Below are positions 1 to 64,000 of a stretch of 64,000 bases of DNA, piece by piece. The position numbers and the translations under genes are program-made. Below the pieces are notes generated by a model, which worked only from the letters and a program-made list of their open reading frames with translations, searched no databases and was not told where the DNA came from. Source of the DNA: an uncultured bacterium (GTDB taxonomy: Bacteria; Fidelibacterota; Marinisomatia; Marinisomatales; JABMOV01); the NCBI GenBank assembly GCA_964654545.1, contig CAZZIU010000014.1:899-64898 (forward strand), written 5' to 3'. How positions within the stretch are numbered: position 1 is the stretch's first letter; every line of letters begins with the position of its first letter.

Positions 1-410
1 ATACGGGACTTGAGGTGGAGGCCCTGAACGGAGCACCCGGTGTAACCGCCGCCAGATTTGCTGGGGAACACGCTACTTTTGACGATAATATTAATAAATT
101 GCTCCATCAACTCAAGGATAAATCGAAGGAAGAAAGATCGGCACAATTCCGTTCCGTTATCAGTTATGTTGATAAAACCCGGGAACTCTGGGCGGAAGGG
201 TCCATAAAAGGTTTCATCCTCGAAAAACGAAAAGGTGCCGATGGGTTTGGATATGACCCCGTATTTTTTGTACCGGAAATGAATAAAACTTTTGCAGAAA
301 TGTCAGATAACGAAAAAAATTCAATCAGTCATCGTGCACGTGCCGTGCATGCCATAAAAAACAAGCTGGAATTTCTGGCCAATTCAGCCCAGCAAAGGAG
401 TATCGTATAG
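1..410 (+). CDS. rdgB: dITP/XTP (non-canonical purine NTP) pyrophosphatase, RdgB/HAM1 family; 5' end cut by the window edge
   Basis: C-terminal motifs GFGYDPVFFVPE...KNSISHRARA match the RdgB/HAM1 signature. The reading frame is open to position 1. Confidence 0.9.
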   Translation, partial: TGLEVEALNGAPGVTAARFAGEHATFDDNINKLLHQLKDKSKEERSAQFRSVISYVDKTRELWAEGSIKGFILEKRKGADGFGYDPVFFVPEMNKTFAEMSDNEKNSISHRARAVHAIKNKLEFLANSAQQRSIV

Positions 411-490
411 AGTCATAGCTAACATGTATTAATTCCGGCGGCAGTATTATCCACGTCACACAAGTTCAAACATTTTTTAAAAACACTCCC

Positions 491-3400
491 GTGAGTGTGA
501 GGGCAATCTGCGTCCTGTTCTTTTGTATTACAACCTATTCTCATTCTCAGTCCTATACCACTACCGAACCACTTCCTTTAAGCAACAAATACACCGTATT
601 TGGATTTCCCACAATGCCATTATCCATGGGTATGCTATCAGACACAGCAGTGGCGCCACATGGATGGCTAACGGCATCTTATGGGGATCGCGTAGTCGAG
701 ATTCACATAGATCGTGACTGGACCACCATCACCCTTACTGAATCCATTGATGGCAGGATAGTAAAAATGCCTTTTGTCGCTCCCATGGATTGGTATTTTT
801 CAAGTATGCTGGTGGTGAACCGTCAACTTTCATTTATTGCCAAAGTTAATGCGCTGATTAATCTATCCGAAGAAGACAAAACCACCGGTGGCGCCGGCAA
901 ATCAATTGAAGTTGTGGGGCTTAATCTGGGGGGTCTTGGCCGAGCATCGCTGCGGGTCAGAGGAAATGTAAATATTTCCGGTAAAATGGTCTTTCAGGAT
1001 CAGCAGCTTGTTGCATCAAGCGTTAAAGAGAATAACAACACGCACCTGGAATTCGATCAAAAACAGAATTTAAACATTGAAGGAAAAATTGGCGATCGTA
1101 TAACCGTTAAGATGGATCAGGATTCAGAACGGGATTTCGATTGGGAAAACAATATTCGCATCACCTATGATGGCCATGAGGACGATATTATACAGAAAGT
1201 TGAAGCCGGTAACATATCATTGTCACTTCCCGCTACACAATACGTGACTTTTTCAGGGTCGAATAAAGGGTTGTTTGGCTTAAAAGCAATTTCGAAACTG
1301 GGACCTTTGGATATAACAACCATCGCTTCCATAGAACAAACCAAAAAGGAGCAACAATCCTACAAAGGGAGCAACGAAAAAAAGACCACCGTGATAAAGG
1401 ATAATCAATATGTCAAAGATCAACACTTTATCATTCATGAGTGGTTCCGGAACGGGGTGAATTCTGATACGATTCCATACTACATAAATGACGATTTTAT
1501 CATTCCACCCTATTATCCCCTTAGCCAAGAAGGATACCATTATGTCGGGAACGTAAAAATTGTGGATTTTGAGCTATACAAAAGTTCCACGAGCAATGAC
1601 GCCTCCATTATCCCGGGTATTGCATACAGAGATGCCCTGGCGCAAGATCCTACCGGAACGGTCCAGCGAAATTTTATCAGGATGGAAAGAAATGTGGATT
1701 ATTATATTTCACCTGATTACGGCTATCTGCGATTAAATCAAAGTGCATACAATGTAGAATTAGGATGTACATTTTCGCTTGTTCTCAGGGATGGGTCAAA
1801 TAAGGAGCGCCTCATTACCATTGGTCACGGCATTACGGAAACAGATTCCGTACTGGCGCTAAAAATGATCAAGCCAATTTCTTCGTCATATGCGGACACC
1901 AAAACCTGGCCGCTGATGTTGAAAAACATTTACAATCTTGGGACCTCAAACATTATTCAGGAAGGGTTTGAGGTTCGAATTGTAAATACCAACAGTGCAA
2001 CGGTTACAGATAGGTTCAGAGATGGGAGATCGTTTCTGACACTATTTGGATTGGACAGGCAAGGTAAAAATGGGGAAGGAACACCTTCGGATGATCTCAT
2101 TGACCTGGATAATGCGAATATCATTAGCCTGGCAAACGGTGAGCTTGTATTGCCATTCTACCATCCGTTTGCAGTTGATACAGTTGAGGGTGGAAATCCG
2201 AATGAAGAGCTTCAGGATTTATTAGGTAATGGTGACATGTATTTTAATACCGCTCAATTGGCCAATGCGGATAATAATTTTGTCATTGAAGCCGATTACA
2301 CCAACCCTAGTTCAACCATTAGTCTTGGTTTTATGCTGGTGGAGGGCAGTGAAGAAATAAAAATCAATGGGGCAAAACAAAACAGAGGGATTGACTATCA
2401 AATTGACTATTTCACCGGGACAATAATACTGGAATCAGAATTAGCACAAGACCCCAATGCAGATATTCAAATCCTGTACGATAAACACGAATTGGTATCT
2501 TTTGATAAGAAGGTTATTGTAGGAACACGAGCTCAAATGGATATCAATGAAAATTCTTTTGTTGGGGCAACCGCACTGTATTTTAATCAATCTGTTATCG
2601 ATGAAAAAGTTGAAGTGGGGTATGAGCCTACGCGCAATTTTATTTGGGATGTAAATGGACGGTATGAAATTGGAATGGATGGTCTGACCCGCTGGCTTGA
2701 CAGGTTGCCGCTCATAGAGGCTAATCAAAGCAGTAAATTTTCTGTTGAAGGCGAGTTTGCCCAGGTTCTACCGAATCCCAATCCAATTAACAATAAAGCA
2801 ACCGGTGATCCAAATGGTGTTGCCTATATTGATGATTTTGAAGGAGCAAAACGCACCACCAATCCACCTATTTTGAGACGATACTGGAAGTATTCTTCTG
2901 CTCCGGTTGATGTATTGGCAGGAACAACCCTGAGGCAGGATTACCGATACAATATGTGGTGGTACAATCCCTATGACCAGGAATTAACAAAAAATATCTG
3001 GCCGAATCAGTCAACCTCTATTCAAGCAGGAAATGAAACAACAGATATATTGGTGCTTGCGCTGGAGAAAAAACCACACCAGTCCAATTTCCCAACTGAT
3101 TCATTGTGGGCCGGTATTACCACGTCATTCTACTCCGGTGATTATGATCAGACTAAAAGCAAATTTTTTGAAATATGGGTGAAAGGAACCAAGGGAAATC
3201 TTACCATCAATATTGGAAAAATAAGTGAAGATTCAGATGGGAATGGATTTTTAAACAACGAAGATAAAGCGGAGAGTTTACCCATAGGAAACGGGTTATT
3301 GGATGATGGAGAAGACACGGGTCTGGATGGGTGTTTCGATGAATACGAAGACGGTTGGGGAGGTTGTCTTTCCGACAGTACCTATGCTGACTATTACTCA

Positions 3401-6400
3401 GAATATTTAATTACAGGTAATCCCGGTCCCATAAATCCATTGGTGGCAGACAGTGACGATCCAAATGGAGATAACTGGTCGTACAGTGCTGGTAGCAGAG
3501 ACTACACAAGGATCAATGGGACGGAGGGAAATGGATCAGGAAGTCAGGTGCAGGAAGGTGGTCTCTATCCGGACACGGAGGATTTAGACCGATCAGGATT
3601 TTTGGATAATGAAAATGACTATTTCACTGCAACCCTGGATTTAATGGATACGACGTATCTTGCAGGAAGCACAGTGAAAGATGGCACACCCACGGGTTGG
3701 AAACTCTACAGAATACCTTTGTCCCACTTCCAAGGCCTGGATAAAATTACCTGGTCCGAAGCGAAAAATTTACGGCTTGTATGGTCCGGTATACAGGAAG
3801 ATGAAATAATAAATCGGGCCGCACTGCAAATCGCAAAAATTGAGTTAGTGGGCAACGAGTGGCTTGAGCTTGGTATATCGGATACATCCTCCAATATCTA
3901 TTCTTCTCATTACGAATGGCAGGATGCAGTATTTAATGGTGAAACCGGTTATGATACTCTCTATCACCGCACCAGAACGGATAGCATTTTTGCCGTCACT
4001 GTGGTAAACACAGAAGATAACGCCGATTACGAACCGCCCAGGGGTGTTCGAGGTGAGTACGATCCCATAAATCAATTGGAATCAAAAGAACAATCGCTTG
4101 TATTGAAATTTACCGAACTTCCATCAGGGTACAAGGCAGCAGCCCAGAAAACATTGTTGAATGTGTCTGGAGACAGAGCAAAAAGTTATTTGACCTATGA
4201 TTTTATGAAAATGTTTGTCTATGGAAATAGCGACTGGATTTCCTTTGATGACACGAAAGTGGATATTTTTCTTCAATTTGGATTTAAAAATAACTATTAT
4301 GAAATAATCCAACCTGTCTACGATCAGTGGGACGAGACGGAAAATCGAAATTCATTACTTGTTGATCTGAATTGGCTCACATCCTTAAAACAGAAAGATT
4401 CAACAAATATAAGCAAATTTCGAAATACAGATATTTTTATTGATTCAACCAACGTGAAACACTATTACTTTACCGACAGCAATGGAAACTTGACTGGCAA
4501 AAAAGTATCTATTTATGGGACACCGGCAATACAACGAAGTGATTATTTTAATGTGGGTGTAAGGAATCGCGCTGACGAACCAATCACAGGTGAAATTTGG
4601 TTGGATGAATTGCGGTTAAGCGGGGTGAAAAAGGAAAAGGGTGTCGCCATGCGGATGCAGTCAAAAGTGAATTTATCCGACATTGGCAATGCGACAATAA
4701 TCTATAGCCGTAAAGATGCAGATTTCCATGTGTTGCAGGAACGGTTAGGCTCCAACAACACAAAAGAGGATTTACGAATAAATACCTCAATTAATTTATC
4801 CAAATTTTTGCCGAAATCACTTGGGTTAAAAATTCCACTGACAACCAGTTATTCAAACTCTGTTAGCCTGCCTAAATATTTCCCCGGGTCGGATATTTAT
4901 ATCCCAACACAATCTGTACCAGATTCCATAAAAACACTGTCAGAATCGGTAACAATATCAACCAGTATTACAAAATCAAGTAAGTCTGATAATAAGATTA
5001 TCAAATACACACTGGATAACCTTAATGGCAGCTTTAGCGCGTCTAAACAATTTTTCTCTAATGATTTAATGGAAGAAAAAATTGACCAGAGTTATACCTG
5101 GAAAGGTGCCTACCATTTAAATTTTGGCAGAGATAACTATATTCGACCACTAAAATGGCTGGCCAACCTTCCACTTGTAGGAGATCGATTTGAAGAATTC
5201 CATTTGTACTATACACCATCGTCATGTAACACGAACGTCAATTTGACCGAGAAGATATCGTCGAAAAAACCAAGAAATGCAAATCCAACGCCACATAGCT
5301 ACGATATGGGATTGAACCGGGGCTTTGGACTTGATTATAAGTTGACCGAATCCATAGCGAGTCAGTACAAAAAAACACTCTCGAATGATTTAGATTATAT
5401 CTGGAGTCCATTAGGTTATAATTGGAATTTGAACGAATTTGACACGGGAATTCTTACCAATAGTACGGAAAGCTTGAGCACCAAGTACACGCCAGAAATT
5501 TTCAGTTGGTTAAAACCAAGTTTTAATCATACGGCCAATTACCGCTGGAATTACCCGCTTGGGAGCAGCAGTGGAGGAGCAAATATTGCAACACAGCTTC
5601 GCTTTAATACCAATGTTTCCCTGAGCCTGTCGTCCATTATGGATACTTTTTACAAGCCGGTTTCATCTGCCCCAAGGGGTCGGAGGCGACGGGGACAGTC
5701 TTTAGAAACCAATGAAACTAAAAAGAGCGCAGAAAAGTCTGATAATAAGATTCTAAAAACAGCGTATGCTTTTGTAAAAAAGATTGATCCAATTAGCTTA
5801 ACATTTACAGAATCATTAACTCGCAATGGAAACGGAGTACTTGGGAAAGTACCTACAGGATATAAATTTGGTTGGTTGCCGGATCATGGACTCTCCCATT
5901 CAGATCGTGTTGCATCCAACACCGGAAACTGGGACAATAGCCTTGATTTCGCTGTTCGATCCGGTCTGAGACCGATTCAAAATCTCAATGTATCTGTGAA
6001 TTATTCCCAAAACCTATCGCACGGTATTGGTGCAAGCGGAATTGACCAATGGAATATTACACGAGACTACGTGGGATATGGCGAGAACCTTTCTAAAGGA
6101 TTTCCTTTTAGTAGTTGGTCATTAAAAATTAATGGACTTGAAAAACTTCCCTATGTTAAAGATTATGTGAGATCATTGAGTTTCGAACATGCCTTTTCCG
6201 GGAAGGAAACGCGGGCCTGGCAATTCGATGATGACACAAGTACAGTTTCTGATCCATCTTTTTGGAACCTGGGTGAATTTATTGATAGCAACCAATCGGC
6301 AGAAAGATCAAGTAGGATTTCTTCAAATTTTACACCGTTAGCGGGATTAACATTTTCTTTTAAGAAAGGAATATCCCTTACTATGCGATACAACAAGTCC

Positions 6401-6781
6401 ACAACGCTTGAACAGCAAAACCAGGGACAAACGTTGCGCCTGGAATCTTCATTTAATGCAGGAGCGAACTATTCTCATCGAGGTGGTATCACTATACCGC
6501 TACCCATGATGGAAGATTTCCATATTAGCAATACAATGAACTTTAACTTTAATTATGAAAGCAATTCCAGGCAATCCAAAGGAAGAAGTGACATTACAGA
6601 GTCGTTTTCAAACCAGGATAAAAATTCAAGCTGGAAAGCGGGCTTAAGGGTTAGTTATTCGTTTACATCGCGAGTTAGCGGCGGACTTGTGTATGAATAT
6701 CGAGAGTCAAAAACCAGTCAATCCGGAAAGCGCATTGATCGTGATTTTGGATTTGATGTAAATATTGCAATATCAGGATGA
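491..6781 (+). CDS. sprA: T9SS translocon SprA/Sov-like giant outer-membrane beta-barrel protein
   Basis: 2096-aa ORF with a GTG start and a signal peptide (..TYSHS|Q). Composition is beta-rich (N/S/T/Y/F) throughout. The N-terminal block VEAGNISLSLP...GLFGLKA resembles the SprA N-terminal repeat as I recall it. Context supports the call: a glutaminyl-cyclase-like gene, PorV/PorQ-like barrels and CTD cargo lie directly downstream. Confidence 0.8.
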   Translation: MSVRAICVLFFCITTYSHSQSYTTTEPLPLSNKYTVFGFPTMPLSMGMLSDTAVAPHGWLTASYGDRVVEIHIDRDWTTITLTESIDGRIVKMPFVAPMDWYFSSMLVVNRQLSFIAKVNALINLSEEDKTTGGAGKSIEVVGLNLGGLGRASLRVRGNVNISGKMVFQDQQLVASSVKENNNTHLEFDQKQNLNIEGKIGDRITVKMDQDSERDFDWENNIRITYDGHEDDIIQKVEAGNISLSLPATQYVTFSGSNKGLFGLKAISKLGPLDITTIASIEQTKKEQQSYKGSNEKKTTVIKDNQYVKDQHFIIHEWFRNGVNSDTIPYYINDDFIIPPYYPLSQEGYHYVGNVKIVDFELYKSSTSNDASIIPGIAYRDALAQDPTGTVQRNFIRMERNVDYYISPDYGYLRLNQSAYNVELGCTFSLVLRDGSNKERLITIGHGITETDSVLALKMIKPISSSYADTKTWPLMLKNIYNLGTSNIIQEGFEVRIVNTNSATVTDRFRDGRSFLTLFGLDRQGKNGEGTPSDDLIDLDNANIISLANGELVLPFYHPFAVDTVEGGNPNEELQDLLGNGDMYFNTAQLANADNNFVIEADYTNPSSTISLGFMLVEGSEEIKINGAKQNRGIDYQIDYFTGTIILESELAQDPNADIQILYDKHELVSFDKKVIVGTRAQMDINENSFVGATALYFNQSVIDEKVEVGYEPTRNFIWDVNGRYEIGMDGLTRWLDRLPLIEANQSSKFSVEGEFAQVLPNPNPINNKATGDPNGVAYIDDFEGAKRTTNPPILRRYWKYSSAPVDVLAGTTLRQDYRYNMWWYNPYDQELTKNIWPNQSTSIQAGNETTDILVLALEKKPHQSNFPTDSLWAGITTSFYSGDYDQTKSKFFEIWVKGTKGNLTINIGKISEDSDGNGFLNNEDKAESLPIGNGLLDDGEDTGLDGCFDEYEDGWGGCLSDSTYADYYSEYLITGNPGPINPLVADSDDPNGDNWSYSAGSRDYTRINGTEGNGSGSQVQEGGLYPDTEDLDRSGFLDNENDYFTATLDLMDTTYLAGSTVKDGTPTGWKLYRIPLSHFQGLDKITWSEAKNLRLVWSGIQEDEIINRAALQIAKIELVGNEWLELGISDTSSNIYSSHYEWQDAVFNGETGYDTLYHRTRTDSIFAVTVVNTEDNADYEPPRGVRGEYDPINQLESKEQSLVLKFTELPSGYKAAAQKTLLNVSGDRAKSYLTYDFMKMFVYGNSDWISFDDTKVDIFLQFGFKNNYYEIIQPVYDQWDETENRNSLLVDLNWLTSLKQKDSTNISKFRNTDIFIDSTNVKHYYFTDSNGNLTGKKVSIYGTPAIQRSDYFNVGVRNRADEPITGEIWLDELRLSGVKKEKGVAMRMQSKVNLSDIGNATIIYSRKDADFHVLQERLGSNNTKEDLRINTSINLSKFLPKSLGLKIPLTTSYSNSVSLPKYFPGSDIYIPTQSVPDSIKTLSESVTISTSITKSSKSDNKIIKYTLDNLNGSFSASKQFFSNDLMEEKIDQSYTWKGAYHLNFGRDNYIRPLKWLANLPLVGDRFEEFHLYYTPSSCNTNVNLTEKISSKKPRNANPTPHSYDMGLNRGFGLDYKLTESIASQYKKTLSNDLDYIWSPLGYNWNLNEFDTGILTNSTESLSTKYTPEIFSWLKPSFNHTANYRWNYPLGSSSGGANIATQLRFNTNVSLSLSSIMDTFYKPVSSAPRGRRRRGQSLETNETKKSAEKSDNKILKTAYAFVKKIDPISLTFTESLTRNGNGVLGKVPTGYKFGWLPDHGLSHSDRVASNTGNWDNSLDFAVRSGLRPIQNLNVSVNYSQNLSHGIGASGIDQWNITRDYVGYGENLSKGFPFSSWSLKINGLEKLPYVKDYVRSLSFEHAFSGKETRAWQFDDDTSTVSDPSFWNLGEFIDSNQSAERSSRISSNFTPLAGLTFSFKKGISLTMRYNKSTTLEQQNQGQTLRLESSFNAGANYSHRGGITIPLPMMEDFHISNTMNFNFNYESNSRQSKGRSDITESFSNQDKNSSWKAGLRVSYSFTSRVSGGLVYEYRESKTSQSGKRIDRDFGFDVNIAISG

Positions 6782-7701
6782 TCACGGAAAAAATTATAGC
6801 AATATTTCTTGCAGTCGTTGTTTCCGCTTCCTGTCAGCAAGCGACCACATCATTTGATGCCCAACGAGCATACTCATTTCTTACAAAACAATGTGACTTT
6901 GGCCCACGGAATCCAGGATCCCCCGGATACGTTGCTTGTAAAGATTATTTGATAGATATGATGCAACAATTGGCTGACACGGTTATCACACAACCTTTCC
7001 AATATACGGATATGCGTGATCATAAAACACATGATTTGACCAATATCATCGCTCAATTTAATGTGGACCAACCCAACCACCTCCTCATTGGCGCGCACTG
7101 GGATACCCGTCCATGGGCTGATTGGGATCCCTATACTGATTTACGTGATCAACCTATTCTGGGTGCCAACGATGGCGCCAGCGGGGTAGCAGTATTATTG
7201 GAATTAGCGCACCAATTTCAGGTCAAATCACCGCCAATCAGCATAACACTCATTTTTTTGGATGGCGAAGACCTGGGTATCCCTGGCAACGTAAATTCCT
7301 ATGCGCAGGGATCCCAGTATTTTTCTAAACACCTACCAGTATCAGTTCCGGATCGCGCTATTATTCTGGATATGGTTGGGGATGCAAATCTGTCGCTGCC
7401 CATAGAACGGAATTCCTACCAGATAGCCCCCCAATTGGTTAAAGAATTATGGCAATTGGCCGAAGAATTGAAACTACCTGCTTTTAAATCCTTCATCGAC
7501 AAAACAATTTTTGATGATCATATACCATTGTGGGAATATGCCCGAATCCCGGCAATCGATATTATTGACTTTGATTACCCGTACGAAGGGGAAAACTATT
7601 GGCACACGCAGGATGATATTCCAGGGAATTGTTCTCCTGAGAGTCTGGACCAGGTTGGAACACTGCTGATAGAGTATATTTGGAGACAAAGCAATGATTG
7701 A
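6778..7701 (+). CDS. M28-family metallopeptidase-fold lipoprotein, glutaminyl-peptide cyclotransferase-like
   Basis: M28/QC metal-site blocks are present: GAHWDTRPWAD, GANDGASGVAVLLELA, FLDGEDLG, LDMVGD, DDHIPL, WHTQDD. Lipobox VSAS|C. ATGA overlap with the sprA stop. Confidence 0.75.
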   Translation: MITEKIIAIFLAVVVSASCQQATTSFDAQRAYSFLTKQCDFGPRNPGSPGYVACKDYLIDMMQQLADTVITQPFQYTDMRDHKTHDLTNIIAQFNVDQPNHLLIGAHWDTRPWADWDPYTDLRDQPILGANDGASGVAVLLELAHQFQVKSPPISITLIFLDGEDLGIPGNVNSYAQGSQYFSKHLPVSVPDRAIILDMVGDANLSLPIERNSYQIAPQLVKELWQLAEELKLPAFKSFIDKTIFDDHIPLWEYARIPAIDIIDFDYPYEGENYWHTQDDIPGNCSPESLDQVGTLLIEYIWRQSND

Positions 7702-8551
7702 TTGGTTAATGTTCACTCCCTATTTTTGTACCATGCGTCGTGTTGTGATACTCCTGTTTATTGCACTTCTTTTCTGGGGTTGCCCCGGCAATCAACCGGT
7801 CAATGTCAGTACCGAACCTTTGAGTGCACATTCATTTGTCTTTCTTCAGGATGATAATAAATTGGCCTTTTCTATCGTGGTAGAACCGAGTCTGAATGGC
7901 ACACAACTAAGTTCAGTCTGGGTGGATTGGTATGGAACCAATGCTGCAACCACTCCGGATACCATTGCCTTATACGACGACGGTTCTCATGGAGACATTA
8001 TTGGGGATGATCAGGTGTGGATGAGAAAAATTGTAAACGCACCTTCGATTGAGTTAACCAATTCCGTCTCAGTAAACGATAGTGGAAAAGTGTATGCCAT
8101 TTTTAATGCTCTCTTCGGAAGCCAGCTTTCGACAGTTTCCGACTCATTTCATTTAGGAAATTTAAAACCCTACCTGATCAGTGTTACGGCTCCCGATACG
8201 GTTACCAGACCGAATGCAGGCACATTACGTACTATCGAAATAAATTGTCAGGCCAATGACGGAAATGGGTTGTCCGATATTCGTTGGGTTGGATTCAGAT
8301 CTTACAGCGTTGCTCTGGATTCATTTTTATATGATGGGGGATATATTCTCCTTTACGATGATGGAAGCGATTCCGTTCTGTATCAACCGGATCTGACCAG
8401 CGGTGATGCAGTTGCGAACGATGGCATTTTTACGATTACAGCTCAAATACCATCTACCGCGAACACCGGTGCATTTGATTGGATTTTTGAAGCACAGGAT
8501 AAACACTATGAATACAGCGATACGCTGGTGCACAGGATAGTGGTGCAATGA
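7694..8551 (+). CDS. hypothetical lipoprotein with two Ig-like repeats (LYDDGS.GD...DG.F motif)
   Basis: The internal Met at 7733 gives a clean lipoprotein signal (MRRVVILLFIALLFWG|C). The motif is repeated as ALYDDGSHGDIIGDD and LLYDDGSDS..GDAVANDGIF. I recognise no family. Confidence 0.5.
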   Translation: MIDWLMFTPYFCTMRRVVILLFIALLFWGCPGNQPVNVSTEPLSAHSFVFLQDDNKLAFSIVVEPSLNGTQLSSVWVDWYGTNAATTPDTIALYDDGSHGDIIGDDQVWMRKIVNAPSIELTNSVSVNDSGKVYAIFNALFGSQLSTVSDSFHLGNLKPYLISVTAPDTVTRPNAGTLRTIEINCQANDGNGLSDIRWVGFRSYSVALDSFLYDGGYILLYDDGSDSVLYQPDLTSGDAVANDGIFTITAQIPSTANTGAFDWIFEAQDKHYEYSDTLVHRIVVQ

Positions 8552-10176
8552 AAAAACTGGTTATCATTATTACATTCATTGGTGGGTTGTTTTCTCAAAG
8601 CATGTATCCCACGCGCCATTATCTTAATGATCCCGCAGCTTACAGATCCTTTTCTGACGGGTTACTCAGCAATGTAATATCCGAAATCAAACTGCAGGGT
8701 GATTCTACTGTTTGGTTGGGAACCGGCAGGGGGTTAGCCCAAGTTGTGGATTCTTTAACCGTCATCACCATTGATACGTTAACGCTGGATACTGGGATGG
8801 TAGTGATGAATTATGGAATTTCGGCAATTGCTACAATGGGAAATCGTGTTGCATTTGGGGCAGCAACAAGCGACAATGATGTGTCGGTGGGTGCCGGGAT
8901 TTACACCACCGCGAATGCTAATGACTCCATAATTGTATGGCAGCGATTCTCCCAACCGGTGGATGCACAGGGTGATACTTCAGCCCCATTCGCGAGATGG
9001 TTTTTTAGGGCATTACCGGTTACCACAGATCACCAAAATGTTACCTACGATGCTTCCATATCTGGGAATTATTTATGGATCGCCAGTTGGGCAGGTGGAG
9101 TGCGACGATACGATATTGTTGGAAATGTTTGGGATCGCATACCCCTGCCTTTAGATGACACGAACGAACTAATCACGTGTGTCGATAGCGCATACACTGT
9201 AATTAATGGTAAACCCACTTTAAATAATTATAAGTTGAATCCACGGGATCCGTGGAATGGAAGACCACCAAAAAACACCAATCCCGATGCCTATGGCAAC
9301 CACAACCACAAAGGATTTTCTGTACTGGCCTATGGCGATACATTATGGGTGGGTACTGCAAATGGAATTAACCGCGGTATCATTGGGGTTGATGGCTGTA
9401 TTGATTGGATCCATTTTTATTATCCCGCTGACGATCTAACGGGTAATTTTGTCGTAGGACTGGCAAAGCAGGAATGGAACGGAGAGCGTAAAATTTGGGC
9501 GGCTTGTTTAACAGCCGATGACCTAAATGAAGAACGAGGCCTGGCCTGGACAAACAATGACGGTTTAACCTGGCACCGTACGCTTGTGGGAGAAAGAATC
9601 TACAATGTTACTGCACATGATTCAGTTGTACTTGCTTCTTCGGAAAAGGGGCTATGGAAATCGGAAGATGGTCAGACCTGGGCTCTATTCAAACCTGCAA
9701 AAGATGCCACACCATTGCAATCGGAAGAAATACTAAGCGATCAAGTCTACGCCGCTGCAATCGATGCGCGTCCTTACTATACCCAACCTGCCATTTGGAT
9801 AGGGACAGGAGACGGCTTAGCACGATCAGTCGATGTGGATGGGTCTGCCTGGAAAATATTCCGTGCTGAATACGATCCAAATTCCGTCTATGCCTATCCC
9901 AATCCGTTTTCCCCCACAGGACATAATATTATTGGTGGCGATGGGTACGTTCGATTTCATACGGATGTGACAACATCCTTTGTTATTGATATGAGCATTT
10001 ACAATTTTGCCATGGAACAGGTAATAAGTACAAAATTGGATCGTCGATTGGGAGAGGGAGCTCTCAAGTGGAATGGCAGGGATGCCAATGGTAGAATCGT
10101 CGACAATGGCACTTACTTCATCAGACTGAATTATGACAACAAGACAGAATGGCTCAAACTAATTGTAATCAAATGA
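8548..10176 (+). CDS. secreted beta-propeller protein (two-component-regulator-propeller-like blades) with a C-terminal FlgD-Ig-like sorting domain; PorZ-like candidate
   Basis: Signal peptide (..GGLFS|Q). Recurrent blades: VWLGTGRGLAQV, LWVGTANGINRG, IWIGTGDGLARS. C-terminus is YAYPNPFSP...WNGRDANGRIVDNGTYFIRL...LIVIK. ATGA overlap with the upstream gene. Confidence 0.65.
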   Translation: MKKLVIIITFIGGLFSQSMYPTRHYLNDPAAYRSFSDGLLSNVISEIKLQGDSTVWLGTGRGLAQVVDSLTVITIDTLTLDTGMVVMNYGISAIATMGNRVAFGAATSDNDVSVGAGIYTTANANDSIIVWQRFSQPVDAQGDTSAPFARWFFRALPVTTDHQNVTYDASISGNYLWIASWAGGVRRYDIVGNVWDRIPLPLDDTNELITCVDSAYTVINGKPTLNNYKLNPRDPWNGRPPKNTNPDAYGNHNHKGFSVLAYGDTLWVGTANGINRGIIGVDGCIDWIHFYYPADDLTGNFVVGLAKQEWNGERKIWAACLTADDLNEERGLAWTNNDGLTWHRTLVGERIYNVTAHDSVVLASSEKGLWKSEDGQTWALFKPAKDATPLQSEEILSDQVYAAAIDARPYYTQPAIWIGTGDGLARSVDVDGSAWKIFRAEYDPNSVYAYPNPFSPTGHNIIGGDGYVRFHTDVTTSFVIDMSIYNFAMEQVISTKLDRRLGEGALKWNGRDANGRIVDNGTYFIRLNYDNKTEWLKLIVIK

Positions 10177-11099
10177 AAAAGATACTATTTATCCTAACAT
10201 ATTTATCGTTGCTTAGTGCTGTGGATTATGCCGGTTATTCAGGTTCATTTTTACGCCTGGGGACAACAGCAAGATCGGTAGCCATGGGGTCGGCATTTAC
10301 AGCGGCTATTGATGATGCATTTGCAGCGTACCACAACCCGGCCGGGACAGCATTTATGGATTCACCGCGTGTGTCCGTCATTCACCATTCAATGCCACTG
10401 GATAGACGCTTGACCGCATCTGGATTTGCCATGAAATTGCCGCCGACGGCTGGTGTGAGTCTGGCATTTCTCCAAACCGCCACAACAAATATCGATGGTC
10501 GCACCCAGGCCGGACAGCAAACCGATATGCTGACCACCAGCGAAATGGCCGCCTATATCGGCTTTGCTCAACGCATAATGCCTTGGTTGTCGTTCGGTAT
10601 CAATATCAAAATCATGTACCAGTATTTACCACTAAATCAAGAAAAAATACGTGGGAATGGAACCGGTATTGATGTGGGAATTCTCGTTAAGCTGCCGAAA
10701 GAAAGGACACTGGGTTTCACCGTACAGGATTTGAACTCCGGTTATCATTGGGATACCAGTAAAATTCTTGAAAACGGAAGTGCTGATAATGTAAATAAAT
10801 TTCCAGTCATAACCCGTCTGGGTGCATCACTACCGGTAAAGATGTTGTTTGTTACGGCAGATGCAGGTGTGGTCACAGAAGGAAAAACCTACTTGGCGTC
10901 CACTTTTCGTTTTGGGGCTGAATTTCCATACAAAGAAAACTATTTCTTGCGGGCAGGATACGGTAATAACCGATTGGCAGTTGGTGTGGGGATGAAATAT
11001 CGCTTCAGAAATCCTGGAGATGCAGCCATTGACTACAGTGCTGCAGTGGATGCCAGCGGCGGACTTAATCACATTTTTACATTTGCGTTCAAATTATGA
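10173..11099 (+). CDS. PorV/PorQ-family outer-membrane beta-barrel protein
   Basis: I chose the internal ATG at 10173 (MKKILFIL..., ATGA overlap with the upstream stop). The N-terminal signature GSFLRLGTTARSVAMGSAF...AAYHNPAGTAF matches the PorV/PorQ pattern (FL.l..sAR..alGg ... NPA). The protein ends FTFAFKL. Confidence 0.65.
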   Translation: MKKILFILTYLSLLSAVDYAGYSGSFLRLGTTARSVAMGSAFTAAIDDAFAAYHNPAGTAFMDSPRVSVIHHSMPLDRRLTASGFAMKLPPTAGVSLAFLQTATTNIDGRTQAGQQTDMLTTSEMAAYIGFAQRIMPWLSFGINIKIMYQYLPLNQEKIRGNGTGIDVGILVKLPKERTLGFTVQDLNSGYHWDTSKILENGSADNVNKFPVITRLGASLPVKMLFVTADAGVVTEGKTYLASTFRFGAEFPYKENYFLRAGYGNNRLAVGVGMKYRFRNPGDAAIDYSAAVDASGGLNHIFTFAFKL

Positions 11100-11962
11100 A
11101 GCAATTGATCGGATTACAATTTTTTCTATGCACTGTGTTATTTGGGACAGGTGCAGGATTTTTATCCATTCCTGCAACGGCGGAGGCTATGGCCCGCGGT
11201 GATCACCCACTGGCATCATCATTTTCCGCACTAAATCCGGCAGGAAACAGGAAGGTAGCAGGACAACCACTCCTAAACATGAGCTATGGATCATGGTTAG
11301 CAGATGCAGAACAAATGACCATTACGTATGCTACCGATAGATTTGATGGCACAGTGGTCGTAAAAGGTCGCTATGTGGGATTGTCCGATTTGGAATTGAG
11401 AACGGAGACTCCAACCGATGATCCATTGGGATATTTCGAAAGTTTTGGCGCCAACGTTGAAATCCAGTATACGAGACGTCTACATAATCTGCAGCTGGGA
11501 TTGGGAATGAAAGCGACCCGCCTGCAATTGTACACCGCTGGTGCAAAGGGGTATGCGTTGGATGTAGGTGTTCTTTATACAGTCAACAAAACAGTTGATG
11601 TTGGTGTGACCATATTAAACATGGGTGGTTTTGAGAGCTGGGGATTACGCAATCCCAGTTTTCCTTTGCGTGTTATTGGCGGAATTGGTGCCAGTCTGGA
11701 GAGTTTGCCCATGCAACCATCATTCATGCTTTCTGCAGAAAATTCATCCCTCACCGATGGCATTATTCTGCGAGTTGGTGATGAATTAATCTGGAAACAA
11801 CTGGTGGTCAGGTCGAGCATGGGATGGTCCAAAGAAGTTTTTGTGCGATCCGCTGGGATTGGTATTCGTTTAGGCATGTATTCAATTAATTACGGTTTTC
11901 AAGTCGGTTCGCAGCACTTGGGAATTCCCCATCTCATCGATGTATCTGTTCTTCTTCCCTGA
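11096..11962 (+). CDS. PorV/PorQ-like outer-membrane beta-barrel protein (divergent paralog)
   Basis: GAGFLSIPATAEAMARGD...SALNPAGN N-terminal signature. Alternating beta-strand pattern. ATGA overlap with the upstream gene. Confidence 0.5.
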   Translation: MKQLIGLQFFLCTVLFGTGAGFLSIPATAEAMARGDHPLASSFSALNPAGNRKVAGQPLLNMSYGSWLADAEQMTITYATDRFDGTVVVKGRYVGLSDLELRTETPTDDPLGYFESFGANVEIQYTRRLHNLQLGLGMKATRLQLYTAGAKGYALDVGVLYTVNKTVDVGVTILNMGGFESWGLRNPSFPLRVIGGIGASLESLPMQPSFMLSAENSSLTDGIILRVGDELIWKQLVVRSSMGWSKEVFVRSAGIGIRLGMYSINYGFQVGSQHLGIPHLIDVSVLLP

Positions 11963-12786
11963 TGAAAAAAGTTAACTATTCGCTGGCATTAAATGTCATT
12001 TTATCCGTTCTGGTGATCGCGCTGGTAACAGTGTTACTGGTTATGCGCCATGAAGTCACCGAACCAGTCACCGGGCAAGAGGAGATGCCAACCGAAAGGC
12101 AACTATCAAAGGTGCCCAAACCAAAGGGTAGTATTGTTATAATTATTGATGATTTCGGCTATCGCAACGATGAGATTTCCGATGGATTCTTAGCCCTGGA
12201 TGTTCCCATAACCTGTGCCATTATTCCCGGACACAGAAACAGCGCCACATTTGCACAAAAAGCCATAAGTGCTGGCAAAGAGGTAATTATTCATATGCCC
12301 ATGGAATCCCATTCTGAAACACAGGGGGAGGATGAGTATATCTTGAAGACAGTCATGACCAGCACGGAATTGGAAAGTCGTATACGTCGTGCCTATAGCG
12401 AAATACCACAGGCAATTGGGATGAACAATCATCAGGGATCAAAAGCAACCGAAGACAGCCGTGTGATGCGTGTATTGGCATTAACCCTAAAAGATTTAGG
12501 AAAATTCTTTGTGGATAGCCGTACTACCGCCAAATCCATTGGAGAAAAGACCATGCAGCGCATCGGTGTAAAGACCCGACGCAGGAATGTGTTTCTGGAT
12601 AATGAATTTGATCCTGCTTTGATTCAGGAGCAGTTGGTTGAGCTGGTGGAAAAATCCGATAAATGGGGATTGGCTTTGGGTATTGGTCATGCCAAACAGG
12701 CCACTCTCAGTGTGCTTGAATCGGAAATACCAAGACTGCAAAAAGAAGGGTATTCTTTTACATTTGTCTCTGAAATAGTGGAGTAA
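11962..12786 (+). CDS. divergent polysaccharide deacetylase family protein (YibQ-like)
   Basis: N-terminal TM helix followed by the blocks IVIIIDDFGYRNDE, IIHMPME and MNNHQGSKATED, typical of the YibQ/divergent deacetylase family. TGATG overlap with the upstream gene. Confidence 0.8.
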   Translation: MKKVNYSLALNVILSVLVIALVTVLLVMRHEVTEPVTGQEEMPTERQLSKVPKPKGSIVIIIDDFGYRNDEISDGFLALDVPITCAIIPGHRNSATFAQKAISAGKEVIIHMPMESHSETQGEDEYILKTVMTSTELESRIRRAYSEIPQAIGMNNHQGSKATEDSRVMRVLALTLKDLGKFFVDSRTTAKSIGEKTMQRIGVKTRRRNVFLDNEFDPALIQEQLVELVEKSDKWGLALGIGHAKQATLSVLESEIPRLQKEGYSFTFVSEIVE

Positions 12787-12861
12787 GTCCGTTTAAACTC
12801 AACTATAATATTTTCGAATTATACATAATCGGTATTTTCTGAAGACCTTTTAAAAAACACA

Positions 12862-14589
12862 ATGGGCATGTATACACATATACGATCGATTATTTCAACC
12901 TGTTTTCTCGTAACCATTTCTTTTTGTTCAACGCAACGGGTTATGACGTATAACACATTGAATTATTCCGGCAGCAATACGGATAAAGATGCGGCATTCC
13001 GGATTGTAATCGAAAACGCAGAGCCGGATATGATAATCGCTGAGGAAATTGGAGATCAATCAGGATACACAAATTTTCTTTCACATGTACTGAACTACAC
13101 GACGAATAATCTATATGCAGGTGCACCCTTTACGGAACAAAGCGAAACCAATGTGGACATCGCCCTGTATTACAAGCCCACTATATTCTCTTTTGTTAGT
13201 ACGAGTAGAATTAATACAACAGATATCTGGGGGAGACGTGATGTAATCGAGTTTGTCATGCGTCATGATGCCTCAGGCGTTGAATTTCGAATATATGGTT
13301 GCCACCTGAAGGCTGGAACCAATTCTGATGACGAAAACGAGCGTACTGCCGAAGCCACCCAATTGCGCAATTATTTGAATTCATTGGATGGTGAGACGCC
13401 ATTCATTGTCGCCGGTGATTTGAATCTTTACGACAACGGGGAGGGGGCATTCCAGGTACTCATTGAGTCACAATCCGACAATGATGGGCGCTGTTTTGAC
13501 CCGGTCGATCGTATCGGAAATTGGCATAATAACGCGTCGTATGCCGATGTGCATACCCAATCCCCGCGAGGTGGAAATTACGGTGGAATGGATGATCGCT
13601 TCGACTGGTTGCTTGTTTCTGATGCAATTTTGAATGGAACCGATATACAATATCTGGAAAATTCATACACCCCCTTTGGAAATGATGGAAACCACTTTAA
13701 TCTTGCCATAAACGAAGGAACAAATACAGCGGTTTCGGCTGCAGTTGCCGATGCCCTCGTGGGCGCCTCAGATCACCTCCCTGTATTCCTGGAATTGGAA
13801 TTTGATGATTTGACACCATCTGAAGCAAAACTTGTCATAACAGAAATCATGCCCAATCCCAGTATGGTCAGTGATACGTACGGGGAATGGTTTGAAGTAT
13901 ATAATCAGGACTCAATTTCCCATAATCTGTTTCATTGGACGCTCAAGGATGCGGATACGGATTCTCATCGCATTGAGGATAATCTTATTATTGAACCGGG
14001 AAATTATATTGTACTGGGAAGAAATGCAGACAGCACACAAAATGGCGGACTGCAGGTTGATTATGTGATCCACAATTTTATTTTATCCAATACGGTGGAT
14101 GAGATCATTTTTTGGGACAGTTTGGGCTACCTGGTGGATGAAGTTGTCTATGACAACACTTTTCCGTTTGGTAACGGTGCTTCCATGTATGTTGCGGATA
14201 TGGAGCTGGACAACAATAATCCTGATAACTGGTATGTTTCCAGTACGCCCTATGGCGTTGGTGATTTTGGCACTCCAGGAAAAGCATGGGACGATACACT
14301 GGGAATTGTAACTGGTTCCATACCAGTATACTTTCATTTATCATCAGCCTACCCAAATCCATTTAATAATGGGGTACGATGGGAGATAGAATTACCTGTT
14401 TCGGCAGAAATGACAATTAAAATTCACAATCTTCTTGGTGAAGAGGTGACAACCATCTGGAGCGGGTATCTTCCTAGGGGGAAACAGAAATTCTCATGGA
14501 ATCCTGTAAATCAGGCTTCCGGCATCTATTTTATTACACTTCAGAGTGTAACGAACGTCCAAAATCTTAAACTGATATATTTAAAATAA
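12862..14589 (+). CDS. secreted EEP nuclease/phosphatase + lamin-tail domain + T9SS C-terminal sorting domain
   Basis: EEP blocks: MTYNTLNY, IIAEEIGD, VAGDLNLYD, DDRFDWLL, SDHLPVFLELEF. LTD block: VITEIMPNPS...GEWFEVYN...WTLKD. CTD: AYPNPFNNG...GIYFITLQS...LKLIYLK. Confidence 0.85.
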   Translation: MGMYTHIRSIISTCFLVTISFCSTQRVMTYNTLNYSGSNTDKDAAFRIVIENAEPDMIIAEEIGDQSGYTNFLSHVLNYTTNNLYAGAPFTEQSETNVDIALYYKPTIFSFVSTSRINTTDIWGRRDVIEFVMRHDASGVEFRIYGCHLKAGTNSDDENERTAEATQLRNYLNSLDGETPFIVAGDLNLYDNGEGAFQVLIESQSDNDGRCFDPVDRIGNWHNNASYADVHTQSPRGGNYGGMDDRFDWLLVSDAILNGTDIQYLENSYTPFGNDGNHFNLAINEGTNTAVSAAVADALVGASDHLPVFLELEFDDLTPSEAKLVITEIMPNPSMVSDTYGEWFEVYNQDSISHNLFHWTLKDADTDSHRIEDNLIIEPGNYIVLGRNADSTQNGGLQVDYVIHNFILSNTVDEIIFWDSLGYLVDEVVYDNTFPFGNGASMYVADMELDNNNPDNWYVSSTPYGVGDFGTPGKAWDDTLGIVTGSIPVYFHLSSAYPNPFNNGVRWEIELPVSAEMTIKIHNLLGEEVTTIWSGYLPRGKQKFSWNPVNQASGIYFITLQSVTNVQNLKLIYLK

Positions 14590-14768
14590 TCGGTTATAAT
14601 GTCATTATCGTTAATCGGATTATTGTTTCGTATTCTAATCCTGACTAATTTGAAATCCTGTTCCGTTCAAATTGTATGCACATAGGATTCACAACATTAT
14701 TCGTCGAAAAAATAAGCAATTTAACGGTCAAATATTTTAATACAAAGCAACACAAAAGGGAGATCATT

Positions 14769-17696
14769 ATGTCTAAAATGATACTCAGTTTATTGGTACT
14801 ATCTTTTTCTTTCGGCCAGGTCACAAATGTTGACTGGGAAACGCAGGTTTATCCCATATTTAGTGATGCCGGCTGTCACAGTTGTCATGGTGCTTCCGGT
14901 GGGTTTACCATTGGTGGAACAGCCACTGAAGCCTATTCTAATATTGTAAACCAAATGAGTTCATGCAATTCGTTGGATTATATTGAACCATTCGATACAA
15001 GTGCATCCCATTTATATCTAAAAATTACTGGCAATCAGGACTGTGGAGCCAGAATGCCCTATAACAACCAAACCTATTTTGATAGCCATACGGATCAACT
15101 TGAATTAATTCAAGTGTGGATTCAGGAAGGTGCCCTTCCGGCAGCAGAAACGACTGATGGTGGTGTCTTTATTAGTGAATATATCGAAGGGTCATCCAAT
15201 AACAAAGCGCTGGAAATATTTAACGCAACTGGTGCTGATTTGGATTTGAGTACTTTGGAAATAAAATTATCACGAAACGGTTTCGGTTGGGGAATGTACG
15301 ATGCGACGACGGCGGAACCAGGCTTTATATATCCATTATCCGGGACATTGCAATCGGGGGATGTGTATGTACTGGCAGCCGATGCAGCTGGAACAGAAAT
15401 ACTTGCAGCAGCGGATGTTGCTCTGGCCTATCCAAGTGTTTGCCATTTTAACGGGGATGATGCCATTGGTCTATTCGAAAATGGTGTTTTAATTGATATC
15501 ATTGGTGTAGAACTCGAAGACCCCGGTTCAGCCTGGGACGTAGCTGGTGAAGGTGCCGCAACGGGAGAACATACTTTGGTTAGAAAAGCTTCTGTGAATG
15601 TTGGCACAACCGATTGGTCGGCTTCCGCCGGTACAAATGCGGATGATTCGGAATGGATAGTTTATGCACAGGATACGTTTGAATATCTTGGTTTCCATGT
15701 CTGGTCTGGTGGGGGCGGAGAAAATCTTGCTCCAGTGGCAAACGCAGGGTCAGATCAAACCGTTGGTTACAGTGAAGAAATAACACTCGATGGATCCTCC
15801 AGTCTTGATCCTGATGGGACCATAGATAGTTACCTTTGGAATCAGGTGAGCGGTACTTCCGTGACACTGAATAATGCACCTACGAGTATTGCGACCTTTA
15901 CATCTCCAGGTAGCGATGCCACTCTGGTATTTACATTACAGGTTACGGATGATCAGGGCGCCACGGATACAGACACCGTTACTGTAAATGTTTTAAATAT
16001 TTCACCTTCAGCTGTATTCTTCAGTGAATACATTGAAGGTTCAAGCTACAATAAAGCTGTTGAAATTTTCAACGGTACAGAAGGAACAATCGACCTGGCA
16101 GATTACCAATTCTGGCAAATTTCCGGAGGTGGAGAATGGCCGGAATATACGATTGATTTGACCGGATCACTGGCAGCAGGTGAAACCTATGTTATTTGTC
16201 ATCCGGATGCTGATGCTGCCATGCTGGCGGTTGCAGATTTGGTTATTACTCTGTATCACAACGGTGATGATGCACAGGGAATTGCCCAAAATTTTGCCGG
16301 TACGTGGATACTCATTGATGCCATCGGGGAAAGCGGTGATGCCCCAACCGGAGGTTGGGATGTTGCCGGTGTATCTCAAGGTACAAAGGATCACACCTTA
16401 GTGCGTCAATCAACCGTCTTAACAGGAAATACGGATTGGTCATCTTCCGCCGGTACCAATGCTTCAGATTCTGAATGGATCGTATACGATGTGAACACAT
16501 TTGATTATTTGGGAACCCATAATCAGAATGCGGATGCGCCAGTGATAGTAAACCTTTCGGCGACGCCGGACTTTGTAACTTCTACGACGGAGTTGGAGGT
16601 GTCGGCCGATATCACGCCAGTCGTAGGTACAGTTACGTCCGCCTCCATCTGGTACGGGACGGATGGTTCTCTTTTGAACGAAGCGGTAATGTGGCTCGAA
16701 TCCGGAACCACATGGATGGGATTAATACCACCCCAATCAGGGAATTCAGTTCTTCAGTTCCAAGTTAGTGGGACTGATGACGCAGGCAACACGGGTGAAT
16801 CCACCACACTGTCCGTATTGGTAGCAAGTTCTACACCAACATCCATCGCAGATATCCAGGCTGATGTCGCTTCTTATGTGGATCAAATTGTGACATTACA
16901 GGGTATTGTAACCATCGGTGTTGGCGTATTGGATGAAGATGACACCAAGGCCTATATCCAGGATGCATCCGGACGAGGATTGAATATTTTTGATTTTGAT
17001 ATATTACCAAATATGGATCGTGGCGATGAACTCCAAATGGTTGGATACATCGATCAGTATTTCACGACGACGGAAATTGTCGATTTTGTATATCAACGAC
17101 TATCCACTGGAAATACGATTCCCGCGGTTCAAGAGGTCACGGTTACACAGGCAAATTCATCAAACTACGAAGGTACATTCATTCAAATTAACGGTGAAGT
17201 AACCAATTCAGTGGTTGTGGGTGGTGGACAAAAAATAACGATTTCCGATGGTGGAGATTCCACTTTTGTGATGATCTGGCCTTCAACCGGAATTGACGTA
17301 ACGCCACTTACTGTGGGATCTACATGGTCGCTTGCCGGTGTAGGCAGTCAGTATTCCGACGAATACCAGCTTTTGGTGGGTTATTCTGATGATATAGTGA
17401 ATCTGGGGATTGATGATGACCTCATTATCCCAACGCAGTTTGGATTGCACAACGCCTATCCCAACCCCTTTAACCCGGCCACCACTTTGACATGGACCCT
17501 GGATCATTCCGGAGAACATGAATTGGCTGTGTACAATATTCTTGGACAGCAGGTGTCAATGCTGAGCAAAGGGTATAAAAATGCCGGTTCATATACATCA
17601 GTCTGGCAGGCGGGAAGCCTCAGTTCAGGAGTGTATTTTGTTCAATTAACGGCTGAAAACAAAAAGGATATTCACAAAATCCTGCTGGTTAAATAA
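14769..17696 (+). CDS. T9SS cargo: PSCyt1-like CXXCH domain + LTD + PKD-like + LTD + NucH-type beta-barrel unit + CTD
   Basis: Start at the internal ATG 14769 (AAGGGAG 7 nt upstream; signal ..SFSFG|Q). GCHSCHG lies at 14874-14888. Two ExeM-type LTDs (VFISEYIEGSSNNKALEIFN and VFFSEYIEGSSYNKAVEIFN). PKD-like block PVANAGSDQTV..LDGSSS.DPDG. The unit IADIQ...VTLQGIVT...YIQDASGRGLNIF..GDELQMVGYIDQY. CTD AYPNPFNPATT...GVYFVQL...ILLVK. Confidence 0.8.
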   Translation: MSKMILSLLVLSFSFGQVTNVDWETQVYPIFSDAGCHSCHGASGGFTIGGTATEAYSNIVNQMSSCNSLDYIEPFDTSASHLYLKITGNQDCGARMPYNNQTYFDSHTDQLELIQVWIQEGALPAAETTDGGVFISEYIEGSSNNKALEIFNATGADLDLSTLEIKLSRNGFGWGMYDATTAEPGFIYPLSGTLQSGDVYVLAADAAGTEILAAADVALAYPSVCHFNGDDAIGLFENGVLIDIIGVELEDPGSAWDVAGEGAATGEHTLVRKASVNVGTTDWSASAGTNADDSEWIVYAQDTFEYLGFHVWSGGGGENLAPVANAGSDQTVGYSEEITLDGSSSLDPDGTIDSYLWNQVSGTSVTLNNAPTSIATFTSPGSDATLVFTLQVTDDQGATDTDTVTVNVLNISPSAVFFSEYIEGSSYNKAVEIFNGTEGTIDLADYQFWQISGGGEWPEYTIDLTGSLAAGETYVICHPDADAAMLAVADLVITLYHNGDDAQGIAQNFAGTWILIDAIGESGDAPTGGWDVAGVSQGTKDHTLVRQSTVLTGNTDWSSSAGTNASDSEWIVYDVNTFDYLGTHNQNADAPVIVNLSATPDFVTSTTELEVSADITPVVGTVTSASIWYGTDGSLLNEAVMWLESGTTWMGLIPPQSGNSVLQFQVSGTDDAGNTGESTTLSVLVASSTPTSIADIQADVASYVDQIVTLQGIVTIGVGVLDEDDTKAYIQDASGRGLNIFDFDILPNMDRGDELQMVGYIDQYFTTTEIVDFVYQRLSTGNTIPAVQEVTVTQANSSNYEGTFIQINGEVTNSVVVGGGQKITISDGGDSTFVMIWPSTGIDVTPLTVGSTWSLAGVGSQYSDEYQLLVGYSDDIVNLGIDDDLIIPTQFGLHNAYPNPFNPATTLTWTLDHSGEHELAVYNILGQQVSMLSKGYKNAGSYTSVWQAGSLSSGVYFVQLTAENKKDIHKILLVK
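15165..15698 (+). repeat. intragenic duplicated module, copy 1 (ExeM-type lamin-tail domain, ~178 aa)
   Basis: Copy 1 VFISEYIEGSSNNKALEIFN...GTTDWSASAGTNADDSEWIVYAQDTFEYLGFH aligns end to end with copy 2. Confidence 0.8.
16014..16520 (+). repeat. intragenic duplicated module, copy 2 (ExeM-type lamin-tail domain, ~169 aa)
   Basis: Copy 2 VFFSEYIEGSSYNKAVEIFN...GNTDWSSSAGTNASDSEWIVYDVNTFDYLGTH is a diverged duplicate of 15165-15698. Confidence 0.8.
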
Positions 17697-17699
17697 ACT

Positions 17700-19703
17700 A
17701 TGAAAAAAATAGCAAGGTATGTATTGATTTTCCTCCCCATTCTATTGGCCGGGGAGGTCGATCATCTCATTTTCTCCGATCTGATTCTTCAACCTAGTGA
17801 TGGTGAATATGTAACCATTACAAATCCCACAAGCGGCGCAATTGACATGAGTGATTACTATATCACAGATGGAGCCGATCCCGGAAACGGTAAATACTAT
17901 TATAATCTCCCTGCCGATTCCAATTATTGGAGCGGATCAAGTTCAGATTTTATAGCACGCTTTCCGTCGGGACTCATGCTGGACGCAGGTGAAACGATAT
18001 TTCTCTCACTGAGAGATGGGGCAAGATTCCAGAGCGAATATGGAAGTCTTCCTGATCTTTCCCTCGATGATGATTTATTAGATGCTGTTACGGGATCGCC
18101 ATCAAAAGGATCTGTTGTTGCAGCAAAGCTGAATAATGCAACTGAATCACTCGTTTTATTTTATTGGGATGGTACAATGCCTACAGTGCAGGATGTGGAT
18201 TATCTGGTATGGGGCGACAACACCTACGCCATAGATAAGTCGGGTATCAGCGGATATGTCAATGAGACACCCCTGGCATCACAGGACGTTTTGCCGGTAC
18301 ACGATGCATCAGAAAAACTAAGTAGAATTAGTGACGAAGGAATCGAGACAACATCAGGTGGAAATGGGATCACAGGGCATGATGAAACCAGTGAACCCTT
18401 TGGTTCGACCTGGACAATTGTAAGTATCACTTCATCAAAACCTGAATTGTCTAATCTGTCTATTGTTCCCGAAGTGCCCACAACTAGTGATCAACTAACA
18501 TTTACCATTGATGTTACCGATGATGACGGGATAGCCAGTGTTGAATTGGTTCGCACGTTTAATTCAATACCAACCGTTACCGAAATGAGCCTTGCTACTG
18601 CTCCACAATATTCGCTCACCATCGATTCACTGGGCGCAGTGGGGCAATTGAGTTATTACGTACGAGCAACCGATAATGTTGGCTTTAAAGATTCCACGAA
18701 TATTAATGCAATAAATATTGTGACACCTCCAGAACCGCCGGAAGATCTATCTATCAAGGATATTCTGGATAGTCTGTCTAATTATGTGGGAGAAACAGTG
18801 ACGATTGATGGGGTAATAGCTGTCCCGGGAGGATTGTTACGAACAACCTTCACTGAAGCCTTTTTGCAGGATAACTCTGAAAGAGGCCTTATTTTATATG
18901 CATCCACGTTGGATACAACCTCATTCAAGCGTGGGGATTCTGTATTGGTAACCGGCGAAGTGGATGAATATAATGGCAAACCGGAATTGATTTATTCTGA
19001 TGTAACAGTATTAAAATCAAATGCAAAAATACCAGTGATTGACTTGACAATTGAGCAATTTAATAGTTTGCAATACGATTACGCATTTGTAGAAATTTGG
19101 GGGAAAATCACCAGTAGGTCCGAACCAACCCCAACCAATACCGGAACAAACGTCTCCATCCAGGATGAGACCGGTGAAACAGCGACTGTACGTATCTGGA
19201 ATTCCACCCGTGTTCTTTACAATGAAACTGGTGATTCAATTCTCCACGTTGAGTTGGATACCTTGCTCCAGGTAGGCAAAGAAATTGTTGTCCGTGGGAT
19301 CGGAGGTCAATATTCCGGAATTGGTCAAATTCAACCGGCTTACGCGAGTGATATTTTTGAAAAACTCGAGGGGGTTGAAGGAGATTATTCCACATCTTTG
19401 ACAATTGCACCGTATCCATTTGTTCCCCAATTTGGTGAAGTAATACAATACACATACAGTTTTCCTGCCAATGCACGAATCAAGCTGCGATTATTTGATA
19501 CGGCAGGAAGGTTAATAAGTACGATATATGATGAGTATCGCACCATATCATTCTACAAAGAAGATGTTTGGAATGGGCGAGATGATCTTAATCAATTACT
19601 TCCACCCGGTGTTTATATAATGCATCTGGAAGTGACCGATACCCAAACCGGAAAATTAACCACGGACATGGCGCCGGTTGTGGTTGGAGCGTACAAGCCA
19701 TGA
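17700..19703 (+). CDS. secreted LTD + Ig-like + NucH-type beta-barrel unit protein with a FlgD-Ig-like C-terminal domain
   Basis: LTD: LIFSDLILQPSDGEYVTITNPT..IDMSDYYITDG. Barrel unit: IKDIL...GETVTIDGVIAV...FLQDNSERGLILYA..GDSVLVTGEVDEYNGKPEL. C-terminus: YPFVPQFGEVIQYTY...LRLFDTAGRL...WNGRDD..PPGVYIMHL. Confidence 0.7.
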   Translation: MKKIARYVLIFLPILLAGEVDHLIFSDLILQPSDGEYVTITNPTSGAIDMSDYYITDGADPGNGKYYYNLPADSNYWSGSSSDFIARFPSGLMLDAGETIFLSLRDGARFQSEYGSLPDLSLDDDLLDAVTGSPSKGSVVAAKLNNATESLVLFYWDGTMPTVQDVDYLVWGDNTYAIDKSGISGYVNETPLASQDVLPVHDASEKLSRISDEGIETTSGGNGITGHDETSEPFGSTWTIVSITSSKPELSNLSIVPEVPTTSDQLTFTIDVTDDDGIASVELVRTFNSIPTVTEMSLATAPQYSLTIDSLGAVGQLSYYVRATDNVGFKDSTNINAINIVTPPEPPEDLSIKDILDSLSNYVGETVTIDGVIAVPGGLLRTTFTEAFLQDNSERGLILYASTLDTTSFKRGDSVLVTGEVDEYNGKPELIYSDVTVLKSNAKIPVIDLTIEQFNSLQYDYAFVEIWGKITSRSEPTPTNTGTNVSIQDETGETATVRIWNSTRVLYNETGDSILHVELDTLLQVGKEIVVRGIGGQYSGIGQIQPAYASDIFEKLEGVEGDYSTSLTIAPYPFVPQFGEVIQYTYSFPANARIKLRLFDTAGRLISTIYDEYRTISFYKEDVWNGRDDLNQLLPPGVYIMHLEVTDTQTGKLTTDMAPVVVGAYKP

Positions 19704-20587
19704 GAAACAACATAATTCTTACACTGCTTGTATTTACTTCTATGATATATGCACAGGTGACATCGGATACCCAGTATCAAGGTGCACGTCAGTTAGCGTT
19801 AGCCGGAAGTGATATTGCCTGGGAGCAGGATGCCTTCGCCGTATTTCATAATCCGGCTGGAGCGGCCTGGCAAAACAATTTGCGGGTCGGACTAGGATAT
19901 GAACATCTCTTCGGACTTTCCTATTTGCCACATATCACCACGGCTGTATCGGTACCTGTCGGGAAATACGGGACTTCCAGTCTTTCTTTTGAGCAATTGG
20001 CTGTTTCCTATCAATCCAATGATTTATCAACAGAAAATTCCCTCGGAGTATCACAGTCATTTTTCCTCATGAAAGATCGCATGACCAGCCTGGCCGTGGG
20101 AATTTCATTCAATTATTATTCAGTAAACTATGGTAAATCGGCTGGTATCTCCGGGGATGGCTCTGATGGAATAAATTTAGGTTCTACAAGTACATACGGA
20201 TTGTCTTTGGGATTCCAGGGAAGCTTGCATGAAACGCATTGGGTAGGCGCCTGGGTAAAGAATATAAACTCACCTGGATTGGATAATGCGGATGTTGTGT
20301 CCTATCTACCCCGATCCATTGCTCTGGGATATTCCTATGCTCCCTATCATTTGGTAAGAACACATTTTTCCATGACCAAATCCGTCGGGAGAATTGGTCA
20401 GTATCATGCCGGGTTGGAGTATGAACTGACTCCTTATTTTACTGTTTTATCCGGTGTGCATAGTAACCCAAATAGATTTGGCGCTGGATTAAAACTTCAC
20501 GTGAAATCCATGAATATTTATTACGCAATATTGACCCATCCCGTATTGCCGCTGGCTCAACAATTCACTTTTGGAATGGCATTTTGA
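19700..20587 (+). CDS. PorV/PorQ-like outer-membrane beta-barrel protein
   Basis: Signal ..SMIYA|Q. GARQLALAGSDIAWEQDAFAVFHNPAGAAW signature. Ends FTFGMAF. ATGA overlap with the upstream cargo gene. Confidence 0.6.
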   Translation: MRNNIILTLLVFTSMIYAQVTSDTQYQGARQLALAGSDIAWEQDAFAVFHNPAGAAWQNNLRVGLGYEHLFGLSYLPHITTAVSVPVGKYGTSSLSFEQLAVSYQSNDLSTENSLGVSQSFFLMKDRMTSLAVGISFNYYSVNYGKSAGISGDGSDGINLGSTSTYGLSLGFQGSLHETHWVGAWVKNINSPGLDNADVVSYLPRSIALGYSYAPYHLVRTHFSMTKSVGRIGQYHAGLEYELTPYFTVLSGVHSNPNRFGAGLKLHVKSMNIYYAILTHPVLPLAQQFTFGMAF

Positions 20588-23037
20588 GGAATACCCTTCT
20601 ATTGCTTTTGTGTGGATTTTTAATTGCACAAACACCAAAAGTACCGTTGAATTCCACTACCTTGGAAGAATTGCAGGAATTACCTATTCCGGGCGATATT
20701 GCTGAAGCTGTATATGATTATGTGCTTTACCAGGGGCCGGTCACGAATATTTATTCTTTAGGTTCAATTCCTGGTGTGACGGCTGAATATCTTGAAATAT
20801 TAAAAACCCATGTGACCACATCGGAGAAAAAAGTAAAGGGCGTTAATCGGTTGATGGAATTTTCGCGAAGCGTGGAAAATTTTACAGGAACGGAAGGAGT
20901 AAACGAAGGATTGGTAGAAATGTGGTTAGATCGATTGGCAGAGCCCATGAATATCAATGATGCCACCTATGATGATTTAATTGCATTGCAAAATGTAAGT
21001 CCCGTTGATGCGGTTGCCGTACTCAAAAGGTTGGATGAAGGTGAATTGAGTTACCCGCGGGCACTTCGTACTGCATTGGGTTTATCCTATTACGGTTACC
21101 GCAATATGCGTGACTTTTTCGTCTATGGAAGTGATACAACCGCTAAATCCAATCATTTTTGGTACAATACCACATACAAAACAATCCCATCGACCAATTC
21201 ATTTGACAGTGAAGTATCGTCTGGCGATCCCCTTTCCTATCACCCCGCTGATGTACAACATAAAGTATTATTTTCTTATGGTGAGCACTGGAAATTTGGG
21301 ATGATTTATTATCGCGGAATGGGTGAAAGTACACTGTCAGAATCGGATCAAAACGGCCTTTTCCCTTCGATAAAAATATCAGCATCATTAAATGATGTTG
21401 ATGCTGGTGTGGTCAATTTTGATCGAATAATATTAGGTAGTTTCAGTGTCACAATGGGGCAGGGGGTCGTATTTGAAAGTACGGACTTTTTTGCTCCCCG
21501 GCGGTCAGGTTATGGTTGGAGCCGTCGTGTTGTTGGTGCATTTCCTGATGCTTCTAGATCACATGAGTATGCTTTAAACGGGGTTGCCACGCAAACAAGA
21601 ATTGGTCCGTTTCAGGCAATTGGATTCATATCTAAAACACCAAGAGATGCGATTATTAATCCGATTGATAAATCCATATCTACCTTGATATCTCTCTACC
21701 CTCGTATAGATGTTGGCTATTTTGGTGACCTGCCATTTCCAATGTTAAATACCGTGGAAGAAATGACCTATGGAACGCATATTCGCTATTTTCACCAGAG
21801 GGATTTGATTTTGGGATTTTCAGCGTATGAAAGTTTATATGATCGTGTGCTGGATCCCCAAATTCGAAAAACTATTATTCATCCGGACAATCAATGGAGA
21901 TACCTAACCTCTATTGGAAATACGGCTGATACTGAGATTGATGCAATGTATTTATCAGAAGGGTCATCTCCCCTGTGGGATAAAGCAAAATCCTTTCGGA
22001 GAGTGGTGGGTATGGACTTTACCAAAGTAATATCGAATATTGCATTCCAGGGTGAAATTGGTTTATTAGATAAAGATGGTGATATGACCACTTTTTCCAA
22101 GGATCCGCAAGCAAAAGTACTTAGCGGATATATGCAATTTGATAATTTAAATATTTTGGTATTGTACCGTGATTATGACCTTGGATTCGATAATCCTTAC
22201 CAACGTTCCTTTTCTAATTATCAGCGCTACAAAGGATCCATTTTTGAAGATACGTTTTATTTAACCGACCCTATTTATGGATTTTTATATACGGGCATAG
22301 CCCAACCACAGGCGGAAAGAGGTATATATTTTTCAAGCCGATACCAATTTCATCAGCAATTTGTAGTGACCACAGATTTTGATACCTGGACGCGAGTTGC
22401 AGATAACGCACGGTATTACCGGACGGTCATTAGACTTCAGTATAGACCAACCTTTAATTATAGAATTAATATTCGACAAAAATGGCAGGAAAGAGGAGCC
22501 TTTGACAGTTTCGATCCGTCCGCATTTTATTCCCGGGAAACAATTCTCCGATTTCAGATGCGATTATCCAATTATGACCAGCTGGAATTAATTTACGGTC
22601 GTTCCGCCGTCGATTTTACTGCCCGCAGAAGATTATCTGCTGATTACGAAAGTGGCGGTCAGAATCTGGCCTTAGTAGGCAATAAAAATTCGCTTGGGCA
22701 ATCTGTAGGATTTCGCGTAATACATCATTTCCAAAACAATTCAAGAATCTCTTTCCATACGCTGTTTTATCAAGGATTCGTCTGGAGTTTTGAAGAGACA
22801 GATTTTCGCGTATTCGATAGCCTATCCGATGCGGTCCGTTATTATGTTGCCTACAGTTCCCGCTTAGGACAAAACTGGATGCTGCGACTTAAATGGACCA
22901 ATGATATTCAATTGCCAATTACAAACTATTATTATGCCGATAGTGAAAGTGCTTCGATGTATGACCGTAGCCTACAAGACATTTATCCAATCACCCAAAA
23001 CTCTGATGTTCGGGTACAAATTGATTACACTTTTTAG
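20584..23037 (+). CDS. ComEA-like tandem helix-hairpin-helix N-terminal region fused to a large (~600 aa) predicted outer-membrane beta-barrel
   Basis: TTG start overlapping the upstream stop (TTGA). Signal ..GFLIA|Q. HhH-like modules: LNSTTLEELQELPIPGDIAEAVYDYVLYQGPV..LGSIPGVTAEYLEIL and MNINDATYDDLIALQNVSPVDAVAVLKRL. The remainder is rich in aromatics and alternating residues and ends VRVQIDYTF. Confidence 0.6.
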   Translation: MRNTLLLLLCGFLIAQTPKVPLNSTTLEELQELPIPGDIAEAVYDYVLYQGPVTNIYSLGSIPGVTAEYLEILKTHVTTSEKKVKGVNRLMEFSRSVENFTGTEGVNEGLVEMWLDRLAEPMNINDATYDDLIALQNVSPVDAVAVLKRLDEGELSYPRALRTALGLSYYGYRNMRDFFVYGSDTTAKSNHFWYNTTYKTIPSTNSFDSEVSSGDPLSYHPADVQHKVLFSYGEHWKFGMIYYRGMGESTLSESDQNGLFPSIKISASLNDVDAGVVNFDRIILGSFSVTMGQGVVFESTDFFAPRRSGYGWSRRVVGAFPDASRSHEYALNGVATQTRIGPFQAIGFISKTPRDAIINPIDKSISTLISLYPRIDVGYFGDLPFPMLNTVEEMTYGTHIRYFHQRDLILGFSAYESLYDRVLDPQIRKTIIHPDNQWRYLTSIGNTADTEIDAMYLSEGSSPLWDKAKSFRRVVGMDFTKVISNIAFQGEIGLLDKDGDMTTFSKDPQAKVLSGYMQFDNLNILVLYRDYDLGFDNPYQRSFSNYQRYKGSIFEDTFYLTDPIYGFLYTGIAQPQAERGIYFSSRYQFHQQFVVTTDFDTWTRVADNARYYRTVIRLQYRPTFNYRINIRQKWQERGAFDSFDPSAFYSRETILRFQMRLSNYDQLELIYGRSAVDFTARRRLSADYESGGQNLALVGNKNSLGQSVGFRVIHHFQNNSRISFHTLFYQGFVWSFEETDFRVFDSLSDAVRYYVAYSSRLGQNWMLRLKWTNDIQLPITNYYYADSESASMYDRSLQDIYPITQNSDVRVQIDYTF

Positions 23038-23044
23038 GATTAAC

Positions 23045-24388
23045 ATGAAATACACTTATATTTCAAATCTTTTATTACTAATTACGGGTGCATCCACCAT
23101 ATTTGCACAATCCTATTTCCCATTATACCCAAACGAATTAAGTGGTTATAGTGCTCAATTAATAGGCAGTGCCGGGACAGGTATTGCATCCAATCCAGGG
23201 GTTTCGTGTATCTGGGGAAATCCGGCCATGCTTGGCTCCATAAACGGCAGATTCAATTCAAGTTTTACTTTCGGAGTCCAAAGAAGTGAAGAGTTTCGAT
23301 CAGTAAATATGATCGACTCGTTTGATGATGTAGTTACAAAAAGTGCCTATGCCAGTAATCGCAATTTCTATACCCTAACTCATGGAGGAATGGTAACCTC
23401 ATTACCGTCAGTGTTCGATAAAATTAATGTTGGGATTGGAGTGATGCCCTATTGGGATTACCGCTACAATTATTCTGAAGAAGTTCGAGGAAATTTAAGT
23501 TCCGGTAATTACAACCGTGACCCTCTCGTAGGTTATCATACCATTGAGCGTTCCGGTAAAATCTACGCCACTGGAATTGGTACAGCGCTAAATATTGTAC
23601 CTGCATTGGATTTAGGTTTATCCGTTTCCTGGTTGCAATCATTCAACCTTATGAGTAGACAGGGTATTATATCATCTGATTCGAATATAGATGATGCATT
23701 AGCAGGTGAACCCTATTCTGTCGGCGGTGATATAACATTAAGCAAATCGGCTCTGTTGGTGAATGCAGGTGTTCTACTGCGATTATCGGAAATGGATCAC
23801 ATTGGTTTTATGTATCGTTCGGGAGTATCCCTTACACTGAATGGATTACCATGGTATCCATCCCTGGCACCGGAATCTCAGCTGCCAACCACGTACGTAA
23901 ATATGGATACAACCTTTGCCCATACGATCACAATGCCGCCAGAGATTGGAATCGGTGTTCAACACAAAGTAGGGCACAGTATTTATCCCACAACTATAAA
24001 TGTGGAAGTGCGTTATAGGGATTGGACGCTTTATGAATATGCTTTTAATCCCATGATTGATTCATTAAGCACCCTGGATTACCCATTTGAATCAACGTTT
24101 GATGTGCGTTCAAGCGTGGAATACCTTGTGAGAAATAGATATCCTGTGCGATTCGGATTTATTTACAAAGGTTCTCCTATGGGCTCAGATTTTGAAACCA
24201 CGACCATCACACTTGGAACGTCACACGTATTTGGTCCGATGACGCTGGACGTGGGTGGATGGTTTAATTACATGAGTTATATCTATGATGACATTTTTAT
24301 TGCAAGTGGTTATACGGGAGAACCTGCTAAAGAGACGGTCCAGGAATGGAACAGTCAATTGGTAATGACTTTAACTTATTCATTTTAA
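23045..24388 (+). CDS. FadL/TodX-like outer-membrane channel protein
   Basis: Internal ATG 23045 gives the signal MKYTYISNLLLLITGASTIFA|Q. SGYSAQLIGSAGTGIASNPGVSCIWGNPAML resembles the FadL N-terminal signature (SS.G.G.A....NPA). At 447 aa it is FadL-sized. Ends MTLTYSF. Confidence 0.6.
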   Translation: MKYTYISNLLLLITGASTIFAQSYFPLYPNELSGYSAQLIGSAGTGIASNPGVSCIWGNPAMLGSINGRFNSSFTFGVQRSEEFRSVNMIDSFDDVVTKSAYASNRNFYTLTHGGMVTSLPSVFDKINVGIGVMPYWDYRYNYSEEVRGNLSSGNYNRDPLVGYHTIERSGKIYATGIGTALNIVPALDLGLSVSWLQSFNLMSRQGIISSDSNIDDALAGEPYSVGGDITLSKSALLVNAGVLLRLSEMDHIGFMYRSGVSLTLNGLPWYPSLAPESQLPTTYVNMDTTFAHTITMPPEIGIGVQHKVGHSIYPTTINVEVRYRDWTLYEYAFNPMIDSLSTLDYPFESTFDVRSSVEYLVRNRYPVRFGFIYKGSPMGSDFETTTITLGTSHVFGPMTLDVGGWFNYMSYIYDDIFIASGYTGEPAKETVQEWNSQLVMTLTYSF

Positions 24389-26304
24389 TGAGAAGAATTC
24401 TTTCAGTCATTTTATCCTTTTCTGCGATTCTGATTGCAGGTGAAGGTGATATTTTGGAAGTAAATCTAATTTTCACCAACGAAATCCAGGGTTCCATTCA
24501 TCAGGTTCCGGCCCGGTTCATGAACCCGGAATATCCACCACTGTTAACCGGCGGCGCTGGTGCCTATACCTATGTGAACTCGGTTCGTGACGGCATTGAT
24601 AGTCCAGTTCTCCTGCTGGACGGCGGAGATTTTTTTCAAGGAACACCGTTAGGGACTCATGATGCAGGAAAATCGATCATCACATGGATGAATTGGATGC
24701 AATATGATGCATTGGTTCCCGGCGTGTTTGATTTTATTCTGGGTAGAGATGCACTGGCACACACTGCTTCCACTGCACACTTCCCATTTCTTGCCGCCAA
24801 TATCATTGAAAAGGAAACGGGAAAAAACCCGGACTTTGTAAAACCATATATCCTTAAAGAAATAGACGGTGTAACGTTTGGCATCATTGGTTTGGCTTCG
24901 CCAATGGTGAAAGATCAAATTGTTGCTGAGAAGTATGAAGGATTGATCTTTCAATCCCCACTGGAAGTTCTTGATAGATGGGTAAGCGAGGTGAAAACAC
25001 AGGGTGCAGATATTGTCATCCTACTGTCCAGCCTGGGATTACCCTATGAAAGGGAATCCGTATTTGATGAGTTTACCGATCAGATAGACACACAATCTTC
25101 TGAAATGCAAAATGAAACATTGGACGCAATCGTTTTGGCGCATTATGCAAAAGGTGTGGATATCATTGTGACCGGTGGAGTTTCCAAAGGATATGACACA
25201 CCTTGGATTGATCCTGAAACACATGTGCTGGTAGTGCAGAATTACGGCAACATTACTGGAATTGGTCATTTGATTTTACAGATCGACAGAAATGTAAAAA
25301 CTCTAACAGGATATCAATACCCGACCAAAAGAGGAATGATGATTAGCTTGCTGGAGGATGATGTTGCCGCCGACCCGGTGATAGCAGATTCAATCTCAAA
25401 CTGGGTTGAGAATTCAACACCTCCTCTCCACTTCTTAGATGATACTATAAAGGATGCTGTATTTATAGAACAGAACACAACATTATTCACAATGGATAAT
25501 TTTAACATTCCAGCAATAGGCACAGCCGATAGAATGGATATTATGACTTGGAATCTGGAATGGTTCCCGGCTGCGGGGGATACGACGATTGAGTATGTCA
25601 GTGAAGTCCTGCACGATCTAAATCTAGATATTGTTGCTCTTCAGGAAATAAAAAATATGGGGTGGTTTGGAAAATTGATGGAGCAAATTCCTGAATACGG
25701 GTACATTTTAACAAAACAATCCTCCTTTTTGAATCAAGCCATTATCTATCGAAAAGAAAATCTGGCTGTCCTCGATTATTATGAGCCATTTGCAATGGAT
25801 GATTATTTCTTTGCAGGACGACCACCCCTGCTGGTGAATTTTGCATATAATGACGGCTATACTGTAAAAGTCTTTACCGTAGTAAATCTCCACCTGAAGT
25901 GTTGCGGTGATGGTTTATATCGCAGGCAACGTTCTTTAGAGTGGCTGCACGATTATCTCTTGGAATATATGGCTGTAGGGCAGGATAGAATTGTGGTTTT
26001 AGGGGATTTGAATGACCAATTGGACGATGAGCCGGTATTTAATTCATTTTATCCGTTTCTTGATGATCCTGCAAATTTTTATTTTGTAACAGAATCCATT
26101 CATGATGATGCTTCACAGGCATCCTATCCCAGCTGGCCCAGTTTTCTTGATCACATTATAATTGGCAAAGGATTTTTCAATGATCACCAGCAAAGTGGAT
26201 CAATCCAGACGGTTCAGGTAGACGACTATGTAGGTAGTTGGGAATTATATGAGTCTACCATGTCCGACCATCTACCTGTTTTGTGGTCCTTTAAATTCAA
26301 ATAA
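24388..26304 (+). CDS. fusion protein: degenerate 5'-nucleotidase/metallophosphatase-like N-half + EEP nuclease/phosphatase C-half
   Basis: Internal ATG 24388 (TAATG overlap). The N-half aligns to UshA-type motifs, but the catalytic residues are replaced (TNEIQGS for TNDxHG, PGVFDF for GNHEFD, GGVSKG for GGHSH). GGDFFQGT is retained. The C-half EEP is intact: MTWNLEWF, ALQEIKN, VLGDLND, SDHLPVLWSF. Confidence 0.75.
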   Translation: MRRILSVILSFSAILIAGEGDILEVNLIFTNEIQGSIHQVPARFMNPEYPPLLTGGAGAYTYVNSVRDGIDSPVLLLDGGDFFQGTPLGTHDAGKSIITWMNWMQYDALVPGVFDFILGRDALAHTASTAHFPFLAANIIEKETGKNPDFVKPYILKEIDGVTFGIIGLASPMVKDQIVAEKYEGLIFQSPLEVLDRWVSEVKTQGADIVILLSSLGLPYERESVFDEFTDQIDTQSSEMQNETLDAIVLAHYAKGVDIIVTGGVSKGYDTPWIDPETHVLVVQNYGNITGIGHLILQIDRNVKTLTGYQYPTKRGMMISLLEDDVAADPVIADSISNWVENSTPPLHFLDDTIKDAVFIEQNTTLFTMDNFNIPAIGTADRMDIMTWNLEWFPAAGDTTIEYVSEVLHDLNLDIVALQEIKNMGWFGKLMEQIPEYGYILTKQSSFLNQAIIYRKENLAVLDYYEPFAMDDYFFAGRPPLLVNFAYNDGYTVKVFTVVNLHLKCCGDGLYRRQRSLEWLHDYLLEYMAVGQDRIVVLGDLNDQLDDEPVFNSFYPFLDDPANFYFVTESIHDDASQASYPSWPSFLDHIIIGKGFFNDHQQSGSIQTVQVDDYVGSWELYESTMSDHLPVLWSFKFK

Positions 26305-26308
26305 CATC

Positions 26309-27241
26309 ATGCTAAGAATACTTAGCTGGATATTGGCAATAGGTCTTATTCTGCTGATAGCCAGTTGTGCCAAACCCACTGAACCTCAGGACTTGCCAGA
26401 TGATAATGGAACGTCATCGCTTCCATATCCTTCATTACATATTGGAACGGATTCTACCTTTGAAATTGGTACCTGGAATTTGCTGAATTATCCCCACGCA
26501 TCCACATCAAACGTATATATCACTGATATATTAAAGTCGCTGGATGTGGATATGGTTTGTTTCCAGGAAATTAGTAATTCTTTGCAATTTGCCAACATGG
26601 TAAACCTGCTTAATGATATTGATTCGGTAAATACATGGGTTGGGCATGTGGGAAATTCTACCAATTATGACGGACAGGATTTGGCTGTGATTTATAAGGC
26701 CGATATAATTTCACAAATAGAATTCACGGATATTTTTACGAATGAAAGTGGGGCATTTCCTCGTTCTCCATTGAAAATTAAATTTACACTGAACGATGAG
26801 ACATTTATTGTCATTGATAATCATTTAAAAGCCTATGATTCTCAAGAGGATAGAGATAGAAGAAAGAATGCTTGCTCATTGCTGGATACATATATTGATT
26901 CGACCTATCCAAATGACAATGTGATTATCCTTGGTGACATGAACGATGAGGTTACGGATGGCTCTAGTGAGAATGTATTTTTAGCATTTATTGATTCGCC
27001 AGGTGACTATAAAATCGCTGATATGATCATAGCAAGGGGATCTTCACAAAATTGGTCCTACCCAACCTGGCCAAGCCATATTGATCATATTATTATTACC
27101 AATGAATTGTATGATGAGTTTAGCGGAAGCGGTGCAGCAATCAACACAATCCGGATTGATGATGCATTGGACGGTGGTTGGTATGAATATGAAACCAACA
27201 TTTCGGATCACAGACCGGTGGTTTGGTCATTTCCCTTGTAA
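26309..27241 (+). CDS. EEP-family nuclease/phosphatase lipoprotein
   Basis: Internal ATG 26309 gives the lipoprotein signal MLRILSWILAIGLILLIAS|C. EEP blocks: IGTWNLLNY, VCFQEISN, IILGDMNDE, SDHRPVVWSF. Confidence 0.8.
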   Translation: MLRILSWILAIGLILLIASCAKPTEPQDLPDDNGTSSLPYPSLHIGTDSTFEIGTWNLLNYPHASTSNVYITDILKSLDVDMVCFQEISNSLQFANMVNLLNDIDSVNTWVGHVGNSTNYDGQDLAVIYKADIISQIEFTDIFTNESGAFPRSPLKIKFTLNDETFIVIDNHLKAYDSQEDRDRRKNACSLLDTYIDSTYPNDNVIILGDMNDEVTDGSSENVFLAFIDSPGDYKIADMIIARGSSQNWSYPTWPSHIDHIIITNELYDEFSGSGAAINTIRIDDALDGGWYEYETNISDHRPVVWSFPL

Positions 27242-27464
27242 AATATTTCAATTATGTTTTAAATGCACTTCAAATAATTACCCCAAAGCAAGGAAAGATG
27301 AATCGGAATTGGGATACATGAAACCAACGAAAATTCGAGTAAAAAGATAGGAGAATTATTGACTGATTACATTACTTGAGGTAATTTGTCTGGTCTGTAA
27401 AAGGCACGAGGTAAGAAGACAAAATTGGGATGAGCGGAATCCCGTTTTTACTCTGATGGGATAG

Positions 27465-29579
27465 GTGATTTACAACAAATATAATATTCGTGCTATCTGT
27501 ACAATTCTAATTTGTATTTCATCCGTTCAGGCACAGTTTGCACCAGATGTATATGATCAATATACAAGTGTAAATCAATTGGGTCTGACCATAACAAATT
27601 ATGGTGTCCTAGGCAATGATTTAAGACGGATTAATGGTGAGATTTTACCATCATGTAAGTATAAGCAACACTCTGATGTTCTTCGAGAACAGGTTGAGCA
27701 TTTTTCATTTGCAGGAGTTTATATAGGTGGTATTGTAAACGGAGAGCGACGTGTAAGCACATCCATTATAGATGGTCAATTCGAATCCGGTACAGAAGGG
27801 TTTGAGTTTTTTCCTACTTCTGGAATCGATATACGTTCAACCATTTCCACTACTTCAGAGGATCCCATATCACAATATTTTGATACATCAGCAGTATCCC
27901 ATCAGGATATGATTATAAATTTTCGAGATTATGGACAGGTTATCCCCAATCATGAGCCATTAGGCATCGATGTTCACTTGGAATCCTATTCCTGGAATTT
28001 CAATTTTGCAGATGCATTTGATATTTTAAGCTATACAATTACTAATTCATCGCAGGATACGATTAGGGATATATATGCAGGAATATGGGTTGATGCGATT
28101 ATTGTCAATCCAAACTATACAGATATATACAACGGCGTAAGCAGACCGTTTTATTATCATCTTGACGGGTTTGATGAATCATCTGATGAATCTGGGTTTA
28201 ATCGTGATATTGCATATGTATATGATGCTGACGGGGATGATGGATGGTCGGAAACATACCTTGGAATAAAAAGGCTTGGCGGGAATGTTCCTGCAAAATA
28301 TCTCAATTCTCATTATGGCCAGTGGCTATGGAGTGGTTCATCATCAGAATACCCATCCTACATACAGGCACAAAACGATATAGAGCGCTATGAAATTATG
28401 ACATCCAGTGTACCAAAGGGATCAGTGGAAGCGCTCTACACTAGTGAAGGATATCCAAATCAACCTAATAGCTGGTTATTCCAGTTATCATCAGGACCAT
28501 TTGGAAGTTTACCTTTATCTCCCGATTCTACAAGTTGGGCATTACCACCAGGAGAGTCCTGTAATGTTGTATTTGCAGTCGTTGCCGCTCGCTGGAATGG
28601 TGGCGGAGATGACAGTCCCGAAAGAAGAGAAAATCTTTATATCAATTCTGATTGGGCACAACAAGCCTATGATGGGGAAGATAAAAACCGGAATAATATA
28701 TTGGATCCAAATGAAGATGTTAATGGAAATAATATACTGGACAGGTACATATTACCGGAACCTCCACCGAATCCTAATGTCCACGTTCAGGTTGGAGATA
28801 AATCCACAACAATCTATTGGTCTAATGAGGCTGAAAAATTTATCGATCCCATAAGTCAGAAAATTGACTTTGAAGGATATCGAATCTATGGCGCTCGAAA
28901 AACGGCTGGAGATGAATCAATAGAATTTACACTTTTAGGTGATTTTGATGTGTTTATTGACAGTATTCTAAATATTGGATATAACACAGGACTTGATGCT
29001 ATAGAAATTAGAGATGAGAATCAAAATCCCGATTCGGTTTTCATTGATGGACAGGTTTATCATTATAAATTTGAAAACACAGGAATCAATAATGGATGGT
29101 TAAGTTACTACTCGGTAACTGCCTATGATCGCGGTGATCCTGAAGCAAATCTGAAAAGTCTGGAAAGTTCAGTTTACTCAAACAGAGTATATGTCTATCC
29201 TGGTACTACGCCAGCGCACCCGGACTCGGTATGGAATCCAACTGTATACCCAAATCCTTATCGCGGCCAGGCAAAGTGGGATGGTTATGGGAATCGACAA
29301 CGAATGATCTGGTTTCGTCATCTCCCGAAACAAGCCGAAATTAGAATTTTCACACTCGCCGGTGATTTGGTGGACGTGATTCAGCATTCTGAAACATACC
29401 GGGGCGAAGATGTAGCAATCATTGATAGTAGAAAAAACCCCTTAATGAGCGGTGGCGAACATGCGTGGGACCTGATAACCAGATACGATCAGGCCATCGC
29501 TTCAGGGTTATACCTCTTCACGGTGGAAAACACCGAAACGCATGAAATAAAGGAAGGAAAATTCCTGATCATTAAATAA
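27465..29579 (+). CDS. hypothetical secreted protein with a Ca-binding-like DxDxNG repeat and a FlgD-Ig-like C-terminal domain
   Basis: GTG start. Signal ..ISSVQA|Q. DGEDKNRNNILDPNEDVNGNNILD lies at 28671-28742. C-terminus: VYPNPYRGQAKWDG...IRIFTLAGDLV...GLYLFTVEN...FLIIK. I recognise no catalytic motif. Confidence 0.5.
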   Translation: MIYNKYNIRAICTILICISSVQAQFAPDVYDQYTSVNQLGLTITNYGVLGNDLRRINGEILPSCKYKQHSDVLREQVEHFSFAGVYIGGIVNGERRVSTSIIDGQFESGTEGFEFFPTSGIDIRSTISTTSEDPISQYFDTSAVSHQDMIINFRDYGQVIPNHEPLGIDVHLESYSWNFNFADAFDILSYTITNSSQDTIRDIYAGIWVDAIIVNPNYTDIYNGVSRPFYYHLDGFDESSDESGFNRDIAYVYDADGDDGWSETYLGIKRLGGNVPAKYLNSHYGQWLWSGSSSEYPSYIQAQNDIERYEIMTSSVPKGSVEALYTSEGYPNQPNSWLFQLSSGPFGSLPLSPDSTSWALPPGESCNVVFAVVAARWNGGGDDSPERRENLYINSDWAQQAYDGEDKNRNNILDPNEDVNGNNILDRYILPEPPPNPNVHVQVGDKSTTIYWSNEAEKFIDPISQKIDFEGYRIYGARKTAGDESIEFTLLGDFDVFIDSILNIGYNTGLDAIEIRDENQNPDSVFIDGQVYHYKFENTGINNGWLSYYSVTAYDRGDPEANLKSLESSVYSNRVYVYPGTTPAHPDSVWNPTVYPNPYRGQAKWDGYGNRQRMIWFRHLPKQAEIRIFTLAGDLVDVIQHSETYRGEDVAIIDSRKNPLMSGGEHAWDLITRYDQAIASGLYLFTVENTETHEIKEGKFLIIK

Positions 29580-29596
29580 AGAAACAGGAGCATAGA

Positions 29597-32500
29597 ATGA
29601 AAATAAAAACGTTATTAATTCTTTTGGTTCTGGTCTCCGTATCCTTTGGACAGGTGCTTACAATTGGAGAAGCGCGGGCAATGGATGTGGGCGATACAGT
29701 TACCGTAGAAGGAATTGTCACGACTCCTAGCTGGTCAACCGGTTATACGAGTTATCAGATTCAAGATGAAACAGGCGGATTGAATCTGTTCTATTACAGT
29801 CAGTATGTGGCACTTTCCATGGGGGATTTGGTTCAGGTCACCGGATACATTGAGTTGTACAACGGCTTATTGGAAATTATTGCCCTTGACGCTGCATCAA
29901 TCTCTATCGTCAGTTCGGGGAATGCATTACCAGAATCGCAACCATTGACACTATCCGCCCTCCTGAGCGATCCCGAATCATTCGAGTCTGAACTGGTGAC
30001 AATATATAATGCATCTGTTACGGGTGGTACCTGGCCGGCAGAAGGAAGCAGTGCCACGCTTCAAATTTCAGACGATGGTGGAAGCAATCAAGTTGATTTA
30101 CGAATTGATAGTGATACGGATGTTGATGGAAGTACAGAACCGACATGGCCCATGGTGATTACAGGAGTTTTGAGCCAATACGATGGATCTGCTCCTTATG
30201 ATGAAGGTTACCAGATTATGCCCAGAGCGTTAACCGATATTGGTGATCCACCGGCTGGTGTGTCCACCATGGCTGAAGCACGCGCAGATTCTGGTGGAAC
30301 CCATACGGTAAGAGGCTTTGTGAACACTCCACCCTTTGCGTTCTCCAGAACCGATGTGGGATTTCAAGATGCTACAGGTGGATTAAATCTCTTTGTCTAT
30401 AGTCAATATATGTCTACCCTTGAAGTTGGTGATTATATTGAAGCAACCGGTACCGTTATGGATTATAATGGGAAACGTGAACTAAGCTGTGCTGATACCA
30501 CTGCAATCACCATCCTGTATAAAGGATCAACAGTACCACCTGCAATGACTATGACAATCTCAGAAATATTAGCGGATCCGGAGACAATAGAAGGCATGTT
30601 GGTAAAAGTATTAAATGCCACCTATTCTGGAACCTGGCCAACGGGTAGCGGTAGTTTCGATTTGATTGATCCAACCGATACAATGGCCGTATATATTGAC
30701 AGCGATCAACCAATTGCCGGAATGACTCCACCCACCGGTGCGTTCAATTTGACCGGATGGTTGGGTCAATATTATTCTCATCAGATCATGCCGCGCTATG
30801 AAACGGATGTGGAAACATTTGAAAATCAGGCACCTGTTATTGTAAATGTTAGTTATTCACCGTCACCGGTTTACGATGGGGATGATGTGACAATTACAGC
30901 TGAAATAACAGACGACGGAAATTTTACTGCCACATTAGTATATGATGCTGGAGCTGGCGCAGTTGAAGTTGGTATGACGTATGTATCCGGGGATATGTAC
31001 GAAGCTGTTGTGCCCGGTCAATCCGCTGGAACAACGGTGACCTATCACGTGTCTGTAGATGATGGTGATTTGGTTACTGTATCTGATGATTTATCTTATT
31101 TGGTATTATCCTCTGCAGGTGGAACAGTACCAATTTATGATATTCAATATTCGGAAACCGGACCATCTCCTTTGGATGGAAATGAAGTGACCATTTCGGG
31201 TATTGTGACGGCAGAATTCTGGGGTAGTTCAAGCAATCGGTATCTTTATGTTCAAGATTCAACAGCGGCCTGGTGTGGGATCTACGTGTTTGAATATAGT
31301 GGATGGGACAATTTTGATTTTAATTCATCCACAGGAATTGTCCATTCAGTGGCCGAGGGTGACAGTATTTCTCTTACTGGAACGGTCACAGAATACTACG
31401 GTGTTACGGAAATAACCGATGTTACTCAGGTTACGATTTACGGTGAAGGAACTGTTCCGGATCCCATTGTGGTTACACCTGGTCAGGTTAAAACCGATGG
31501 TACAGAACAGGAAGCCTACGAAGGTGTATTGGTAAAAGTTGAGAACGTGGTTATTGCTGAAGAAGCTAATAACTATGGTGAATGGTTAGTTACCGATGGC
31601 ACAGACACATTAAAAGTAGATGATACCTGGGATTACTACTATTGGGGAAGTATGGGTGATACGTTGGCAGAAATTGTCGGTGTAATGGACTATTCATATA
31701 GCGAAGCCAAACTCCAACCGCGTCTGGCCCGCGATGTTGTGGAATCGGGTAATCGTTCACGCATTCAGCGGATTCAACACGTCCTTTACAGTGATCTATT
31801 GAAAACTGGACGGTTGGGTTCTGATGGTACGATTGATCATTCATCTGACATGTCGTATATGAATATTAATCCAGGCGTGGACACTACCTTTGTACAAATC
31901 AAAGGTATTGTAACCATGCCATCCGAGCTGGGTTACGCAGGAGCTGGTGTGAAAGTGATATACCAGGATATTCATGGTGGACCATGGAGTGGTATTCTTT
32001 CCTATGATCCGGATTCAAGTGCTTTTCCAGTCCTTTGGGAGGGCGACACCGTAGAGGTAACCGGTTATATTTCTGAATATGTTACCGACCACGCAAACAT
32101 GACAGAACTATTTGCAACCGATGTACCCAATGTTGTTGGATTTGGTAGTGGAGAACACAGAACCGGTATCCCAGATCCGGAAGTAGTGGAAGCAGGAGAT
32201 TTACGTTGGCCTGAAACCGCTGAACAGTGGGGCAATGTGTTTGTCCAGTTAAACGACCTTACCGTCACCGATGTAAGAACGAGTAATACTAACGAAGGAA
32301 TGTTCTCAGTATCAGATGGTACTGGTGAAGTGTGGATAGATCATGATTCTTGGGTCTGGTTCGACTGGTGGGAGTTGTATGGTTCTCCAGCCGTTGGCAC
32401 TCAAATAGATTCCATCTATGGATGGGTTTATCACCATTTCCATACCTACAGTGATTCAGGTGTATCCACTTACAAAATCGTTCCACTTTACGAAGAGGAC

Positions 32501-32824
32501 ATCTATTTCACAGATGTATCAAACGACGATGTGAGTGTACTTCCTGATGAATATGCATTGCATCAAAACTATCCGAATCCTTTCAATCCTTCCACACAGA
32601 TACAATTTGATGTGGTATCGGACAGTAAGATAAAATTGGTAGTATATGATGTAATGGGCAGGTACGTTCGCACACTAGTGAATGACAATTTGCCCAGCGG
32701 CAAGTATACTGTCACATGGGATGGTAAAAACAACGCCAGACAATCGGTTAGCAGTGGAGTCTATTTTGTTCGTATGACAACAAAGGACTTTGTATCTGTT
32801 AAAAAAATGAGTCTGGTCAGGTAG
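29597..32824 (+). CDS. T9SS cargo built from four tandem bipartite NucH/ExeM-type beta-barrel units, one Ig-like domain and a CTD; no catalytic domain seen
   Basis: Signal ..VSVSFG|Q. The units span 29651-30244, 30245-30820, 31124-31744 and 31745-32509. Each has the pattern I..(I/A)...G..VT..G.VT...hQD..GG..hF....GD.h.h.G.h..Y.G..Eh, for example VPIYDIQYSETGPSPLDGNEVTISGIVTAEF..YVQDSTAAWCGIYVF..GDSISLTGTVTEYYGVTEI. CTD: YPNPFNPSTQIQF...GVYFVRM...MSLVR. Confidence 0.7.
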   Translation: MKIKTLLILLVLVSVSFGQVLTIGEARAMDVGDTVTVEGIVTTPSWSTGYTSYQIQDETGGLNLFYYSQYVALSMGDLVQVTGYIELYNGLLEIIALDAASISIVSSGNALPESQPLTLSALLSDPESFESELVTIYNASVTGGTWPAEGSSATLQISDDGGSNQVDLRIDSDTDVDGSTEPTWPMVITGVLSQYDGSAPYDEGYQIMPRALTDIGDPPAGVSTMAEARADSGGTHTVRGFVNTPPFAFSRTDVGFQDATGGLNLFVYSQYMSTLEVGDYIEATGTVMDYNGKRELSCADTTAITILYKGSTVPPAMTMTISEILADPETIEGMLVKVLNATYSGTWPTGSGSFDLIDPTDTMAVYIDSDQPIAGMTPPTGAFNLTGWLGQYYSHQIMPRYETDVETFENQAPVIVNVSYSPSPVYDGDDVTITAEITDDGNFTATLVYDAGAGAVEVGMTYVSGDMYEAVVPGQSAGTTVTYHVSVDDGDLVTVSDDLSYLVLSSAGGTVPIYDIQYSETGPSPLDGNEVTISGIVTAEFWGSSSNRYLYVQDSTAAWCGIYVFEYSGWDNFDFNSSTGIVHSVAEGDSISLTGTVTEYYGVTEITDVTQVTIYGEGTVPDPIVVTPGQVKTDGTEQEAYEGVLVKVENVVIAEEANNYGEWLVTDGTDTLKVDDTWDYYYWGSMGDTLAEIVGVMDYSYSEAKLQPRLARDVVESGNRSRIQRIQHVLYSDLLKTGRLGSDGTIDHSSDMSYMNINPGVDTTFVQIKGIVTMPSELGYAGAGVKVIYQDIHGGPWSGILSYDPDSSAFPVLWEGDTVEVTGYISEYVTDHANMTELFATDVPNVVGFGSGEHRTGIPDPEVVEAGDLRWPETAEQWGNVFVQLNDLTVTDVRTSNTNEGMFSVSDGTGEVWIDHDSWVWFDWWELYGSPAVGTQIDSIYGWVYHHFHTYSDSGVSTYKIVPLYEEDIYFTDVSNDDVSVLPDEYALHQNYPNPFNPSTQIQFDVVSDSKIKLVVYDVMGRYVRTLVNDNLPSGKYTVTWDGKNNARQSVSSGVYFVRMTTKDFVSVKKMSLVR

Positions 32825-32835
32825 TTGAAAACAAT

Positions 32836-32867
32836 GCAACGGGTGTTCTTTGATGAACACCCGTTGC
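32836..32867 (+). terminator. 13-bp perfect stem-loop at the operon boundary (candidate terminator, no U-tract)
   Basis: GCAACGGGTGTTC-tttgat-GAACACCCGTTGC begins 12 nt after the stop of the 29597-32824 gene. The following sequence (actcataag) lacks a T-run. Confidence 0.4.
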
Positions 32868-32885
32868 ACTCATAAGTCACACACA

Positions 32886-34676
32886 ATGAATCTAAAACCC
32901 ATGTATAAGTATATTCTTTTGGTTGTGTTATTGTGCATAGTATCCTGCTCTTTATGGGACTATAAAGACAATTCAGATCCCTTGGGCAACCAGTACCCGG
33001 AAACCTTTCTGACACTGGTTGCAGCGGATACCATCTATGTTGTAATTGAAGATATTCTTGAGGTTATAGATACATTAAATGGGACCACGACCTATGATAC
33101 AATTTGGAATTTCAGCATAGGCTCAGAACCAGCAGACACCATGATTGTTGTTGATACACTGGGTAACGCATTCACAACTATTACCACCAGTCAGCAGCCC
33201 TTGAGTTGGTGGGGCGAAGACCCGGACGGTAACGTGACAGGATATTATTACAAGTGGAATACCGATAATGAATGGAGTTGGACAACCAGCGAATCACAAT
33301 TATTCTACGTACCAATTCGAAAGGCGTTGGACGTATTTAGTTTTTCGGTGCGAGCGGTAGATGATGCGGCAAAGTGGGAGTACGACGAGCCAGTTAGCTC
33401 AGAGATAGATAATGAGTACTTTTCTGATGTGGGTGATAGTCTATATGTATATGATTCACATGATGTGGTATTATCCGAGGGGGACCACCCGGGAATTCAA
33501 ACATCCTGGGGAGCTGTTCTTAAAAAGGTGAAAGGAACAGAGATATACAAGCTGGTCCCAACTGATACTTCCGATGCCATAGATCCCACCCCGGCAACTC
33601 TGACATTTCCAATAAGAAATTCACATCCGGAGGTTGAATTTCGCTATGGTAGTAATCCAACTCGAGCTGATCATGGCAGTATTTCCTATACATTTCCCAC
33701 GCGTACTTTTATATGGGATGCATTTGATCTGGACGGGAGAGAGACAATTACCTATTTCTATTATGCTTTGGATGATACCTGCGATACCTGTTGGATAACA
33801 TTGGACGCTCAAGTCCAATCGTCTGTCACATTTCCAAATTCTTTTTCGGTTTTGACACCCGGTGAGCACACCTTTTATCTAAAAGCAAAAGATATTGCCG
33901 GCGCGGAAAGTCCAATGATCCAATTTCCTGATAGCACAAAAATTGACGAGTGTCAAACATGGATTGTTAAGTCGATAACCGGAAACACATTGCTTGTGGA
34001 CGATTTTCCATTGGATGTGGGCAACGATGCTCAACATTGGTATAGCAATGCCCTGGAATCCATATTAGGAACAGACCAATTTTCCATTTGGGAAATTGGT
34101 GATGCCTTACCTTACAGTTCAGTTGACGTTCTGGCAACGTTGTCCTATTTCGATAATATAATATGGTACACAGCATACACACAGAATGAAACCTATAATG
34201 ATGCCAGTGCAAGTATATTAAGCTTTGTGCAAAATGGTGGGAATTTCTTTATTAATGCTACTGAATTAAAGGACACTTCGTTTGTCTGGTTTCCAATCCA
34301 GTCTCGCAGTGTGATAAACCCGAACGGAAGATTTTTCCCCAATCGCATAATCGCTTCACAAGTTCCCGGATTAGATAGTCTGGTTACATCCTTTACGATC
34401 GGTGTGAGAGTAAAGAGTTTTATTCCGGATAGTTCACAATTTGCAACAATTAAAGATTTGTACCACCTATCTGAACCTATTTCGGGTGATGGTTGGACTG
34501 GAACTCCCAATGTTTGCAGTCTAGGTCAGTTGCCGGTTCCGCCAAACGGAATCTCTGGAAAGATAGTTTTATTTTCTATTCCGATGCACACGGGAGCAAA
34601 CCCTACAATGGAGGGTGGCGAAGGATCAGGCGCACACCTATTGGAATACCTGTTGACTCAGGAGTTCATTGAATGA
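32886..34676 (+). CDS. hypothetical surface/periplasmic lipoprotein
   Basis: Internal ATG 32886 gives MNLKPMYKYILLVVLLCIVS|C. It contains Ig-like segments (WWGEDPDGNVTGYYYKWN). ATGA overlap with the downstream TonB-dependent receptor gene. I recognise no family. Confidence 0.5.
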   Translation: MNLKPMYKYILLVVLLCIVSCSLWDYKDNSDPLGNQYPETFLTLVAADTIYVVIEDILEVIDTLNGTTTYDTIWNFSIGSEPADTMIVVDTLGNAFTTITTSQQPLSWWGEDPDGNVTGYYYKWNTDNEWSWTTSESQLFYVPIRKALDVFSFSVRAVDDAAKWEYDEPVSSEIDNEYFSDVGDSLYVYDSHDVVLSEGDHPGIQTSWGAVLKKVKGTEIYKLVPTDTSDAIDPTPATLTFPIRNSHPEVEFRYGSNPTRADHGSISYTFPTRTFIWDAFDLDGRETITYFYYALDDTCDTCWITLDAQVQSSVTFPNSFSVLTPGEHTFYLKAKDIAGAESPMIQFPDSTKIDECQTWIVKSITGNTLLVDDFPLDVGNDAQHWYSNALESILGTDQFSIWEIGDALPYSSVDVLATLSYFDNIIWYTAYTQNETYNDASASILSFVQNGGNFFINATELKDTSFVWFPIQSRSVINPNGRFFPNRIIASQVPGLDSLVTSFTIGVRVKSFIPDSSQFATIKDLYHLSEPISGDGWTGTPNVCSLGQLPVPPNGISGKIVLFSIPMHTGANPTMEGGEGSGAHLLEYLLTQEFIE

Positions 34677-37468
34677 AAATTAAAATCCTGATTCTATTTC
34701 TCCTTGTATACAAGATAATGGCACAGCAAAATGGTTTTATCACTGGGCAGGTGATAGACGGTGAAACAAATGAGCCATTGGTCGGTGTTAACGTATTTGT
34801 AAAAGGAACCTATTTCGGTGCGGCAACAGATATCGATGGATATTATTCTATAGCGAATGTTGCTCCGGGAAGTTATGATGTGGAAACATCCATAATTGGG
34901 TATAAGCTCGTACTGCAGACCGGAATTACTGTACTTCCAGGCGAACATGTACAACTGAATTTTACAATGGAAAAAACAGTACTTGCACTAGGTGAAGAAG
35001 TAGTGGTACTTGGGAAAAAACCATTGTTTGACGTAGATGAAACATCATCCGTATCTCGTATTTCAGCCGATGACATTCAAAACAAAGTAGTGTCCAGCGT
35101 AGAAGATATTTTATCTGAGCAAATTGGAGTGACGAAACAAGACAATGAAATCCATATCCGCGGTGGCAGGATTGATGAAAGCATGTTCATCGTGGATGGG
35201 ATGTCCGTAAAGGATCCGTTATCTGGATATTCTGGTAATTTGTTTATCAATGCAGAAGCAATTGAAGATTTAGAAATAGTAACCGGTGGCTATGATGCCG
35301 AATATGGTCAAGCCATGTCTGGTATTGTAAATATAAAATTGAAGGAAGGACGAGATAGATTTGAGGGTGCATTTAAATATGCCAGCGATAATTTCGGCAT
35401 AGGAAAGAACACATTTTCTGAATCTATTGATGATCGATTTGAATTTAACATTGGCGGTCCGGCTCTCATCTTTGAAAAACTTCCCCATTTCATTGGGATG
35501 GACATGCCCGGTAAATTTTCGTTTTTTATCAATGGATACGGAAAGATTTACGATAGCAATTTACCTGTAGCAAAAAAACTGTACCCACATCGAAACTGGA
35601 GCACAATACCAGGGTTGACTGAATCTCAAACAGATCGGTTACTGGCAAAATTGGCACCAAGGGAAAATAACGATTGGCATGTATTATATAAGTTAACCTG
35701 GGAATTGGATCAAAAACGGAAATTGGCCTTTTCTTATGACATTTCCATGAATATTAATCAGGGCTTTTTCATGCCTCGCGCCTTTTCATCCACGTATTAT
35801 CCTTATGCCTACCAAAAAATTCTTGATAACTACAATACAATAACCCGTGAGACCAGGCTGGGAAACGTGAACTGGGTCCATACCCTGAGCACCCAATCCT
35901 TCTATGAAATCACGGTAGGGCGGTTTATTACAATGGAGCATAGTGCTGTCCAGGATCTTCATTGGACAGAGTACGAAGAAAGACTCGATTTAAATCCTAT
36001 TAATTACACGTTAAAAGATGATGAAGGAAATACCCGTATTACCTACGGTGATGAATTTTATGATACTGGTATGTCACCGGAATGGTACGATACATTTAGT
36101 GACAATTGGCGTATGGATATTGATTGGGTGTATCAAACCCGGACACGCCATAAAATCAAGACCGGCTTAGATCACAATGTATCGGATATCCAGGTTTTGG
36201 ATATTGAAGAACCATGGACGGGGACAACAGGTTTTGGGGTAAACTATGACAGGTACAAGGTGCAAACATTATTTGGCGCACTTTATCTGCAGGATCGTAT
36301 TGTATTTGACGGGATGACACTGAATATTGGAATGCGATATGACTATTGGATGCCTGGTAAATATGTTGAGAATGCATTAAAAGATACAACCAGATCTTCG
36401 TCTACCGAAATCATCAATTGGACGGAGATGAAAGAAACATTCGATAAAGAAACATTTTCCTTCATGGGGTACAGAACCAAAGGTCGGATTAGTCCCAGAT
36501 TTGGAATTTCACATCCGGTAACCAATAACGATGTCCTCTATTTTTATTATGGACATTTTTCACAGCTACCCACTTTTCAGTACGTTTATTCAAAACTTAG
36601 CTCAGGTTCACAATCTACTTATCAGGTATTCGGGAATCCCAATTTGAATCCGAAGACAACTGTCCAGTATGAAATCGGGATAAAACACCGCTTCAGTGAA
36701 GATCAGGTTTTAGAGCTTAAAGCGTATTGGAAAGATATGTTTGATTATGAAACATCGCAGACTATTGTACCGTCCAATCCAAAATTTGCTCACTTGCGAT
36801 TTAACATGTATTTCAATGCAGACTATGCGCGGTCGCGGGGAATAGAATTCATACTCAAAAGCAGGGTCTTACCAAATTGGTTCCTGGATGCCAATATCAA
36901 TTATTCGATTGTGACTGGTAAAAGTTCATCACCCAACGACAATTTATTGGTACAGGCAGGAGAGATACGGGAGAAACCGTTGAATGAGAATTTTATGAGC
37001 TGGGATAGACCACTCCAGTTTTTCTCAAATATTAGTTACAACCACCCCAGTAACTGGGGGTTATCTCTTCGTTTGGAATACAATTCTGGCAGACGATATA
37101 CAGCATCAATCCCAGGGACAAAGGATTATCCGGATGGGTATATTACTGTTGATGGTGTCCAATACTTTATTGGTACAACAGACGATGATAGACCATATTA
37201 TTCCATTAGTAAAATTTCAGAGAAAACCATTGATTTAAAATTGTTTAAATCCTTTCAATTTGACAGGATAAGATTGAAAACATATTTGGAAGTCGAGAAT
37301 CTTCTCAATTATGAAATTCCTAGGAGAGTCAATCCATTTACCGGAGAGGGTTTTGGACCGGGTGAAATATTTTCTTACAGTTTATTGGACGATCCAAATC
37401 CCAATTATGATCCATCAAGAAATCGTCAACCAAGAACCACTACTTTCGGAATCCAGGTGTTGTTTTAA
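34673..37468 (+). CDS. TonB-dependent receptor with an N-terminal carboxypeptidase-regulatory-like domain
   Basis: Signal ..YKIMA|Q. CarbopepD_reg-like block: GFITGQVIDGETNEPLVGVNVFVKGTYFGAATDIDGYYSI..APGSY. Plug: VEDILSEQIGV...IHIRGGR..ESMFIVDGMSVKDP. Long barrel ending TTFGIQVLF. Confidence 0.85.
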   Translation: MKIKILILFLLVYKIMAQQNGFITGQVIDGETNEPLVGVNVFVKGTYFGAATDIDGYYSIANVAPGSYDVETSIIGYKLVLQTGITVLPGEHVQLNFTMEKTVLALGEEVVVLGKKPLFDVDETSSVSRISADDIQNKVVSSVEDILSEQIGVTKQDNEIHIRGGRIDESMFIVDGMSVKDPLSGYSGNLFINAEAIEDLEIVTGGYDAEYGQAMSGIVNIKLKEGRDRFEGAFKYASDNFGIGKNTFSESIDDRFEFNIGGPALIFEKLPHFIGMDMPGKFSFFINGYGKIYDSNLPVAKKLYPHRNWSTIPGLTESQTDRLLAKLAPRENNDWHVLYKLTWELDQKRKLAFSYDISMNINQGFFMPRAFSSTYYPYAYQKILDNYNTITRETRLGNVNWVHTLSTQSFYEITVGRFITMEHSAVQDLHWTEYEERLDLNPINYTLKDDEGNTRITYGDEFYDTGMSPEWYDTFSDNWRMDIDWVYQTRTRHKIKTGLDHNVSDIQVLDIEEPWTGTTGFGVNYDRYKVQTLFGALYLQDRIVFDGMTLNIGMRYDYWMPGKYVENALKDTTRSSSTEIINWTEMKETFDKETFSFMGYRTKGRISPRFGISHPVTNNDVLYFYYGHFSQLPTFQYVYSKLSSGSQSTYQVFGNPNLNPKTTVQYEIGIKHRFSEDQVLELKAYWKDMFDYETSQTIVPSNPKFAHLRFNMYFNADYARSRGIEFILKSRVLPNWFLDANINYSIVTGKSSSPNDNLLVQAGEIREKPLNENFMSWDRPLQFFSNISYNHPSNWGLSLRLEYNSGRRYTASIPGTKDYPDGYITVDGVQYFIGTTDDDRPYYSISKISEKTIDLKLFKSFQFDRIRLKTYLEVENLLNYEIPRRVNPFTGEGFGPGEIFSYSLLDDPNPNYDPSRNRQPRTTTFGIQVLF

Positions 37469-38466
37469 TGGCGTATAGAATCATAATTGCAACATTATTT
37501 CTATCACTAGGTTTGACACAAAATCTGTTTCCGGAACTAGGTGGACAACGGGTTGGGACCTCCATATTTACATTTTTAAAAATTGGAGTTAGTGCACGAG
37601 CATCGGGTATGAGCGACGCCGTCGTATCTTTGGATCAGGATGCCGGTTCAGTGTATTATAATCCGGGTACAATAGCACAATTTAATTCTACAGAATTTTC
37701 AGCATCGAGTATCCGTTGGCCAGCCGATATCAGATATGACTTCTGTAGTATTTCCAGCTCTATTTCCGGAAGGCATTATTTGGGTCTTAATGCTGGCATC
37801 TTGCATATGAAACCTATGCCGGAAACAACGGAATATTTGCCTGACGGAACCGGAAATTATTTTGTTTACCAGGATCATTTTATCGGTTTGACTTATGCAG
37901 CGCGGATGACGGACAGGTTTAGCTTCGGAGTAACAGCAAAGCGGGTTGAGGAAAATCTTGCCGGGAATAAGATGAGCACGGTATTGCTGGATATGGGAAC
38001 CTTCTATTGGACTGGTTTTCACACATTAAAATTTTCTGCGGCACTATCAAATTTTGGATCTCAAACGAAACCGAATGGCACTTTTGCCAAACGATATCTT
38101 GATAGATCTACTGGTGAGGAGACTGTAAATGAATCTGCTGAATTTACCGAATTTTCACCTCCAACAGTTTTTCGAGTTGGAAGTTCAATAGATTTACTGC
38201 ACGATGATCTGCAGGTGTTAACGGTAGCTCTCCAATTGAATCATCCGGTGGATAATTCAGAATCGGTTGTTATAGGGACGGAATATACGATACTAAAAAT
38301 GCTCAGCTTCCGTGCCGGTTACAGGTTTAATCGTGCGGAAGATTTATCAATGGGATTCGGATTATATCTGCCGATTGATACGATGACATTGCGGGCCGAT
38401 TATTCGTATTCAAATTTTAATTATCTGTCTGACCCTACTCGATTTAGTATAGGTTTATCCTTTTAA
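37468..38466 (+). CDS. PorV-like (PorV/PorQ family) outer-membrane beta-barrel protein; the best PorV candidate in the window
   Basis: GTSIFTFLKIGVSARASGMSDAVVSLDQDAGSVYYNPGTIA closely follows the PorV signature (FL.I..dARa.GMgD.gVa....NPA). Ends RFSIGLSF. TAATG overlap with the receptor gene. Confidence 0.65.
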   Translation: MAYRIIIATLFLSLGLTQNLFPELGGQRVGTSIFTFLKIGVSARASGMSDAVVSLDQDAGSVYYNPGTIAQFNSTEFSASSIRWPADIRYDFCSISSSISGRHYLGLNAGILHMKPMPETTEYLPDGTGNYFVYQDHFIGLTYAARMTDRFSFGVTAKRVEENLAGNKMSTVLLDMGTFYWTGFHTLKFSAALSNFGSQTKPNGTFAKRYLDRSTGEETVNESAEFTEFSPPTVFRVGSSIDLLHDDLQVLTVALQLNHPVDNSESVVIGTEYTILKMLSFRAGYRFNRAEDLSMGFGLYLPIDTMTLRADYSYSNFNYLSDPTRFSIGLSF

Positions 38467-39920
38467 TGCGAATTGATAAAATGGGAAAAAATCGAAAACT
38501 AGTATTGATTGCGTTTACGTTATTGGTGTATCTGGCCTGTGTGGAAAAATTTTCCCTGCCTGAAGACTTAAATACTACTGGAAATACGCTGGTAGGTGAT
38601 ACTACCTATTTACCGATACATCCAGTCTGGGATGCATCCTATGGTTTAATGTCTCCAGTTGACTTGTCCATAAGCAAAGAAGGATTTGTTGTAATTGCAG
38701 ACTCAGCTGCCCACAGTATATTGGTGTTCGACCAAAGTGGCTTGCCACAGGATGGGTTTGAGGATTTAACACAATTGACTCACAATAATGGAAATTTTAT
38801 AGCCCCTATTGATGTGGATACCGATACAAAAATGAATATTATGTATATTGATGAATCGGATCAGATTTATCGATGGAATCAGTATTGGAATATGGTTGGC
38901 ATTGATTCCATCGTTGTGGAAGCCACGTTTGTTGAGGCAAATTCAGGACAGACAATATCTGCTTCCTATGGAACACTGTTGTGGTTGGAATTGGTTAATA
39001 GTAGTTCATGGACAATGTCTGATATGATCTGGTCAGCTAATCCGGTATTATTGGATTCTCTGTTAAAACCACACACTTTTTACAACGATACCTCACTAAT
39101 AAATAAATCATTGGATATCCATTATGGGGATGAGAAATCAGTATTCACTGCCATTACAACAACCGATAACGATGAAAACCACCTCTTTGTGACTGATCTG
39201 GAAACCAATCGAGTCATAGAAATAGTATATGCATACAATGCCTATATCCGATTGGGGTCTGGTGAAAAAATATGGGCTCATCAGGGATTATTCCGTCGCA
39301 CGGTAGTCATACCTGGGTCAGGTGCAGGTACCGCCAGTGAACCACTTGGGATTGATATTGATTATGAAAATAATATTTACTATTCCCAACGGGGAGATGT
39401 TTTCTCAGTTCATAAAATTAAGCCAAACAACACAGGTGGGAATGTTAGCTATACATCTGCTTTCCAGCTGGATCAAGACGATATTATGGATATTGGTCGC
39501 TTTATCAATCCACTGGATGTGGCCGTGGATAATTCTCAAATGATATATGTTTCCAATACGGACCAAGCAGAGATACAGGTTTTTCATTCCGATGGTAGTT
39601 TTTTTAAAAAAGCTGGTGTGAAAAATGTTTATATCGATACAAGTTATTATGTTCAAAGTGGGTTGATTGATACAGTTATTATTGATACAACCCTGCTCAT
39701 TGACGGCAATCTTGTTGACACGACATTGACACTATTTGAGTATGACAGCGTACTGGTCGATACGACGTTCACCCGGGAGGTAAAAGGTATGTTGATTGAA
39801 CCAGCCGGTTTAACGGTAGATGATCGAGGAGTGCTTTACGTTTGTGATCCGCTTACATCCAGCATCTTCCGTTTCAAATTATCAAATACATTGGATGAAG
39901 ACATTCAACCGAAGCAATAA
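38466..39920 (+). CDS. NHL-repeat-like beta-propeller lipoprotein
   Basis: Lipobox LLVYLA|C. Recurrent NHL-like blades: PVDLSISKEGFVVIADSAAHSILVFDQSG, PLDVAVDNSQMIYVSNTDQAEIQVFHSDG, PAGLTVDDRGVLYVCDPLTSSIFRF. Confidence 0.6.
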   Translation: MRIDKMGKNRKLVLIAFTLLVYLACVEKFSLPEDLNTTGNTLVGDTTYLPIHPVWDASYGLMSPVDLSISKEGFVVIADSAAHSILVFDQSGLPQDGFEDLTQLTHNNGNFIAPIDVDTDTKMNIMYIDESDQIYRWNQYWNMVGIDSIVVEATFVEANSGQTISASYGTLLWLELVNSSSWTMSDMIWSANPVLLDSLLKPHTFYNDTSLINKSLDIHYGDEKSVFTAITTTDNDENHLFVTDLETNRVIEIVYAYNAYIRLGSGEKIWAHQGLFRRTVVIPGSGAGTASEPLGIDIDYENNIYYSQRGDVFSVHKIKPNNTGGNVSYTSAFQLDQDDIMDIGRFINPLDVAVDNSQMIYVSNTDQAEIQVFHSDGSFFKKAGVKNVYIDTSYYVQSGLIDTVIIDTTLLIDGNLVDTTLTLFEYDSVLVDTTFTREVKGMLIEPAGLTVDDRGVLYVCDPLTSSIFRFKLSNTLDEDIQPKQ

Positions 39921-39926
39921 CCTAAC

Positions 39927-40880
39927 ATGATTTTCCGGTATTTTATTCTAATTATTGCATGCTTCATGATATATGCTCAGGAAAATCCTAGCTACGTTCG
40001 TTATTTTCTAAGTGAAGAAGATTATATTCAAAATAAAATTCAAGTAAAACCGTCTGATGGCGTACCCTATCTGAAAGTTATCTACAACGACAGTGAATTG
40101 CCCATTTCTTTGTTGAAGTTGGATGCTCGCGGTAATGTCTGGGAGAAATCGATTCTTTCGTATTCCAGCGAAAAGAGTTTAGAATCCAAGTTTATATTTG
40201 ATGAGAAAGATCATCTGCAATTTATGTATATATATGCTGAAGATGAGCCATGGTCTGTGGCCTTTCGAAAACAGTTGTACGACAACAATCTAGCTCAATC
40301 CTTTTACGGGCAAACCTCAACATTTTCTTTTGCCAATGACGGCTCACTTCAACAGATAGACTTTGCAAGTGCAGATAACCAACGGTATGGTCGAATTTTA
40401 TTTACCTACGACCATTTGGGACTAATCAGGGAAGAAAGCTGGTGGGATATATCCAAAAGGAGGGTCATTAAAAAATATATTTATCAAATCGATATTCAGA
40501 CAAAAACAAAAAAATTATGGGAATACGGTAAATCAGGGGAAGAAATAAGCTATGTTGAACTGGAAATGGCACCCGAAGATCAATTGTATCCAAATCCACT
40601 TCCAAGAACGGGAAATATTCTTGATGAAAGTGACCTGGTTTTGCAGGAAATCATTCGATCCGGTATTATGCCACCCATTCCAGCGTACATTCCAAAATTG
40701 GAGCATGATTATATTTCATTGCAAAACGGTGAACGAATGGAGGTTGATGTGATTGAGGTGAATTCCTTTGATGTTGTGTTCAGACTAATCAATGATTCTT
40801 TACGTTATACCATGCCTTTATCCCGAGTTAAAGAGGTGAAGAATCAATGGGGTGATCAACTGTATCCGGTGTGGAAATAG
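39927..40880 (+). CDS. hypothetical secreted protein
   Basis: Signal ..CFMIYA|Q. No recognisable motifs. Coding is supported only by ORF length and operon position. Confidence 0.4.
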   Translation: MIFRYFILIIACFMIYAQENPSYVRYFLSEEDYIQNKIQVKPSDGVPYLKVIYNDSELPISLLKLDARGNVWEKSILSYSSEKSLESKFIFDEKDHLQFMYIYAEDEPWSVAFRKQLYDNNLAQSFYGQTSTFSFANDGSLQQIDFASADNQRYGRILFTYDHLGLIREESWWDISKRRVIKKYIYQIDIQTKTKKLWEYGKSGEEISYVELEMAPEDQLYPNPLPRTGNILDESDLVLQEIIRSGIMPPIPAYIPKLEHDYISLQNGERMEVDVIEVNSFDVVFRLINDSLRYTMPLSRVKEVKNQWGDQLYPVWK

Positions 40881-40951
40881 CCAGAAGAGTCATAGCATGC
40901 ATAGCATATCTAGCAGTAAATTGATCCCACAATTCAAAATCGGATTAAAGA

Positions 40952-41719
40952 ATGAATAAAAATATCATTTTAGGTTTAGTATTTTGTGGAATGCTCATGG
41001 CACAAGGGACAAGTTACCCACCGCCAACGACTTTGATTACAGCACCCACAGCGGGAACCCTGGTTCGAGGTAGTTTTTCTTTTGAAATGCGGGTACAAAA
41101 CCACGGTGGACTGGCCACTTCCTTAGCAGCAGGGATTACTGATCGCTTTCAATTTGGAGTGTCTTACGGCGCAAACAATTTTATTGGGGATGACAGCCTG
41201 GTATGGTATCCTCGACCAGAAGCAAGTCTCAAATACCGTATGATTGATGAAACAATGAGTTTACCCGGTGTATCACTGGGAATTAATACACAGGGTTTTG
41301 GACGGTATCATTCTGATAAAGATTTAAAACGGTACGATACAAAAGCCTACGGTCTTTATTTATCTGCCAGTAAAAATTGGAAATTTGTATTAGGCAATGT
41401 GGGTATTCATGGTGGAATGAATTATAATTTTACGGAAACTACCGACGGGGATAACGATCCAAACGTGTTTTTTGGCTTGGATATGGAAGTTAATCCTGAA
41501 CTGGCAATGTTGGTGGAATACAACAGTGCATTCAATGAAAATGACGAAGATTTACAATCCATGTCATTAAATACCAGCGGATATTTAAATGCAGCAATAC
41601 GATGGACATTTGTAAGTCACTTGCATATTGAAATTGATTTCAACAATCTACTGTTTAATGAAGATAATGTTGATTACTTTAACCGTGAAATTAAACTCAC
41701 GTACATCGAGTATTTTTAA
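40952..41719 (+). CDS. hypothetical small outer-membrane beta-barrel-like protein
   Basis: Signal ..GMLMA|Q. Alternating hydrophobic pattern. C-terminal LTYIEYF (aromatic terminus typical of outer-membrane proteins). Confidence 0.4.
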   Translation: MNKNIILGLVFCGMLMAQGTSYPPPTTLITAPTAGTLVRGSFSFEMRVQNHGGLATSLAAGITDRFQFGVSYGANNFIGDDSLVWYPRPEASLKYRMIDETMSLPGVSLGINTQGFGRYHSDKDLKRYDTKAYGLYLSASKNWKFVLGNVGIHGGMNYNFTETTDGDNDPNVFFGLDMEVNPELAMLVEYNSAFNENDEDLQSMSLNTSGYLNAAIRWTFVSHLHIEIDFNNLLFNEDNVDYFNREIKLTYIEYF

Positions 41720-41720
41720 T

Positions 41721-41727
41721 AAGGAGG
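41721..41727 (+). promoter_or_regulatory. Shine-Dalgarno site (AAGGAGG) for the 41732 gene
   Basis: AAGGAGG lies 4 nt upstream of the ATG at 41732. Confidence 0.6.
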
Positions 41728-41731
41728 TAGT

Positions 41732-42268
41732 ATGAATAATGGACGTTGGATAGGATTACTTCTGGTCTTCAGTTTAACCGTTGGGTTTGCACAATTAACA
41801 GTAGGGGATATGGCACCGGACTGGGCATTCCCTGATGCAGACGGAACGATGTTTACCATGGATAATTGGCCAGGGAAGATTCTACAAATTAATTATGTAG
41901 ATCCAGACGAATCGGAATTAAATGAACCGTTTAACGACGCAGTAAAGTATGCCATTGATAGTTTAAAAATTATTGAACGTGAAACATTCAAAGGGTTTGG
42001 AATTGTAGATTGTGCTGCAACATGGAAACCGGATTTCCTGATCAGAAAAATTGCTGGAGGTAAAGCGAAGAAGTTTGATACAACCATCTTATTTGACTAC
42101 GATGCTGTTCTCAGGAATGCATGGGGTTTAAAAGAAGATTCCTATAATATAATTATCGTCGATATGGATCGAGTTGTCCGGGCAGTTATCAAAGATAAAA
42201 TCCGGGATGAAGATATTCAGAAATACATCCAGTTAATCATTGATTTACAAAACAGCTCTACCATGTAA
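41732..42268 (+). CDS. YtfJ-family thioredoxin-fold-like periplasmic protein
   Basis: Signal ..TVGFA|Q. The C-terminal segment VLRNAWGLKEDSYNIIIVDMDRVVRAVIKDKIRDEDIQKYIQLI parallels E. coli YtfJ (ALDAWQLDEESSAVVVLDKDGRVQW..LTPEDVQQVMDLL) as I recall it. There is no CXXC. Confidence 0.5.
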   Translation: MNNGRWIGLLLVFSLTVGFAQLTVGDMAPDWAFPDADGTMFTMDNWPGKILQINYVDPDESELNEPFNDAVKYAIDSLKIIERETFKGFGIVDCAATWKPDFLIRKIAGGKAKKFDTTILFDYDAVLRNAWGLKEDSYNIIIVDMDRVVRAVIKDKIRDEDIQKYIQLIIDLQNSSTM

Positions 42269-42277
42269 GCGTGTTCA

Positions 42278-42811
42278 ATGACGAAATTAATCGAGAAACG
42301 ATTAAAATCGTCTAAAATCTATTCCGGACGGTTGCTCCACGTCTATAAAGATGATGTGGAGTTGCCTTCCGGACAAACAACCGATCGGGAATATATCAAA
42401 CATCCCGGTGCCGTGGTAATTATACCAATATTACCAAATGGTGAAATTCTATTGATTAAACAATTTCGGTATCCAATGGGGATGACGATGATTGAATTAC
42501 CGGCCGGAAAACTTGACCCAGGTGAGGATCACAGGCAATCTGCTGAGCGTGAACTGGAAGAAGAAACCGGTTACCGCGCTGCTACATTGATGGAGGTTAC
42601 GGAAATTCATCCCTGCATAGGATATAGCGATGAAAAAATGTGGTTGTATTATGCTGAGGGCCTTACAAAGACATCCACCAATCTTGATAATGACGAATTT
42701 ATTGACCTCCTGCCAGTTCCATTGAGTAAAGCCATCAATATGGTGTGGAACGGTGAGATTACTGATGTAAAAACCATCATCGGCGTTTTATGGGCAGATC
42801 GCCTTCGTTAG
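42278..42811 (+). CDS. NUDIX hydrolase, ADP-ribose pyrophosphatase-like
   Basis: Nudix box GKLDPGEDHRQSAERELEEETGY. The overall layout (..REYIKHPGAVVIIP..) is typical of NudF-type enzymes. Confidence 0.8.
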   Translation: MTKLIEKRLKSSKIYSGRLLHVYKDDVELPSGQTTDREYIKHPGAVVIIPILPNGEILLIKQFRYPMGMTMIELPAGKLDPGEDHRQSAERELEEETGYRAATLMEVTEIHPCIGYSDEKMWLYYAEGLTKTSTNLDNDEFIDLLPVPLSKAINMVWNGEITDVKTIIGVLWADRLR

Positions 42812-42877
42812 TTTGCATCCTAACGCATATTTGTAAATTCTTTAATTCAATCCACTCGGAAAAATGATTTTGTCCAG

Positions 42878-43825
42878 ATGTTGAACTCTCCGCAACACGA
42901 ATTAAAGCAATTAATAATTGATAAATCAAATGAACTTGGGTTTCAATTATGTGGCTTTACTGATATCGGGGCAATACCAGAACAACAAAAGAGATTTGAA
43001 GACTGGATAGGCAGTGGAAAACATGCCACAATGGGATGGCTGGAAAAACGAAAAAGTGAGCGTGGGAATGTGAAACAATATTTTCCTGATGCCAAATCAC
43101 TTATTTCGTTTGGATTAAATTATTACCATGGAAATTCAGAAGAGGTTATAAACCAGAATTATAAAATTAGCAATTACGCCTGGGGACATGATTATCATCA
43201 GATTATCAAAGATAGGCTGAAACTAATTGTACAACTTTTAATAGATACCGTTCCCGAGGCTAAATCAATAGTCTGTGTCGACACATCACCATTAATGGAA
43301 AAATACTGGGCCCAACGTGCCGGGCTAGGCTGGCAGGGGAAACATACCAATATTATAACACGAGATTTCGGTAGTTGGATTTTTCTTGGAGAAATACTAA
43401 CGAGCATTACATTTGAACCGGATGCTCCATTTGAAAATGATCTTTGTGGTTCCTGCACGGCCTGTTTGGATGCATGTCCTACCCAGGCTCTTTTACCATA
43501 CATACTCGATAGTAGAAAATGTATATCTTATCTTACAATTGAGCATCGTGGTGAAATCAATAGGCAGTTTGACGGGAGGTTGGATAATTGGATTTATGGA
43601 TGCGATGTTTGTCAGGATGTTTGTCCCTGGAACACCAAATTTTCCCACCAATCCAAGGAATCGGCATTTGCTCCCCGTCATTCACTAATATCACAATCTG
43701 CAAATGCATTACATTCTATGGATGAGGAAGCGTTTTCATTGTTGTTTAAAAACAGCCCAATCAAGCGAACAAAACTGGAAGGTTTGAAGCGAAATATAAG
43801 AAAAAACGGGTTGCTGGAAGATTGA
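42878..43825 (+). CDS. queG: epoxyqueuosine reductase
   Basis: Diagnostic cluster: CGSCTACLDACPTQAL, CISYLTIEH, CDVCQDVCPWN. Confidence 0.9.
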   Translation: MLNSPQHELKQLIIDKSNELGFQLCGFTDIGAIPEQQKRFEDWIGSGKHATMGWLEKRKSERGNVKQYFPDAKSLISFGLNYYHGNSEEVINQNYKISNYAWGHDYHQIIKDRLKLIVQLLIDTVPEAKSIVCVDTSPLMEKYWAQRAGLGWQGKHTNIITRDFGSWIFLGEILTSITFEPDAPFENDLCGSCTACLDACPTQALLPYILDSRKCISYLTIEHRGEINRQFDGRLDNWIYGCDVCQDVCPWNTKFSHQSKESAFAPRHSLISQSANALHSMDEEAFSLLFKNSPIKRTKLEGLKRNIRKNGLLED

Positions 43826-43877
43826 ATTATTTGCTGAATTTAAATCCGCATCCCGGTATATTTACAAACAAACGAAA

Positions 43878-43883
43878 AAGGAG
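43878..43883 (+). promoter_or_regulatory. Shine-Dalgarno site (AAGGAG) for elbB
   Basis: AAGGAG lies 5 nt upstream of the ATG at 43889. Confidence 0.6.
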
Positions 43884-43888
43884 ATAAT

Positions 43889-44551
43889 ATGCCAAAAGTT
43901 GGAATTGTGTTATCTGGGTCGGGGTATTTGGATGGTGCAGAAATCCAGGAATCAGTCATTACAATGTTGACCCTTGATCGAGCTGGTGCTGAGATGGTAT
44001 TTATGGCGCCGGATGTAGATCAATTGCATGTCGTAAATCATCAGACCGGAACAGAAATGGATGGGAAATCAAGAAATGTTTTGGTGGAAGCAGCACGCAT
44101 TACCAGAGGGAATGTTCACCGTATTGAAGAAGTCAATCCAGATGATCTGGATGCGTTAATTTTCCCCGGTGGATTTGGTGTTGCAAAAAATTTATGTGAC
44201 TATGCCATGGTTGGGGCAGACTGTACGGTGAATCCGGCAGTAGAACATATAGCAAAATCTATACATGAAGCGGGTAAACCTATCGGTGTTATTTGTATTG
44301 CTCCGGCTATGATGGCACGTATTTTAGGTGATAAAGGAATTAAAACTGATTTGACCATCGGTTACGATGAGGCCACTGCCACTGATATTAATACAATGGG
44401 TGGTAACCATATTGCTTGTCCGGTTCAAGAAATGGTGATTGACAAAGAACAGAAGGTAGTTTCAACACCAGCGTATATGGAAGCCCAGCGGATTAGTGAA
44501 GCTGCGGATGGGATAGAAAAGCTGGTTCATGAAGTGTTAGCGATGGTTTAA
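43889..44551 (+). CDS. elbB: isoprenoid biosynthesis glyoxalase ElbB (DJ-1/PfpI superfamily)
   Basis: Collinear with E. coli ElbB along its length: VGIVLSGSGYLDGAEIQESV, NVLVEAARITRG, LDALIFPGGFGVAKNL, GKPIGVICIAPAM, VSTPAYM. Confidence 0.85.
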   Translation: MPKVGIVLSGSGYLDGAEIQESVITMLTLDRAGAEMVFMAPDVDQLHVVNHQTGTEMDGKSRNVLVEAARITRGNVHRIEEVNPDDLDALIFPGGFGVAKNLCDYAMVGADCTVNPAVEHIAKSIHEAGKPIGVICIAPAMMARILGDKGIKTDLTIGYDEATATDINTMGGNHIACPVQEMVIDKEQKVVSTPAYMEAQRISEAADGIEKLVHEVLAMV

Positions 44552-45426
44552 TATTTCACTGAAATATCAGCAGATCCTAGTCCCACACTAATATCCAGAT
44601 TAATGACCGGTAAGCCCGGTCGCCAATTTTCTGATACCCATTCGTTTTCGCTTTCCTCTATTAAGCCATAGACAGCTACAGATGAAAGAAAAGTATCATT
44701 TACATAGAGTTTAATATTTGCTCGTTCCGGCAATATTAAATCTAAATCTCCTAATCCTACTTCAATATCAAAATCGGTATCTATTAGTTGATCTCCGCGA
44801 AAATCCACATTTGCTGAACCAAGCCCAACGTTCAAATCAATGGAACGGGCATGGATGTTTCCAAGTCCCATAATTGATAGATCTCCTAATCCACTTTCCA
44901 GCTTAAGATTTCTACATTCAATCGGATTAAATTTATTACTGATAATATTGACGTCACTAAACCCGCATTCAACATTTAGCTTCTCGATGCGCAGACCTGA
45001 AAGGTCAATTTCTGCGGTTCCAAAACCGAAATCAAGATCCAATACTGTCGGGATGGCGGTTGGCAAGGAAAAGTCCATGACATTTTTGCTGTCAAAATCT
45101 TTCAAATCCTTAATTCGATCAATATCGAAGTGATACGAAGAATCATTCGAACTGACATCGATGGTAAGGGCTGCACTATTCCCATGTTCCAAAAGATTAA
45201 CCTTGGGGGCTGTATAGATCGGATCATATTGGATTACACCGTCGATATCGTTGCGCGTTTTATTGGGGGAGAGGATCAGATCGCCGATCCCAAAATCAAT
45301 TTTTGCATCCAGTTGAATGGATCCTTTGGTTGAAAAGTGATAGTGATCTCGTATACTCTGTCGAGTAGAATCACTTCCAAACGCGATGGTACACAGTAGC
45401 AAGAAGAATAATTGGAAATTTTTCAT
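44548..45426 (-). CDS. toastrack-like (LiaF C-terminal / DUF2154-like) secreted beta-strand-repeat protein
   Basis: Internal ATG at 45426 gives MKNFQLFFLLLCTIAFG. Repeated segments GLGDLSIMGLG, VGLGSANVDFRGD, VGLGDLDLILP and VGLGSADISVKY are typical of toastrack-type repeats. It is the last gene of the ECF sigma operon. Confidence 0.5.
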   Translation of the reverse strand: MKNFQLFFLLLCTIAFGSDSTRQSIRDHYHFSTKGSIQLDAKIDFGIGDLILSPNKTRNDIDGVIQYDPIYTAPKVNLLEHGNSAALTIDVSSNDSSYHFDIDRIKDLKDFDSKNVMDFSLPTAIPTVLDLDFGFGTAEIDLSGLRIEKLNVECGFSDVNIISNKFNPIECRNLKLESGLGDLSIMGLGNIHARSIDLNVGLGSANVDFRGDQLIDTDFDIEVGLGDLDLILPERANIKLYVNDTFLSSVAVYGLIEESENEWVSENWRPGLPVINLDISVGLGSADISVKY

Positions 45427-45433
45427 ATCAACC

Positions 45434-46936
45434 TCAAAAGATAAATCCAAGTCGAACAGCAGTCTCCACCACATCCAGTCCGTCGATTGGTTTGGAAATT
45501 GTAAATCCCAATTCAAAATCATCTCCATCATGATCAGGATTGAGTGTCATTCCAATACCGGCGGATTTAATCATGTTGTCATAATGGTTGGAAACGTCTG
45601 ACAACGGGTAGTCGTTTTTGTCCCAGGCATGACCGATATCCATAAATGCATACACATGGAACCAGGTATCCAGAAAATCGGGCGTGAAATACATGGCCAG
45701 ATTGGTTTGAATCATCTGATTACCGGTTTGATATTTATACGGGTAAGCATTAACTGAGCCGATGCCTCCGACTCCAAACATGCGGTGTATTGGTAAATTT
45801 CCTTCTGATGTACCGATGATTGTTCTGTTACGTAAAACCAACCCCTCTGAAAACTCCCAATTCAATATGGCGAGAGCAAATATTCTTGTATTATCACCTA
45901 CAGGTTTTATTGTTAACCCCGAATCAAAATAACTGCTGATATTAATTAATCCAGCATATCCGGAATGGAATGGAGTAAAAGATTTTGACCGTGAAGCAAC
46001 AGTGGTCTCAATATATTCGGCTTTTCCGGGCACAATAGCCAAATTGGGCCGTAGAGATCGATTTTTTTCGAACAAGCTCCACATATCAATTACAGGTAAT
46101 GTATCCTGCTCTACGGATGCCCATAACATTTTCACTTTGATAAACGAAAGGTCCAAGCCTAATCCAAATGAAGCACCTTGTTCATCCCAGCGATCCATAA
46201 AATCCTGGCGCGCAAAGATAGCTGCAAAATTGTTTTCAGCTTCTCTCAACCGATAGCCATCATCGGTGCGGTGGTCTTTAAATGCATTTGCAAAAAGTAT
46301 AAGAAAATTATTGGTTCCAAAACCACGCTCAAAACCAATCCTGCCAACAAGATCCCCCGGTCCGAATCGATAGCCGAGATTGGTTGTAAGCTTAAAATGA
46401 GATTTACCGTTCCGATCCCATTTACTATTCATAAAATTGATTACTAATCCTTCATTTCGGTTGAGATACAATGCATTAAAATCGGGGAATATCCAATTAG
46501 CTCGTGCCCGTTCACTTCTACGATTAAGATTGAAATCCGTGTCTCCGTTCACGATTTCTTCCTGTTCATATTCACGGTAGACAAGACCCTCTTTCAGATT
46601 GGTTTCAATGACCGACCCGCTAATTTTTGCGCCGTCTTCTTTATAGACAGAGCCACCAATGGCAATAATTTTTCCTTCAATGATCGCAGTGGGATGTAAA
46701 AAAACATCTCCACCGACCAGAGTGATAGTTCCACGAACCGTACCGTCTACGGTAAGGTTTCCTCCGATGAGTCGAATTCTGTCATTTGAGATAGTATTCG
46801 CGTCAATCACATGGTCGCCAAACAAACGCAATTCCTGATTGGCTTGATTGTTGTTCAGCAGTGCATCATAGTTGTGCTCTACCGGTTCAGTAAACGCGGT
46901 ACTTATAGATAATAATAATAGGATAGTTTTTTTCAT
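45434..46936 (-). CDS. bactofilin-like (polymer-forming beta-helix) N-domain fused to an outer-membrane beta-barrel
   Basis: Signal peptide MKKTILLLLSISTAF. IRLIGGNLTVDGTVRGTITLVGGDVFLHPTAIIEGKIIAIGGSVYKEDGAKISGSV resembles the bactofilin/DUF583 repeat. The C-terminal ~330 aa are beta-rich and end AVRLGFIF. Confidence 0.5.
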   Translation of the reverse strand: MKKTILLLLSISTAFTEPVEHNYDALLNNNQANQELRLFGDHVIDANTISNDRIRLIGGNLTVDGTVRGTITLVGGDVFLHPTAIIEGKIIAIGGSVYKEDGAKISGSVIETNLKEGLVYREYEQEEIVNGDTDFNLNRRSERARANWIFPDFNALYLNRNEGLVINFMNSKWDRNGKSHFKLTTNLGYRFGPGDLVGRIGFERGFGTNNFLILFANAFKDHRTDDGYRLREAENNFAAIFARQDFMDRWDEQGASFGLGLDLSFIKVKMLWASVEQDTLPVIDMWSLFEKNRSLRPNLAIVPGKAEYIETTVASRSKSFTPFHSGYAGLINISSYFDSGLTIKPVGDNTRIFALAILNWEFSEGLVLRNRTIIGTSEGNLPIHRMFGVGGIGSVNAYPYKYQTGNQMIQTNLAMYFTPDFLDTWFHVYAFMDIGHAWDKNDYPLSDVSNHYDNMIKSAGIGMTLNPDHDGDDFELGFTISKPIDGLDVVETAVRLGFIF

Positions 46937-46938
46937 TT

Positions 46939-48174
46939 TCAGTCCTTTGAGATTGTTACAACACCAAAATGGCTTGAAATAGATACGTTATGCTGTCCTG
47001 ATCCCTGAACTCCATTGGCATGAAGAACCATACCTTCCAGCTGAATAACCAGGGGAATTTCTGAGTCCAACATTTCTGAATCTTCGATGCCATCAATAAC
47101 CACATTATATTGCGCTGAAAAATGCCTTGGTACAACCAGGTATACATCGCCAAAACTATTGGTAATATCAATGTCCTGGGATACAATATCTTGGGAAGAT
47201 TTATGTATAATAATATCTCCTGTATTGGTAATGGCGGTTATACGTCCACCAAGCTGTTCACCCTGGATGGATCCCATCATTGTTTTCAAATTAACATCAC
47301 CAATTATATTGTCAATTTCAATATCACCGGCATTGGTGAGAGCAACAACATTTCCTACAACACGACTAATTTCCAGATCACCACCGGCGGTCTCCATTTG
47401 GATATCAGAATTAACTTTATGAATTTCAATATCACCACCTTCCGTTTTCACAACAACCGAATTCCCATCTATATCAGATAGCCGTATTTCGCCACCTGAG
47501 GTATACGCCTCAACGTTTCCATGATTAATTTCAATTTCCAGATCACCACCTTTTGTTTCAACAAAGAGAACGCCTTCCGTATCACTGGTTTCAATATTTC
47601 CACCGGAAGTGACCAGATTGATGTTTCCAAGCGCATGCGCCAATTCAATATCGCCACCAGCAGTGTTTGCTGAAATTTTTCCTGCAATTCGTCGTAGCTT
47701 AATATTTCCACCACCGGTTTGGATATCCAATTCACCTGCAATGTTTTCACAGGAGATATCGCCGCCCTGATTCACAAATTGAATACTGGTACGTTTGGGC
47801 ACATGAATATCGTAACTGTAATCCACTTTTGACGACCATCGATTTGCCCCAACTATTTTTATCATTCCGTTGACATCGTCATAGTGTACACTGGCTCGGG
47901 ACAATTCATATTCCTTTTTGGCCCAGCGTTCCTTAGCTGATGATAGTTCAATTCTCTCAACAATTTGAACAGCATTGCCCGGTTCACCAATAATTTCAAT
48001 GTCACCTTGAACATTATGTGCTTTTAGAATGAGTAGCACATCCTTATCGGTTGTGAATTGGTAAACAGCTTCACCTGTGTATTGAGAATGACCATCCAGT
48101 CCAAAGGAATTAAATATTTCCTGACTGAATCCCAAGCTAATAAGGAGAAAGAAATTTGGGATTAGTACTCTCAT
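46939..48174 (-). CDS. DUF4097-type beta-strand-repeat protein (putative adhesin / toastrack family)
   Basis: Signal ..SLGFS|Q. More than 8 tandem ~19-aa repeats centred on GGDI/GGNI/GGEI (TGGGNIKL, AGGDIEL, SGGNIET, KGGDLEIE, SGGEIRL, EGGDIEI, AGGDLEI). Confidence 0.7.
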   Translation of the reverse strand: MRVLIPNFFLLISLGFSQEIFNSFGLDGHSQYTGEAVYQFTTDKDVLLILKAHNVQGDIEIIGEPGNAVQIVERIELSSAKERWAKKEYELSRASVHYDDVNGMIKIVGANRWSSKVDYSYDIHVPKRTSIQFVNQGGDISCENIAGELDIQTGGGNIKLRRIAGKISANTAGGDIELAHALGNINLVTSGGNIETSDTEGVLFVETKGGDLEIEINHGNVEAYTSGGEIRLSDIDGNSVVVKTEGGDIEIHKVNSDIQMETAGGDLEISRVVGNVVALTNAGDIEIDNIIGDVNLKTMMGSIQGEQLGGRITAITNTGDIIIHKSSQDIVSQDIDITNSFGDVYLVVPRHFSAQYNVVIDGIEDSEMLDSEIPLVIQLEGMVLHANGVQGSGQHNVSISSHFGVVTISKD

Positions 48175-49154
48175 TGAATAACCTCAATTTCCTCATCTTG
48201 GTTGGAATCTTTAAGCGCAGTTACTATGGCTTTTGCCTGATTTCGTATAAATACATTTTCATCCATCAATCCAACTACACGCAAGGTAGGGATCATTGTT
48301 TGGCTCGGATAGCGGGCTAGAATTCCAAGAGCTTCTTGTCTCACTGCCTCATTGCTATCTTCCAGTAATACTTTTTGGCAGGCTTCCAGCAATAATTTTG
48401 ATGGTTCATAGTCTTGTAATAGGCGAGCGGATTTCAACCGTACTCCTGGATTTTCATCCGACAACATTGATGAGATTAGCACCAGCATCGTTTCTTTATG
48501 TGGTTCTAATTCTTTTACCATTTGTACAGCCTTTAAACGATTTCCGGTATTTTCATCATTTAAGAGGAAATAATAGAGTAATTGTTGAACATTTTGATCG
48601 TCTAAACCACCTTTTACCTGCAGATCCTCATTGGTTTGAAAGGCAAATTCGATGGGTGAAGATTTATTGCCGGTCAAGCGCATTTTTGTATTTTCTAATT
48701 GTCCCTGCTTAATGACATCCTGCAGTCTGTTTTCAGAAATATCGGACCGGGAAACCGCTTTATCCGTTACGACCCAACGTCCTACAAAAAATGCAATCAA
48801 CACATAGAATACTACAGCCCAGGCAGGTTGTTTTACGTCAAAAAGTAAATTCAGGATTGAACCACCAAAAGATTTGATCCTCGATTTAAATGGTGACTGC
48901 TTTTTATCCAGGATCTGCTGTTCGATTCGTCCACGAAGCAGGTTTCGTTGTCCTTGAAGATATTCCTCCGTGGGGTGTAATTCACAAAGTGAACTTGCAA
49001 TCGACAATGATGATTGTAATTCAGCTGTGTAGTTTCTTAATTCACCGTTGGTTTCTAACAGTTGTTCAAATGCCCGAAATTCCCTTGAATCAAGGGCCTC
49101 CAGAACATACAAGGTTGCTTGTTCTTTAAGTGTAGTTGTTAGATTATGATTCAT
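48171..49154 (-). CDS. anti-sigma-factor-like single-pass membrane protein with C-terminal HEAT-like repeats
   Basis: Overlaps the sigma-factor gene by 11 nt. One TM helix (AWAVVFYVLIAFFVGRWVV). HEAT-like repeats: ENPGVRLKSARLLQDY, SNEAVRQEALGILARY, ENVFIRNQAKAIV. No zf-HC2 motif seen. Confidence 0.5.
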   Translation of the reverse strand: MNHNLTTTLKEQATLYVLEALDSREFRAFEQLLETNGELRNYTAELQSSLSIASSLCELHPTEEYLQGQRNLLRGRIEQQILDKKQSPFKSRIKSFGGSILNLLFDVKQPAWAVVFYVLIAFFVGRWVVTDKAVSRSDISENRLQDVIKQGQLENTKMRLTGNKSSPIEFAFQTNEDLQVKGGLDDQNVQQLLYYFLLNDENTGNRLKAVQMVKELEPHKETMLVLISSMLSDENPGVRLKSARLLQDYEPSKLLLEACQKVLLEDSNEAVRQEALGILARYPSQTMIPTLRVVGLMDENVFIRNQAKAIVTALKDSNQDEEIEVIQ

Positions 49155-49704
49155 AGCGGTATTCCTTTAGTGCGACGCGCAATTTTTCCATTGCACGAAA
49201 TAAATACTTTTTTACAGTTCCCTCTGAAACGCCCATTATTGCAGAGATGTCTTTTATTTTTAGTCGTTGCAGGTGCTTGAGAATGAAAACAGTACGTTGC
49301 TGTTTTGGTAAAATATTCAAACATTCTTTTATGGCGCTTCGAACCTCATCTCCCGGAATGTCATCGTCGTCTTCAGTTGCAATCCAATTGAGGGGGTCAT
49401 AATCATTTTCCGGCCCTGGATCGACAATATGCATTTTGGAGCGTTTCCGATGATAATTATAAGCCGTATTGACGGTAATGCGGTACAACCAGGTATAAAA
49501 TTCACTCCTGAATTCAAACTGATTGATGTATTTGAATGCTTTGAGAAAAACATCCTGATAGAGATCTTCCGCATCCTTTTCATTTTTTGTCATTTGGTAG
49601 GCTAAAATCATTATTCTTTCATCGTGCATGGCTACAAGTTTATGGAACGCGGTATGATCGCCGCTCTGGGCTTGAAGGATGAGCTGTCTAGTCGTATTAT
49701 CCAC
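49144..49704 (-). CDS. ECF (sigma-24 type) RNA polymerase sigma factor
   Basis: Region 2: DLYQDVFLKAFKYINQF...FYTWLYRITVNTAYNYHRK. Region 4 HTH: IKDISAIMGVSEGTVKKYLFRAMEKLR. Confidence 0.9.
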   Translation of the reverse strand: MDNTTRQLILQAQSGDHTAFHKLVAMHDERIMILAYQMTKNEKDAEDLYQDVFLKAFKYINQFEFRSEFYTWLYRITVNTAYNYHRKRSKMHIVDPGPENDYDPLNWIATEDDDDIPGDEVRSAIKECLNILPKQQRTVFILKHLQRLKIKDISAIMGVSEGTVKKYLFRAMEKLRVALKEYRYES

Positions 49705-49775
49705 GGCTTATCGTGAAATTCTGATGTATGACCTTTGATTAGTCATTAAGTTGTCATAAAGAATAAATTTACAGG

Positions 49776-49817
49776 AAAAAAGATTAGTGAAGGATGCCAT
49801 GTTGTATGGCATCCTTC
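49776..49817 (-). terminator. candidate intrinsic terminator downstream of mdh
   Basis: 12-bp perfect stem GAAGGATGCCAT / ATGGCATCCTTC (49789-49800 / 49806-49817) with a 5-nt loop. On the minus strand a T6 run follows, but after a 7-nt spacer, which is non-canonical. Confidence 0.5.
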
Positions 49818-49825
49818 TGATATAT

Positions 49826-50812
<987 letters not shown>

Positions 50813-50814
50813 TT

Positions 50815-50848
50815 AAAAAATACAAAACCCCACAATGTAGTGGGGTTT
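50815..50848 (-). terminator. intrinsic terminator downstream of rplU-rpmA
   Basis: On the minus strand, AAACCCCAC-tacatt-GTGGGGTTT is followed directly by TGTATTTTTT. It lies 26 nt after the rpmA stop. Confidence 0.7.
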
Positions 50849-50873
50849 AAAAAGATAATGGAATGAGGTGAAG

Positions 50874-51128
50874 TTATGCGGAAACGACGCTAACGATTTT
50901 CCGATCTCTTCCAATTTTTGAAAATTTCACAACACCATCTGTGGTGGCAAACAATGAATCATCGCCTGCACGTTTTACATTGGTGCCAGGATGAATTTTT
51001 GTACCACGTTGTTTTAGTATAATGCCACCAGCCAGTATAGATTGACCATCAGAGACCTTCACACCAAGCCGCTTCGCATTGGAGTCACGGCCATTTCGGG
51101 AACTTCCCTGACCTTTTTTATGTGCCAT
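50874..51128 (-). CDS. rpmA: 50S ribosomal protein L27
   Basis: [24 protein letters not shown]... is the canonical L27 N-terminus. Confidence 0.95.
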
Positions 51129-51130
51129 GG

Positions 51131-51496
51131 TTATTTGTCCTTTTTCGTTTCGGTTTTGGGTTTGGCAGGTGCTTTTTTGGTAGCTGCTTTTTTTATATTA
51201 TCTATTTCCAGTAATGTGAATCCTTGGCGATGACCATTTTTACGTTGATACCCTTTCCGTCTTTTCTTCTTGTAAATGAGTACTTTTCGGTCACGTCCGT
51301 GCTCAAGTATTGTTGCGGTTACGCTAACATTTTTTACAGTAGGATTTCCAATTGATATCTTTTTACCGTCATCAACCAATAATACCGTATCAAAAGATAA
51401 TTTTTTACCAACTTTCTCAATCTGAGTCGGTGCTTTGATCCTGCTACCCTTGGTAACAGAAAACTGTTTTCCACTAATTGTTACGATTGCTTGCAT
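51131..51496 (-). CDS. rplU: 50S ribosomal protein L21 (with a Lys-rich C-terminal tail)
   Basis: The internal ATG at 51496 gives [14 protein letters not shown]..., the canonical L21 start. The tail is [20 protein letters not shown]. Confidence 0.9.
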
Positions 51497-51522
51497 TTTC
51501 AACTCCAATAAAGCCAACAAAT

Positions 51523-53067
51523 TTAGGATGTTGATTGATGAGGATCAATATCAAGTTCTTCAGTTATATCAACATTGTCTTTAGCACGCACAAACCGGAA
51601 ATCATCCCTCGAAACTTCCGAGTTCGATTGAATTTTGATATGGACAAAATTCTGCCACATTAATCCTCGTAAAACTTTTTTCTTTTGGGATTTAAGATAG
51701 TCTGCATTATCGGGATGAAGGAGAAGTTTTAACCTTAGATTGCGGTGTTTTGATTTGTATCTTCGCAACCAATGGTCTACTCTGGTAACCAGGGTGTCTT
51801 TGGCAATGATATGCCCCGAACCATGACAAGTTGGGCATTCATCAGTCATTGAATCCAGTAAACTAAGTCGAATACGTTGCCGGGTCATCTCAAGCAACCC
51901 AAAATCAGAAATGGGTGATACCGCCACTTTTGCCCGGTCACGCTTCAACTCCTTGCGGATTTCATAATACACCTTGCGCTTGTTTTCCTCTTCACGCATA
52001 TCAATAAAATCGATTACAATCAGTCCGGAAAGATCTCGAAGACGTAACTGCCTGGCAATTTCACGAGCTGCTTCAAGATTAATTTTAAGTGAGTTATCCT
52101 CATGCAGTTTTTTACCAACAAATCGACCGCTGTTCACGTCGACAACCACCATCGCTTCTGTTTTTTCAATAATTAAGTATGCACCACTCTTTAACCAAAC
52201 CTTTGGTCGCATGAGCTTATCAATCTCCGCTTCAATTCCCATACTTTCAAACAGTGGGACTTTTAATCGGTATAATTCGAGTCGGCTGGCCATATTGGGA
52301 GAAACATCTTCCAGGTAGGCCTGGAGCTTCCGAAAAGTTTTTTTGGAATCAATGATAATGTTGCTCACATCCGAAGTGAGCAAATCACGTATTACACTGG
52401 TAGCAGTTTCCAGATCTTCATAGACCAGTGTTGGGGAATCTACTTTTTCGGCTTTTTTCTCTAATTGATTCCAATGCTCACGCAACATTTCATAGTCTTT
52501 TTGAATGTTTTCTTCGCTTTTTCCTTCAGCAACAGTCCTGACTATTAACCCAAATCCTTTATCTTTCAATTTGCTTGCCAATTTCCTAAGACGCCGACGT
52601 TCGTATTTATCCCATATTTTTTTAGATATTCCAATGTAGTTCCCACCAGGAACCAATACCAACAACCTGCCTGGAATCGCAATTTCAGTGGTTACGCGTG
52701 GACCCTTACTGGCAAATGGTTCTTTGATTACCTGAACATAAATATCTTGTCCGGTGTGAAGGTCAACATTGATGTTATCGTGACTATTTGATTTTCCGTT
52801 TGGAACATGATCATCGTCATATTCATCAATAATATAATCAGAATTATGAACCTCGGAAAATGGGAGGAAGGCATTAATATCAAATCCAATGTCTACAAAA
52901 GCCGCCTGCATACCAGGCAATACATTTTCAACTTTTCCTTTGTAGATATTTCCAACCATTCGTTGTTGATCTTGCTTTTCAACATAGACTTCAACTAGAC
53001 GGTCATCTTCAAGAATGGCGATTCGAGATTCGCCCATACTTTCATTTATATAAATTTCTTTTTTCAT
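51523..53067 (-). CDS. rng: ribonuclease G/E family endoribonuclease (Rne/Rng)
   Basis: The internal ATG at 53067 gives MKKEIYINES..RIAILEDDRLVEVYVE. S1 domain: GNIYKGKVENVLPGMQAAFVDIG. Catalytic core: VVDVNSG, IVIDFIDM. Zn-link CPTCHGSG. Confidence 0.85.
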   Translation of the reverse strand: MKKEIYINESMGESRIAILEDDRLVEVYVEKQDQQRMVGNIYKGKVENVLPGMQAAFVDIGFDINAFLPFSEVHNSDYIIDEYDDDHVPNGKSNSHDNINVDLHTGQDIYVQVIKEPFASKGPRVTTEIAIPGRLLVLVPGGNYIGISKKIWDKYERRRLRKLASKLKDKGFGLIVRTVAEGKSEENIQKDYEMLREHWNQLEKKAEKVDSPTLVYEDLETATSVIRDLLTSDVSNIIIDSKKTFRKLQAYLEDVSPNMASRLELYRLKVPLFESMGIEAEIDKLMRPKVWLKSGAYLIIEKTEAMVVVDVNSGRFVGKKLHEDNSLKINLEAAREIARQLRLRDLSGLIVIDFIDMREEENKRKVYYEIRKELKRDRAKVAVSPISDFGLLEMTRQRIRLSLLDSMTDECPTCHGSGHIIAKDTLVTRVDHWLRRYKSKHRNLRLKLLLHPDNADYLKSQKKKVLRGLMWQNFVHIKIQSNSEVSRDDFRFVRAKDNVDITEELDIDPHQSTS

Positions 53068-53112
53068 CGCTATCCCGCATGCGTTGTGCAATCCGAAATC
53101 ATTCGGTATCAC

Positions 53113-53446
53113 GTATTGTTAATAAATGGCGCGGTCTATTGTGTGTAGACGTGCGATTTTACTACTAGCAGGGATTGGATTAAGGTGGGGTAAAAAATGA
53201 AAACTTGATAATGCTCAATTGAGCGGCAAAAATTTTTGTAACGGTCCTTAATCGGCTCTCCGCTAATGCGGAAGATAATTGATCTCAGGCATCTCTCCAA
53301 GTACTAATTATATAGGGTTCTACACGCTTCAACGTCATTTTTCGTCTAACCTGGGGACTTGACCATCTAAAGAAAACGTCATAAAATTGGGTGTCGCGAT
53401 TTGACCATATTGCAACGACATAAAATAAGTGCTAAAAAGGAGTAAC
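53113..53446 (+). promoter_or_regulatory. long divergent intergenic region / candidate structured leader of metH (class unassigned)
   Basis: 372-nt non-coding gap between the divergent rng and metH genes. It contains the perfect 12-bp palindrome GCTCAATTGAGC (53213-53224) and the local hairpin CCGC-taat-GCGG. It ends in an intrinsic terminator just before the metH ATG. Confidence 0.4.
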
Positions 53447-53476
53447 TGCCGGTTTAGCGCCGGCATTTTTGTTTTT
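53447..53476 (+). terminator. intrinsic terminator/attenuator hairpin directly upstream of the metH start
   Basis: TGCCGG-tttagcg-CCGGCA is followed by TTTTTGTTTTT and ends 8 nt before the ATG at 53485. There is no comparable U-tract on the minus strand. Confidence 0.55.
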
Positions 53477-53484
53477 GGGAACCT

Positions 53485-56400
53485 ATGAACATATTTGAAC
53501 ATGAGTTAAATAAACGAATACTGGTATTGGACGGTGCCATGGGCACCATGATACAAGCCGCCAATTTATCTGAAAGCGATTACACTGGAGATTCATTAGC
53601 ACAACATCCAAAATCACTATATGGGAATCATGATTTGTTGTCTATCACCAGACCTGGTGTAATTACGGATATACACAGAGCGTATTTCAATGCAGGTTGC
53701 GATATTGTGGAAACAAACACATTTTCTGCAAACCGTATATCTCAGTCCGATTATGGAATGGAAAACTATTGTTATGAAATGAACCGTTCTTCAGCTACTC
53801 TTGCACGACTAGCTGCTGATGAATTCACCACCAAAGAAAACCCCAAGTTTGTTTGTGGTATCCTTGGGCCAACCAACCGAACGGCATCACTGTCTCCCCA
53901 AATAGAAAATCCAGCCTTTCGAAATGTATCCTTTGACGAATTGGTTTTTGCATACGATGAACAAATACGCGGATTGGTTGACGGAGGTGTAGACCTTCTA
54001 ATGGTGGAAACGATTTTTGATACATTGAATGCAAAGGCTGCACTGTTTGCCATTCAAGAATATTTTAACCATACGGGAAAATCCATTCCCGTGTTGGTAT
54101 CGGTGACAATTACGGATAAAAGCGGAAGGACATTATCTGGACAAACGCTGGAAGCGTTTTGGATATCTATCAAGCACGCGTCGATTACCTGTGTGGGTCT
54201 CAATTGTTCTTTTGGGGCTGATGACCTACGACCTCATTTGGAAGAATTATCAAGGATAGCCCATATGCCGATTAGTATACATCCCAATGCAGGGCTCCCA
54301 AACGAGTTGGGTGAATATGAGGAATCACCTGAATATATGGCTGAAATCATAGAATCTTTTGCAAAAAAAGGGCTGGTAAACATTGTGGGAGGGTGTTGTG
54401 GAACGACCCCGGATCATATTCGATCAATTGTAAAAGCGGTGAACGCCTATTCATCACGTATTATTCCTGATATAGAGCCACAATCCCAATTCAGCGGATT
54501 GGAAGCACTTACAATCAATAAAGATTCACTGTTTGCAAACGTTGGTGAGCGTACAAACATGTCCGGCTCAGCAAAATTCCGTCGATTAATTCGTGATGGA
54601 GACATGGAATCAGCCCTTAATGTAGCGCGGGATCAGATACATGGTGGCGCCCAGTTGATTGATATCAATGTGGACGATGGATTACTGGATGGACCTGCGA
54701 CCATTTCGACCGTTTTGCGCTGGATCGCCTCTGACCCTGAAATTAGTGCGGTCCCGATCATGCTTGATTCCTCAGATTGGAATGTACTGGAAGAAGGATT
54801 AAAGAATATACAGGGAAAACCGATTGTCAACTCGATCAGCCTGAAAGACGGTGAACCTGCATTTTTAGAAAAAGCAAAAAAAGCAAAACAATATGGTGCC
54901 GCCGTTTTGGTCATGGCATTTGATGAGAATGGTCAGGCTGAATCGGTGGAACGAAAAATTGAAATATGCAAAAGGGCACACCAAATATTAACAAAACAAA
55001 TTGGATTCAAAGAATGCGATATTGTATTTGATCCCAACATATTTGCCATCGCAACCGGTATGGACGAACACAATGCATTAGCGAAAAATTATATTGAAGC
55101 CTGTAAAGAAATTAAACAGTATTTCCCACAGGCATTAATCAGCGGAGGTTTGAGCAATCTGTCATTCTCATTTAGAGGGAATGATGCCATAAGAAAGGCA
55201 ATGCATGCCGTTTTTCTGTACCATGCTATCAAAGCGGGCATGGATATGGGAATAGTGAATGCCGGTCAACTTGCCATTTATGATGATATACCTGAATCAT
55301 TGAAAACGACGATTGAGAATGCAATTTTTAACCGATCTTCAGATGCCACGCAAAAACTAATAGAAGAAGCAGAATTGTTAAGGGGCAGGGGTAAAAAAAT
55401 CGAAAAAACTGAAGCATGGCGTGATTTAACCCTGGAAGACAGATTGGCTCATGCGCTGGTAAATGGAATTACAGCGTTTATAGATCAAGATATTGCCGAA
55501 GCCCTGGAACAATACGAAAATCCGGTGGACATTATTCAAGGGCCTTTAATGGATGGAATGAATACGGTGGGGAATCTGTTTGGTGACGGAAAGATGTTTT
55601 TACCGCAAGTAGTCAAAAGTGCACGGGTTATGAAGCAGGCGGTAGCAATATTGACACCGTTCATTGAAGCGCAGGCAGGCTCAGGGATGAGTACTGCGAA
55701 AGCAAAAGTGTTGCTGGCAACAGTGAAGGGTGACGTACATGATATAGGTAAAAACATTGTATCGGTGGTCCTGGGGTGTAACGGGTATGACATCGTTGAT
55801 ATGGGTGTTATGGTTCCCGCTCAGGAAATTATTGCGAAGGCCATAGAGGAAAATGTAGATATAATCGGATTAAGTGGACTCATTACACCATCATTGAAAG
55901 AAATGGTTGTAGTCGCACAGGAAATGGAACTCGCCGGGTTTGATATTCCACTTTTGATCGGTGGAGCAACAACATCTAAAAAACACACTGGAATTAAAAT
56001 ATTACCGGTCTATTCAGGACCGATCATTCATGTTAAAGATGCGTCTCAAAGTGTGCAGGTTATGAATCAACTGACCCAATCGAACTTGAGGAATCCATTT
56101 ATCGAAAACTCCACAAAAGACCTTAAACGTTATCAGGCAGACCATCGAAAAGTGGAGACAATACCTATTGAGGAAGCCAGAAATAATGCCATTTTAATTG
56201 ACTGGGAAAATTATGATCCACCTGCTCCAAAACATCCGGGCATTCAGGAATTCCCGAATATCCCACTTGATTCACTTATCCCTTACATTGATTGGGCTCC
56301 GTTTTTTCATGCATGGGAATTGAAAGGACGCTTTCCTGGCATTTTGAAACACCCCAACTATGGCAAACAGGCCACGGCACTGTATGAAGATGCACAAAAG

Positions 56401-57084
56401 GCACTCCAGCGAATTACCAGGTCAGATGAATGGATACCAAAAGCCGTAACGGGCATTTTCCCTGCGAACTCAAAAGACGATGATATTATTATCGGTAATC
56501 GAAACGTGCCATTTTTACGGCAACAAATTGCACGCGGGATGGATCAACGGAATGCATCTCTAAGCGATTTTATTGCCCCTGCTTCAACCGGCAAATCAGA
56601 TTGGATTGGTGCCTTTGTGGTGTCTGTGTTTAATAATAGTTCGCTTAAGAGTAATGATGATTATAATGACATTTTGATCCAGTCTTTGGCCGATAGACTG
56701 GCTGAAGCGGGTGCCGAATATTTGCATGAAAAAATCCGAAAAGAAATTTGGGGATACGCACCCGATGAATTCCTGGGAAACAAAGAATTAATTAAGGAGA
56801 AATACCGAGGTATTCGTCCGGCACCAGGGTATCCCGCCTGTCCAGACCACACAGGAAAGTTTCATATATTTGACCTATTACAGGCATCGGATAGAATGAG
56901 CGCTACCTTGACAGAATCTGGTGCAATGGATCCCCCAGCTTCTGTGGCTGGGTGGTATTTTTCCCATCCGGATGCAGCCTATTTTTCTATCAGTAAAATC
57001 GGTGAAGATCAGGCTACTGATTATGCAAAAAGGAATGGTTGGGATAACGATGAAAAGGAAAAATGGTTGGGGTCGCTACTGTAA
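53485..57084 (+). CDS. metH: cobalamin-dependent methionine synthase
   Basis: 1199 aa with all four modules: the Hcy-binding domain (GGCCGTTP), the pterin-binding domain, the B12-binding domain ([11 protein letters not shown], the DxHxxG motif) and a C-terminal AdoMet activation domain ([12 protein letters not shown]). Confidence 0.95.
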
Positions 57085-57190
57085 TATTTTAATTATGATT
57101 TGGGTCGCATCTGTATGTTCTTTACTTCCATTACACAAATCACAACCTTTAAACTTAGTACTTCGTCCAATTTCCATTAATTTCGCCCCC

Positions 57191-57979
57191 ATGGATAAGA
57201 TACTTAAAACGGTAATAGATGCGGCTTGGGATGCGGGAACGCTCATATTAAAATATTATAAATCCAGTTATGATATCCGAGATAAGGGCTACCATAACCC
57301 GGTAACAACAGCTGATCACGCCTCAGATGCACAATTAAAAAGATTCTTACGTGAAGCCTATCCTGAATATGGCTGGTTATCAGAAGAGACGGTTGATTCT
57401 CCGGAGCGACTTGATAAAGCACGAGTATGGGTGGTAGACCCACTGGATGGAACAAAAGAATTCATCGAAGGTGTTCCAAATTTTGTCGTGAGTATTGCTT
57501 TGGTAGAGAACGGTCAGCCCATTGTGGGTGTGTTGTTTAATCCTGTTACCCGGGAAACATTCTCTGCGGCTCAGGGGTTGGGAGCCTTTCTAAATGGGTC
57601 CCCAATTCATTGTACTGCAAAAGATAAAACGGAGGAAATGGTAATTTTAAATAGCCGCTCTGAAACACGCCGTGGTTTATGGGAAAACTATAGTAGTTCC
57701 TTTGCGCGCTTGGACGCTGTCGGGAGTGTGGCTTATAAATTGGGATTGACGGCGGCCGGTAAAGCGGACATATTTGCTTCACTACGACCAAAAAATGAAT
57801 GGGACATTTGTGCAGGTCATTGTATCTTGAATGAAGCGGGAGGAATTTTGGTTACATCTGAAGGAAAAGATCTTACTTACAATAATCAAAATACATTGTT
57901 TACACCCGGGCTTGTAGGTGGTGATCCGACGGCAGTTAAAAAAACATTATCCGTGATAGAAAGTAAATCACATGGCTGA
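57191..57979 (+). CDS. inositol monophosphatase family protein (CysQ/SuhB-like phosphatase)
   Basis: I chose the internal ATG at 57191 because the upstream part of the track ORF overlaps metH. Motifs: WLSEE, WVVDPLDGTKEF, EWDICAG. Confidence 0.75.
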   Translation: MDKILKTVIDAAWDAGTLILKYYKSSYDIRDKGYHNPVTTADHASDAQLKRFLREAYPEYGWLSEETVDSPERLDKARVWVVDPLDGTKEFIEGVPNFVVSIALVENGQPIVGVLFNPVTRETFSAAQGLGAFLNGSPIHCTAKDKTEEMVILNSRSETRRGLWENYSSSFARLDAVGSVAYKLGLTAAGKADIFASLRPKNEWDICAGHCILNEAGGILVTSEGKDLTYNNQNTLFTPGLVGGDPTAVKKTLSVIESKSHG

Positions 57980-58937
57980 TACGGCTATACCACAAGATAG
58001 TATTCGTTGTTTGTATAAGGGTTTTGTTCGTCTGGTAGATAGCATGGGTGGGGATGATGCCATCGTTCAAGCTGCCCGCGTCAGTTATGGAAAGGGGACG
58101 AAAAAAGTAACGCAAGACAGGGGCTTGATCCGTTATCTGATGCGTCACAGACATACAACGCCCTTTGAGATGGTAGAGTTTAAATTTCATTGTAAAATGC
58201 CCATATTTGTTGCTCGCCAATGGGTACGGCATCGTACTGCAAATATCAATGAGTACAGTTTACGCTATAGTGAAGCAAGAGACGATTTCTACATTCCCGA
58301 GAAGAAAGATATTCATTTCCAGAGTAAAGTAAACAAGCAAGGTCGGGATATAGAAGACGTCCCGGATGAATTAAAAGAAAAAGTTATTTATTATTTCGAA
58401 GAAATGAGCGCCAAAAGTTTTAAAATATATCAGGAATTGAACGAAGCAGGTATCGCCAGGGAATTGGCACGAGCCATCATACCGGTTAACATTTTTACGG
58501 AATGGTACTGGAAAAATGATCTTCACAATACGCTCCATTTCCTGCATTTGCGGATGGATTCACATGCCCAGTATGAAATTCGGGTTTATGCCAACGCTAT
58601 GGCAGAATTTGTGAATAAAATTGCACCAATAGCTTTTGAAGCATTCACCGATTATGTGGTTAATGGTATGCGGTTTACGGGCACGGAGCGATCCATTTTT
58701 ACACGCAATTTGCCCAATCGTATTATCGATGAGATCCGTGAAGATATTGTTTATAAAATTGTTGCGTCCTTGCATCAAAGCAAACCCAGAGGCGAAGCAG
58801 AATTATATCAATTGTATCAAACAAATGGTGGTAAGGATAGTCAATCCGATTTTGAATTAAAATGGAATTCCGGTGAGGTTGAACCGGGAAATGTCCGTGA
58901 GTTAAGAGAATTCAAGGACAAGCTCGGCTCACTTTGA
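57972..58937 (+). CDS. thyX: FAD-dependent thymidylate synthase
   Basis: ThyX signature: RHRHTTPFEMVEFKFHCKMPIFVARQWVRHRTANINEYSLRYS (RHR...S..RY). There is a ~90-aa C-terminal extension. 8-nt overlap with the upstream gene. Confidence 0.9.
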   Translation: MADTAIPQDSIRCLYKGFVRLVDSMGGDDAIVQAARVSYGKGTKKVTQDRGLIRYLMRHRHTTPFEMVEFKFHCKMPIFVARQWVRHRTANINEYSLRYSEARDDFYIPEKKDIHFQSKVNKQGRDIEDVPDELKEKVIYYFEEMSAKSFKIYQELNEAGIARELARAIIPVNIFTEWYWKNDLHNTLHFLHLRMDSHAQYEIRVYANAMAEFVNKIAPIAFEAFTDYVVNGMRFTGTERSIFTRNLPNRIIDEIREDIVYKIVASLHQSKPRGEAELYQLYQTNGGKDSQSDFELKWNSGEVEPGNVRELREFKDKLGSL

Positions 58938-59020
58938 TAGGGGTCTGATACTTATCGTATTTCTATAATTTCTATTTCCTGGTGGGAGATAGAAACGAAT
59001 TGTTGTTTAATTTGAATTGT

Positions 59021-59027
59021 AAGGAGG
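59021..59027 (+). promoter_or_regulatory. Shine-Dalgarno site (AAGGAGG) for radC
   Basis: AAGGAGG lies 5 nt upstream of the ATG at 59033. This supports the internal start over the GTG at 58982. Confidence 0.65.
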
Positions 59028-59032
59028 TTGAA

Positions 59033-59704
59033 ATGGCAAATAACTCTGGCCACCGCCAACGGTTACGGGATCGATTTTTAAAAAACGGTTTAGATGGCTT
59101 TCACGATTACGAAATCATCGAATTACTACTCACACTTGGTACGCCTAGAAAAGATTGCAAGGCTAGTGCGAAAACTGCAATCCGGCATTTTGGTAACCTG
59201 CGAAACGTATTGGAAGCTTCTCCCAATGAACTCCAACAAATTGAAGGAATCGGTCCTAACAATATTTTCGGTCTAAAAATCGCCCAATCTGTTGCCCGCC
59301 GATATTTAGCAGATCGTCTTAAAAAACGGGAATTTATTTCTTCGTCGGACGATGTGAAAAATTTTCTAATACATCATCTTAGAGACAGAAGCCGTGAAAT
59401 ATTTATGATAATATATCTCAATGGACGAAACCAGATTCTCGGACAGGAGGAACTGTTTGAAGGATCACTCAGTGCTTCTGCAGTCTATCCACGAGAAGTG
59501 GTAAAATCAGTTTTATACCATGATGCCGCCGCTGTTGTCCTGGTGCACAATCACCCAAGTGGCAACCCACGATCAAGCAAGGAAGATCGAACGATTACTG
59601 AAAAACTCCGAGTTGCACTAGCCAGTATTGATGTCAGCCTTCATGATCATTTGATTGTTGCAGGTGAGACAATCACATCATTTGCAGATGAAGGGTGGTT
59701 GTAA
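59033..59704 (+). CDS. radC: RadC-family (JAB/MPN domain, UPF0758) protein
   Basis: N-terminal HhH (GHRQRLRDRF..LLELLL-like, IEGIGPNN) and a JAMM motif (VLVHNHPSGNPRSSKEDRTIT). Confidence 0.85.
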   Translation: MANNSGHRQRLRDRFLKNGLDGFHDYEIIELLLTLGTPRKDCKASAKTAIRHFGNLRNVLEASPNELQQIEGIGPNNIFGLKIAQSVARRYLADRLKKREFISSSDDVKNFLIHHLRDRSREIFMIIYLNGRNQILGQEELFEGSLSASAVYPREVVKSVLYHDAAAVVLVHNHPSGNPRSSKEDRTITEKLRVALASIDVSLHDHLIVAGETITSFADEGWL

Positions 59705-59874
59705 TACACGGAAGGTAATATTGTTTATTGTGGGGAATTAAAACGAACCAGCTTCAAAATAAATTAATGCCAAAAAATCCCAAAACTTCTTCATAATTAA
59801 TACGGCAATCCTTGCTCCCATAGGATTAGGTAAATAAATTTGCACTTCAATTTTTAAATCCGCAGGAACGTATC

Positions 59875-61053
59875 ATGTCATCACCATTCACAGTGGGCCC
59901 CAAAGGAGATAAACCACGCTCCGATTTACGCGTGACTTTTTCTAAAAATTCCTCGCCCTTGAAGGTGTCGATTCAAAGCAAAGTAGAGTCATTGTACGGT
60001 GATAGTATAAAAGAGTCTGTTCTTCAAACCTGTGACGAATTGGAAGTTAGTACCGGATTGCTCGAGATTGATGATTACGGTGCATTGCCATTTGTCATTT
60101 CCGCCAGAGTGGAAGCAGCAATAAAAAAAGCATATCCAAATAATAAAAATGTTGCCCTCCCAGAATTAAAGTCCTTTTGCACGCATACATCATCGCGCTT
60201 CCGTTTTAGAAGGAGCCGATTGTATTTACCGGGAAATCAACCCAAACTCATGTTAAATGCCGGAATTCACAAACCGGATGGACTAATCCTTGATCTTGAG
60301 GATGCTGTTTCTCCGCTGGAAAAAGACGATACACAATATTTGGTCAGGAATGTTTTACGATCATTGGATTTTATGGGTGCGGAGAGGATGGTACGCATCA
60401 ATCAGGGAGAGCAGGGACTGCAGGATTTGGAATTTGTTATACCTCATAATGTGCATCTGATACTTATTCCAAAGGTAGAAAGCGCTGATCAGGTAAAGCA
60501 GGTGGACACTAAAATTCATGAAATTGCACAACGATGGGGACGGAAAGATCCCGTGTATCTCATGCCCATACTTGAAAGTGGTCGGGGTATTCTAAAAGCA
60601 CTCGAAATAGCTGAGGCATCAGAAAACACTGTGGCCCTGGCAATTGGGTTGGAAGATTACACAGCCGATATTGGCGTCCAAAGAACACTGGATGGCAGGG
60701 AATCTTTTTTTGCTCGCAGTATGCTCATTAATGCAGCGCGTGCTGCCGGAATACAGGCCATTGATACAGTATTTAGTGATGTAAGCGACGAGGAAGGATT
60801 AAGAACATCAGTACGAGAAGCAAAAATGCTGGGATTCGATGGGAAAGGCTGCATTCACCCGCGGCAAATAAAACCGATACATGAAGAATTTGCTCCGACA
60901 GATACTGAAGTGGAAAAAGCGCAAAAGATAGTGACCGCTTTTCAGGAGGCTGAAGCAAAAGGTTTGGGTGTGGTTGCCCTTGGTAACAAGATGATTGACC
61001 CACCGGTTGTGAAGCGTGCGCTCAGAATTTTAGATTTAAATAACAGTAAATGA
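59875..61053 (+). CDS. citE: citrate lyase acyl-carrier (CitD-like) N-domain fused to the citrate (pro-3S)-lyase beta subunit / citryl-CoA lyase (CitE)
   Basis: The first ~95 aa parallel CitD (RSDLRVTF around the prosthetic-group Ser; EIDDYGALPFVISARVEAAIKKA versus E. coli VDDKGALDCILRARLEA). The rest is collinear with CitE: RSRLYLPGNQPK, LILDLEDAV, AIGLEDY, GFDGKGCIHPRQI, ALGNKMIDPPVV. Confidence 0.8.
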   Translation: MSSPFTVGPKGDKPRSDLRVTFSKNSSPLKVSIQSKVESLYGDSIKESVLQTCDELEVSTGLLEIDDYGALPFVISARVEAAIKKAYPNNKNVALPELKSFCTHTSSRFRFRRSRLYLPGNQPKLMLNAGIHKPDGLILDLEDAVSPLEKDDTQYLVRNVLRSLDFMGAERMVRINQGEQGLQDLEFVIPHNVHLILIPKVESADQVKQVDTKIHEIAQRWGRKDPVYLMPILESGRGILKALEIAEASENTVALAIGLEDYTADIGVQRTLDGRESFFARSMLINAARAAGIQAIDTVFSDVSDEEGLRTSVREAKMLGFDGKGCIHPRQIKPIHEEFAPTDTEVEKAQKIVTAFQEAEAKGLGVVALGNKMIDPPVVKRALRILDLNNSK

Positions 61054-61105
61054 TTCAATTGATATATGAAACAATTGAGGGAATGAATGTCCATATGGGA
61101 ATCGT

Positions 61106-62662
61106 ATGATGAAAATGGTTAAAAATGCTGCCGGGCGATTCGTCCCGATAGAAATTAATGGCGCGTCGCAAACTGCTTTCCAGGGTGTAGGAAATTTCAT
61201 ACCGGATGGTAACAAGGCTGCCCCACCCATACGCAGCTGTGCTCTATATCCACTGGACGGGAATAAAATCGTCCCATCATTGAGAGAAGCGTTAATAAAA
61301 GCGGGACTCAAGGATGGGATGACTATTTCCAATCATCATCATTTCCGAAATGGTGATTTGATCATGAATCAGGTTTTTGATATTGCTGCTGAATTGGGTA
61401 TCAAAGGTTTGCGCTGGTTTCCGTCGGCTGCATTTCCCTGTCATGCACCTATAATTGAACACATTAAAAATGGTGTTATCGATTGGATCGAGGGCTCTTT
61501 AAATGGTCCTCTGGGAGATTTTGCATCAAAAGGTGGAATGCGTGGTACGGGAGTATTGCGCAGTCACGGTGGTAGGTGGCAAGCGATTCAGGATGGGGAA
61601 GTTCACATCGATATTGCAATACTCGCGGCACCCACGGCAGACAAATTTGGGAATGCGACGGGTGATCGCGGACCATCCGCTTGTGGACTTTTGGGTTTTG
61701 GTATGGCAGATTCACTCTACGCGGATAATGTAATAGTTGTAACTGATAATCTTGTGCCATTTCCATGTGTCCCGTGGCAAATTCTAGGACAAAATGTTGA
61801 TCACGTTGTGGTAATGGATAAAATCGGTGAGCCTGAGAAGATAGTTTCCGGTACGACCCAGCTAACCAAATCACCTGATCGTTTATTTATTGCGGAACAA
61901 ACGGCATCGTTTGTGAAGGCTGCTGGCATCATGAAGGACGGATTCAGTTTCCAGGCTGGCGCAGGGGGTACAGCTCTGGCGTTTGCAATCTTTCTCAAAG
62001 AGATGATGAAAAATGATGGAATAAAAGCCAGATTCATACGTGGCGGATCAACAAAATATCTGGTTGAAATGCTGGAAGAAGGTCTCACCGAATATATTCT
62101 GGATGGGCAAACATTTGACCTGGAAGGTGTGCGCTCCATGCGTGAAAATGTGGGACACGTGAATACATCACCTTTTACCAGCTATAACTGGCACGGGAAA
62201 GGCAACTTCGCATCCATGCTGGATGTGGTCGTCCTGGGTGCAACAGAAGTAGACGTTCATTTTAATGCCAACGTGGTTACCCACTCTGATGGTAAAATGT
62301 TGCATGGGATTGGGGGCTGGCAAAATTGCTTGTTCAGTAAATGCACCATTTTACCCATACCCGCTTTCCGCGATAGGATTCCGGTAATTGTTGATGAAGT
62401 CACAACCCTGGTAGGGCCGGGTGATTTGATCGACGTAATAATTACCGAACGTGGGATTGCCGTCAATCCACTGAGAAAAGATCTTATTGCTGCCACCAAA
62501 GACAGTGGCCTGAATATTCGACCAATCGAAGATATAAAAGCGGAAATTGATGATCTTATTGGAGGCACACCAGCAAAACCGAATCTAACGGAAGAAGTAA
62601 TTAGTGTGGTAAAATGGGTGGATGGCACACTACTGGATTCAATATATCGACTAAAGGAATAA
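61106..62662 (+). CDS. citF: citrate lyase alpha subunit (citrate CoA-transferase)
   Basis: Collinear with E. coli CitF as recalled: GLKDGMTISNHHHFRNGD, CHAPIIEHI, RSHGGR, IDIAILAAPTADKFGNATG, GIAVNP. Confidence 0.85.
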   Translation: MMKMVKNAAGRFVPIEINGASQTAFQGVGNFIPDGNKAAPPIRSCALYPLDGNKIVPSLREALIKAGLKDGMTISNHHHFRNGDLIMNQVFDIAAELGIKGLRWFPSAAFPCHAPIIEHIKNGVIDWIEGSLNGPLGDFASKGGMRGTGVLRSHGGRWQAIQDGEVHIDIAILAAPTADKFGNATGDRGPSACGLLGFGMADSLYADNVIVVTDNLVPFPCVPWQILGQNVDHVVVMDKIGEPEKIVSGTTQLTKSPDRLFIAEQTASFVKAAGIMKDGFSFQAGAGGTALAFAIFLKEMMKNDGIKARFIRGGSTKYLVEMLEEGLTEYILDGQTFDLEGVRSMRENVGHVNTSPFTSYNWHGKGNFASMLDVVVLGATEVDVHFNANVVTHSDGKMLHGIGGWQNCLFSKCTILPIPAFRDRIPVIVDEVTTLVGPGDLIDVIITERGIAVNPLRKDLIAATKDSGLNIRPIEDIKAEIDDLIGGTPAKPNLTEEVISVVKWVDGTLLDSIYRLKE

Positions 62663-62713
62663 GTAGTCTATTGTGTGAATTATGAATAGAAAAGAATTAT
62701 ATACGGAGATATC

Positions 62714-63247
62714 ATGCGTGATAAAGTTTTAAAAATTTGGCCGGAGATCGAGTGGATCAAGGATAATGAACTTAAGGAAAAAACGCTAAATGCTTGGATC
62801 TATGCGATTGAACAGAGTGTTTTGACTGCCGAAGATTTAGAAACAATTCCATTTTCTCTCCTCATCAAGAATTGTAATGTCTCGTTTATGAATCACAAAC
62901 GGACCTGCGTCCAATTGGCCGTGGATATTGCAAATCGAATGCAAACCAATTTCGGTGATGAAATTTCCATCAATATGGATATACTGATTTCTGGTGCAAT
63001 TTTGATTGATATCGGCAAATTATTGGAATATGAAATCAAAGACGGCAAGCTCACCACGAGTAATTATGGTAAAATTGTTCGGCACCCGTTTAGTGGCGTT
63101 GGAATCGCGGATCGATTTGATTTGCCTCCAGAGGTACAACACATTATTGGCACCCATTCCAAAGAAGGAGATTTGGGGATGCGAACGGTTGAGTCCATAA
63201 TTGTTCATCATGCCGATTTTGTCTCCTTTGAACCATTTAAAGCCTGA
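62714..63247 (+). CDS. HD-domain phosphohydrolase-like protein
   Basis: His/Asp residues are spaced as in HD domains: MNHKRTC..., LIDIGK, RHPFSG, GTHSKEGD, VHHADF. The specific function is unknown. Confidence 0.6.
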   Translation: MRDKVLKIWPEIEWIKDNELKEKTLNAWIYAIEQSVLTAEDLETIPFSLLIKNCNVSFMNHKRTCVQLAVDIANRMQTNFGDEISINMDILISGAILIDIGKLLEYEIKDGKLTTSNYGKIVRHPFSGVGIADRFDLPPEVQHIIGTHSKEGDLGMRTVESIIVHHADFVSFEPFKA

Positions 63248-63279
63248 GATTTTTCTTTTAACAAATAAGAGGGTACATC

Positions 63280-64000
63280 ATGCGCAATTTCTTAATCATT
63301 GGTTATATATTTTCAACAATTGTATTTGGACAAATTGATTTCGGTCGTCCTTCTGTAGCGGCAAGCGATGATCCATTGGCAATAGTAATTAATCCTGCGG
63401 GATTGGGTTTTACAGACCACAAAGAATCGATTTTTTACGGGCACTATGATGGTACTGAACTGACCCGCGATTTTGCATATTTCAATCAAAATGAACATTC
63501 CGGTTTTGGTTATCAATGGAATACTGTTTTAGGCAAAAATATTTGGTCAGCCAGTTACGGATTCAACCTGTCAACATCCCATACATTTGGATTCACCTAT
63601 TCCTTTTACAACGGCTTGTGGCGAGAAGGAATTCTCAATCTCGGTTGGATGTATCGGCCTGCGCAAATGATTTCAGTTGGCGCACACCTGACAAATGCCT
63701 GGTCAGGAACAGATGAGTTCAAAATACTCGATGCGGGATTGGCACTGCAAAATAAAACAGGACGTTTTGGCGCAGGTTATGAAACGTCCTTTGAATTTGA
63801 TGACAGCCAAAGCGATAATGGCGTTCAAACCGTTAATCGTGCCAGCATTTTCATCGAGCCAATTAAAGGAATTCGATTATCGGGTTATTCTGATCTGTCA
63901 GATCATTCAAATATTGGATTGGCGGTAAGCATCTTTTTAAGTGAATTTGGTGTTGAAACCCATGTGCAATCAGAAAATTCGAGTCCATCCACAATTGGAC
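63280..64000 (+). CDS. PorV/PorQ/FadL-like outer-membrane protein, 3' end cut by the window edge (absent from the ORF track)
   Basis: My translation from the ATG at 63280 is stop-free to position 64000. It gives MRNFLIIGYIFSTIVFG|QIDFGRPSVAASDDPLAIVINPAGLGF..., that is, a signal peptide plus the NPAGL signature shared with the other barrels here. Confidence 0.5.
   Translation, partial: MRNFLIIGYIFSTIVFGQIDFGRPSVAASDDPLAIVINPAGLGFTDHKESIFYGHYDGTELTRDFAYFNQNEHSGFGYQWNTVLGKNIWSASYGFNLSTSHTFGFTYSFYNGLWREGILNLGWMYRPAQMISVGAHLTNAWSGTDEFKILDAGLALQNKTGRFGAGYETSFEFDDSQSDNGVQTVNRASIFIEPIKGIRLSGYSDLSDHSNIGLAVSIFLSEFGVETHVQSENSSPSTIG

Follow-up and report, generated by a model that had tools for sequence, protein, structure and literature searches.

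Bacillus subtilis YhcR is a fusion of a nuclease with a 5'-nucleotidase, its nuclease being of another fold than the one reported here, and the B subunits of the eukaryotic DNA polymerases alpha, delta and epsilon are inactivated modules of the metallophosphoesterase fold. VPS29 is a scaffolding protein with a calcineurin-like metallophosphoesterase fold (PMC5748213). In UshA and CpdB the catalytic site lies in the N-domain, and the substrate-binding site that sets the specificity lies in the C-domain (PMC8071527). The known scheme for the use of DNA combines extracellular nucleases with periplasmic nucleotidases, and in Vibrio cholerae the use of extracellular DNA proceeds via Xds/Dns and UshA/CpdB/PhoX (PMC4714964, PMC8289736).

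The window analyzed here, which means the whole stretch of 64,000 nucleotides from an uncultured marine bacterium (Marinimicrobia/SAR406), encodes a fusion of a 5'-nucleotidase N-domain, predicted to be catalytically dead, with a DNase I-like EEP domain. The gene and its parts are the following:

24388..26304, + strand: whole gene of the 638-residue secreted fusion protein (open reading frame and homologues)
24388..24447, + strand: Sec-type signal peptide, residues 1-20 (MRRILSVILSFSAILIAGEG), read from the sequence, with a predicted helix at residues 2-16
24451..25422, + strand: putatively dead 5'-nucleotidase N-terminal (calcineurin-like metallophosphoesterase) domain, residues 22-345 (sequence and fold matches)
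25423..25533, + strand: poorly conserved inter-domain linker, residues 346-382 (18% mean identity, pLDDT 62-76)
25534..26301, + strand: intact DNase I-like EEP nuclease domain, residues 383-638 (Pfam PF03372, invariant residues, DNase I alignment)

The open reading frame is uninterrupted from 24346 to 26304 on the + strand, and the ATG at 24388 is the likely start, because it overlaps with the upstream stop codon (TAATG), opens a Sec signal peptide and is in agreement with the orthologue lengths of 633-656 residues. The protein carries a Sec signal and, as it possesses neither a lipobox cysteine in its sequence nor a C-terminal T9SS sorting domain (no Por_Secre_tail match in Pfam), is probably located in the periplasm. 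P0001 is 100% identical to the fusion protein, and its architecture is shared by 186 homologues from Marinimicrobia MAGs. The AF2 model (pLDDT 90.4) has a pTM of 0.88, which points to a confidently predicted, fixed arrangement of the N-domain and the EEP domain. Family proteins are named "EEP family protein" in the source entries, and one (P0019) is named as a bifunctional nucleotidase/EEP.

The N-half had been aligned by eye to the UshA/5'-nucleotidase motifs, and this homology is confirmed by both the sequence and the predicted fold. The NCBIfam models for SoxB, UshA-like and CpdB proteins match residues ~24-345 with E-values from 7e-23 to 1e-8, at scores that are all far below the UshA, CpdB and SoxB cut-offs (80.7 of 550 bits, 63.9 of 600 bits for UshA, 55.1 of 486 bits); Pfam Metallophos gives no match to the window's fusion protein. 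Against the PDB, phmmer retrieves 3ivd (E 2.5e-17) and CD73 (E about 3e-11), and Foldseek with the pLDDT-90 model retrieves the N-domains of CD73, 3ivd and UshA at E about 1e-23. Nearest to the N-half within the UshA/CD73/SoxB family is an unnamed subfamily (P0123-P0151) with the motifs FxNPxFPP and PWxDPxxH..QNYG. Its intact member P0124 aligns nearly gap-free with 39% identity (BLASTP, E 1e-71) until about residues 337-345, and the N-domain ends with a helix (residues 330-343) where the match to canonical 5'-nucleotidases stops. The 5_nucleotid_C domain (PF02872) has no Pfam match in the fusion protein, and a tblastn search for the C-domain of P0124 across the whole window found none. Besides the low scores, two features set the protein apart from the UshA/CD73/SoxB family: an EEP domain stands in the place of the C-terminal domain, and the catalytic positions (UshA numbering) are replaced as seen in the alignments:

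24481..24489, + strand: motif I, E32 and Q34 replace the metal ligands Asp41 and His43
24628..24630, + strand: motif II, D81 corresponds to Asp84 and is the sole retained ligand
24724..24738, + strand: motif III, V113, F114 and I117 replace Asn116, the catalytic His117 and Asp120
25030..25032, + strand: motif IV, S215 replaces the metal ligand His217
25177..25185, + strand: motif V, G264 and S266 replace His252 and Gln/His254

Eight of the nine catalytic positions are replaced in the window protein. From the ligands of the dinuclear metal site (D41, H43, D84, N116, H217, H252, Q/H254) only D84 is left, and the catalytic dyad His117-Asp120 is lost (F114, I117). The motif register was determined with HMMER (to 3ivd and CD73), with MAFFT (with UshA) and with BLASTP (to P0124); all three agree, and the metal ligands were recovered in none of these re-alignments. 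At motif V the aligners differ by a shift of one residue, with a histidine in neither register. The original prediction that key residues are substituted is therefore correct, and H217, which it had missed, has to be added. Its reading of motif II as conserved holds for D81 of the window protein but not for the family, as the aspartate is replaced by asparagine in 96% of the fusion orthologues and the window protein is the exception. The orthologues are likewise degenerate: each of the 51 fusions has lost four or more of the nine catalytic residues, and His117 is present in none. Sequence and model together confirm the N-half as a true 5'-nucleotidase (UshA/CD73-type) metallophosphoesterase domain that retains the predicted fold and appears to be a catalytically dead pseudoenzyme.

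One could argue that E32, Q34 and D81, three metal-capable side chains at former ligand positions, hold a single Mg or Ca ion and that the N-domain is still a phosphoesterase with a non-canonical site. We regard this as extremely improbable. Asn116 and the His117-Asp120 dyad are replaced by V, F and I, the entire second metal site (N116, H217, H252) is lost and the substrate-binding domain is missing; moreover, the closest relatives (66-68% identity) carry E-N-N at the three positions, so that the trio is not conserved.

The EEP half had been described as intact, and we agree. PF03372 matches residues 386-628 with 46.6 bits (cut-off 24.5) and is matched by 52 out of 52 family members, in which N389, E391, E420, H502, D540, N542, D588, D627 and H628 are invariant. 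The catalytic residues align to those of DNase I, the family profile matches DNase I over the full length (E 4e-8), and R478 is aligned to the arginine of the DNase I SREP segment. The closest curated models are the nuclease models xth, MnuA and ExeM/NucH, the EEP half remaining far below the NCBIfam cut-offs with 20.5 of 185 bits for MnuA and 17.4 of 300 bits for ExeM/NucH (NF033681). With the full EEP catalytic set, as in DNase I and bacterial EEP nucleases, this half would be a metal-dependent nuclease of the DNase I type, and DNase activity is what its residues suggest. A further feature sets it apart:

25900..25905, + strand: invariant adjacent cysteines C505-C506, three residues past the catalytic His502

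These are the only cysteines of the fusion protein, and the pair is absent in the paralogous EEP protein encoded downstream. The Cys-Cys pair near the catalytic histidine and the dead nucleotidase as N-terminal partner distinguish the fusion from DNase I, MnuA and ExeM/NucH/Xds; unlike ExeM/NucH/Xds it also lacks a lamin-tail domain, since neither a lamin-tail (LTD) nor an OB domain was found in it by Pfam.

The neighboring genes place the fusion in a module of envelope proteins:

12862-14589: ExeM/Xds-like LTD+EEP protein, a separate gene (domain matches)
17700..19703, + strand: 667-residue secreted protein with a lamin-tail domain and a nucleic-acid binding OB-fold, first gene of the module (Pfam LTD, OB)
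19700..20587, + strand: 295-residue predicted outer-membrane protein with signal peptide and C-terminal ...FGMAF (sequence, conserved position)
20584..23037, + strand: 817-residue protein, a large beta-barrel (C-terminus ...DYTF) preceded on its N-terminal side by two ComEA-like helix-hairpin-helix modules (HHH_3, comEA, AF2)
23045..24388, + strand: FadL/TodX-like outer-membrane barrel of ~447 residues, overlapping the start of the fusion gene (Pfam Toluene_X, E 1.5e-9)
26309..27241, + strand: EEP nuclease-like lipoprotein with the lipobox LIASC (sequence, domain matches)

The LTD/OB protein has positional homologues in L003, L004 and L089. The position of the 295-residue protein is kept in L001-L004 and L089 (27% identity to the L089 copy, E 7e-21), and that of the FadL-like barrel in related loci. 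The HHH barrel matches Pfam HHH_3 and NCBIfam comEA, both weakly. Its AF2 model of medium confidence (pLDDT 62.5) is helical at residues 20-180 and continues with more than 20 long strands, Foldseek retrieves large outer-membrane barrels only (TM about 0.27), and 358 relatives were found in species genomes. The downstream lipoprotein is paralogous to the EEP domain of the fusion (31% identity, E 1e-39) and is encoded behind the slot gene in the majority of fusion loci as well as in the canonical loci L044 and L059. The genes of the module overlap at their ends, i.e. are translationally coupled. SprA and a TonB-dependent receptor are encoded in the surroundings, along with LTD, OB and EEP proteins that carry T9SS sorting domains, and the LTD+EEP combination of ExeM/Xds is encoded here as well, in another gene than the fusion. 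This context fits a scavenging of extracellular DNA, and the barrel proteins of the module might serve for DNA import.

To investigate the slot behind the HHH barrel and the FadL-like gene we counted its content in all related loci with enough downstream DNA (n=70). A gene with a 5'-nucleotidase N-domain occupies it in 69 out of 70 loci: 51 N-domain-EEP fusions, 16 canonical 5'-nucleotidases and 2 genes cut by the contig end. The fusion shares with the 5'-nucleotidases of the subfamily P0123-P0151 the fold, the Sec signal and the operon slot. In 17 out of 17 distinct canonical sequences, comprising the slot genes and an out-of-context relative in L005, the nine catalytic residues (DHDNHDHHH) are complete. 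The N-domains of the fusions are monophyletic with moderate support (NJ bootstrap 78/100) and nested among the canonical ones, with a root-to-tip distance of 2.40 compared to 1.88 for the canonical sequences. The whole module with a canonical 5'-nucleotidase is present in an organism with 71.5% GC and in L006. With moderate confidence, the fusion arose once, from within the canonical enzymes.

The probable course of events starts from an operon with the order LTD/OB DNA-binding protein, 295-residue outer-membrane protein, ComEA-like HHH barrel, FadL-like barrel and 5'-nucleotidase. The 5'-nucleotidase of this operon would have exchanged its substrate-binding C-domain for a copy of the EEP domain from the neighboring nuclease. 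After this swap the metal ligands would no longer have been useful and could have decayed, leaving an N-domain presumably unable to bind two metals or to catalyze hydrolysis.

Phosphatases exist within the EEP superfamily. Together with the filling of one slot by either a canonical 5'-nucleotidase or the fusion, this could mean that the EEP domain is a nucleotide phosphatase or exonuclease which took over the nucleotide-to-nucleoside step of the operon, the output of the slot being unchanged. The full-length match to DNase I as best solved relative, with catalytic residues and SREP arginine aligned, and the nuclease type of the closest curated models make such a takeover very unlikely, as does the paralogy of the EEP domain with the nuclease-like lipoprotein next to it, a protein also encoded alongside canonical 5'-nucleotidases.

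The decay of the catalytic residues, root-to-tip distances that exceed those of active relatives and the lack of any new Pfam-detectable feature in the N-domain might also be expected from a passive relic, kept for the folding or export of the nuclease or not yet lost for want of time. The conservation of the domain makes this quite unlikely. With family members down to about 40% identity, the mean pairwise identity is 47% in the N-domain and 54% in the EEP domain compared to 18% in the linker, and about 20 residues of the N-domain are invariant across 52 sequences. A dead domain nearly as conserved as the nuclease is an argument for a retained pseudoenzyme domain, as had been proposed initially, and shows that it is under purifying selection. 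No sampled lineage has lost the N-domain, the N-domain-only reading frames in L011 and L016 being cut by contig ends. Residues conserved specifically in the fusions (N81, D92, W100, G217, R222, Y269) exist as well; they flank the old motifs II, IV and V. Judged by proximity in sequence, they would lie on the face that meets the C-terminal domain in 5'-nucleotidases. A pure folding-chaperone role would overlap with a structural partnership as considered below.

The clustering of these residues near the old site could also be brought forward for the function originally proposed for the domain, a binding module for nucleotides or phosphate ends that guides the attached enzyme; such a module would place DNA ends for the nuclease or catch its products. 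The fold is conserved, the cleft-lining motifs GGxFFQGTPLGT and PWxDP..H..QNYG are still present, and D41, H43 and H217 persist in most family members. At the H117 position R, K, Y, F, Q, M, E or D is found depending on the clade, with Arg or Lys in 92 out of 120 family sequences; together with H43 and H217 these could bind phosphate metal-free in many clades, and with the surviving D41, H43 and H217 the binding of an anion or of one metal ion could persist in some clades. The dead domain may bind phosphate. As a guide for the nuclease, the proposal found no support, and we consider it unlikely. The nucleotide-binding site of the family is located in the C-domain, which is missing here (PMC8071527), and the conserved motifs are not new, as the active sister subfamily, from which they were inherited, has them too. 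The residues of the old site vary by clade, the window protein having Phe at H117 and E/Q/D/S elsewhere, which speaks against a conserved ligand at this place. A gain of positive charge is not seen either: the mean net charge is -19 in the N-domains of fusions and -21 in active relatives, and the window domain is strongly acidic with -24.

In our preferred reading, an exported nuclease carries a dead nucleotidase domain that stems from the operon's own 5'-nucleotidase and is kept for a structural or docking role, which we consider reasonably probable. The domain would persist by purifying selection for a non-catalytic task that it already held or has taken over. Most likely it would serve the nuclease as a rigid structural partner or as an adaptor, in the latter case holding the nuclease at the periplasmic face of an outer-membrane DNA-import complex. 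Hints towards periplasmic docking are the operon linkage and gene overlaps, the pTM of 0.88, the conserved flanking residues and a TonB C-terminal domain, which in one lineage is inserted into the dead domain (same slot, two samples). TonB_C modules are periplasmic and dock on barrels of the outer membrane. Co-occurrence in an operon may mean a shared pathway and not physical docking. Tentatively, and with more doubt than confidence, we further suggest that the module is a previously undescribed outer-membrane DNA-import machine which digests fragments at its periplasmic exit, the N-domain, active or dead, tethering the terminal enzyme, and that Marinimicrobia swapped the nucleotidase for a DNase.

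A non-catalytic module with a calcineurin-like fold and lost metal ligands resembles Vps29 of the retromer and the polymerase B subunits. These, however, come from different branches of the superfamily and are eukaryotic, free-standing subunits, while the domain described here, with a putative scaffold role, is of the 5'-nucleotidase type and covalently joined to a nuclease. The pairing of nuclease and 5'-nucleotidase parts for extracellular-DNA scavenging is shared with YhcR and the V. cholerae pathway. There the nucleotidase is present in full and is active, whereas the nucleotidase half of the fusion is truncated and predicted to be dead, and the nuclease of V. cholerae is a separate protein. 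In the literature searched we found no earlier report of a dead 5'-nucleotidase N-domain.

One practical consequence concerns annotation, as the name bifunctional nucleotidase/EEP would wrongly assign a periplasmic 5'-nucleotidase to SAR406/Marinimicrobia in models of phosphorus or DNA cycling. The widespread and uncharacterized HHH-barrel module is a candidate for the uptake and degradation of extracellular DNA by abundant uncultured marine bacteria. In one operon slot the nine residues are kept where the substrate-binding domain was kept, and catalytic residues are lost where it was swapped for a nuclease. This represents a natural experiment in the formation of a pseudoenzyme, with a dead domain still conserved over a long time.

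The region contains one intact open reading frame, 24346..26304 on the + strand. Its true start is likely the ATG at 24388, as originally read, because this codon shares bases with the preceding gene's stop codon (TAATG), opens a Sec signal peptide (MRRILSVILSFSAILIAGEG) and yields a protein whose length fits the orthologues (633-656 aa). Neither a lipobox cysteine nor a T9SS C-terminal sorting domain was found in the window protein, so that it would be periplasmic by default. The gene is the last of four overlapping or abutting genes between 19700 and 26304.

Genes of the operon and its downstream neighbor
19700..20587: 295-aa protein with a signal peptide and an aromatic last residue as in outer-membrane barrels
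20584..23037: 817-aa protein with a signal peptide, an aromatic C-terminus and two ComEA-like HHH modules
23045..24388: FadL/TodX-like protein of about 449 aa with a signal peptide and an aromatic C-terminus
24388-26304, + strand: 638-aa fusion of a 5'-nucleotidase-type N-domain and an EEP domain
26309-27241: EEP lipoprotein, immediately downstream of the fusion gene

The N-half of the fusion (aa ~24-345) matches the NCBIfam models SoxB, UshA-like and CpdB with E-values of 7e-23 to 1e-8, its scores lying far under every family cut-off, and Pfam Metallophos gave no match to the window protein. A phmmer search of the PDB with this half led to 3ivd (E 2.5e-17), followed by CD73, UshA, CpdB and SoxB. 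An AlphaFold2 model of the window protein, made from 52 family sequences (pLDDT 90.4, pTM 0.88), retrieved CD73, 3ivd and UshA as the best PDB entries with Foldseek (E about 1e-23), and alignments of the N-domain only covered about 350 residues at 4-6 Å. The motif register was set by HMMER, by MAFFT with UshA and best by alignment to P0124, an intact canonical 5'-nucleotidase, to which the N-half is 39% identical in a nearly gapless alignment (E 1e-71).

Catalytic motifs of the intact 5'-nucleotidase P0124 and of the window protein
Motif I: SNDVHG in P0124, TNEIQG in the window protein (D to E, H to Q)
Motif II: DAGDFFQG in P0124, DGGDFFQG in the window protein (Asp kept)
Motif III: PGNHDYDSG in P0124, PGVFDFILG in the window protein (N to V, H to F, D to I)
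Motif IV: VLGHAGLPY in P0124, LLSSLGLPY in the window protein (H to S; overlooked originally)
Motif V: GGHMHRGF in P0124, TGGVSKGY in the window protein (H to G, H to S)

Eight of the nine catalytic positions are gone. A shifted register that would restore the metal ligands was ruled out, as the three alignments agree. Homology to the canonical relatives ends at aa about 337-345, just past a helix (aa 330-343), which is the point where 5_nucleotid_C starts in these relatives; this domain is absent from the window protein and from the rest of the window, where we also looked for an intact 5'-nucleotidase and found none. The N-half is a 5'-nucleotidase homologue that departs from this group in four defining features: the ligands, the catalytic dyad, the C-domain and the curated scores.

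The EEP half matches Pfam Exo_endo_phos over aa 386-628 with 46.6 bits compared to a cut-off of 24.5, and 52 family members agree without exception in N389, E391, E420, H502, D540, N542, D588, D627 and H628. The original prediction of a pseudoenzyme fused to an intact EEP domain was right. A sequence search of the PDB with the EEP half alone gave no match. A profile of the family's EEP domains matches the entire length of DNase I (E 4e-8), and the EEP half lines up with the catalytic residues of DNase I and with its SREP-segment Arg (here R478). As sphingomyelinases and exonuclease III-type enzymes gave only lower-scoring, partial matches to the same profile, we term this half DNase I-like: within the EEP superfamily, to which it belongs, DNase I is nearest to it, and it is neither an ExeM/NucH/Xds nor an MnuA equivalog. 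Nuclease activity is predicted. Two adjacent cysteines, C505-C506 (window 25900-25905), lie three residues past the catalytic His502; they are the only cysteines of the window protein, are invariant in all 52 family members and are missing from the paralogous EEP protein downstream. They might be joined in a vicinal disulfide, act as a redox switch or bind a metal.

The fusion family comprises at least 186 sequences of 40-68% identity from MAGs of Marinimicrobia, Neomarinimicrobiota and Fidelibacterota, all with the same two-domain architecture. Orthologues were inspected for the same substitutions, and the full ligand set was found in no member. Typically fusions carry D/N41, H43, N84, V/I/L at 116, R/K/Y/F/Q at 117, D or I at 120, H or S at 217, G252 and S254 (UshA numbering), the most degenerate being the window protein together with the two sequences nearest to it. 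The replacements named in the original prediction were correctly read, and the Asp of motif II is kept as stated there, but in the window protein only: D81 (24628-24630) is peculiar to it and is Asn in 96% of the fusion orthologues, including its closest relatives (66-68% identity), so that either a reversion to Asp or a unique retention could account for it. Mean pairwise identity is 47% in the N-domain, 54% in the EEP domain and 18% in the linker, and about 20 N-domain residues are invariant. Rather than debris, the N-domain is a pseudoenzyme domain that has been maintained; the family combines a dead yet conserved nucleotidase domain with an intact DNase I-like site.

Single loci deviate from the common arrangement. 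One 943-aa open reading frame (L027:5276-8104) reads dead N-domain, EEP and EEP; apparently the fusion gene has joined up with the EEP gene that follows it, unless the join is an assembly or frameshift artefact. In L004 (7898-9994) two inserts, an SSF (sodium:solute symporter) gene and an open reading frame of 100 aa, separate the FadL-like gene from the fusion gene. One MAG, CAJXJG01, holds two blocks of HHH barrel, FadL-like, fusion and EEP genes on different contigs (L014 and L022), reflecting either a real duplication or a strain-mixed bin.

To trace the origin of the fusion we searched exhaustively with the N-domain alone by HMMER and obtained 8,750 relatives. Among the top 150 only three full-length representatives were of EEP type, and the fusion family is followed by proteins of 530-590 aa, which have the full 5'-nucleotidase architecture (Metallophos plus 5_nucleotid_C) and intact versions of all motifs. 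An unusual FxNPxFPP loop and a PWxDPxxH..QNYG segment are common to these enzymes and the dead domain, so the “extra” motifs of the latter are inherited, not new. The gene of P0124, one of these enzymes, lies directly downstream of genes for an 892-aa HHH protein and a 493-aa protein, homologous to the two genes that precede the fusion gene with E 1e-98 (over the full length) and E 1e-15, respectively.

An alignment of the HHH protein was then used to scan species-representative genomes; it gave 358 relatives, and 80 loci were retained from these. In 69 of the 70 loci with enough downstream DNA a 5'-nucleotidase N-domain gene occupies the slot after the HHH-barrel and FadL-like genes: 51 are N-domain+EEP fusions, 16 are canonical and two are cut by the contig end. 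The nine positions read DHDNHDHHH in all 17 distinct canonical sequences aligned (the slot genes and an out-of-context relative in L005). Every one of the 51 fusions lacks at least four of the nine residues, and His117 is present in none. In a neighbor-joining tree (distance matrix, 100 bootstraps) all fusion N-domains fall into a single clade (78/100). The canonical enzymes are paraphyletic, with this clade nested inside them, and the root-to-tip distance is 2.40 for fusions compared to 1.88 for canonical sequences.

A five-gene order of LTD/OB protein, 295-aa outer-membrane protein, ~820-aa ComEA-like HHH barrel, FadL-like outer-membrane protein and 5'-nucleotidase-type gene is common to the window (41.5% GC; 17700-24388) and an organism of 71.5% GC, and occurs also in L006:493-6371. 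In the 71.5% GC organism (L089:1-9764) the module is whole, each gene is homologous to its window counterpart, and the last one encodes a canonical 5'-nucleotidase. This complete module and the paraphyly in the tree establish the canonical enzyme as the ancestral slot occupant; the fusion arose in situ, out of the 5'-nucleotidase of the operon. Its EEP domain is paralogous to the downstream EEP lipoprotein (31% identity, E 1e-39), whose orthologue comes after a canonical 5'-nucleotidase in L044 and L059, which makes a duplication and swap the simplest history. The neighboring nuclease gene would have been duplicated, the copy would have taken the place of the 5'-nucleotidase C-domain, and the metal ligands would then have decayed; gene fusion is evidently easy at this slot, as in the 943-aa protein. 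The N-terminal 230 aa of the L044 lipoprotein were considered as a decayed nucleotidase remnant and rejected (E > 1); by eye they resemble repeated Ig/FN3-type modules.

The HHH protein is predicted to be a large outer-membrane beta-barrel and is not assigned more specifically: its AlphaFold2 model, of medium quality (pLDDT 62.5), has more than 20 long strands, and Foldseek returned only large outer-membrane barrels (ushers, LptD, SlpA, TonB-dependent transporters) at a generic TM of about 0.27. Among its 358 relatives no characterised member was found. In the wider cluster (12.8-37.5 kb) an LTD+EEP protein bears a T9SS sorting domain, and LTD/PKD and OB/DUF5689 proteins have sorting domains as well; further genes encode an LTD/OB protein and a TonB-dependent receptor, with SprA and PorV-like T9SS parts nearby. 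T9SS parts and cargo are spread over 491-6781, 12862-17696, 27465-32824 and 34673-38466 and include a 2096-aa SprA-like protein, a PorV/FadL-like protein, a TonB-dependent receptor and at least four proteins with Por_Secre_tail-type C-termini bearing LTD, PKD, OB/DUF5689 or EEP domains. A 704-aa protein without Pfam domain (27465-29579) weakly matches the C-terminal part of PorZ with its last ~130 residues (E 1e-6), and a similar-sized gene has the same position in two (L001, L003) of four orthologue loci examined. The gene content suggests a large surface cluster for DNA capture and degradation, and fits the known scheme in which surface nucleases and periplasmic nucleotidases serve the use of extracellular DNA (PMC4714964; PMC8289736).

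What the dead domain does may be approached from its residues and partners. The original prediction saw in it a nucleotide or phosphate-end binding guide, which we regard as improbable. Arg or Lys at the His117 position of some clades might permit phosphate binding there, but the old-site residues differ from clade to clade, and the C-domain, where substrate binding and specificity reside in UshA and CpdB (PMC8071527), is missing. The dead domain is also highly acidic, and in basicity it does not exceed the active relatives (mean net charge -19 compared to -21; -24 in the window protein); an increase in positive charge, which would point to DNA binding, was not seen in dead domains. Docking is hinted at by the N-domain, active or dead, being the constant feature of the slot, and by the pTM of 0.88, that is a confident fixed two-domain arrangement despite the variable linker. 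Residues conserved specifically in fusions (N81, D92, W100, G217, R222, Y269) adjoin the old motifs II, IV and V in sequence, on the side that meets the C-terminal domain in 5'-nucleotidases, which is a further hint. In the periplasm, TonB_C modules dock onto the barrels of the outer membrane. P0023, a fusion protein from the same operon slot of one lineage in two independent samples (L087:3899-6214, L088:231-2546), carries a TonB C-terminal domain (PF03544; E 4e-8, above cut-off) inside the dead domain between motifs IV and V, and this insertion likewise hints at docking.

Our literature search turned up no account of this fusion, nor of any dead 5'-nucleotidase domain, nor of the HHH-barrel operon. 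The nearest functional parallels for the dead domain are inactivated scaffolds of the metallophosphoesterase fold such as Vps29 (PMC5748213), and the nearest parallels for the domain pairing are nuclease-nucleotidase systems for extracellular-DNA use. The fusion is a real feature, and its value lies mostly in the clean correlation of domain swap and ligand loss and in the uncharacterised outer-membrane module to which it points. Most likely the fusion acts as a periplasmic DNase on DNA fragments that this module would bring in, with the dead domain as a rigid partner or docking adaptor.

What the first reader, a model, noticed from the sequence alone, without database searches (positions are those of the whole stretch)
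29597..32824. Non-catalytic surface protein made of four tandem bipartite NucH-type units
I can delimit four consecutive ~190-255-aa units: 29651-30244, 30245-30820, 31124-31744 and 31745-32509.
- Each unit has a first half of the form I..I/A...G..VT..G.VT...QD..GG..hF...GD.h.h.G....Y.G..E.
- Each has a second half of the form h...h......E..LV.h.N..h......G.h.h.D..G..h.h.......h.G.h..Y....QhhPR.
- Unit 3 begins VPIYDIQ...SPL.G..VTISGIVTA, which is the motif I associate with the region preceding the catalytic domain of ExeM/NucH endonucleases.
- An Ig-like domain separates units 2 and 3, and a canonical T9SS CTD ends the protein.
- I see no nuclease motif anywhere in the protein.

A multivalent, cell-anchored array of putative nucleic-acid-binding barrels would suit polymer capture.
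Basis: partly seen in the sequence, partly recalled or inferred. Interest (0 to 1): 0.7.

Follow-up and report, generated by a model that had tools for sequence, protein, structure and literature searches.

The report
Secreted four-unit OB-fold DNA-capture protein
An uncultured marine bacterium (Marinimicrobia) encodes an enzyme-less secreted protein made of four copies of a double-barrel module that related nucleases use to hold DNA, and the gene sits in a conserved cluster with DNA-cutting enzymes and an outer-membrane importer, which points to a dedicated system for harvesting dissolved DNA.

Summary
ORF 29597-32824 (+) is intact and encodes 1075 aa: signal peptide, four homologous ~200-aa units, a beta-sandwich between units 2 and 3, and a T9SS type-A C-terminal domain (CTD). 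There is no catalytic domain.

- **Unit fold:** each unit is a duplicated OB barrel, so the protein has eight barrels. The AlphaFold2 model has pLDDT 97. Its best PDB matches are tandem-OB nucleic-acid binders (HIN-200:dsDNA, Teb1, RPA).
- **Unit family:** the units match Pfam DUF5689, the N-region of ExeM/NucH nucleases, and OB3-OB4 of the solved nuclease SpnA.
- **Literature:** DUF5689 is DdbD of the Bacteroides DNA-utilisation locus and a transformation protein of Riemerella. The OB domains of Xds and SpnA are required for nuclease activity on DNA.
- **Context:** in 43 of 43 Marinimicrobia genomes with enough sequence, a 2-4-unit array lies in the order unknown T9SS protein, array, lipoprotein, TonB-dependent transporter, PorV-like porin, NHL protein. 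EEP nucleases are usually nearby.

The most likely function is multivalent capture of extracellular DNA for a nuclease and transporter system. Binding is untested, and the protein is extremely acidic.

This is a new variant of a known kind. About 31,000 representative proteins carry the module, and 3-6-unit T9SS arrays are common. Interest is moderate to good.

The parts
29597..29650 (+). Signal peptide (aa 1-18, MKIKTLLILLVLVSVSFG)
   Evidence: Read directly from the sequence. Modelled as an N-terminal helix, aa 2-16. Cleavage site not tested.
29651..30244 (+). Unit 1 (aa 19-216): tandem OB barrels, DUF5689-type
   Evidence: - Pfam DUF5689, 39.9 bits, profile positions 19-217 of 217; OB-fold family PF01336, 27.1 bits.
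- AF2 pLDDT 97.2, two five-stranded barrels.
- Foldseek hits to HIN-200, Teb1 and RPA.
30245..30820 (+). Unit 2 (aa 217-408): tandem OB barrels, DUF5689-type
   Evidence: - SW z = 52 against unit 1.
- Unit HMM E 3e-59.
- DUF5689 23.1 bits; NF033681 30.9 bits.
30821..31123 (+). Beta-sandwich spacer (aa 409-509), Ig-like/CBM-like
   Evidence: - Nine predicted strands, pLDDT 77-89.
- Only sub-threshold sequence hits: CBM56, DUF7507, PKD, Big_7. In the PDB: bglH CBM56 E 0.0024 and the PPAD Ig-like domain E 0.037.
31124..31744 (+). Unit 3 (aa 510-716): tandem OB barrels, ExeM/NucH-type
   Evidence: - NF033681, 47 bits, profile positions 3-136; ExeM model NF033680, E 6e-6.
- Unit HMM E 2e-51.
31760..31804 (+). 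Conserved inter-unit segment RIQRIQHVLYSDLLK (aa 722-736)
   Evidence: - Near-invariant in 18 orthologues.
- Present in 41 of 48 arrays with three or more units.
- AF2 pLDDT < 50 for aa 725-764. Role unknown.
31826..32509 (+). Unit 4 core (aa 744-971): tandem OB barrels, ExeM/NucH-type with insertions
   Evidence: - Unit HMM E 1.6e-49.
- SW z = 15.7 against unit 3.
- Lower model confidence, pLDDT 50-80.
32570..32809 (+). T9SS type-A C-terminal sorting domain (aa 992-1071)
   Evidence: Por_Secre_tail, FlgD_ig and TIGR04183, the last at 38 bits against a cut-off of 23.
27465..29579 (+). Upstream partner gene P704 (704 aa, no known family, C-terminus resembles a T9SS CTD)
   Evidence: - No Pfam family. 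[quoted passage not shown]
- No PDB relative.
- Present in 41 of 43 related loci, 55-71% identity.
32850..34676 (+). Downstream partner gene P608 (608 aa lipoprotein, no known family), overlaps the transporter start by 4 nt
   Evidence: - Lipobox LLCIVSC followed by SLWDYKD.
- No Pfam, NCBIfam or PDB hit.
- Present in 72 of 80 loci.
34673..37468 (+). TonB-dependent transporter with N-terminal carboxypeptidase-regulatory-like domain
   Evidence: - CarbopepD_reg_2, Plug and TonB receptor models.
- 62-79% identity across 80 Marinimicrobia species loci.
37468..38466 (+). PorV/FadL-like outer-membrane protein, conserved downstream
   Evidence: Weak PorV and Toluene_X hits. Present in 77 of 80 loci.
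38466..39920 (+). NHL-repeat protein, conserved downstream
   Evidence: NHL repeat E 5e-14. Present in 71 of 80 loci.
26249..27241 (+). EEP-family nuclease with lipobox (330 aa)
   Evidence: - Exo_endo_phos E 1.6e-13.
- Matches the catalytic part (positions 280-496) of the ExeM/NucH model.
- LIASC lipobox.
24346..26304 (+). 652-aa protein with C-terminal EEP nuclease domain
   Evidence: Exo_endo_phos E 4.6e-12, aa 400-642.
12862..14589 (+). EEP nuclease + lamin-tail domain + T9SS CTD (575 aa)
   Evidence: Pfam. Its homologue lies next to the core cluster in 30 related loci.
17700..19703 (+). Lamin-tail domain protein carrying a fifth copy of the unit (aa 351-554)
   Evidence: Unit HMM E 4e-26. 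LTD and OB hits.

Best explanation
**What it is.** The gene encodes a non-catalytic, T9SS-exported, multivalent nucleic-acid-binding protein of a Marinimicrobia bacterium. Each of its four units is a pair of OB barrels. The same module precedes the catalytic domain of ExeM/NucH/Xds and SpnA nucleases, and it constitutes DdbD (DUF5689) of the Bacteroides DNA-utilisation locus.

**Proposed mechanism.**
1. The signal peptide takes the protein across the inner membrane.
2. The C-terminal domain takes it through the T9SS. The translocon gene sprA is in the same window.
3. The protein ends up on or near the cell surface.
4. The eight OB barrels, spaced by a beta-sandwich, bind extracellular DNA with high avidity.
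5. Bound DNA is held for the co-encoded secreted EEP nucleases.
6. The fragments pass to the adjacent lipoprotein and TonB-dependent transporter pair for import as a source of P, N and C.

The role is analogous to surface glycan-binding proteins (SusE/F) in polysaccharide-utilisation loci.

**Shown.** Architecture, fold, homology and conserved synteny.

**Inferred.** The ligand (DNA), surface retention, and co-operation with the nucleases and the transporter.
For: **Architecture and repeat statistics**.

**Fold.**
- The unit model has pLDDT 97.2 and pTM 0.91, with two five-stranded barrels.
- The halves are homologous to each other.
- Best PDB matches are tandem-OB DNA binders: Teb1 AB, and p204, IFI16, MNDA, p202 and AIM2 HIN domains, including dsDNA complexes (E 2e-6 to 1e-4, probability 1.0).
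- The full-length model's best hit is p204 HINab-dsDNA, over 426 columns.

**Homology.**
- DUF5689, 60.1 bits against a cut-off of 28.6.
- OB family PF01336, 56.1 bits against 27.
- ExeM/NucH N-region.
- The unit profile hits SpnA 9sf8 OB3-OB4 at E 7e-9, then RPA and Stn1 OB domains.

**Literature.**
- DdbD is annotated DUF5689. It is predicted to be the substrate-binding partner of the transporter DdbC and resembles p202 HIN (10.1101/2025.03.18.642099).
- The Riemerella DUF5689 protein and the neighbouring CarboxypepD_reg transporter are essential for transformation (PMC8459023).
- The Xds OB domain is required for nuclease activity (PMC6746945).
- SpnA OB2-4 are required for DNA binding during catalysis (PMC13601614).

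**Context.**
- The same strand of the window carries three EEP nucleases, four lamin-tail-domain proteins, a helix-hairpin-helix protein and a CarboxypepD_reg TonB-dependent transporter.
- Core gene spacing is operon-like: gaps of 17, 25, -4, -1 and -1 nt.
- 43 of 43 transporter-anchored loci carry an array upstream, and 29 of 39 also carry an EEP nuclease.

**Domain partners of the unit elsewhere.**
- They are nucleases or phosphoesterases: Endonuclease_1, SNase with 5'-nucleotidase, metallo-beta-lactamase, PLD-like and FokI cleavage domains.
- No glycoside hydrolase appears.
Against: - No binding experiment exists for this protein or for any DUF5689 protein. DdbD's role is itself a structural prediction.
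- The protein is extremely acidic (pI 4.05, net charge -107, unit 1 has no lysine), whereas HIN domains bind DNA through basic patches. The only widely conserved basic residues are two arginines per unit. As mitigation, the bona fide EEP nucleases of the same cluster are equally acidic (-8 to -9 per 100 aa).
- Whole-unit TM-scores to HIN domains are only 0.35-0.42, because the two barrels are oriented differently.
- OB folds can also bind oligosaccharides or proteins. SpnA OB2 binds complement (PMC13601614).
- Units 3 and 4 carry Trp/Tyr-rich loops and the spacer is weakly CBM56-like. Both features would also suit a glycan ligand.
- A lipoprotein gene lies between the array and the transporter, unlike ddbCD.
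- I could not compare the transporter with DdbC directly.
- More distant homologues are not always next to a transporter.
Confidence: 0.6

Rival explanations
1. **DNA uptake for natural transformation.** The array binds DNA as in the best explanation, but the system serves competence rather than nutrition. The array catches dsDNA at the surface and hands long DNA to the TonB-dependent transporter for entry into the periplasm, as proposed for the Riemerella DUF5689 protein and its transporter.
For: - Riemerella RA0C_RS04920 (DUF5689) and RA0C_RS04915 (CarboxypepD_reg transporter) are essential for transformation, as is a helix-hairpin-helix protein (PMC8459023).
- The window encodes an 817-aa protein with an HHH_3 motif at 20584-23037.
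- One distant homologue lies two genes from ComEC.
Against: - Up to three EEP nucleases in the cluster, and their conservation in 29 of 39 loci, fit degradation better than uptake of intact DNA.
- No ComEC, DprA or ComF gene is in the 64-kb window.
- The HHH gene lies in an accessory block that is absent upstream of the core cluster in L001.
Confidence: 0.12
2. **Glycan or other polymer binding.** The units bind a non-nucleic-acid polymer such as a polysaccharide or glycoconjugate. The protein would then be a surface glycan-binding protein of a PUL-like locus, and the OB barrels would act as oligosaccharide binders.
For: - OB folds include oligosaccharide binders (established knowledge).
- Units 3 and 4 have Trp/Tyr-rich loops (DDTWDYYYW, DHDSWVWFDWW).
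- The spacer has sub-threshold CBM56 similarity in 8 of 13 orthologues and to the bglH CBM56 in the PDB (E 0.0024).
- The strongly acidic surface is unfavourable for polyanion binding.
Against: - No glycoside hydrolase, lyase or esterase is found in the core cluster, in any of the related loci examined, or fused to the unit in 161 homologues inspected.
- Every catalytic partner is a nuclease or phosphoesterase.
- Sequence and structure neighbours are nucleic-acid-binding OB folds.
Confidence: 0.12
3. **Transporter lid.** One or more units dock directly on the TonB-dependent transporter as its extracellular lid or substrate-binding subunit. This would be the DdbD role in a DdbCD-type complex, not that of a free capture arm.
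For: - DdbD (DUF5689) is predicted by AlphaFold3 to form a complex with DdbC (10.1101/2025.03.18.642099).
- The array is strictly syntenic with the transporter in 43 of 43 loci.
- A highly conserved, poorly modelled segment (aa 722-736) could be a docking motif.
Against: - The conserved lipoprotein P608 sits between the array and the transporter, is translationally coupled to the transporter (4-nt overlap), and is the more obvious partner.
- The array varies in unit number (2-4) and evolves faster (38-50% identity) than the transporter (50-79% identity).
- The array is a T9SS cargo, not a lipoprotein.
Confidence: 0.08
4. **Adhesin or scaffold.** The protein is a structural surface protein whose OB barrels mediate protein-protein contacts, for example tethering the secreted nucleases or attaching to particles. 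It would have no direct role in binding nucleic acid.
For: - SpnA OB domains bind host complement proteins and IdeS (PMC13601614).
- Tandem beta-domain T9SS cargo are often adhesins (established knowledge).
- Full-length Foldseek also lists multi-domain receptor ectodomains, although with TM about 0.1.
Against: - Those full-length matches are non-specific beta-rich alignments.
- Unit-level matches are specific to nucleic-acid-binding OB folds.
- Domain partners and genomic context are nuclease-centred.
Confidence: 0.08

Closest known systems
DdbD (DUF5689) of the Bacteroides thetaiotaomicron ddbABCDEF DNA-utilisation locus, and Riemerella anatipestifer RA0C_RS04920
   Same: - Same Pfam family: PF18942 is met at 60 bits.
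- Same kind of neighbourhood: secreted nucleases plus a CarboxypepD_reg-type TonB-dependent transporter.
   Different: - DdbD is a single-unit lipoprotein encoded directly next to the transporter. In Riemerella it also carries DUF5017.
- This protein has four units, a beta-sandwich spacer, a type-I signal peptide and a T9SS CTD.
- It is separated from the transporter by an unrelated lipoprotein gene.
- It belongs to a different phylum.
- I could not compare it directly with the DdbD or DdbC sequences.
ExeM/NucH/Xds extracellular nucleases (NCBIfam NF033681; lamin-tail domain, OB, EEP)
   Same: - All four units match the pre-catalytic N-region of the family model.
- Lamin-tail domains and EEP domains are encoded in neighbouring genes and in longer orthologues of the array.
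- The Xds OB domain is needed for activity (PMC6746945).
   Different: - No EEP catalytic domain: 95 bits against the 300-bit family cut-off.
- The module is repeated four times.
- In this lineage the nuclease and the binding modules are separate T9SS cargo proteins.
Streptococcus pyogenes SpnA (PDB 9SF8/9SF9) and S. gordonii SsnA, cell-wall-anchored OB + EEP nucleases
   Same: - The unit profile aligns to SpnA OB3 and the start of OB4 (E 7e-9).
- SpnA has four OB barrels, which equals two such pairs.
- Both are surface-tethered, and OB2-4 are needed for DNA binding during catalysis (PMC13601614).
   Different: - SpnA is an enzyme anchored by LPXTG in a Gram-positive wall.
- This protein has eight barrels, no enzyme domain and a T9SS CTD.
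HIN-200 domains (AIM2, IFI16, p202, p204, MNDA)
   Same: Two consecutive OB barrels in about 200 aa. They are the top structural matches, including dsDNA complexes.
   Different: - No detectable sequence relationship.
- Different inter-barrel orientation (TM 0.35-0.42, rmsd 7-8 A).
- HIN domains are basic eukaryotic cytosolic or nuclear sensors. These units are very acidic and extracellular.
SusE/SusF-type surface glycan-binding proteins of polysaccharide-utilisation loci (functional analogy only)
   Same: A non-catalytic, multi-domain, multivalent surface protein encoded beside degradative enzymes and a TonB-dependent transporter.
   Different: Unrelated fold and presumed ligand. It is exported by the T9SS rather than by lipidation.

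Membership tests
Pfam DUF5689 (PF18942) | Whole-protein score at or above the gathering cut-off (28.6 bits), with near full-length coverage of the 217-position model | tested here: met
   - 60.1 bits for the protein.
- Unit 1 alone scores 39.9 bits over profile positions 19-217.
- Units 2 and 3 are below the cut-off on their own (23.1 and 16.3 bits), and unit 4 is not detected.
DdbD-type transporter partner (ddbCD / Riemerella RS04920-RS04915) | Single-unit lipoprotein encoded directly adjacent to the CarboxypepD_reg TonB-dependent transporter | tested here: not met
   - Type-I-like signal peptide, four units and a T9SS CTD.
- A 608-aa lipoprotein gene lies between the array and the transporter.
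DdbD-type transporter partner (ddbCD / Riemerella RS04920-RS04915) | Physical complex with the transporter; requirement for DNA depletion or transformation | not testable with these tools
   No co-folding tool and no genetics are available.
ExeM/NucH family extracellular endonuclease (NF033681) | Score at or above 300 bits, including the C-terminal EEP catalytic domain | tested here: not met
   - 95.1 bits, confined to profile positions 1-136.
- No Exo_endo_phos hit anywhere in the protein.
ExeM/NucH family extracellular endonuclease (NF033681) | Pre-catalytic OB region homologous to the family's N-terminal part | tested here: met
   - All four units hit profile positions 1-136: E 2.9e-4, 1.3e-7, 1.8e-12 and 0.076.
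- The unit profile hits the SpnA OB3-OB4 region at E 7e-9.
OB-fold nucleic-acid-binding domain (PF01336 / OB fold) | Five-stranded closed beta barrel; score above the Pfam cut-off (27 bits) | tested here: met
   - 56.1 bits.
- The AF2 model shows two five-stranded barrels per unit.
- RPA, Stn1 and aaRS OB domains superpose at 2.5-4 A over about 110 columns.
HIN-200 domain | Tandem OB pair with HIN sequence signature and a basic dsDNA-binding surface | tested here: inconclusive
   - A tandem OB pair is present, and HIN domains are top Foldseek hits (probability 1.0). But TM is 0.35-0.42.
- There is no HIN Pfam hit.
- The units are strongly acidic.
- This is a fold analogue, not a member.
T9SS type-A cargo | C-terminal sorting domain (TIGR04183 at or above 23 bits; PF18962 at or above 27 bits) | tested here: met
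   - TIGR04183, 38 bits; PF18962, 29.1 bits on the whole protein and 35.5 bits on the tail alone.
- sprA is in the same window.
- Export and anchoring themselves were not tested.
Nucleic-acid-binding protein (function) | Measured binding of DNA or RNA | not testable with these tools
   Inferred only from homology, fold, domain partners and gene context.

The most novel reading that the evidence does not exclude
Marinimicrobia (Fidelibacterota), among the most abundant uncultured heterotrophs of the dark ocean, carry a phylum-wide, T9SS-dependent DNA-utilisation locus.
- A modular array of 2-4 HIN-like OB pairs acts as the DNA-capture arm.
- The array is functionally split off from ExeM/NucH-type nucleases.
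- It feeds a highly conserved lipoprotein and TonB-dependent transporter pair.

This would be a nucleic-acid counterpart of the Sus paradigm outside Bacteroidota, and possibly a major route of dissolved-DNA phosphorus turnover.
Probability: 0.4. Interest if true: 0.75.

Novelty: new variant of a known kind. Interest (0 to 1): 0.55.

Why it matters
**Ecological reason.** Dissolved DNA is a large pool of organic phosphorus and nitrogen in the sea, and the organisms and machinery that harvest it are poorly known.
- The conserved cluster offers a concrete, testable candidate system in an abundant uncultured phylum. Its order is nucleases, unknown T9SS protein, OB-pair array, lipoprotein, TonB-dependent transporter, PorV-like porin, NHL protein.
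- The cluster was found in every Marinimicrobia locus with enough sequence.
- The transporter is 62-79% identical across 80 species-level genomes. It is represented by metagenomic clusters of hundreds of members.

**Functional reason.**
- The finding extends the recently proposed DUF5689/DdbD DNA-binding module from single-unit Bacteroides lipoproteins to a very large family. About 31,000 representatives at 50% identity carry the module, often in 3-6-unit T9SS arrays.
- It suggests that the 'OB region' of ExeM/NucH/Xds/SpnA nucleases is one portable tandem-OB module that can work apart from the enzyme.
- It gives recombinant targets for the first direct test of what DUF5689 binds. One unit models at pLDDT 97.

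Tried and rejected
- **Self-BLASTP** of the protein printed no off-diagonal hits. I replaced it with Smith-Waterman scores against shuffles.
- **Single-sequence PDB search** of the whole protein found only FlgD-like matches to the CTD. The unit profile was needed to reach SpnA and RPA.
I anchored the scan on the transporter instead.
- **Homologue search with the transporter** returned only close Marinimicrobia relatives at 64% identity or more. It therefore gave no link to DdbC or Oar.
- **Contexts of distant homologues** P0023 and P0091 are not conserved. The synteny claim is limited to Marinimicrobia.
- **Promoter and terminator scan.** 51 promoter-like sites against 62.5 expected, and 16 terminator-like sites against 12.7 expected, which is uninformative. 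The only note is one hairpin in the 223-nt gap before P704.
- **P704 and P608** have no PDB sequence relatives and no Pfam family.
- **Acidity as an argument against DNA binding.** I considered this and rejected it as decisive, because the cluster's genuine EEP nucleases are just as acidic.
- **Degraded nuclease (pseudo-enzyme).** I considered this and rejected it. The ORF is intact, orthologues at 38-81% identity keep the same enzyme-less plan, and there is no remnant catalytic region.

Full report

The coordinates delimit one intact ORF, 29597..32824 on the + strand, 1075 aa. It is identical to a database protein from a 74-kb NCBI contig. Its closest relatives (81-66% identity) are named as Candidatus Marinimicrobia or Neomarinimicrobiota proteins, 'T9SS type A sorting domain-containing' or 'DUF5689 domain-containing'.

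- Smith-Waterman scores against 200 shuffles give z = 52 (U1-U2), 15.7 (U3-U4) and 6.5-13.4 for the cross pairs.
- The spacer and the C-terminal domain, used as internal controls, give z < 2 against every unit.
- An HMM built from the units finds exactly four end-to-end copies, with envelopes 21-217, 222-407, 511-716 and 744-971.

- The two halves of a unit are homologous to each other (hhalign probability 91%, E 8.8e-7 over 69 columns).
- There are two subtypes, U1/U2 and U3/U4.
- The first ~27 residues of 'unit 4' form a separately conserved segment.

**2. What are the units?**

Pfam assigns the protein to several families above their cut-offs:
- DUF5689, 60.1 bits against a cut-off of 28.6.
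- The OB-fold family PF01336, 56.1 bits against 27.
- Por_Secre_tail and FlgD_ig at the C-terminus.

NCBIfam matches only the first ~136 positions of the 546-position ExeM/NucH model. All four units hit this region, but the total is 95 bits against a cut-off of 300. The catalytic part of that model (positions 280-496) is matched by a separate gene two positions upstream.

Unit 1 scores best on DUF5689 (39.9 bits), and unit 3 scores best on ExeM/NucH (47 bits; it also hits the ExeM model NF033680).

I aligned 48 units taken from this protein and its homologues. With that alignment AlphaFold2 models unit 1 at pLDDT 97.2 and pTM 0.91, as two five-stranded beta barrels.

Foldseek against the PDB returns the following.
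- **Tandem-OB nucleic-acid binders first.** These are Teb1 AB and the HIN-200 domains of p204, IFI16, MNDA, p202 and AIM2, several in complex with dsDNA. E-values are 2e-6 to 1e-4 and probability is 1.0.
- **Single OB domains next.** RPA, Stn1 and the Lys/Asp-tRNA synthetase anticodon-binding domains superpose at 2.5-4 A.
- **Modest whole-unit TM-scores.** They reach only 0.35-0.42, because the two barrels are oriented differently from those of HIN domains.

A profile of the unit searched against PDB sequences finds S. pyogenes SpnA best (9sf8/9sf9, E 7e-9). The match covers the OB3-OB4 region just before its EEP nuclease domain. RPA32, RPA and Stn1 follow.

It is not met. The protein is a string of eight OB barrels.

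**3. The other parts.**
- Residues 409-509 are predicted as a nine-strand beta sandwich with pLDDT 77-89.
- Sequence evidence for that sandwich is sub-threshold only. CBM56 appears in 8 of 13 orthologues, Big_7 and PKD appear, and the PDB gives bglH CBM56 at E 0.0024 and the Porphyromonas PPAD Ig-like domain at E 0.037. 'Ig-like' is therefore fair as a fold description, but a CBM-like role cannot be excluded.
- The T9SS CTD is canonical.
- The T9SS translocon gene sprA lies at 491-6781 in the same window.
- No catalytic family matches, and no unassigned stretch is long enough to hide one.
- The full-length model (pLDDT 76, pTM 0.43) is reliable per domain, not for domain arrangement. Its best PDB hit is the two-HIN p204-dsDNA complex, aligned over two consecutive units.

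**4. Surroundings.** The gene sits in a long same-strand cluster.

| Window coordinates | Product |
|---|---|
| 12862-14589 | EEP nuclease + lamin-tail domain + T9SS CTD |
| 14676-17696 | two lamin-tail domains + PKD + CTD |
| 17700-19703 | lamin-tail domain + a fifth copy of the unit (E 4e-26) |
| 20584-23037 | helix-hairpin-helix protein |
| 22901-24388 | FadL-like porin |
| 24346-26304 | protein with C-terminal EEP domain |
| 26249-27241 | EEP lipoprotein |
| 27465-29579 | unknown 704-aa protein with a CTD-like tail |
| 29597-32824 | the array |
| 32850-34676 | unknown 608-aa lipoprotein |
| 34673-37468 | CarboxypepD_reg + Plug TonB-dependent transporter |
| 37468-38466 | PorV/FadL-like porin |
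| 38466-39920 | NHL-repeat protein |

- From the 704-aa gene to the NHL gene the spacings are 17, 25, -4, -1 and -1 nt, which is operon-like.
- Beyond about 42 kb the genes are housekeeping: QueG, DJ-1, malate dehydrogenase, RNase G and MetH.

**5. Is the context conserved?**
- Look-ups of two diverged orthologues of the array recover the core order: ~700-aa protein, array, ~510-aa protein, transporter, PorV-like porin, NHL protein. Look-ups of two orthologues of the transporter recover the same order.
- A transporter-anchored scan of one genome per GTDB species found 237 relatives. The best 80 loci are essentially all Marinimicrobia, Neomarinimicrobiota or Fidelibacterota.
- Of 43 loci with more than 6.5 kb upstream, all 43 carry an OB-pair array in the same position, and 41 carry the 704-aa gene.
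- Complete arrays have 4 units (26 loci), 3 units (16) or 2 units (1), and are 770-1633 aa long. The longer ones add lamin-tail domains.
- 29 of 39 loci with more than 9.5 kb upstream also contain an EEP nuclease homologue.
- The array is the fastest-evolving member (38-50% identity, against 50-69% for the transporter in the same four loci). This is typical of exposed binding proteins.
- More distant two-unit or one-unit homologues do not keep this context.

**6. How big is the family?**
- The unit profile finds 31,148 representatives (50% clusters) at E <= 1e-3 and 4,012 at E <= 1e-30. The top 150 carry 2-6 units.
- Among 41 of these multi-unit proteins, 34 have a T9SS CTD, 32 reach DUF5689, 15 have lamin-tail domains and 9 have a plastocyanin-like domain.
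- The only enzyme domains among those 41 are PLD-like (3 proteins) and a FokI cleavage domain (1). Both are nuclease families.
- Among the first 120 homologues, the enzyme partners are Endonuclease_1, SNase with 5'-nucleotidase (YhcR-like), metallo-beta-lactamase, and one trypsin-like peptidase.
- No glycoside hydrolase was seen.
- Enzyme-less T9SS arrays of this module are therefore common, not unique to this window. I found none described in the searched literature.

**7. What the literature adds.**
- 'DUF5689' occurs in three papers of the held library; two were listed, and I read both.
- In B. thetaiotaomicron, ddbABCDEF is required for depletion of exogenous DNA. DdbA, DdbB and DdbF are nucleases and DdbC is a TonB-dependent transporter.
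- DdbD is annotated DUF5689. AlphaFold3 predicts that it docks on DdbC, and it resembles the dsDNA-binding HIN domain of p202 (10.1101/2025.03.18.642099).
- In Riemerella anatipestifer, a DUF5689 + DUF5017 protein and the adjacent CarboxypepD_reg outer-membrane protein are essential for natural transformation (PMC8459023).
- In V. cholerae Xds, an ExeM/NucH-family enzyme, deleting the OB domain abolishes activity, whereas the lamin-tail domain is dispensable (PMC6746945).
- In SpnA, four OB domains precede the nuclease, and OB2-4 are needed for DNA binding during catalysis. OB2 also binds complement proteins (PMC13601614).
- None of these papers reports direct binding measurements for a DUF5689 module.

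**8. Most likely mechanism** (confidence 0.6).

The protein is exported by Sec and then by the T9SS, and it stays on or near the surface. Its eight OB barrels bind extracellular DNA multivalently. The co-encoded EEP nucleases cut the DNA. The lipoprotein and transporter pair imports the products. The array would be the nucleic-acid counterpart of SusE/F-type binding proteins.
- **Shown here:** architecture, fold, family relationships, conserved synteny and nuclease-centred domain partnerships.
- **Inferred:** the ligand, surface retention and hand-over.

The main counter-evidence is charge.
- The protein has pI 4.05 and net charge -107, and unit 1 has no lysine. HIN domains bind DNA through basic residues.
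- All secreted proteins of the cluster are equally acidic, including the EEP nucleases (-7 to -10 per 100 aa). Acidity is therefore a trait of this organism's exoproteome and does not discriminate.
- Binding through Mg2+/Ca2+ bridges is conceivable. Type-A units carry an RIDSDTDVDG loop that resembles a DxDxDG calcium site. That resemblance rests on my own knowledge and is untested.

**9. Rivals.**
- **Natural transformation instead of nutrition (0.12).** This is favoured by the Riemerella precedent and by the helix-hairpin-helix gene. It is disfavoured by the multiple nucleases and by the absence of ComEC and DprA from the window.
- **A glycan or other ligand (0.12).** This is favoured by the Trp/Tyr-rich loops of units 3 and 4, the weakly CBM56-like spacer and the acidity. 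It is disfavoured by the complete absence of carbohydrate-active enzymes in the locus and among fusion partners.
- **A DdbD-like lid on the transporter (0.08).** This is disfavoured by the intervening, translationally coupled lipoprotein.
- **An adhesin or protein scaffold (0.08).**

**10. Novelty and score.**

The module and the general idea were already published in 2025. That idea is a DUF5689 protein acting as DNA-binding partner in a locus of nucleases and a TonB-dependent transporter. The OB region of ExeM, Xds and SpnA is also known. The following appear to be new.
- The enzyme-less, four-unit, T9SS-exported form.
- The recognition that DUF5689 and the nuclease 'OB region' are one duplicated-OB module.
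- The module's strict embedding in a conserved seven-gene Marinimicrobia locus with two uncharacterised partner families.

I file it as a new variant of a known kind, with interest 0.55. It would rank higher if the locus proves to be a major route of DNA uptake in the ocean.

Noticed in passing
window 491-6781 (+): A 2096-aa ORF matches SprA (PF14349, E 8e-32), the T9SS outer-membrane translocon. It lies on the same strand as the cluster of T9SS cargo genes.
   Followed up: partly
window 12862-26304 (+): An accessory block of DNA-related genes: EEP + lamin-tail domain + CTD nuclease, a protein with two lamin-tail domains + PKD + CTD, a lamin-tail protein with a fifth OB-pair unit, an unknown 295-aa ORF, an HHH_3 protein (817 aa), a FadL-like porin, and a 652-aa protein with a C-terminal EEP domain. 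In orthologous locus L001 the upstream neighbours (peptidase M28 ... Polysacc_deac_2) abut the nuclease directly, so most of this block looks like an insertion or expansion.
   Followed up: partly
window 32850-34676 (+); orthologues in L008-L087: The 608-aa protein has no Pfam, NCBIfam or PDB relative. It has a lipobox followed by a conserved C-[ST]-L-W-[ED]-Y acidic motif (41 of 66 complete orthologues), reminiscent of the Bacteroidota surface-lipoprotein export signal. It overlaps the transporter start by 4 nt. It is a likely unrecognised family of transporter surface partners.
   Followed up: partly
window 27465-29579 (+): The 704-aa protein has no known family and only a weak PorZ-C-terminus/CTD-like tail. 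It is conserved at 55-71% identity immediately upstream of the array in 41 of 43 loci. Function unknown.
   Followed up: partly
window 31760-31804 (aa 722-736 of the target): The segment RIQRIQHVLYSDLLK, between units 3 and 4, is more conserved than the units themselves. It is near-invariant in 18 orthologues and present in 41 of 48 arrays with three or more units. AlphaFold models the region 725-764 at pLDDT < 50. It may be a docking motif or the displaced first helix of unit 4.
   Followed up: partly
window 30050-30080 (unit 1) versus 31630-31670 and 32320-32370 (units 3, 4): The same loop of the second barrel differs by unit type. In DUF5689-type units it is RIDSDTDVDG, which is DxDxDG-like and a possible Ca2+ site. 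In NucH-type units it is Trp/Tyr-rich: VDDTWDYYYW and IDHDSWVWFDWW. This suggests the two unit types bind differently.
   Followed up: no
window 12862-39920, all secreted products: Every predicted secreted protein of the cluster is strongly acidic (net -7 to -10 per 100 aa, pI 4.0-4.5). Membrane-barrel and cytoplasmic proteins in the window are not as acidic (about +2 to -4.5 per 100 aa).
   Followed up: yes
window 37468-39920 (+): A PorV/FadL/UPF0164-like outer-membrane protein and an NHL-repeat beta-propeller protein follow the transporter, with 1-nt overlaps. They are conserved in 77 and 71 of 80 loci. Their role in the system is unexplained.
   Followed up: partly
window 26249-26304 and 22901-23037: Adjacent ORFs overlap in different frames: 56 nt between the 652-aa EEP gene and the EEP lipoprotein gene, and 137 nt between the HHH gene and the FadL-like gene. 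The listed starts of the downstream genes are probably too far upstream. A Met followed by a signal-like sequence lies about 20 codons in, for example MLRILSWILAIGLILLIASC.
   Followed up: no
L045, L067, L068: Three genome bins labelled Opitutia, Winogradskyella and Parcubacteria carry the same Marinimicrobia locus at 62-66% transporter identity. L066 and L067 show the same gene content and array length (1419 aa). This is probably binning contamination, not horizontal transfer.
   Followed up: no
P0027, P0028, P0036, P0107, P0108 and 9 of 41 proteins in A6: Many multi-unit OB-pair arrays from other lineages carry a plastocyanin/azurin-like copper-binding domain. I cannot explain this partnership.
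   Followed up: no
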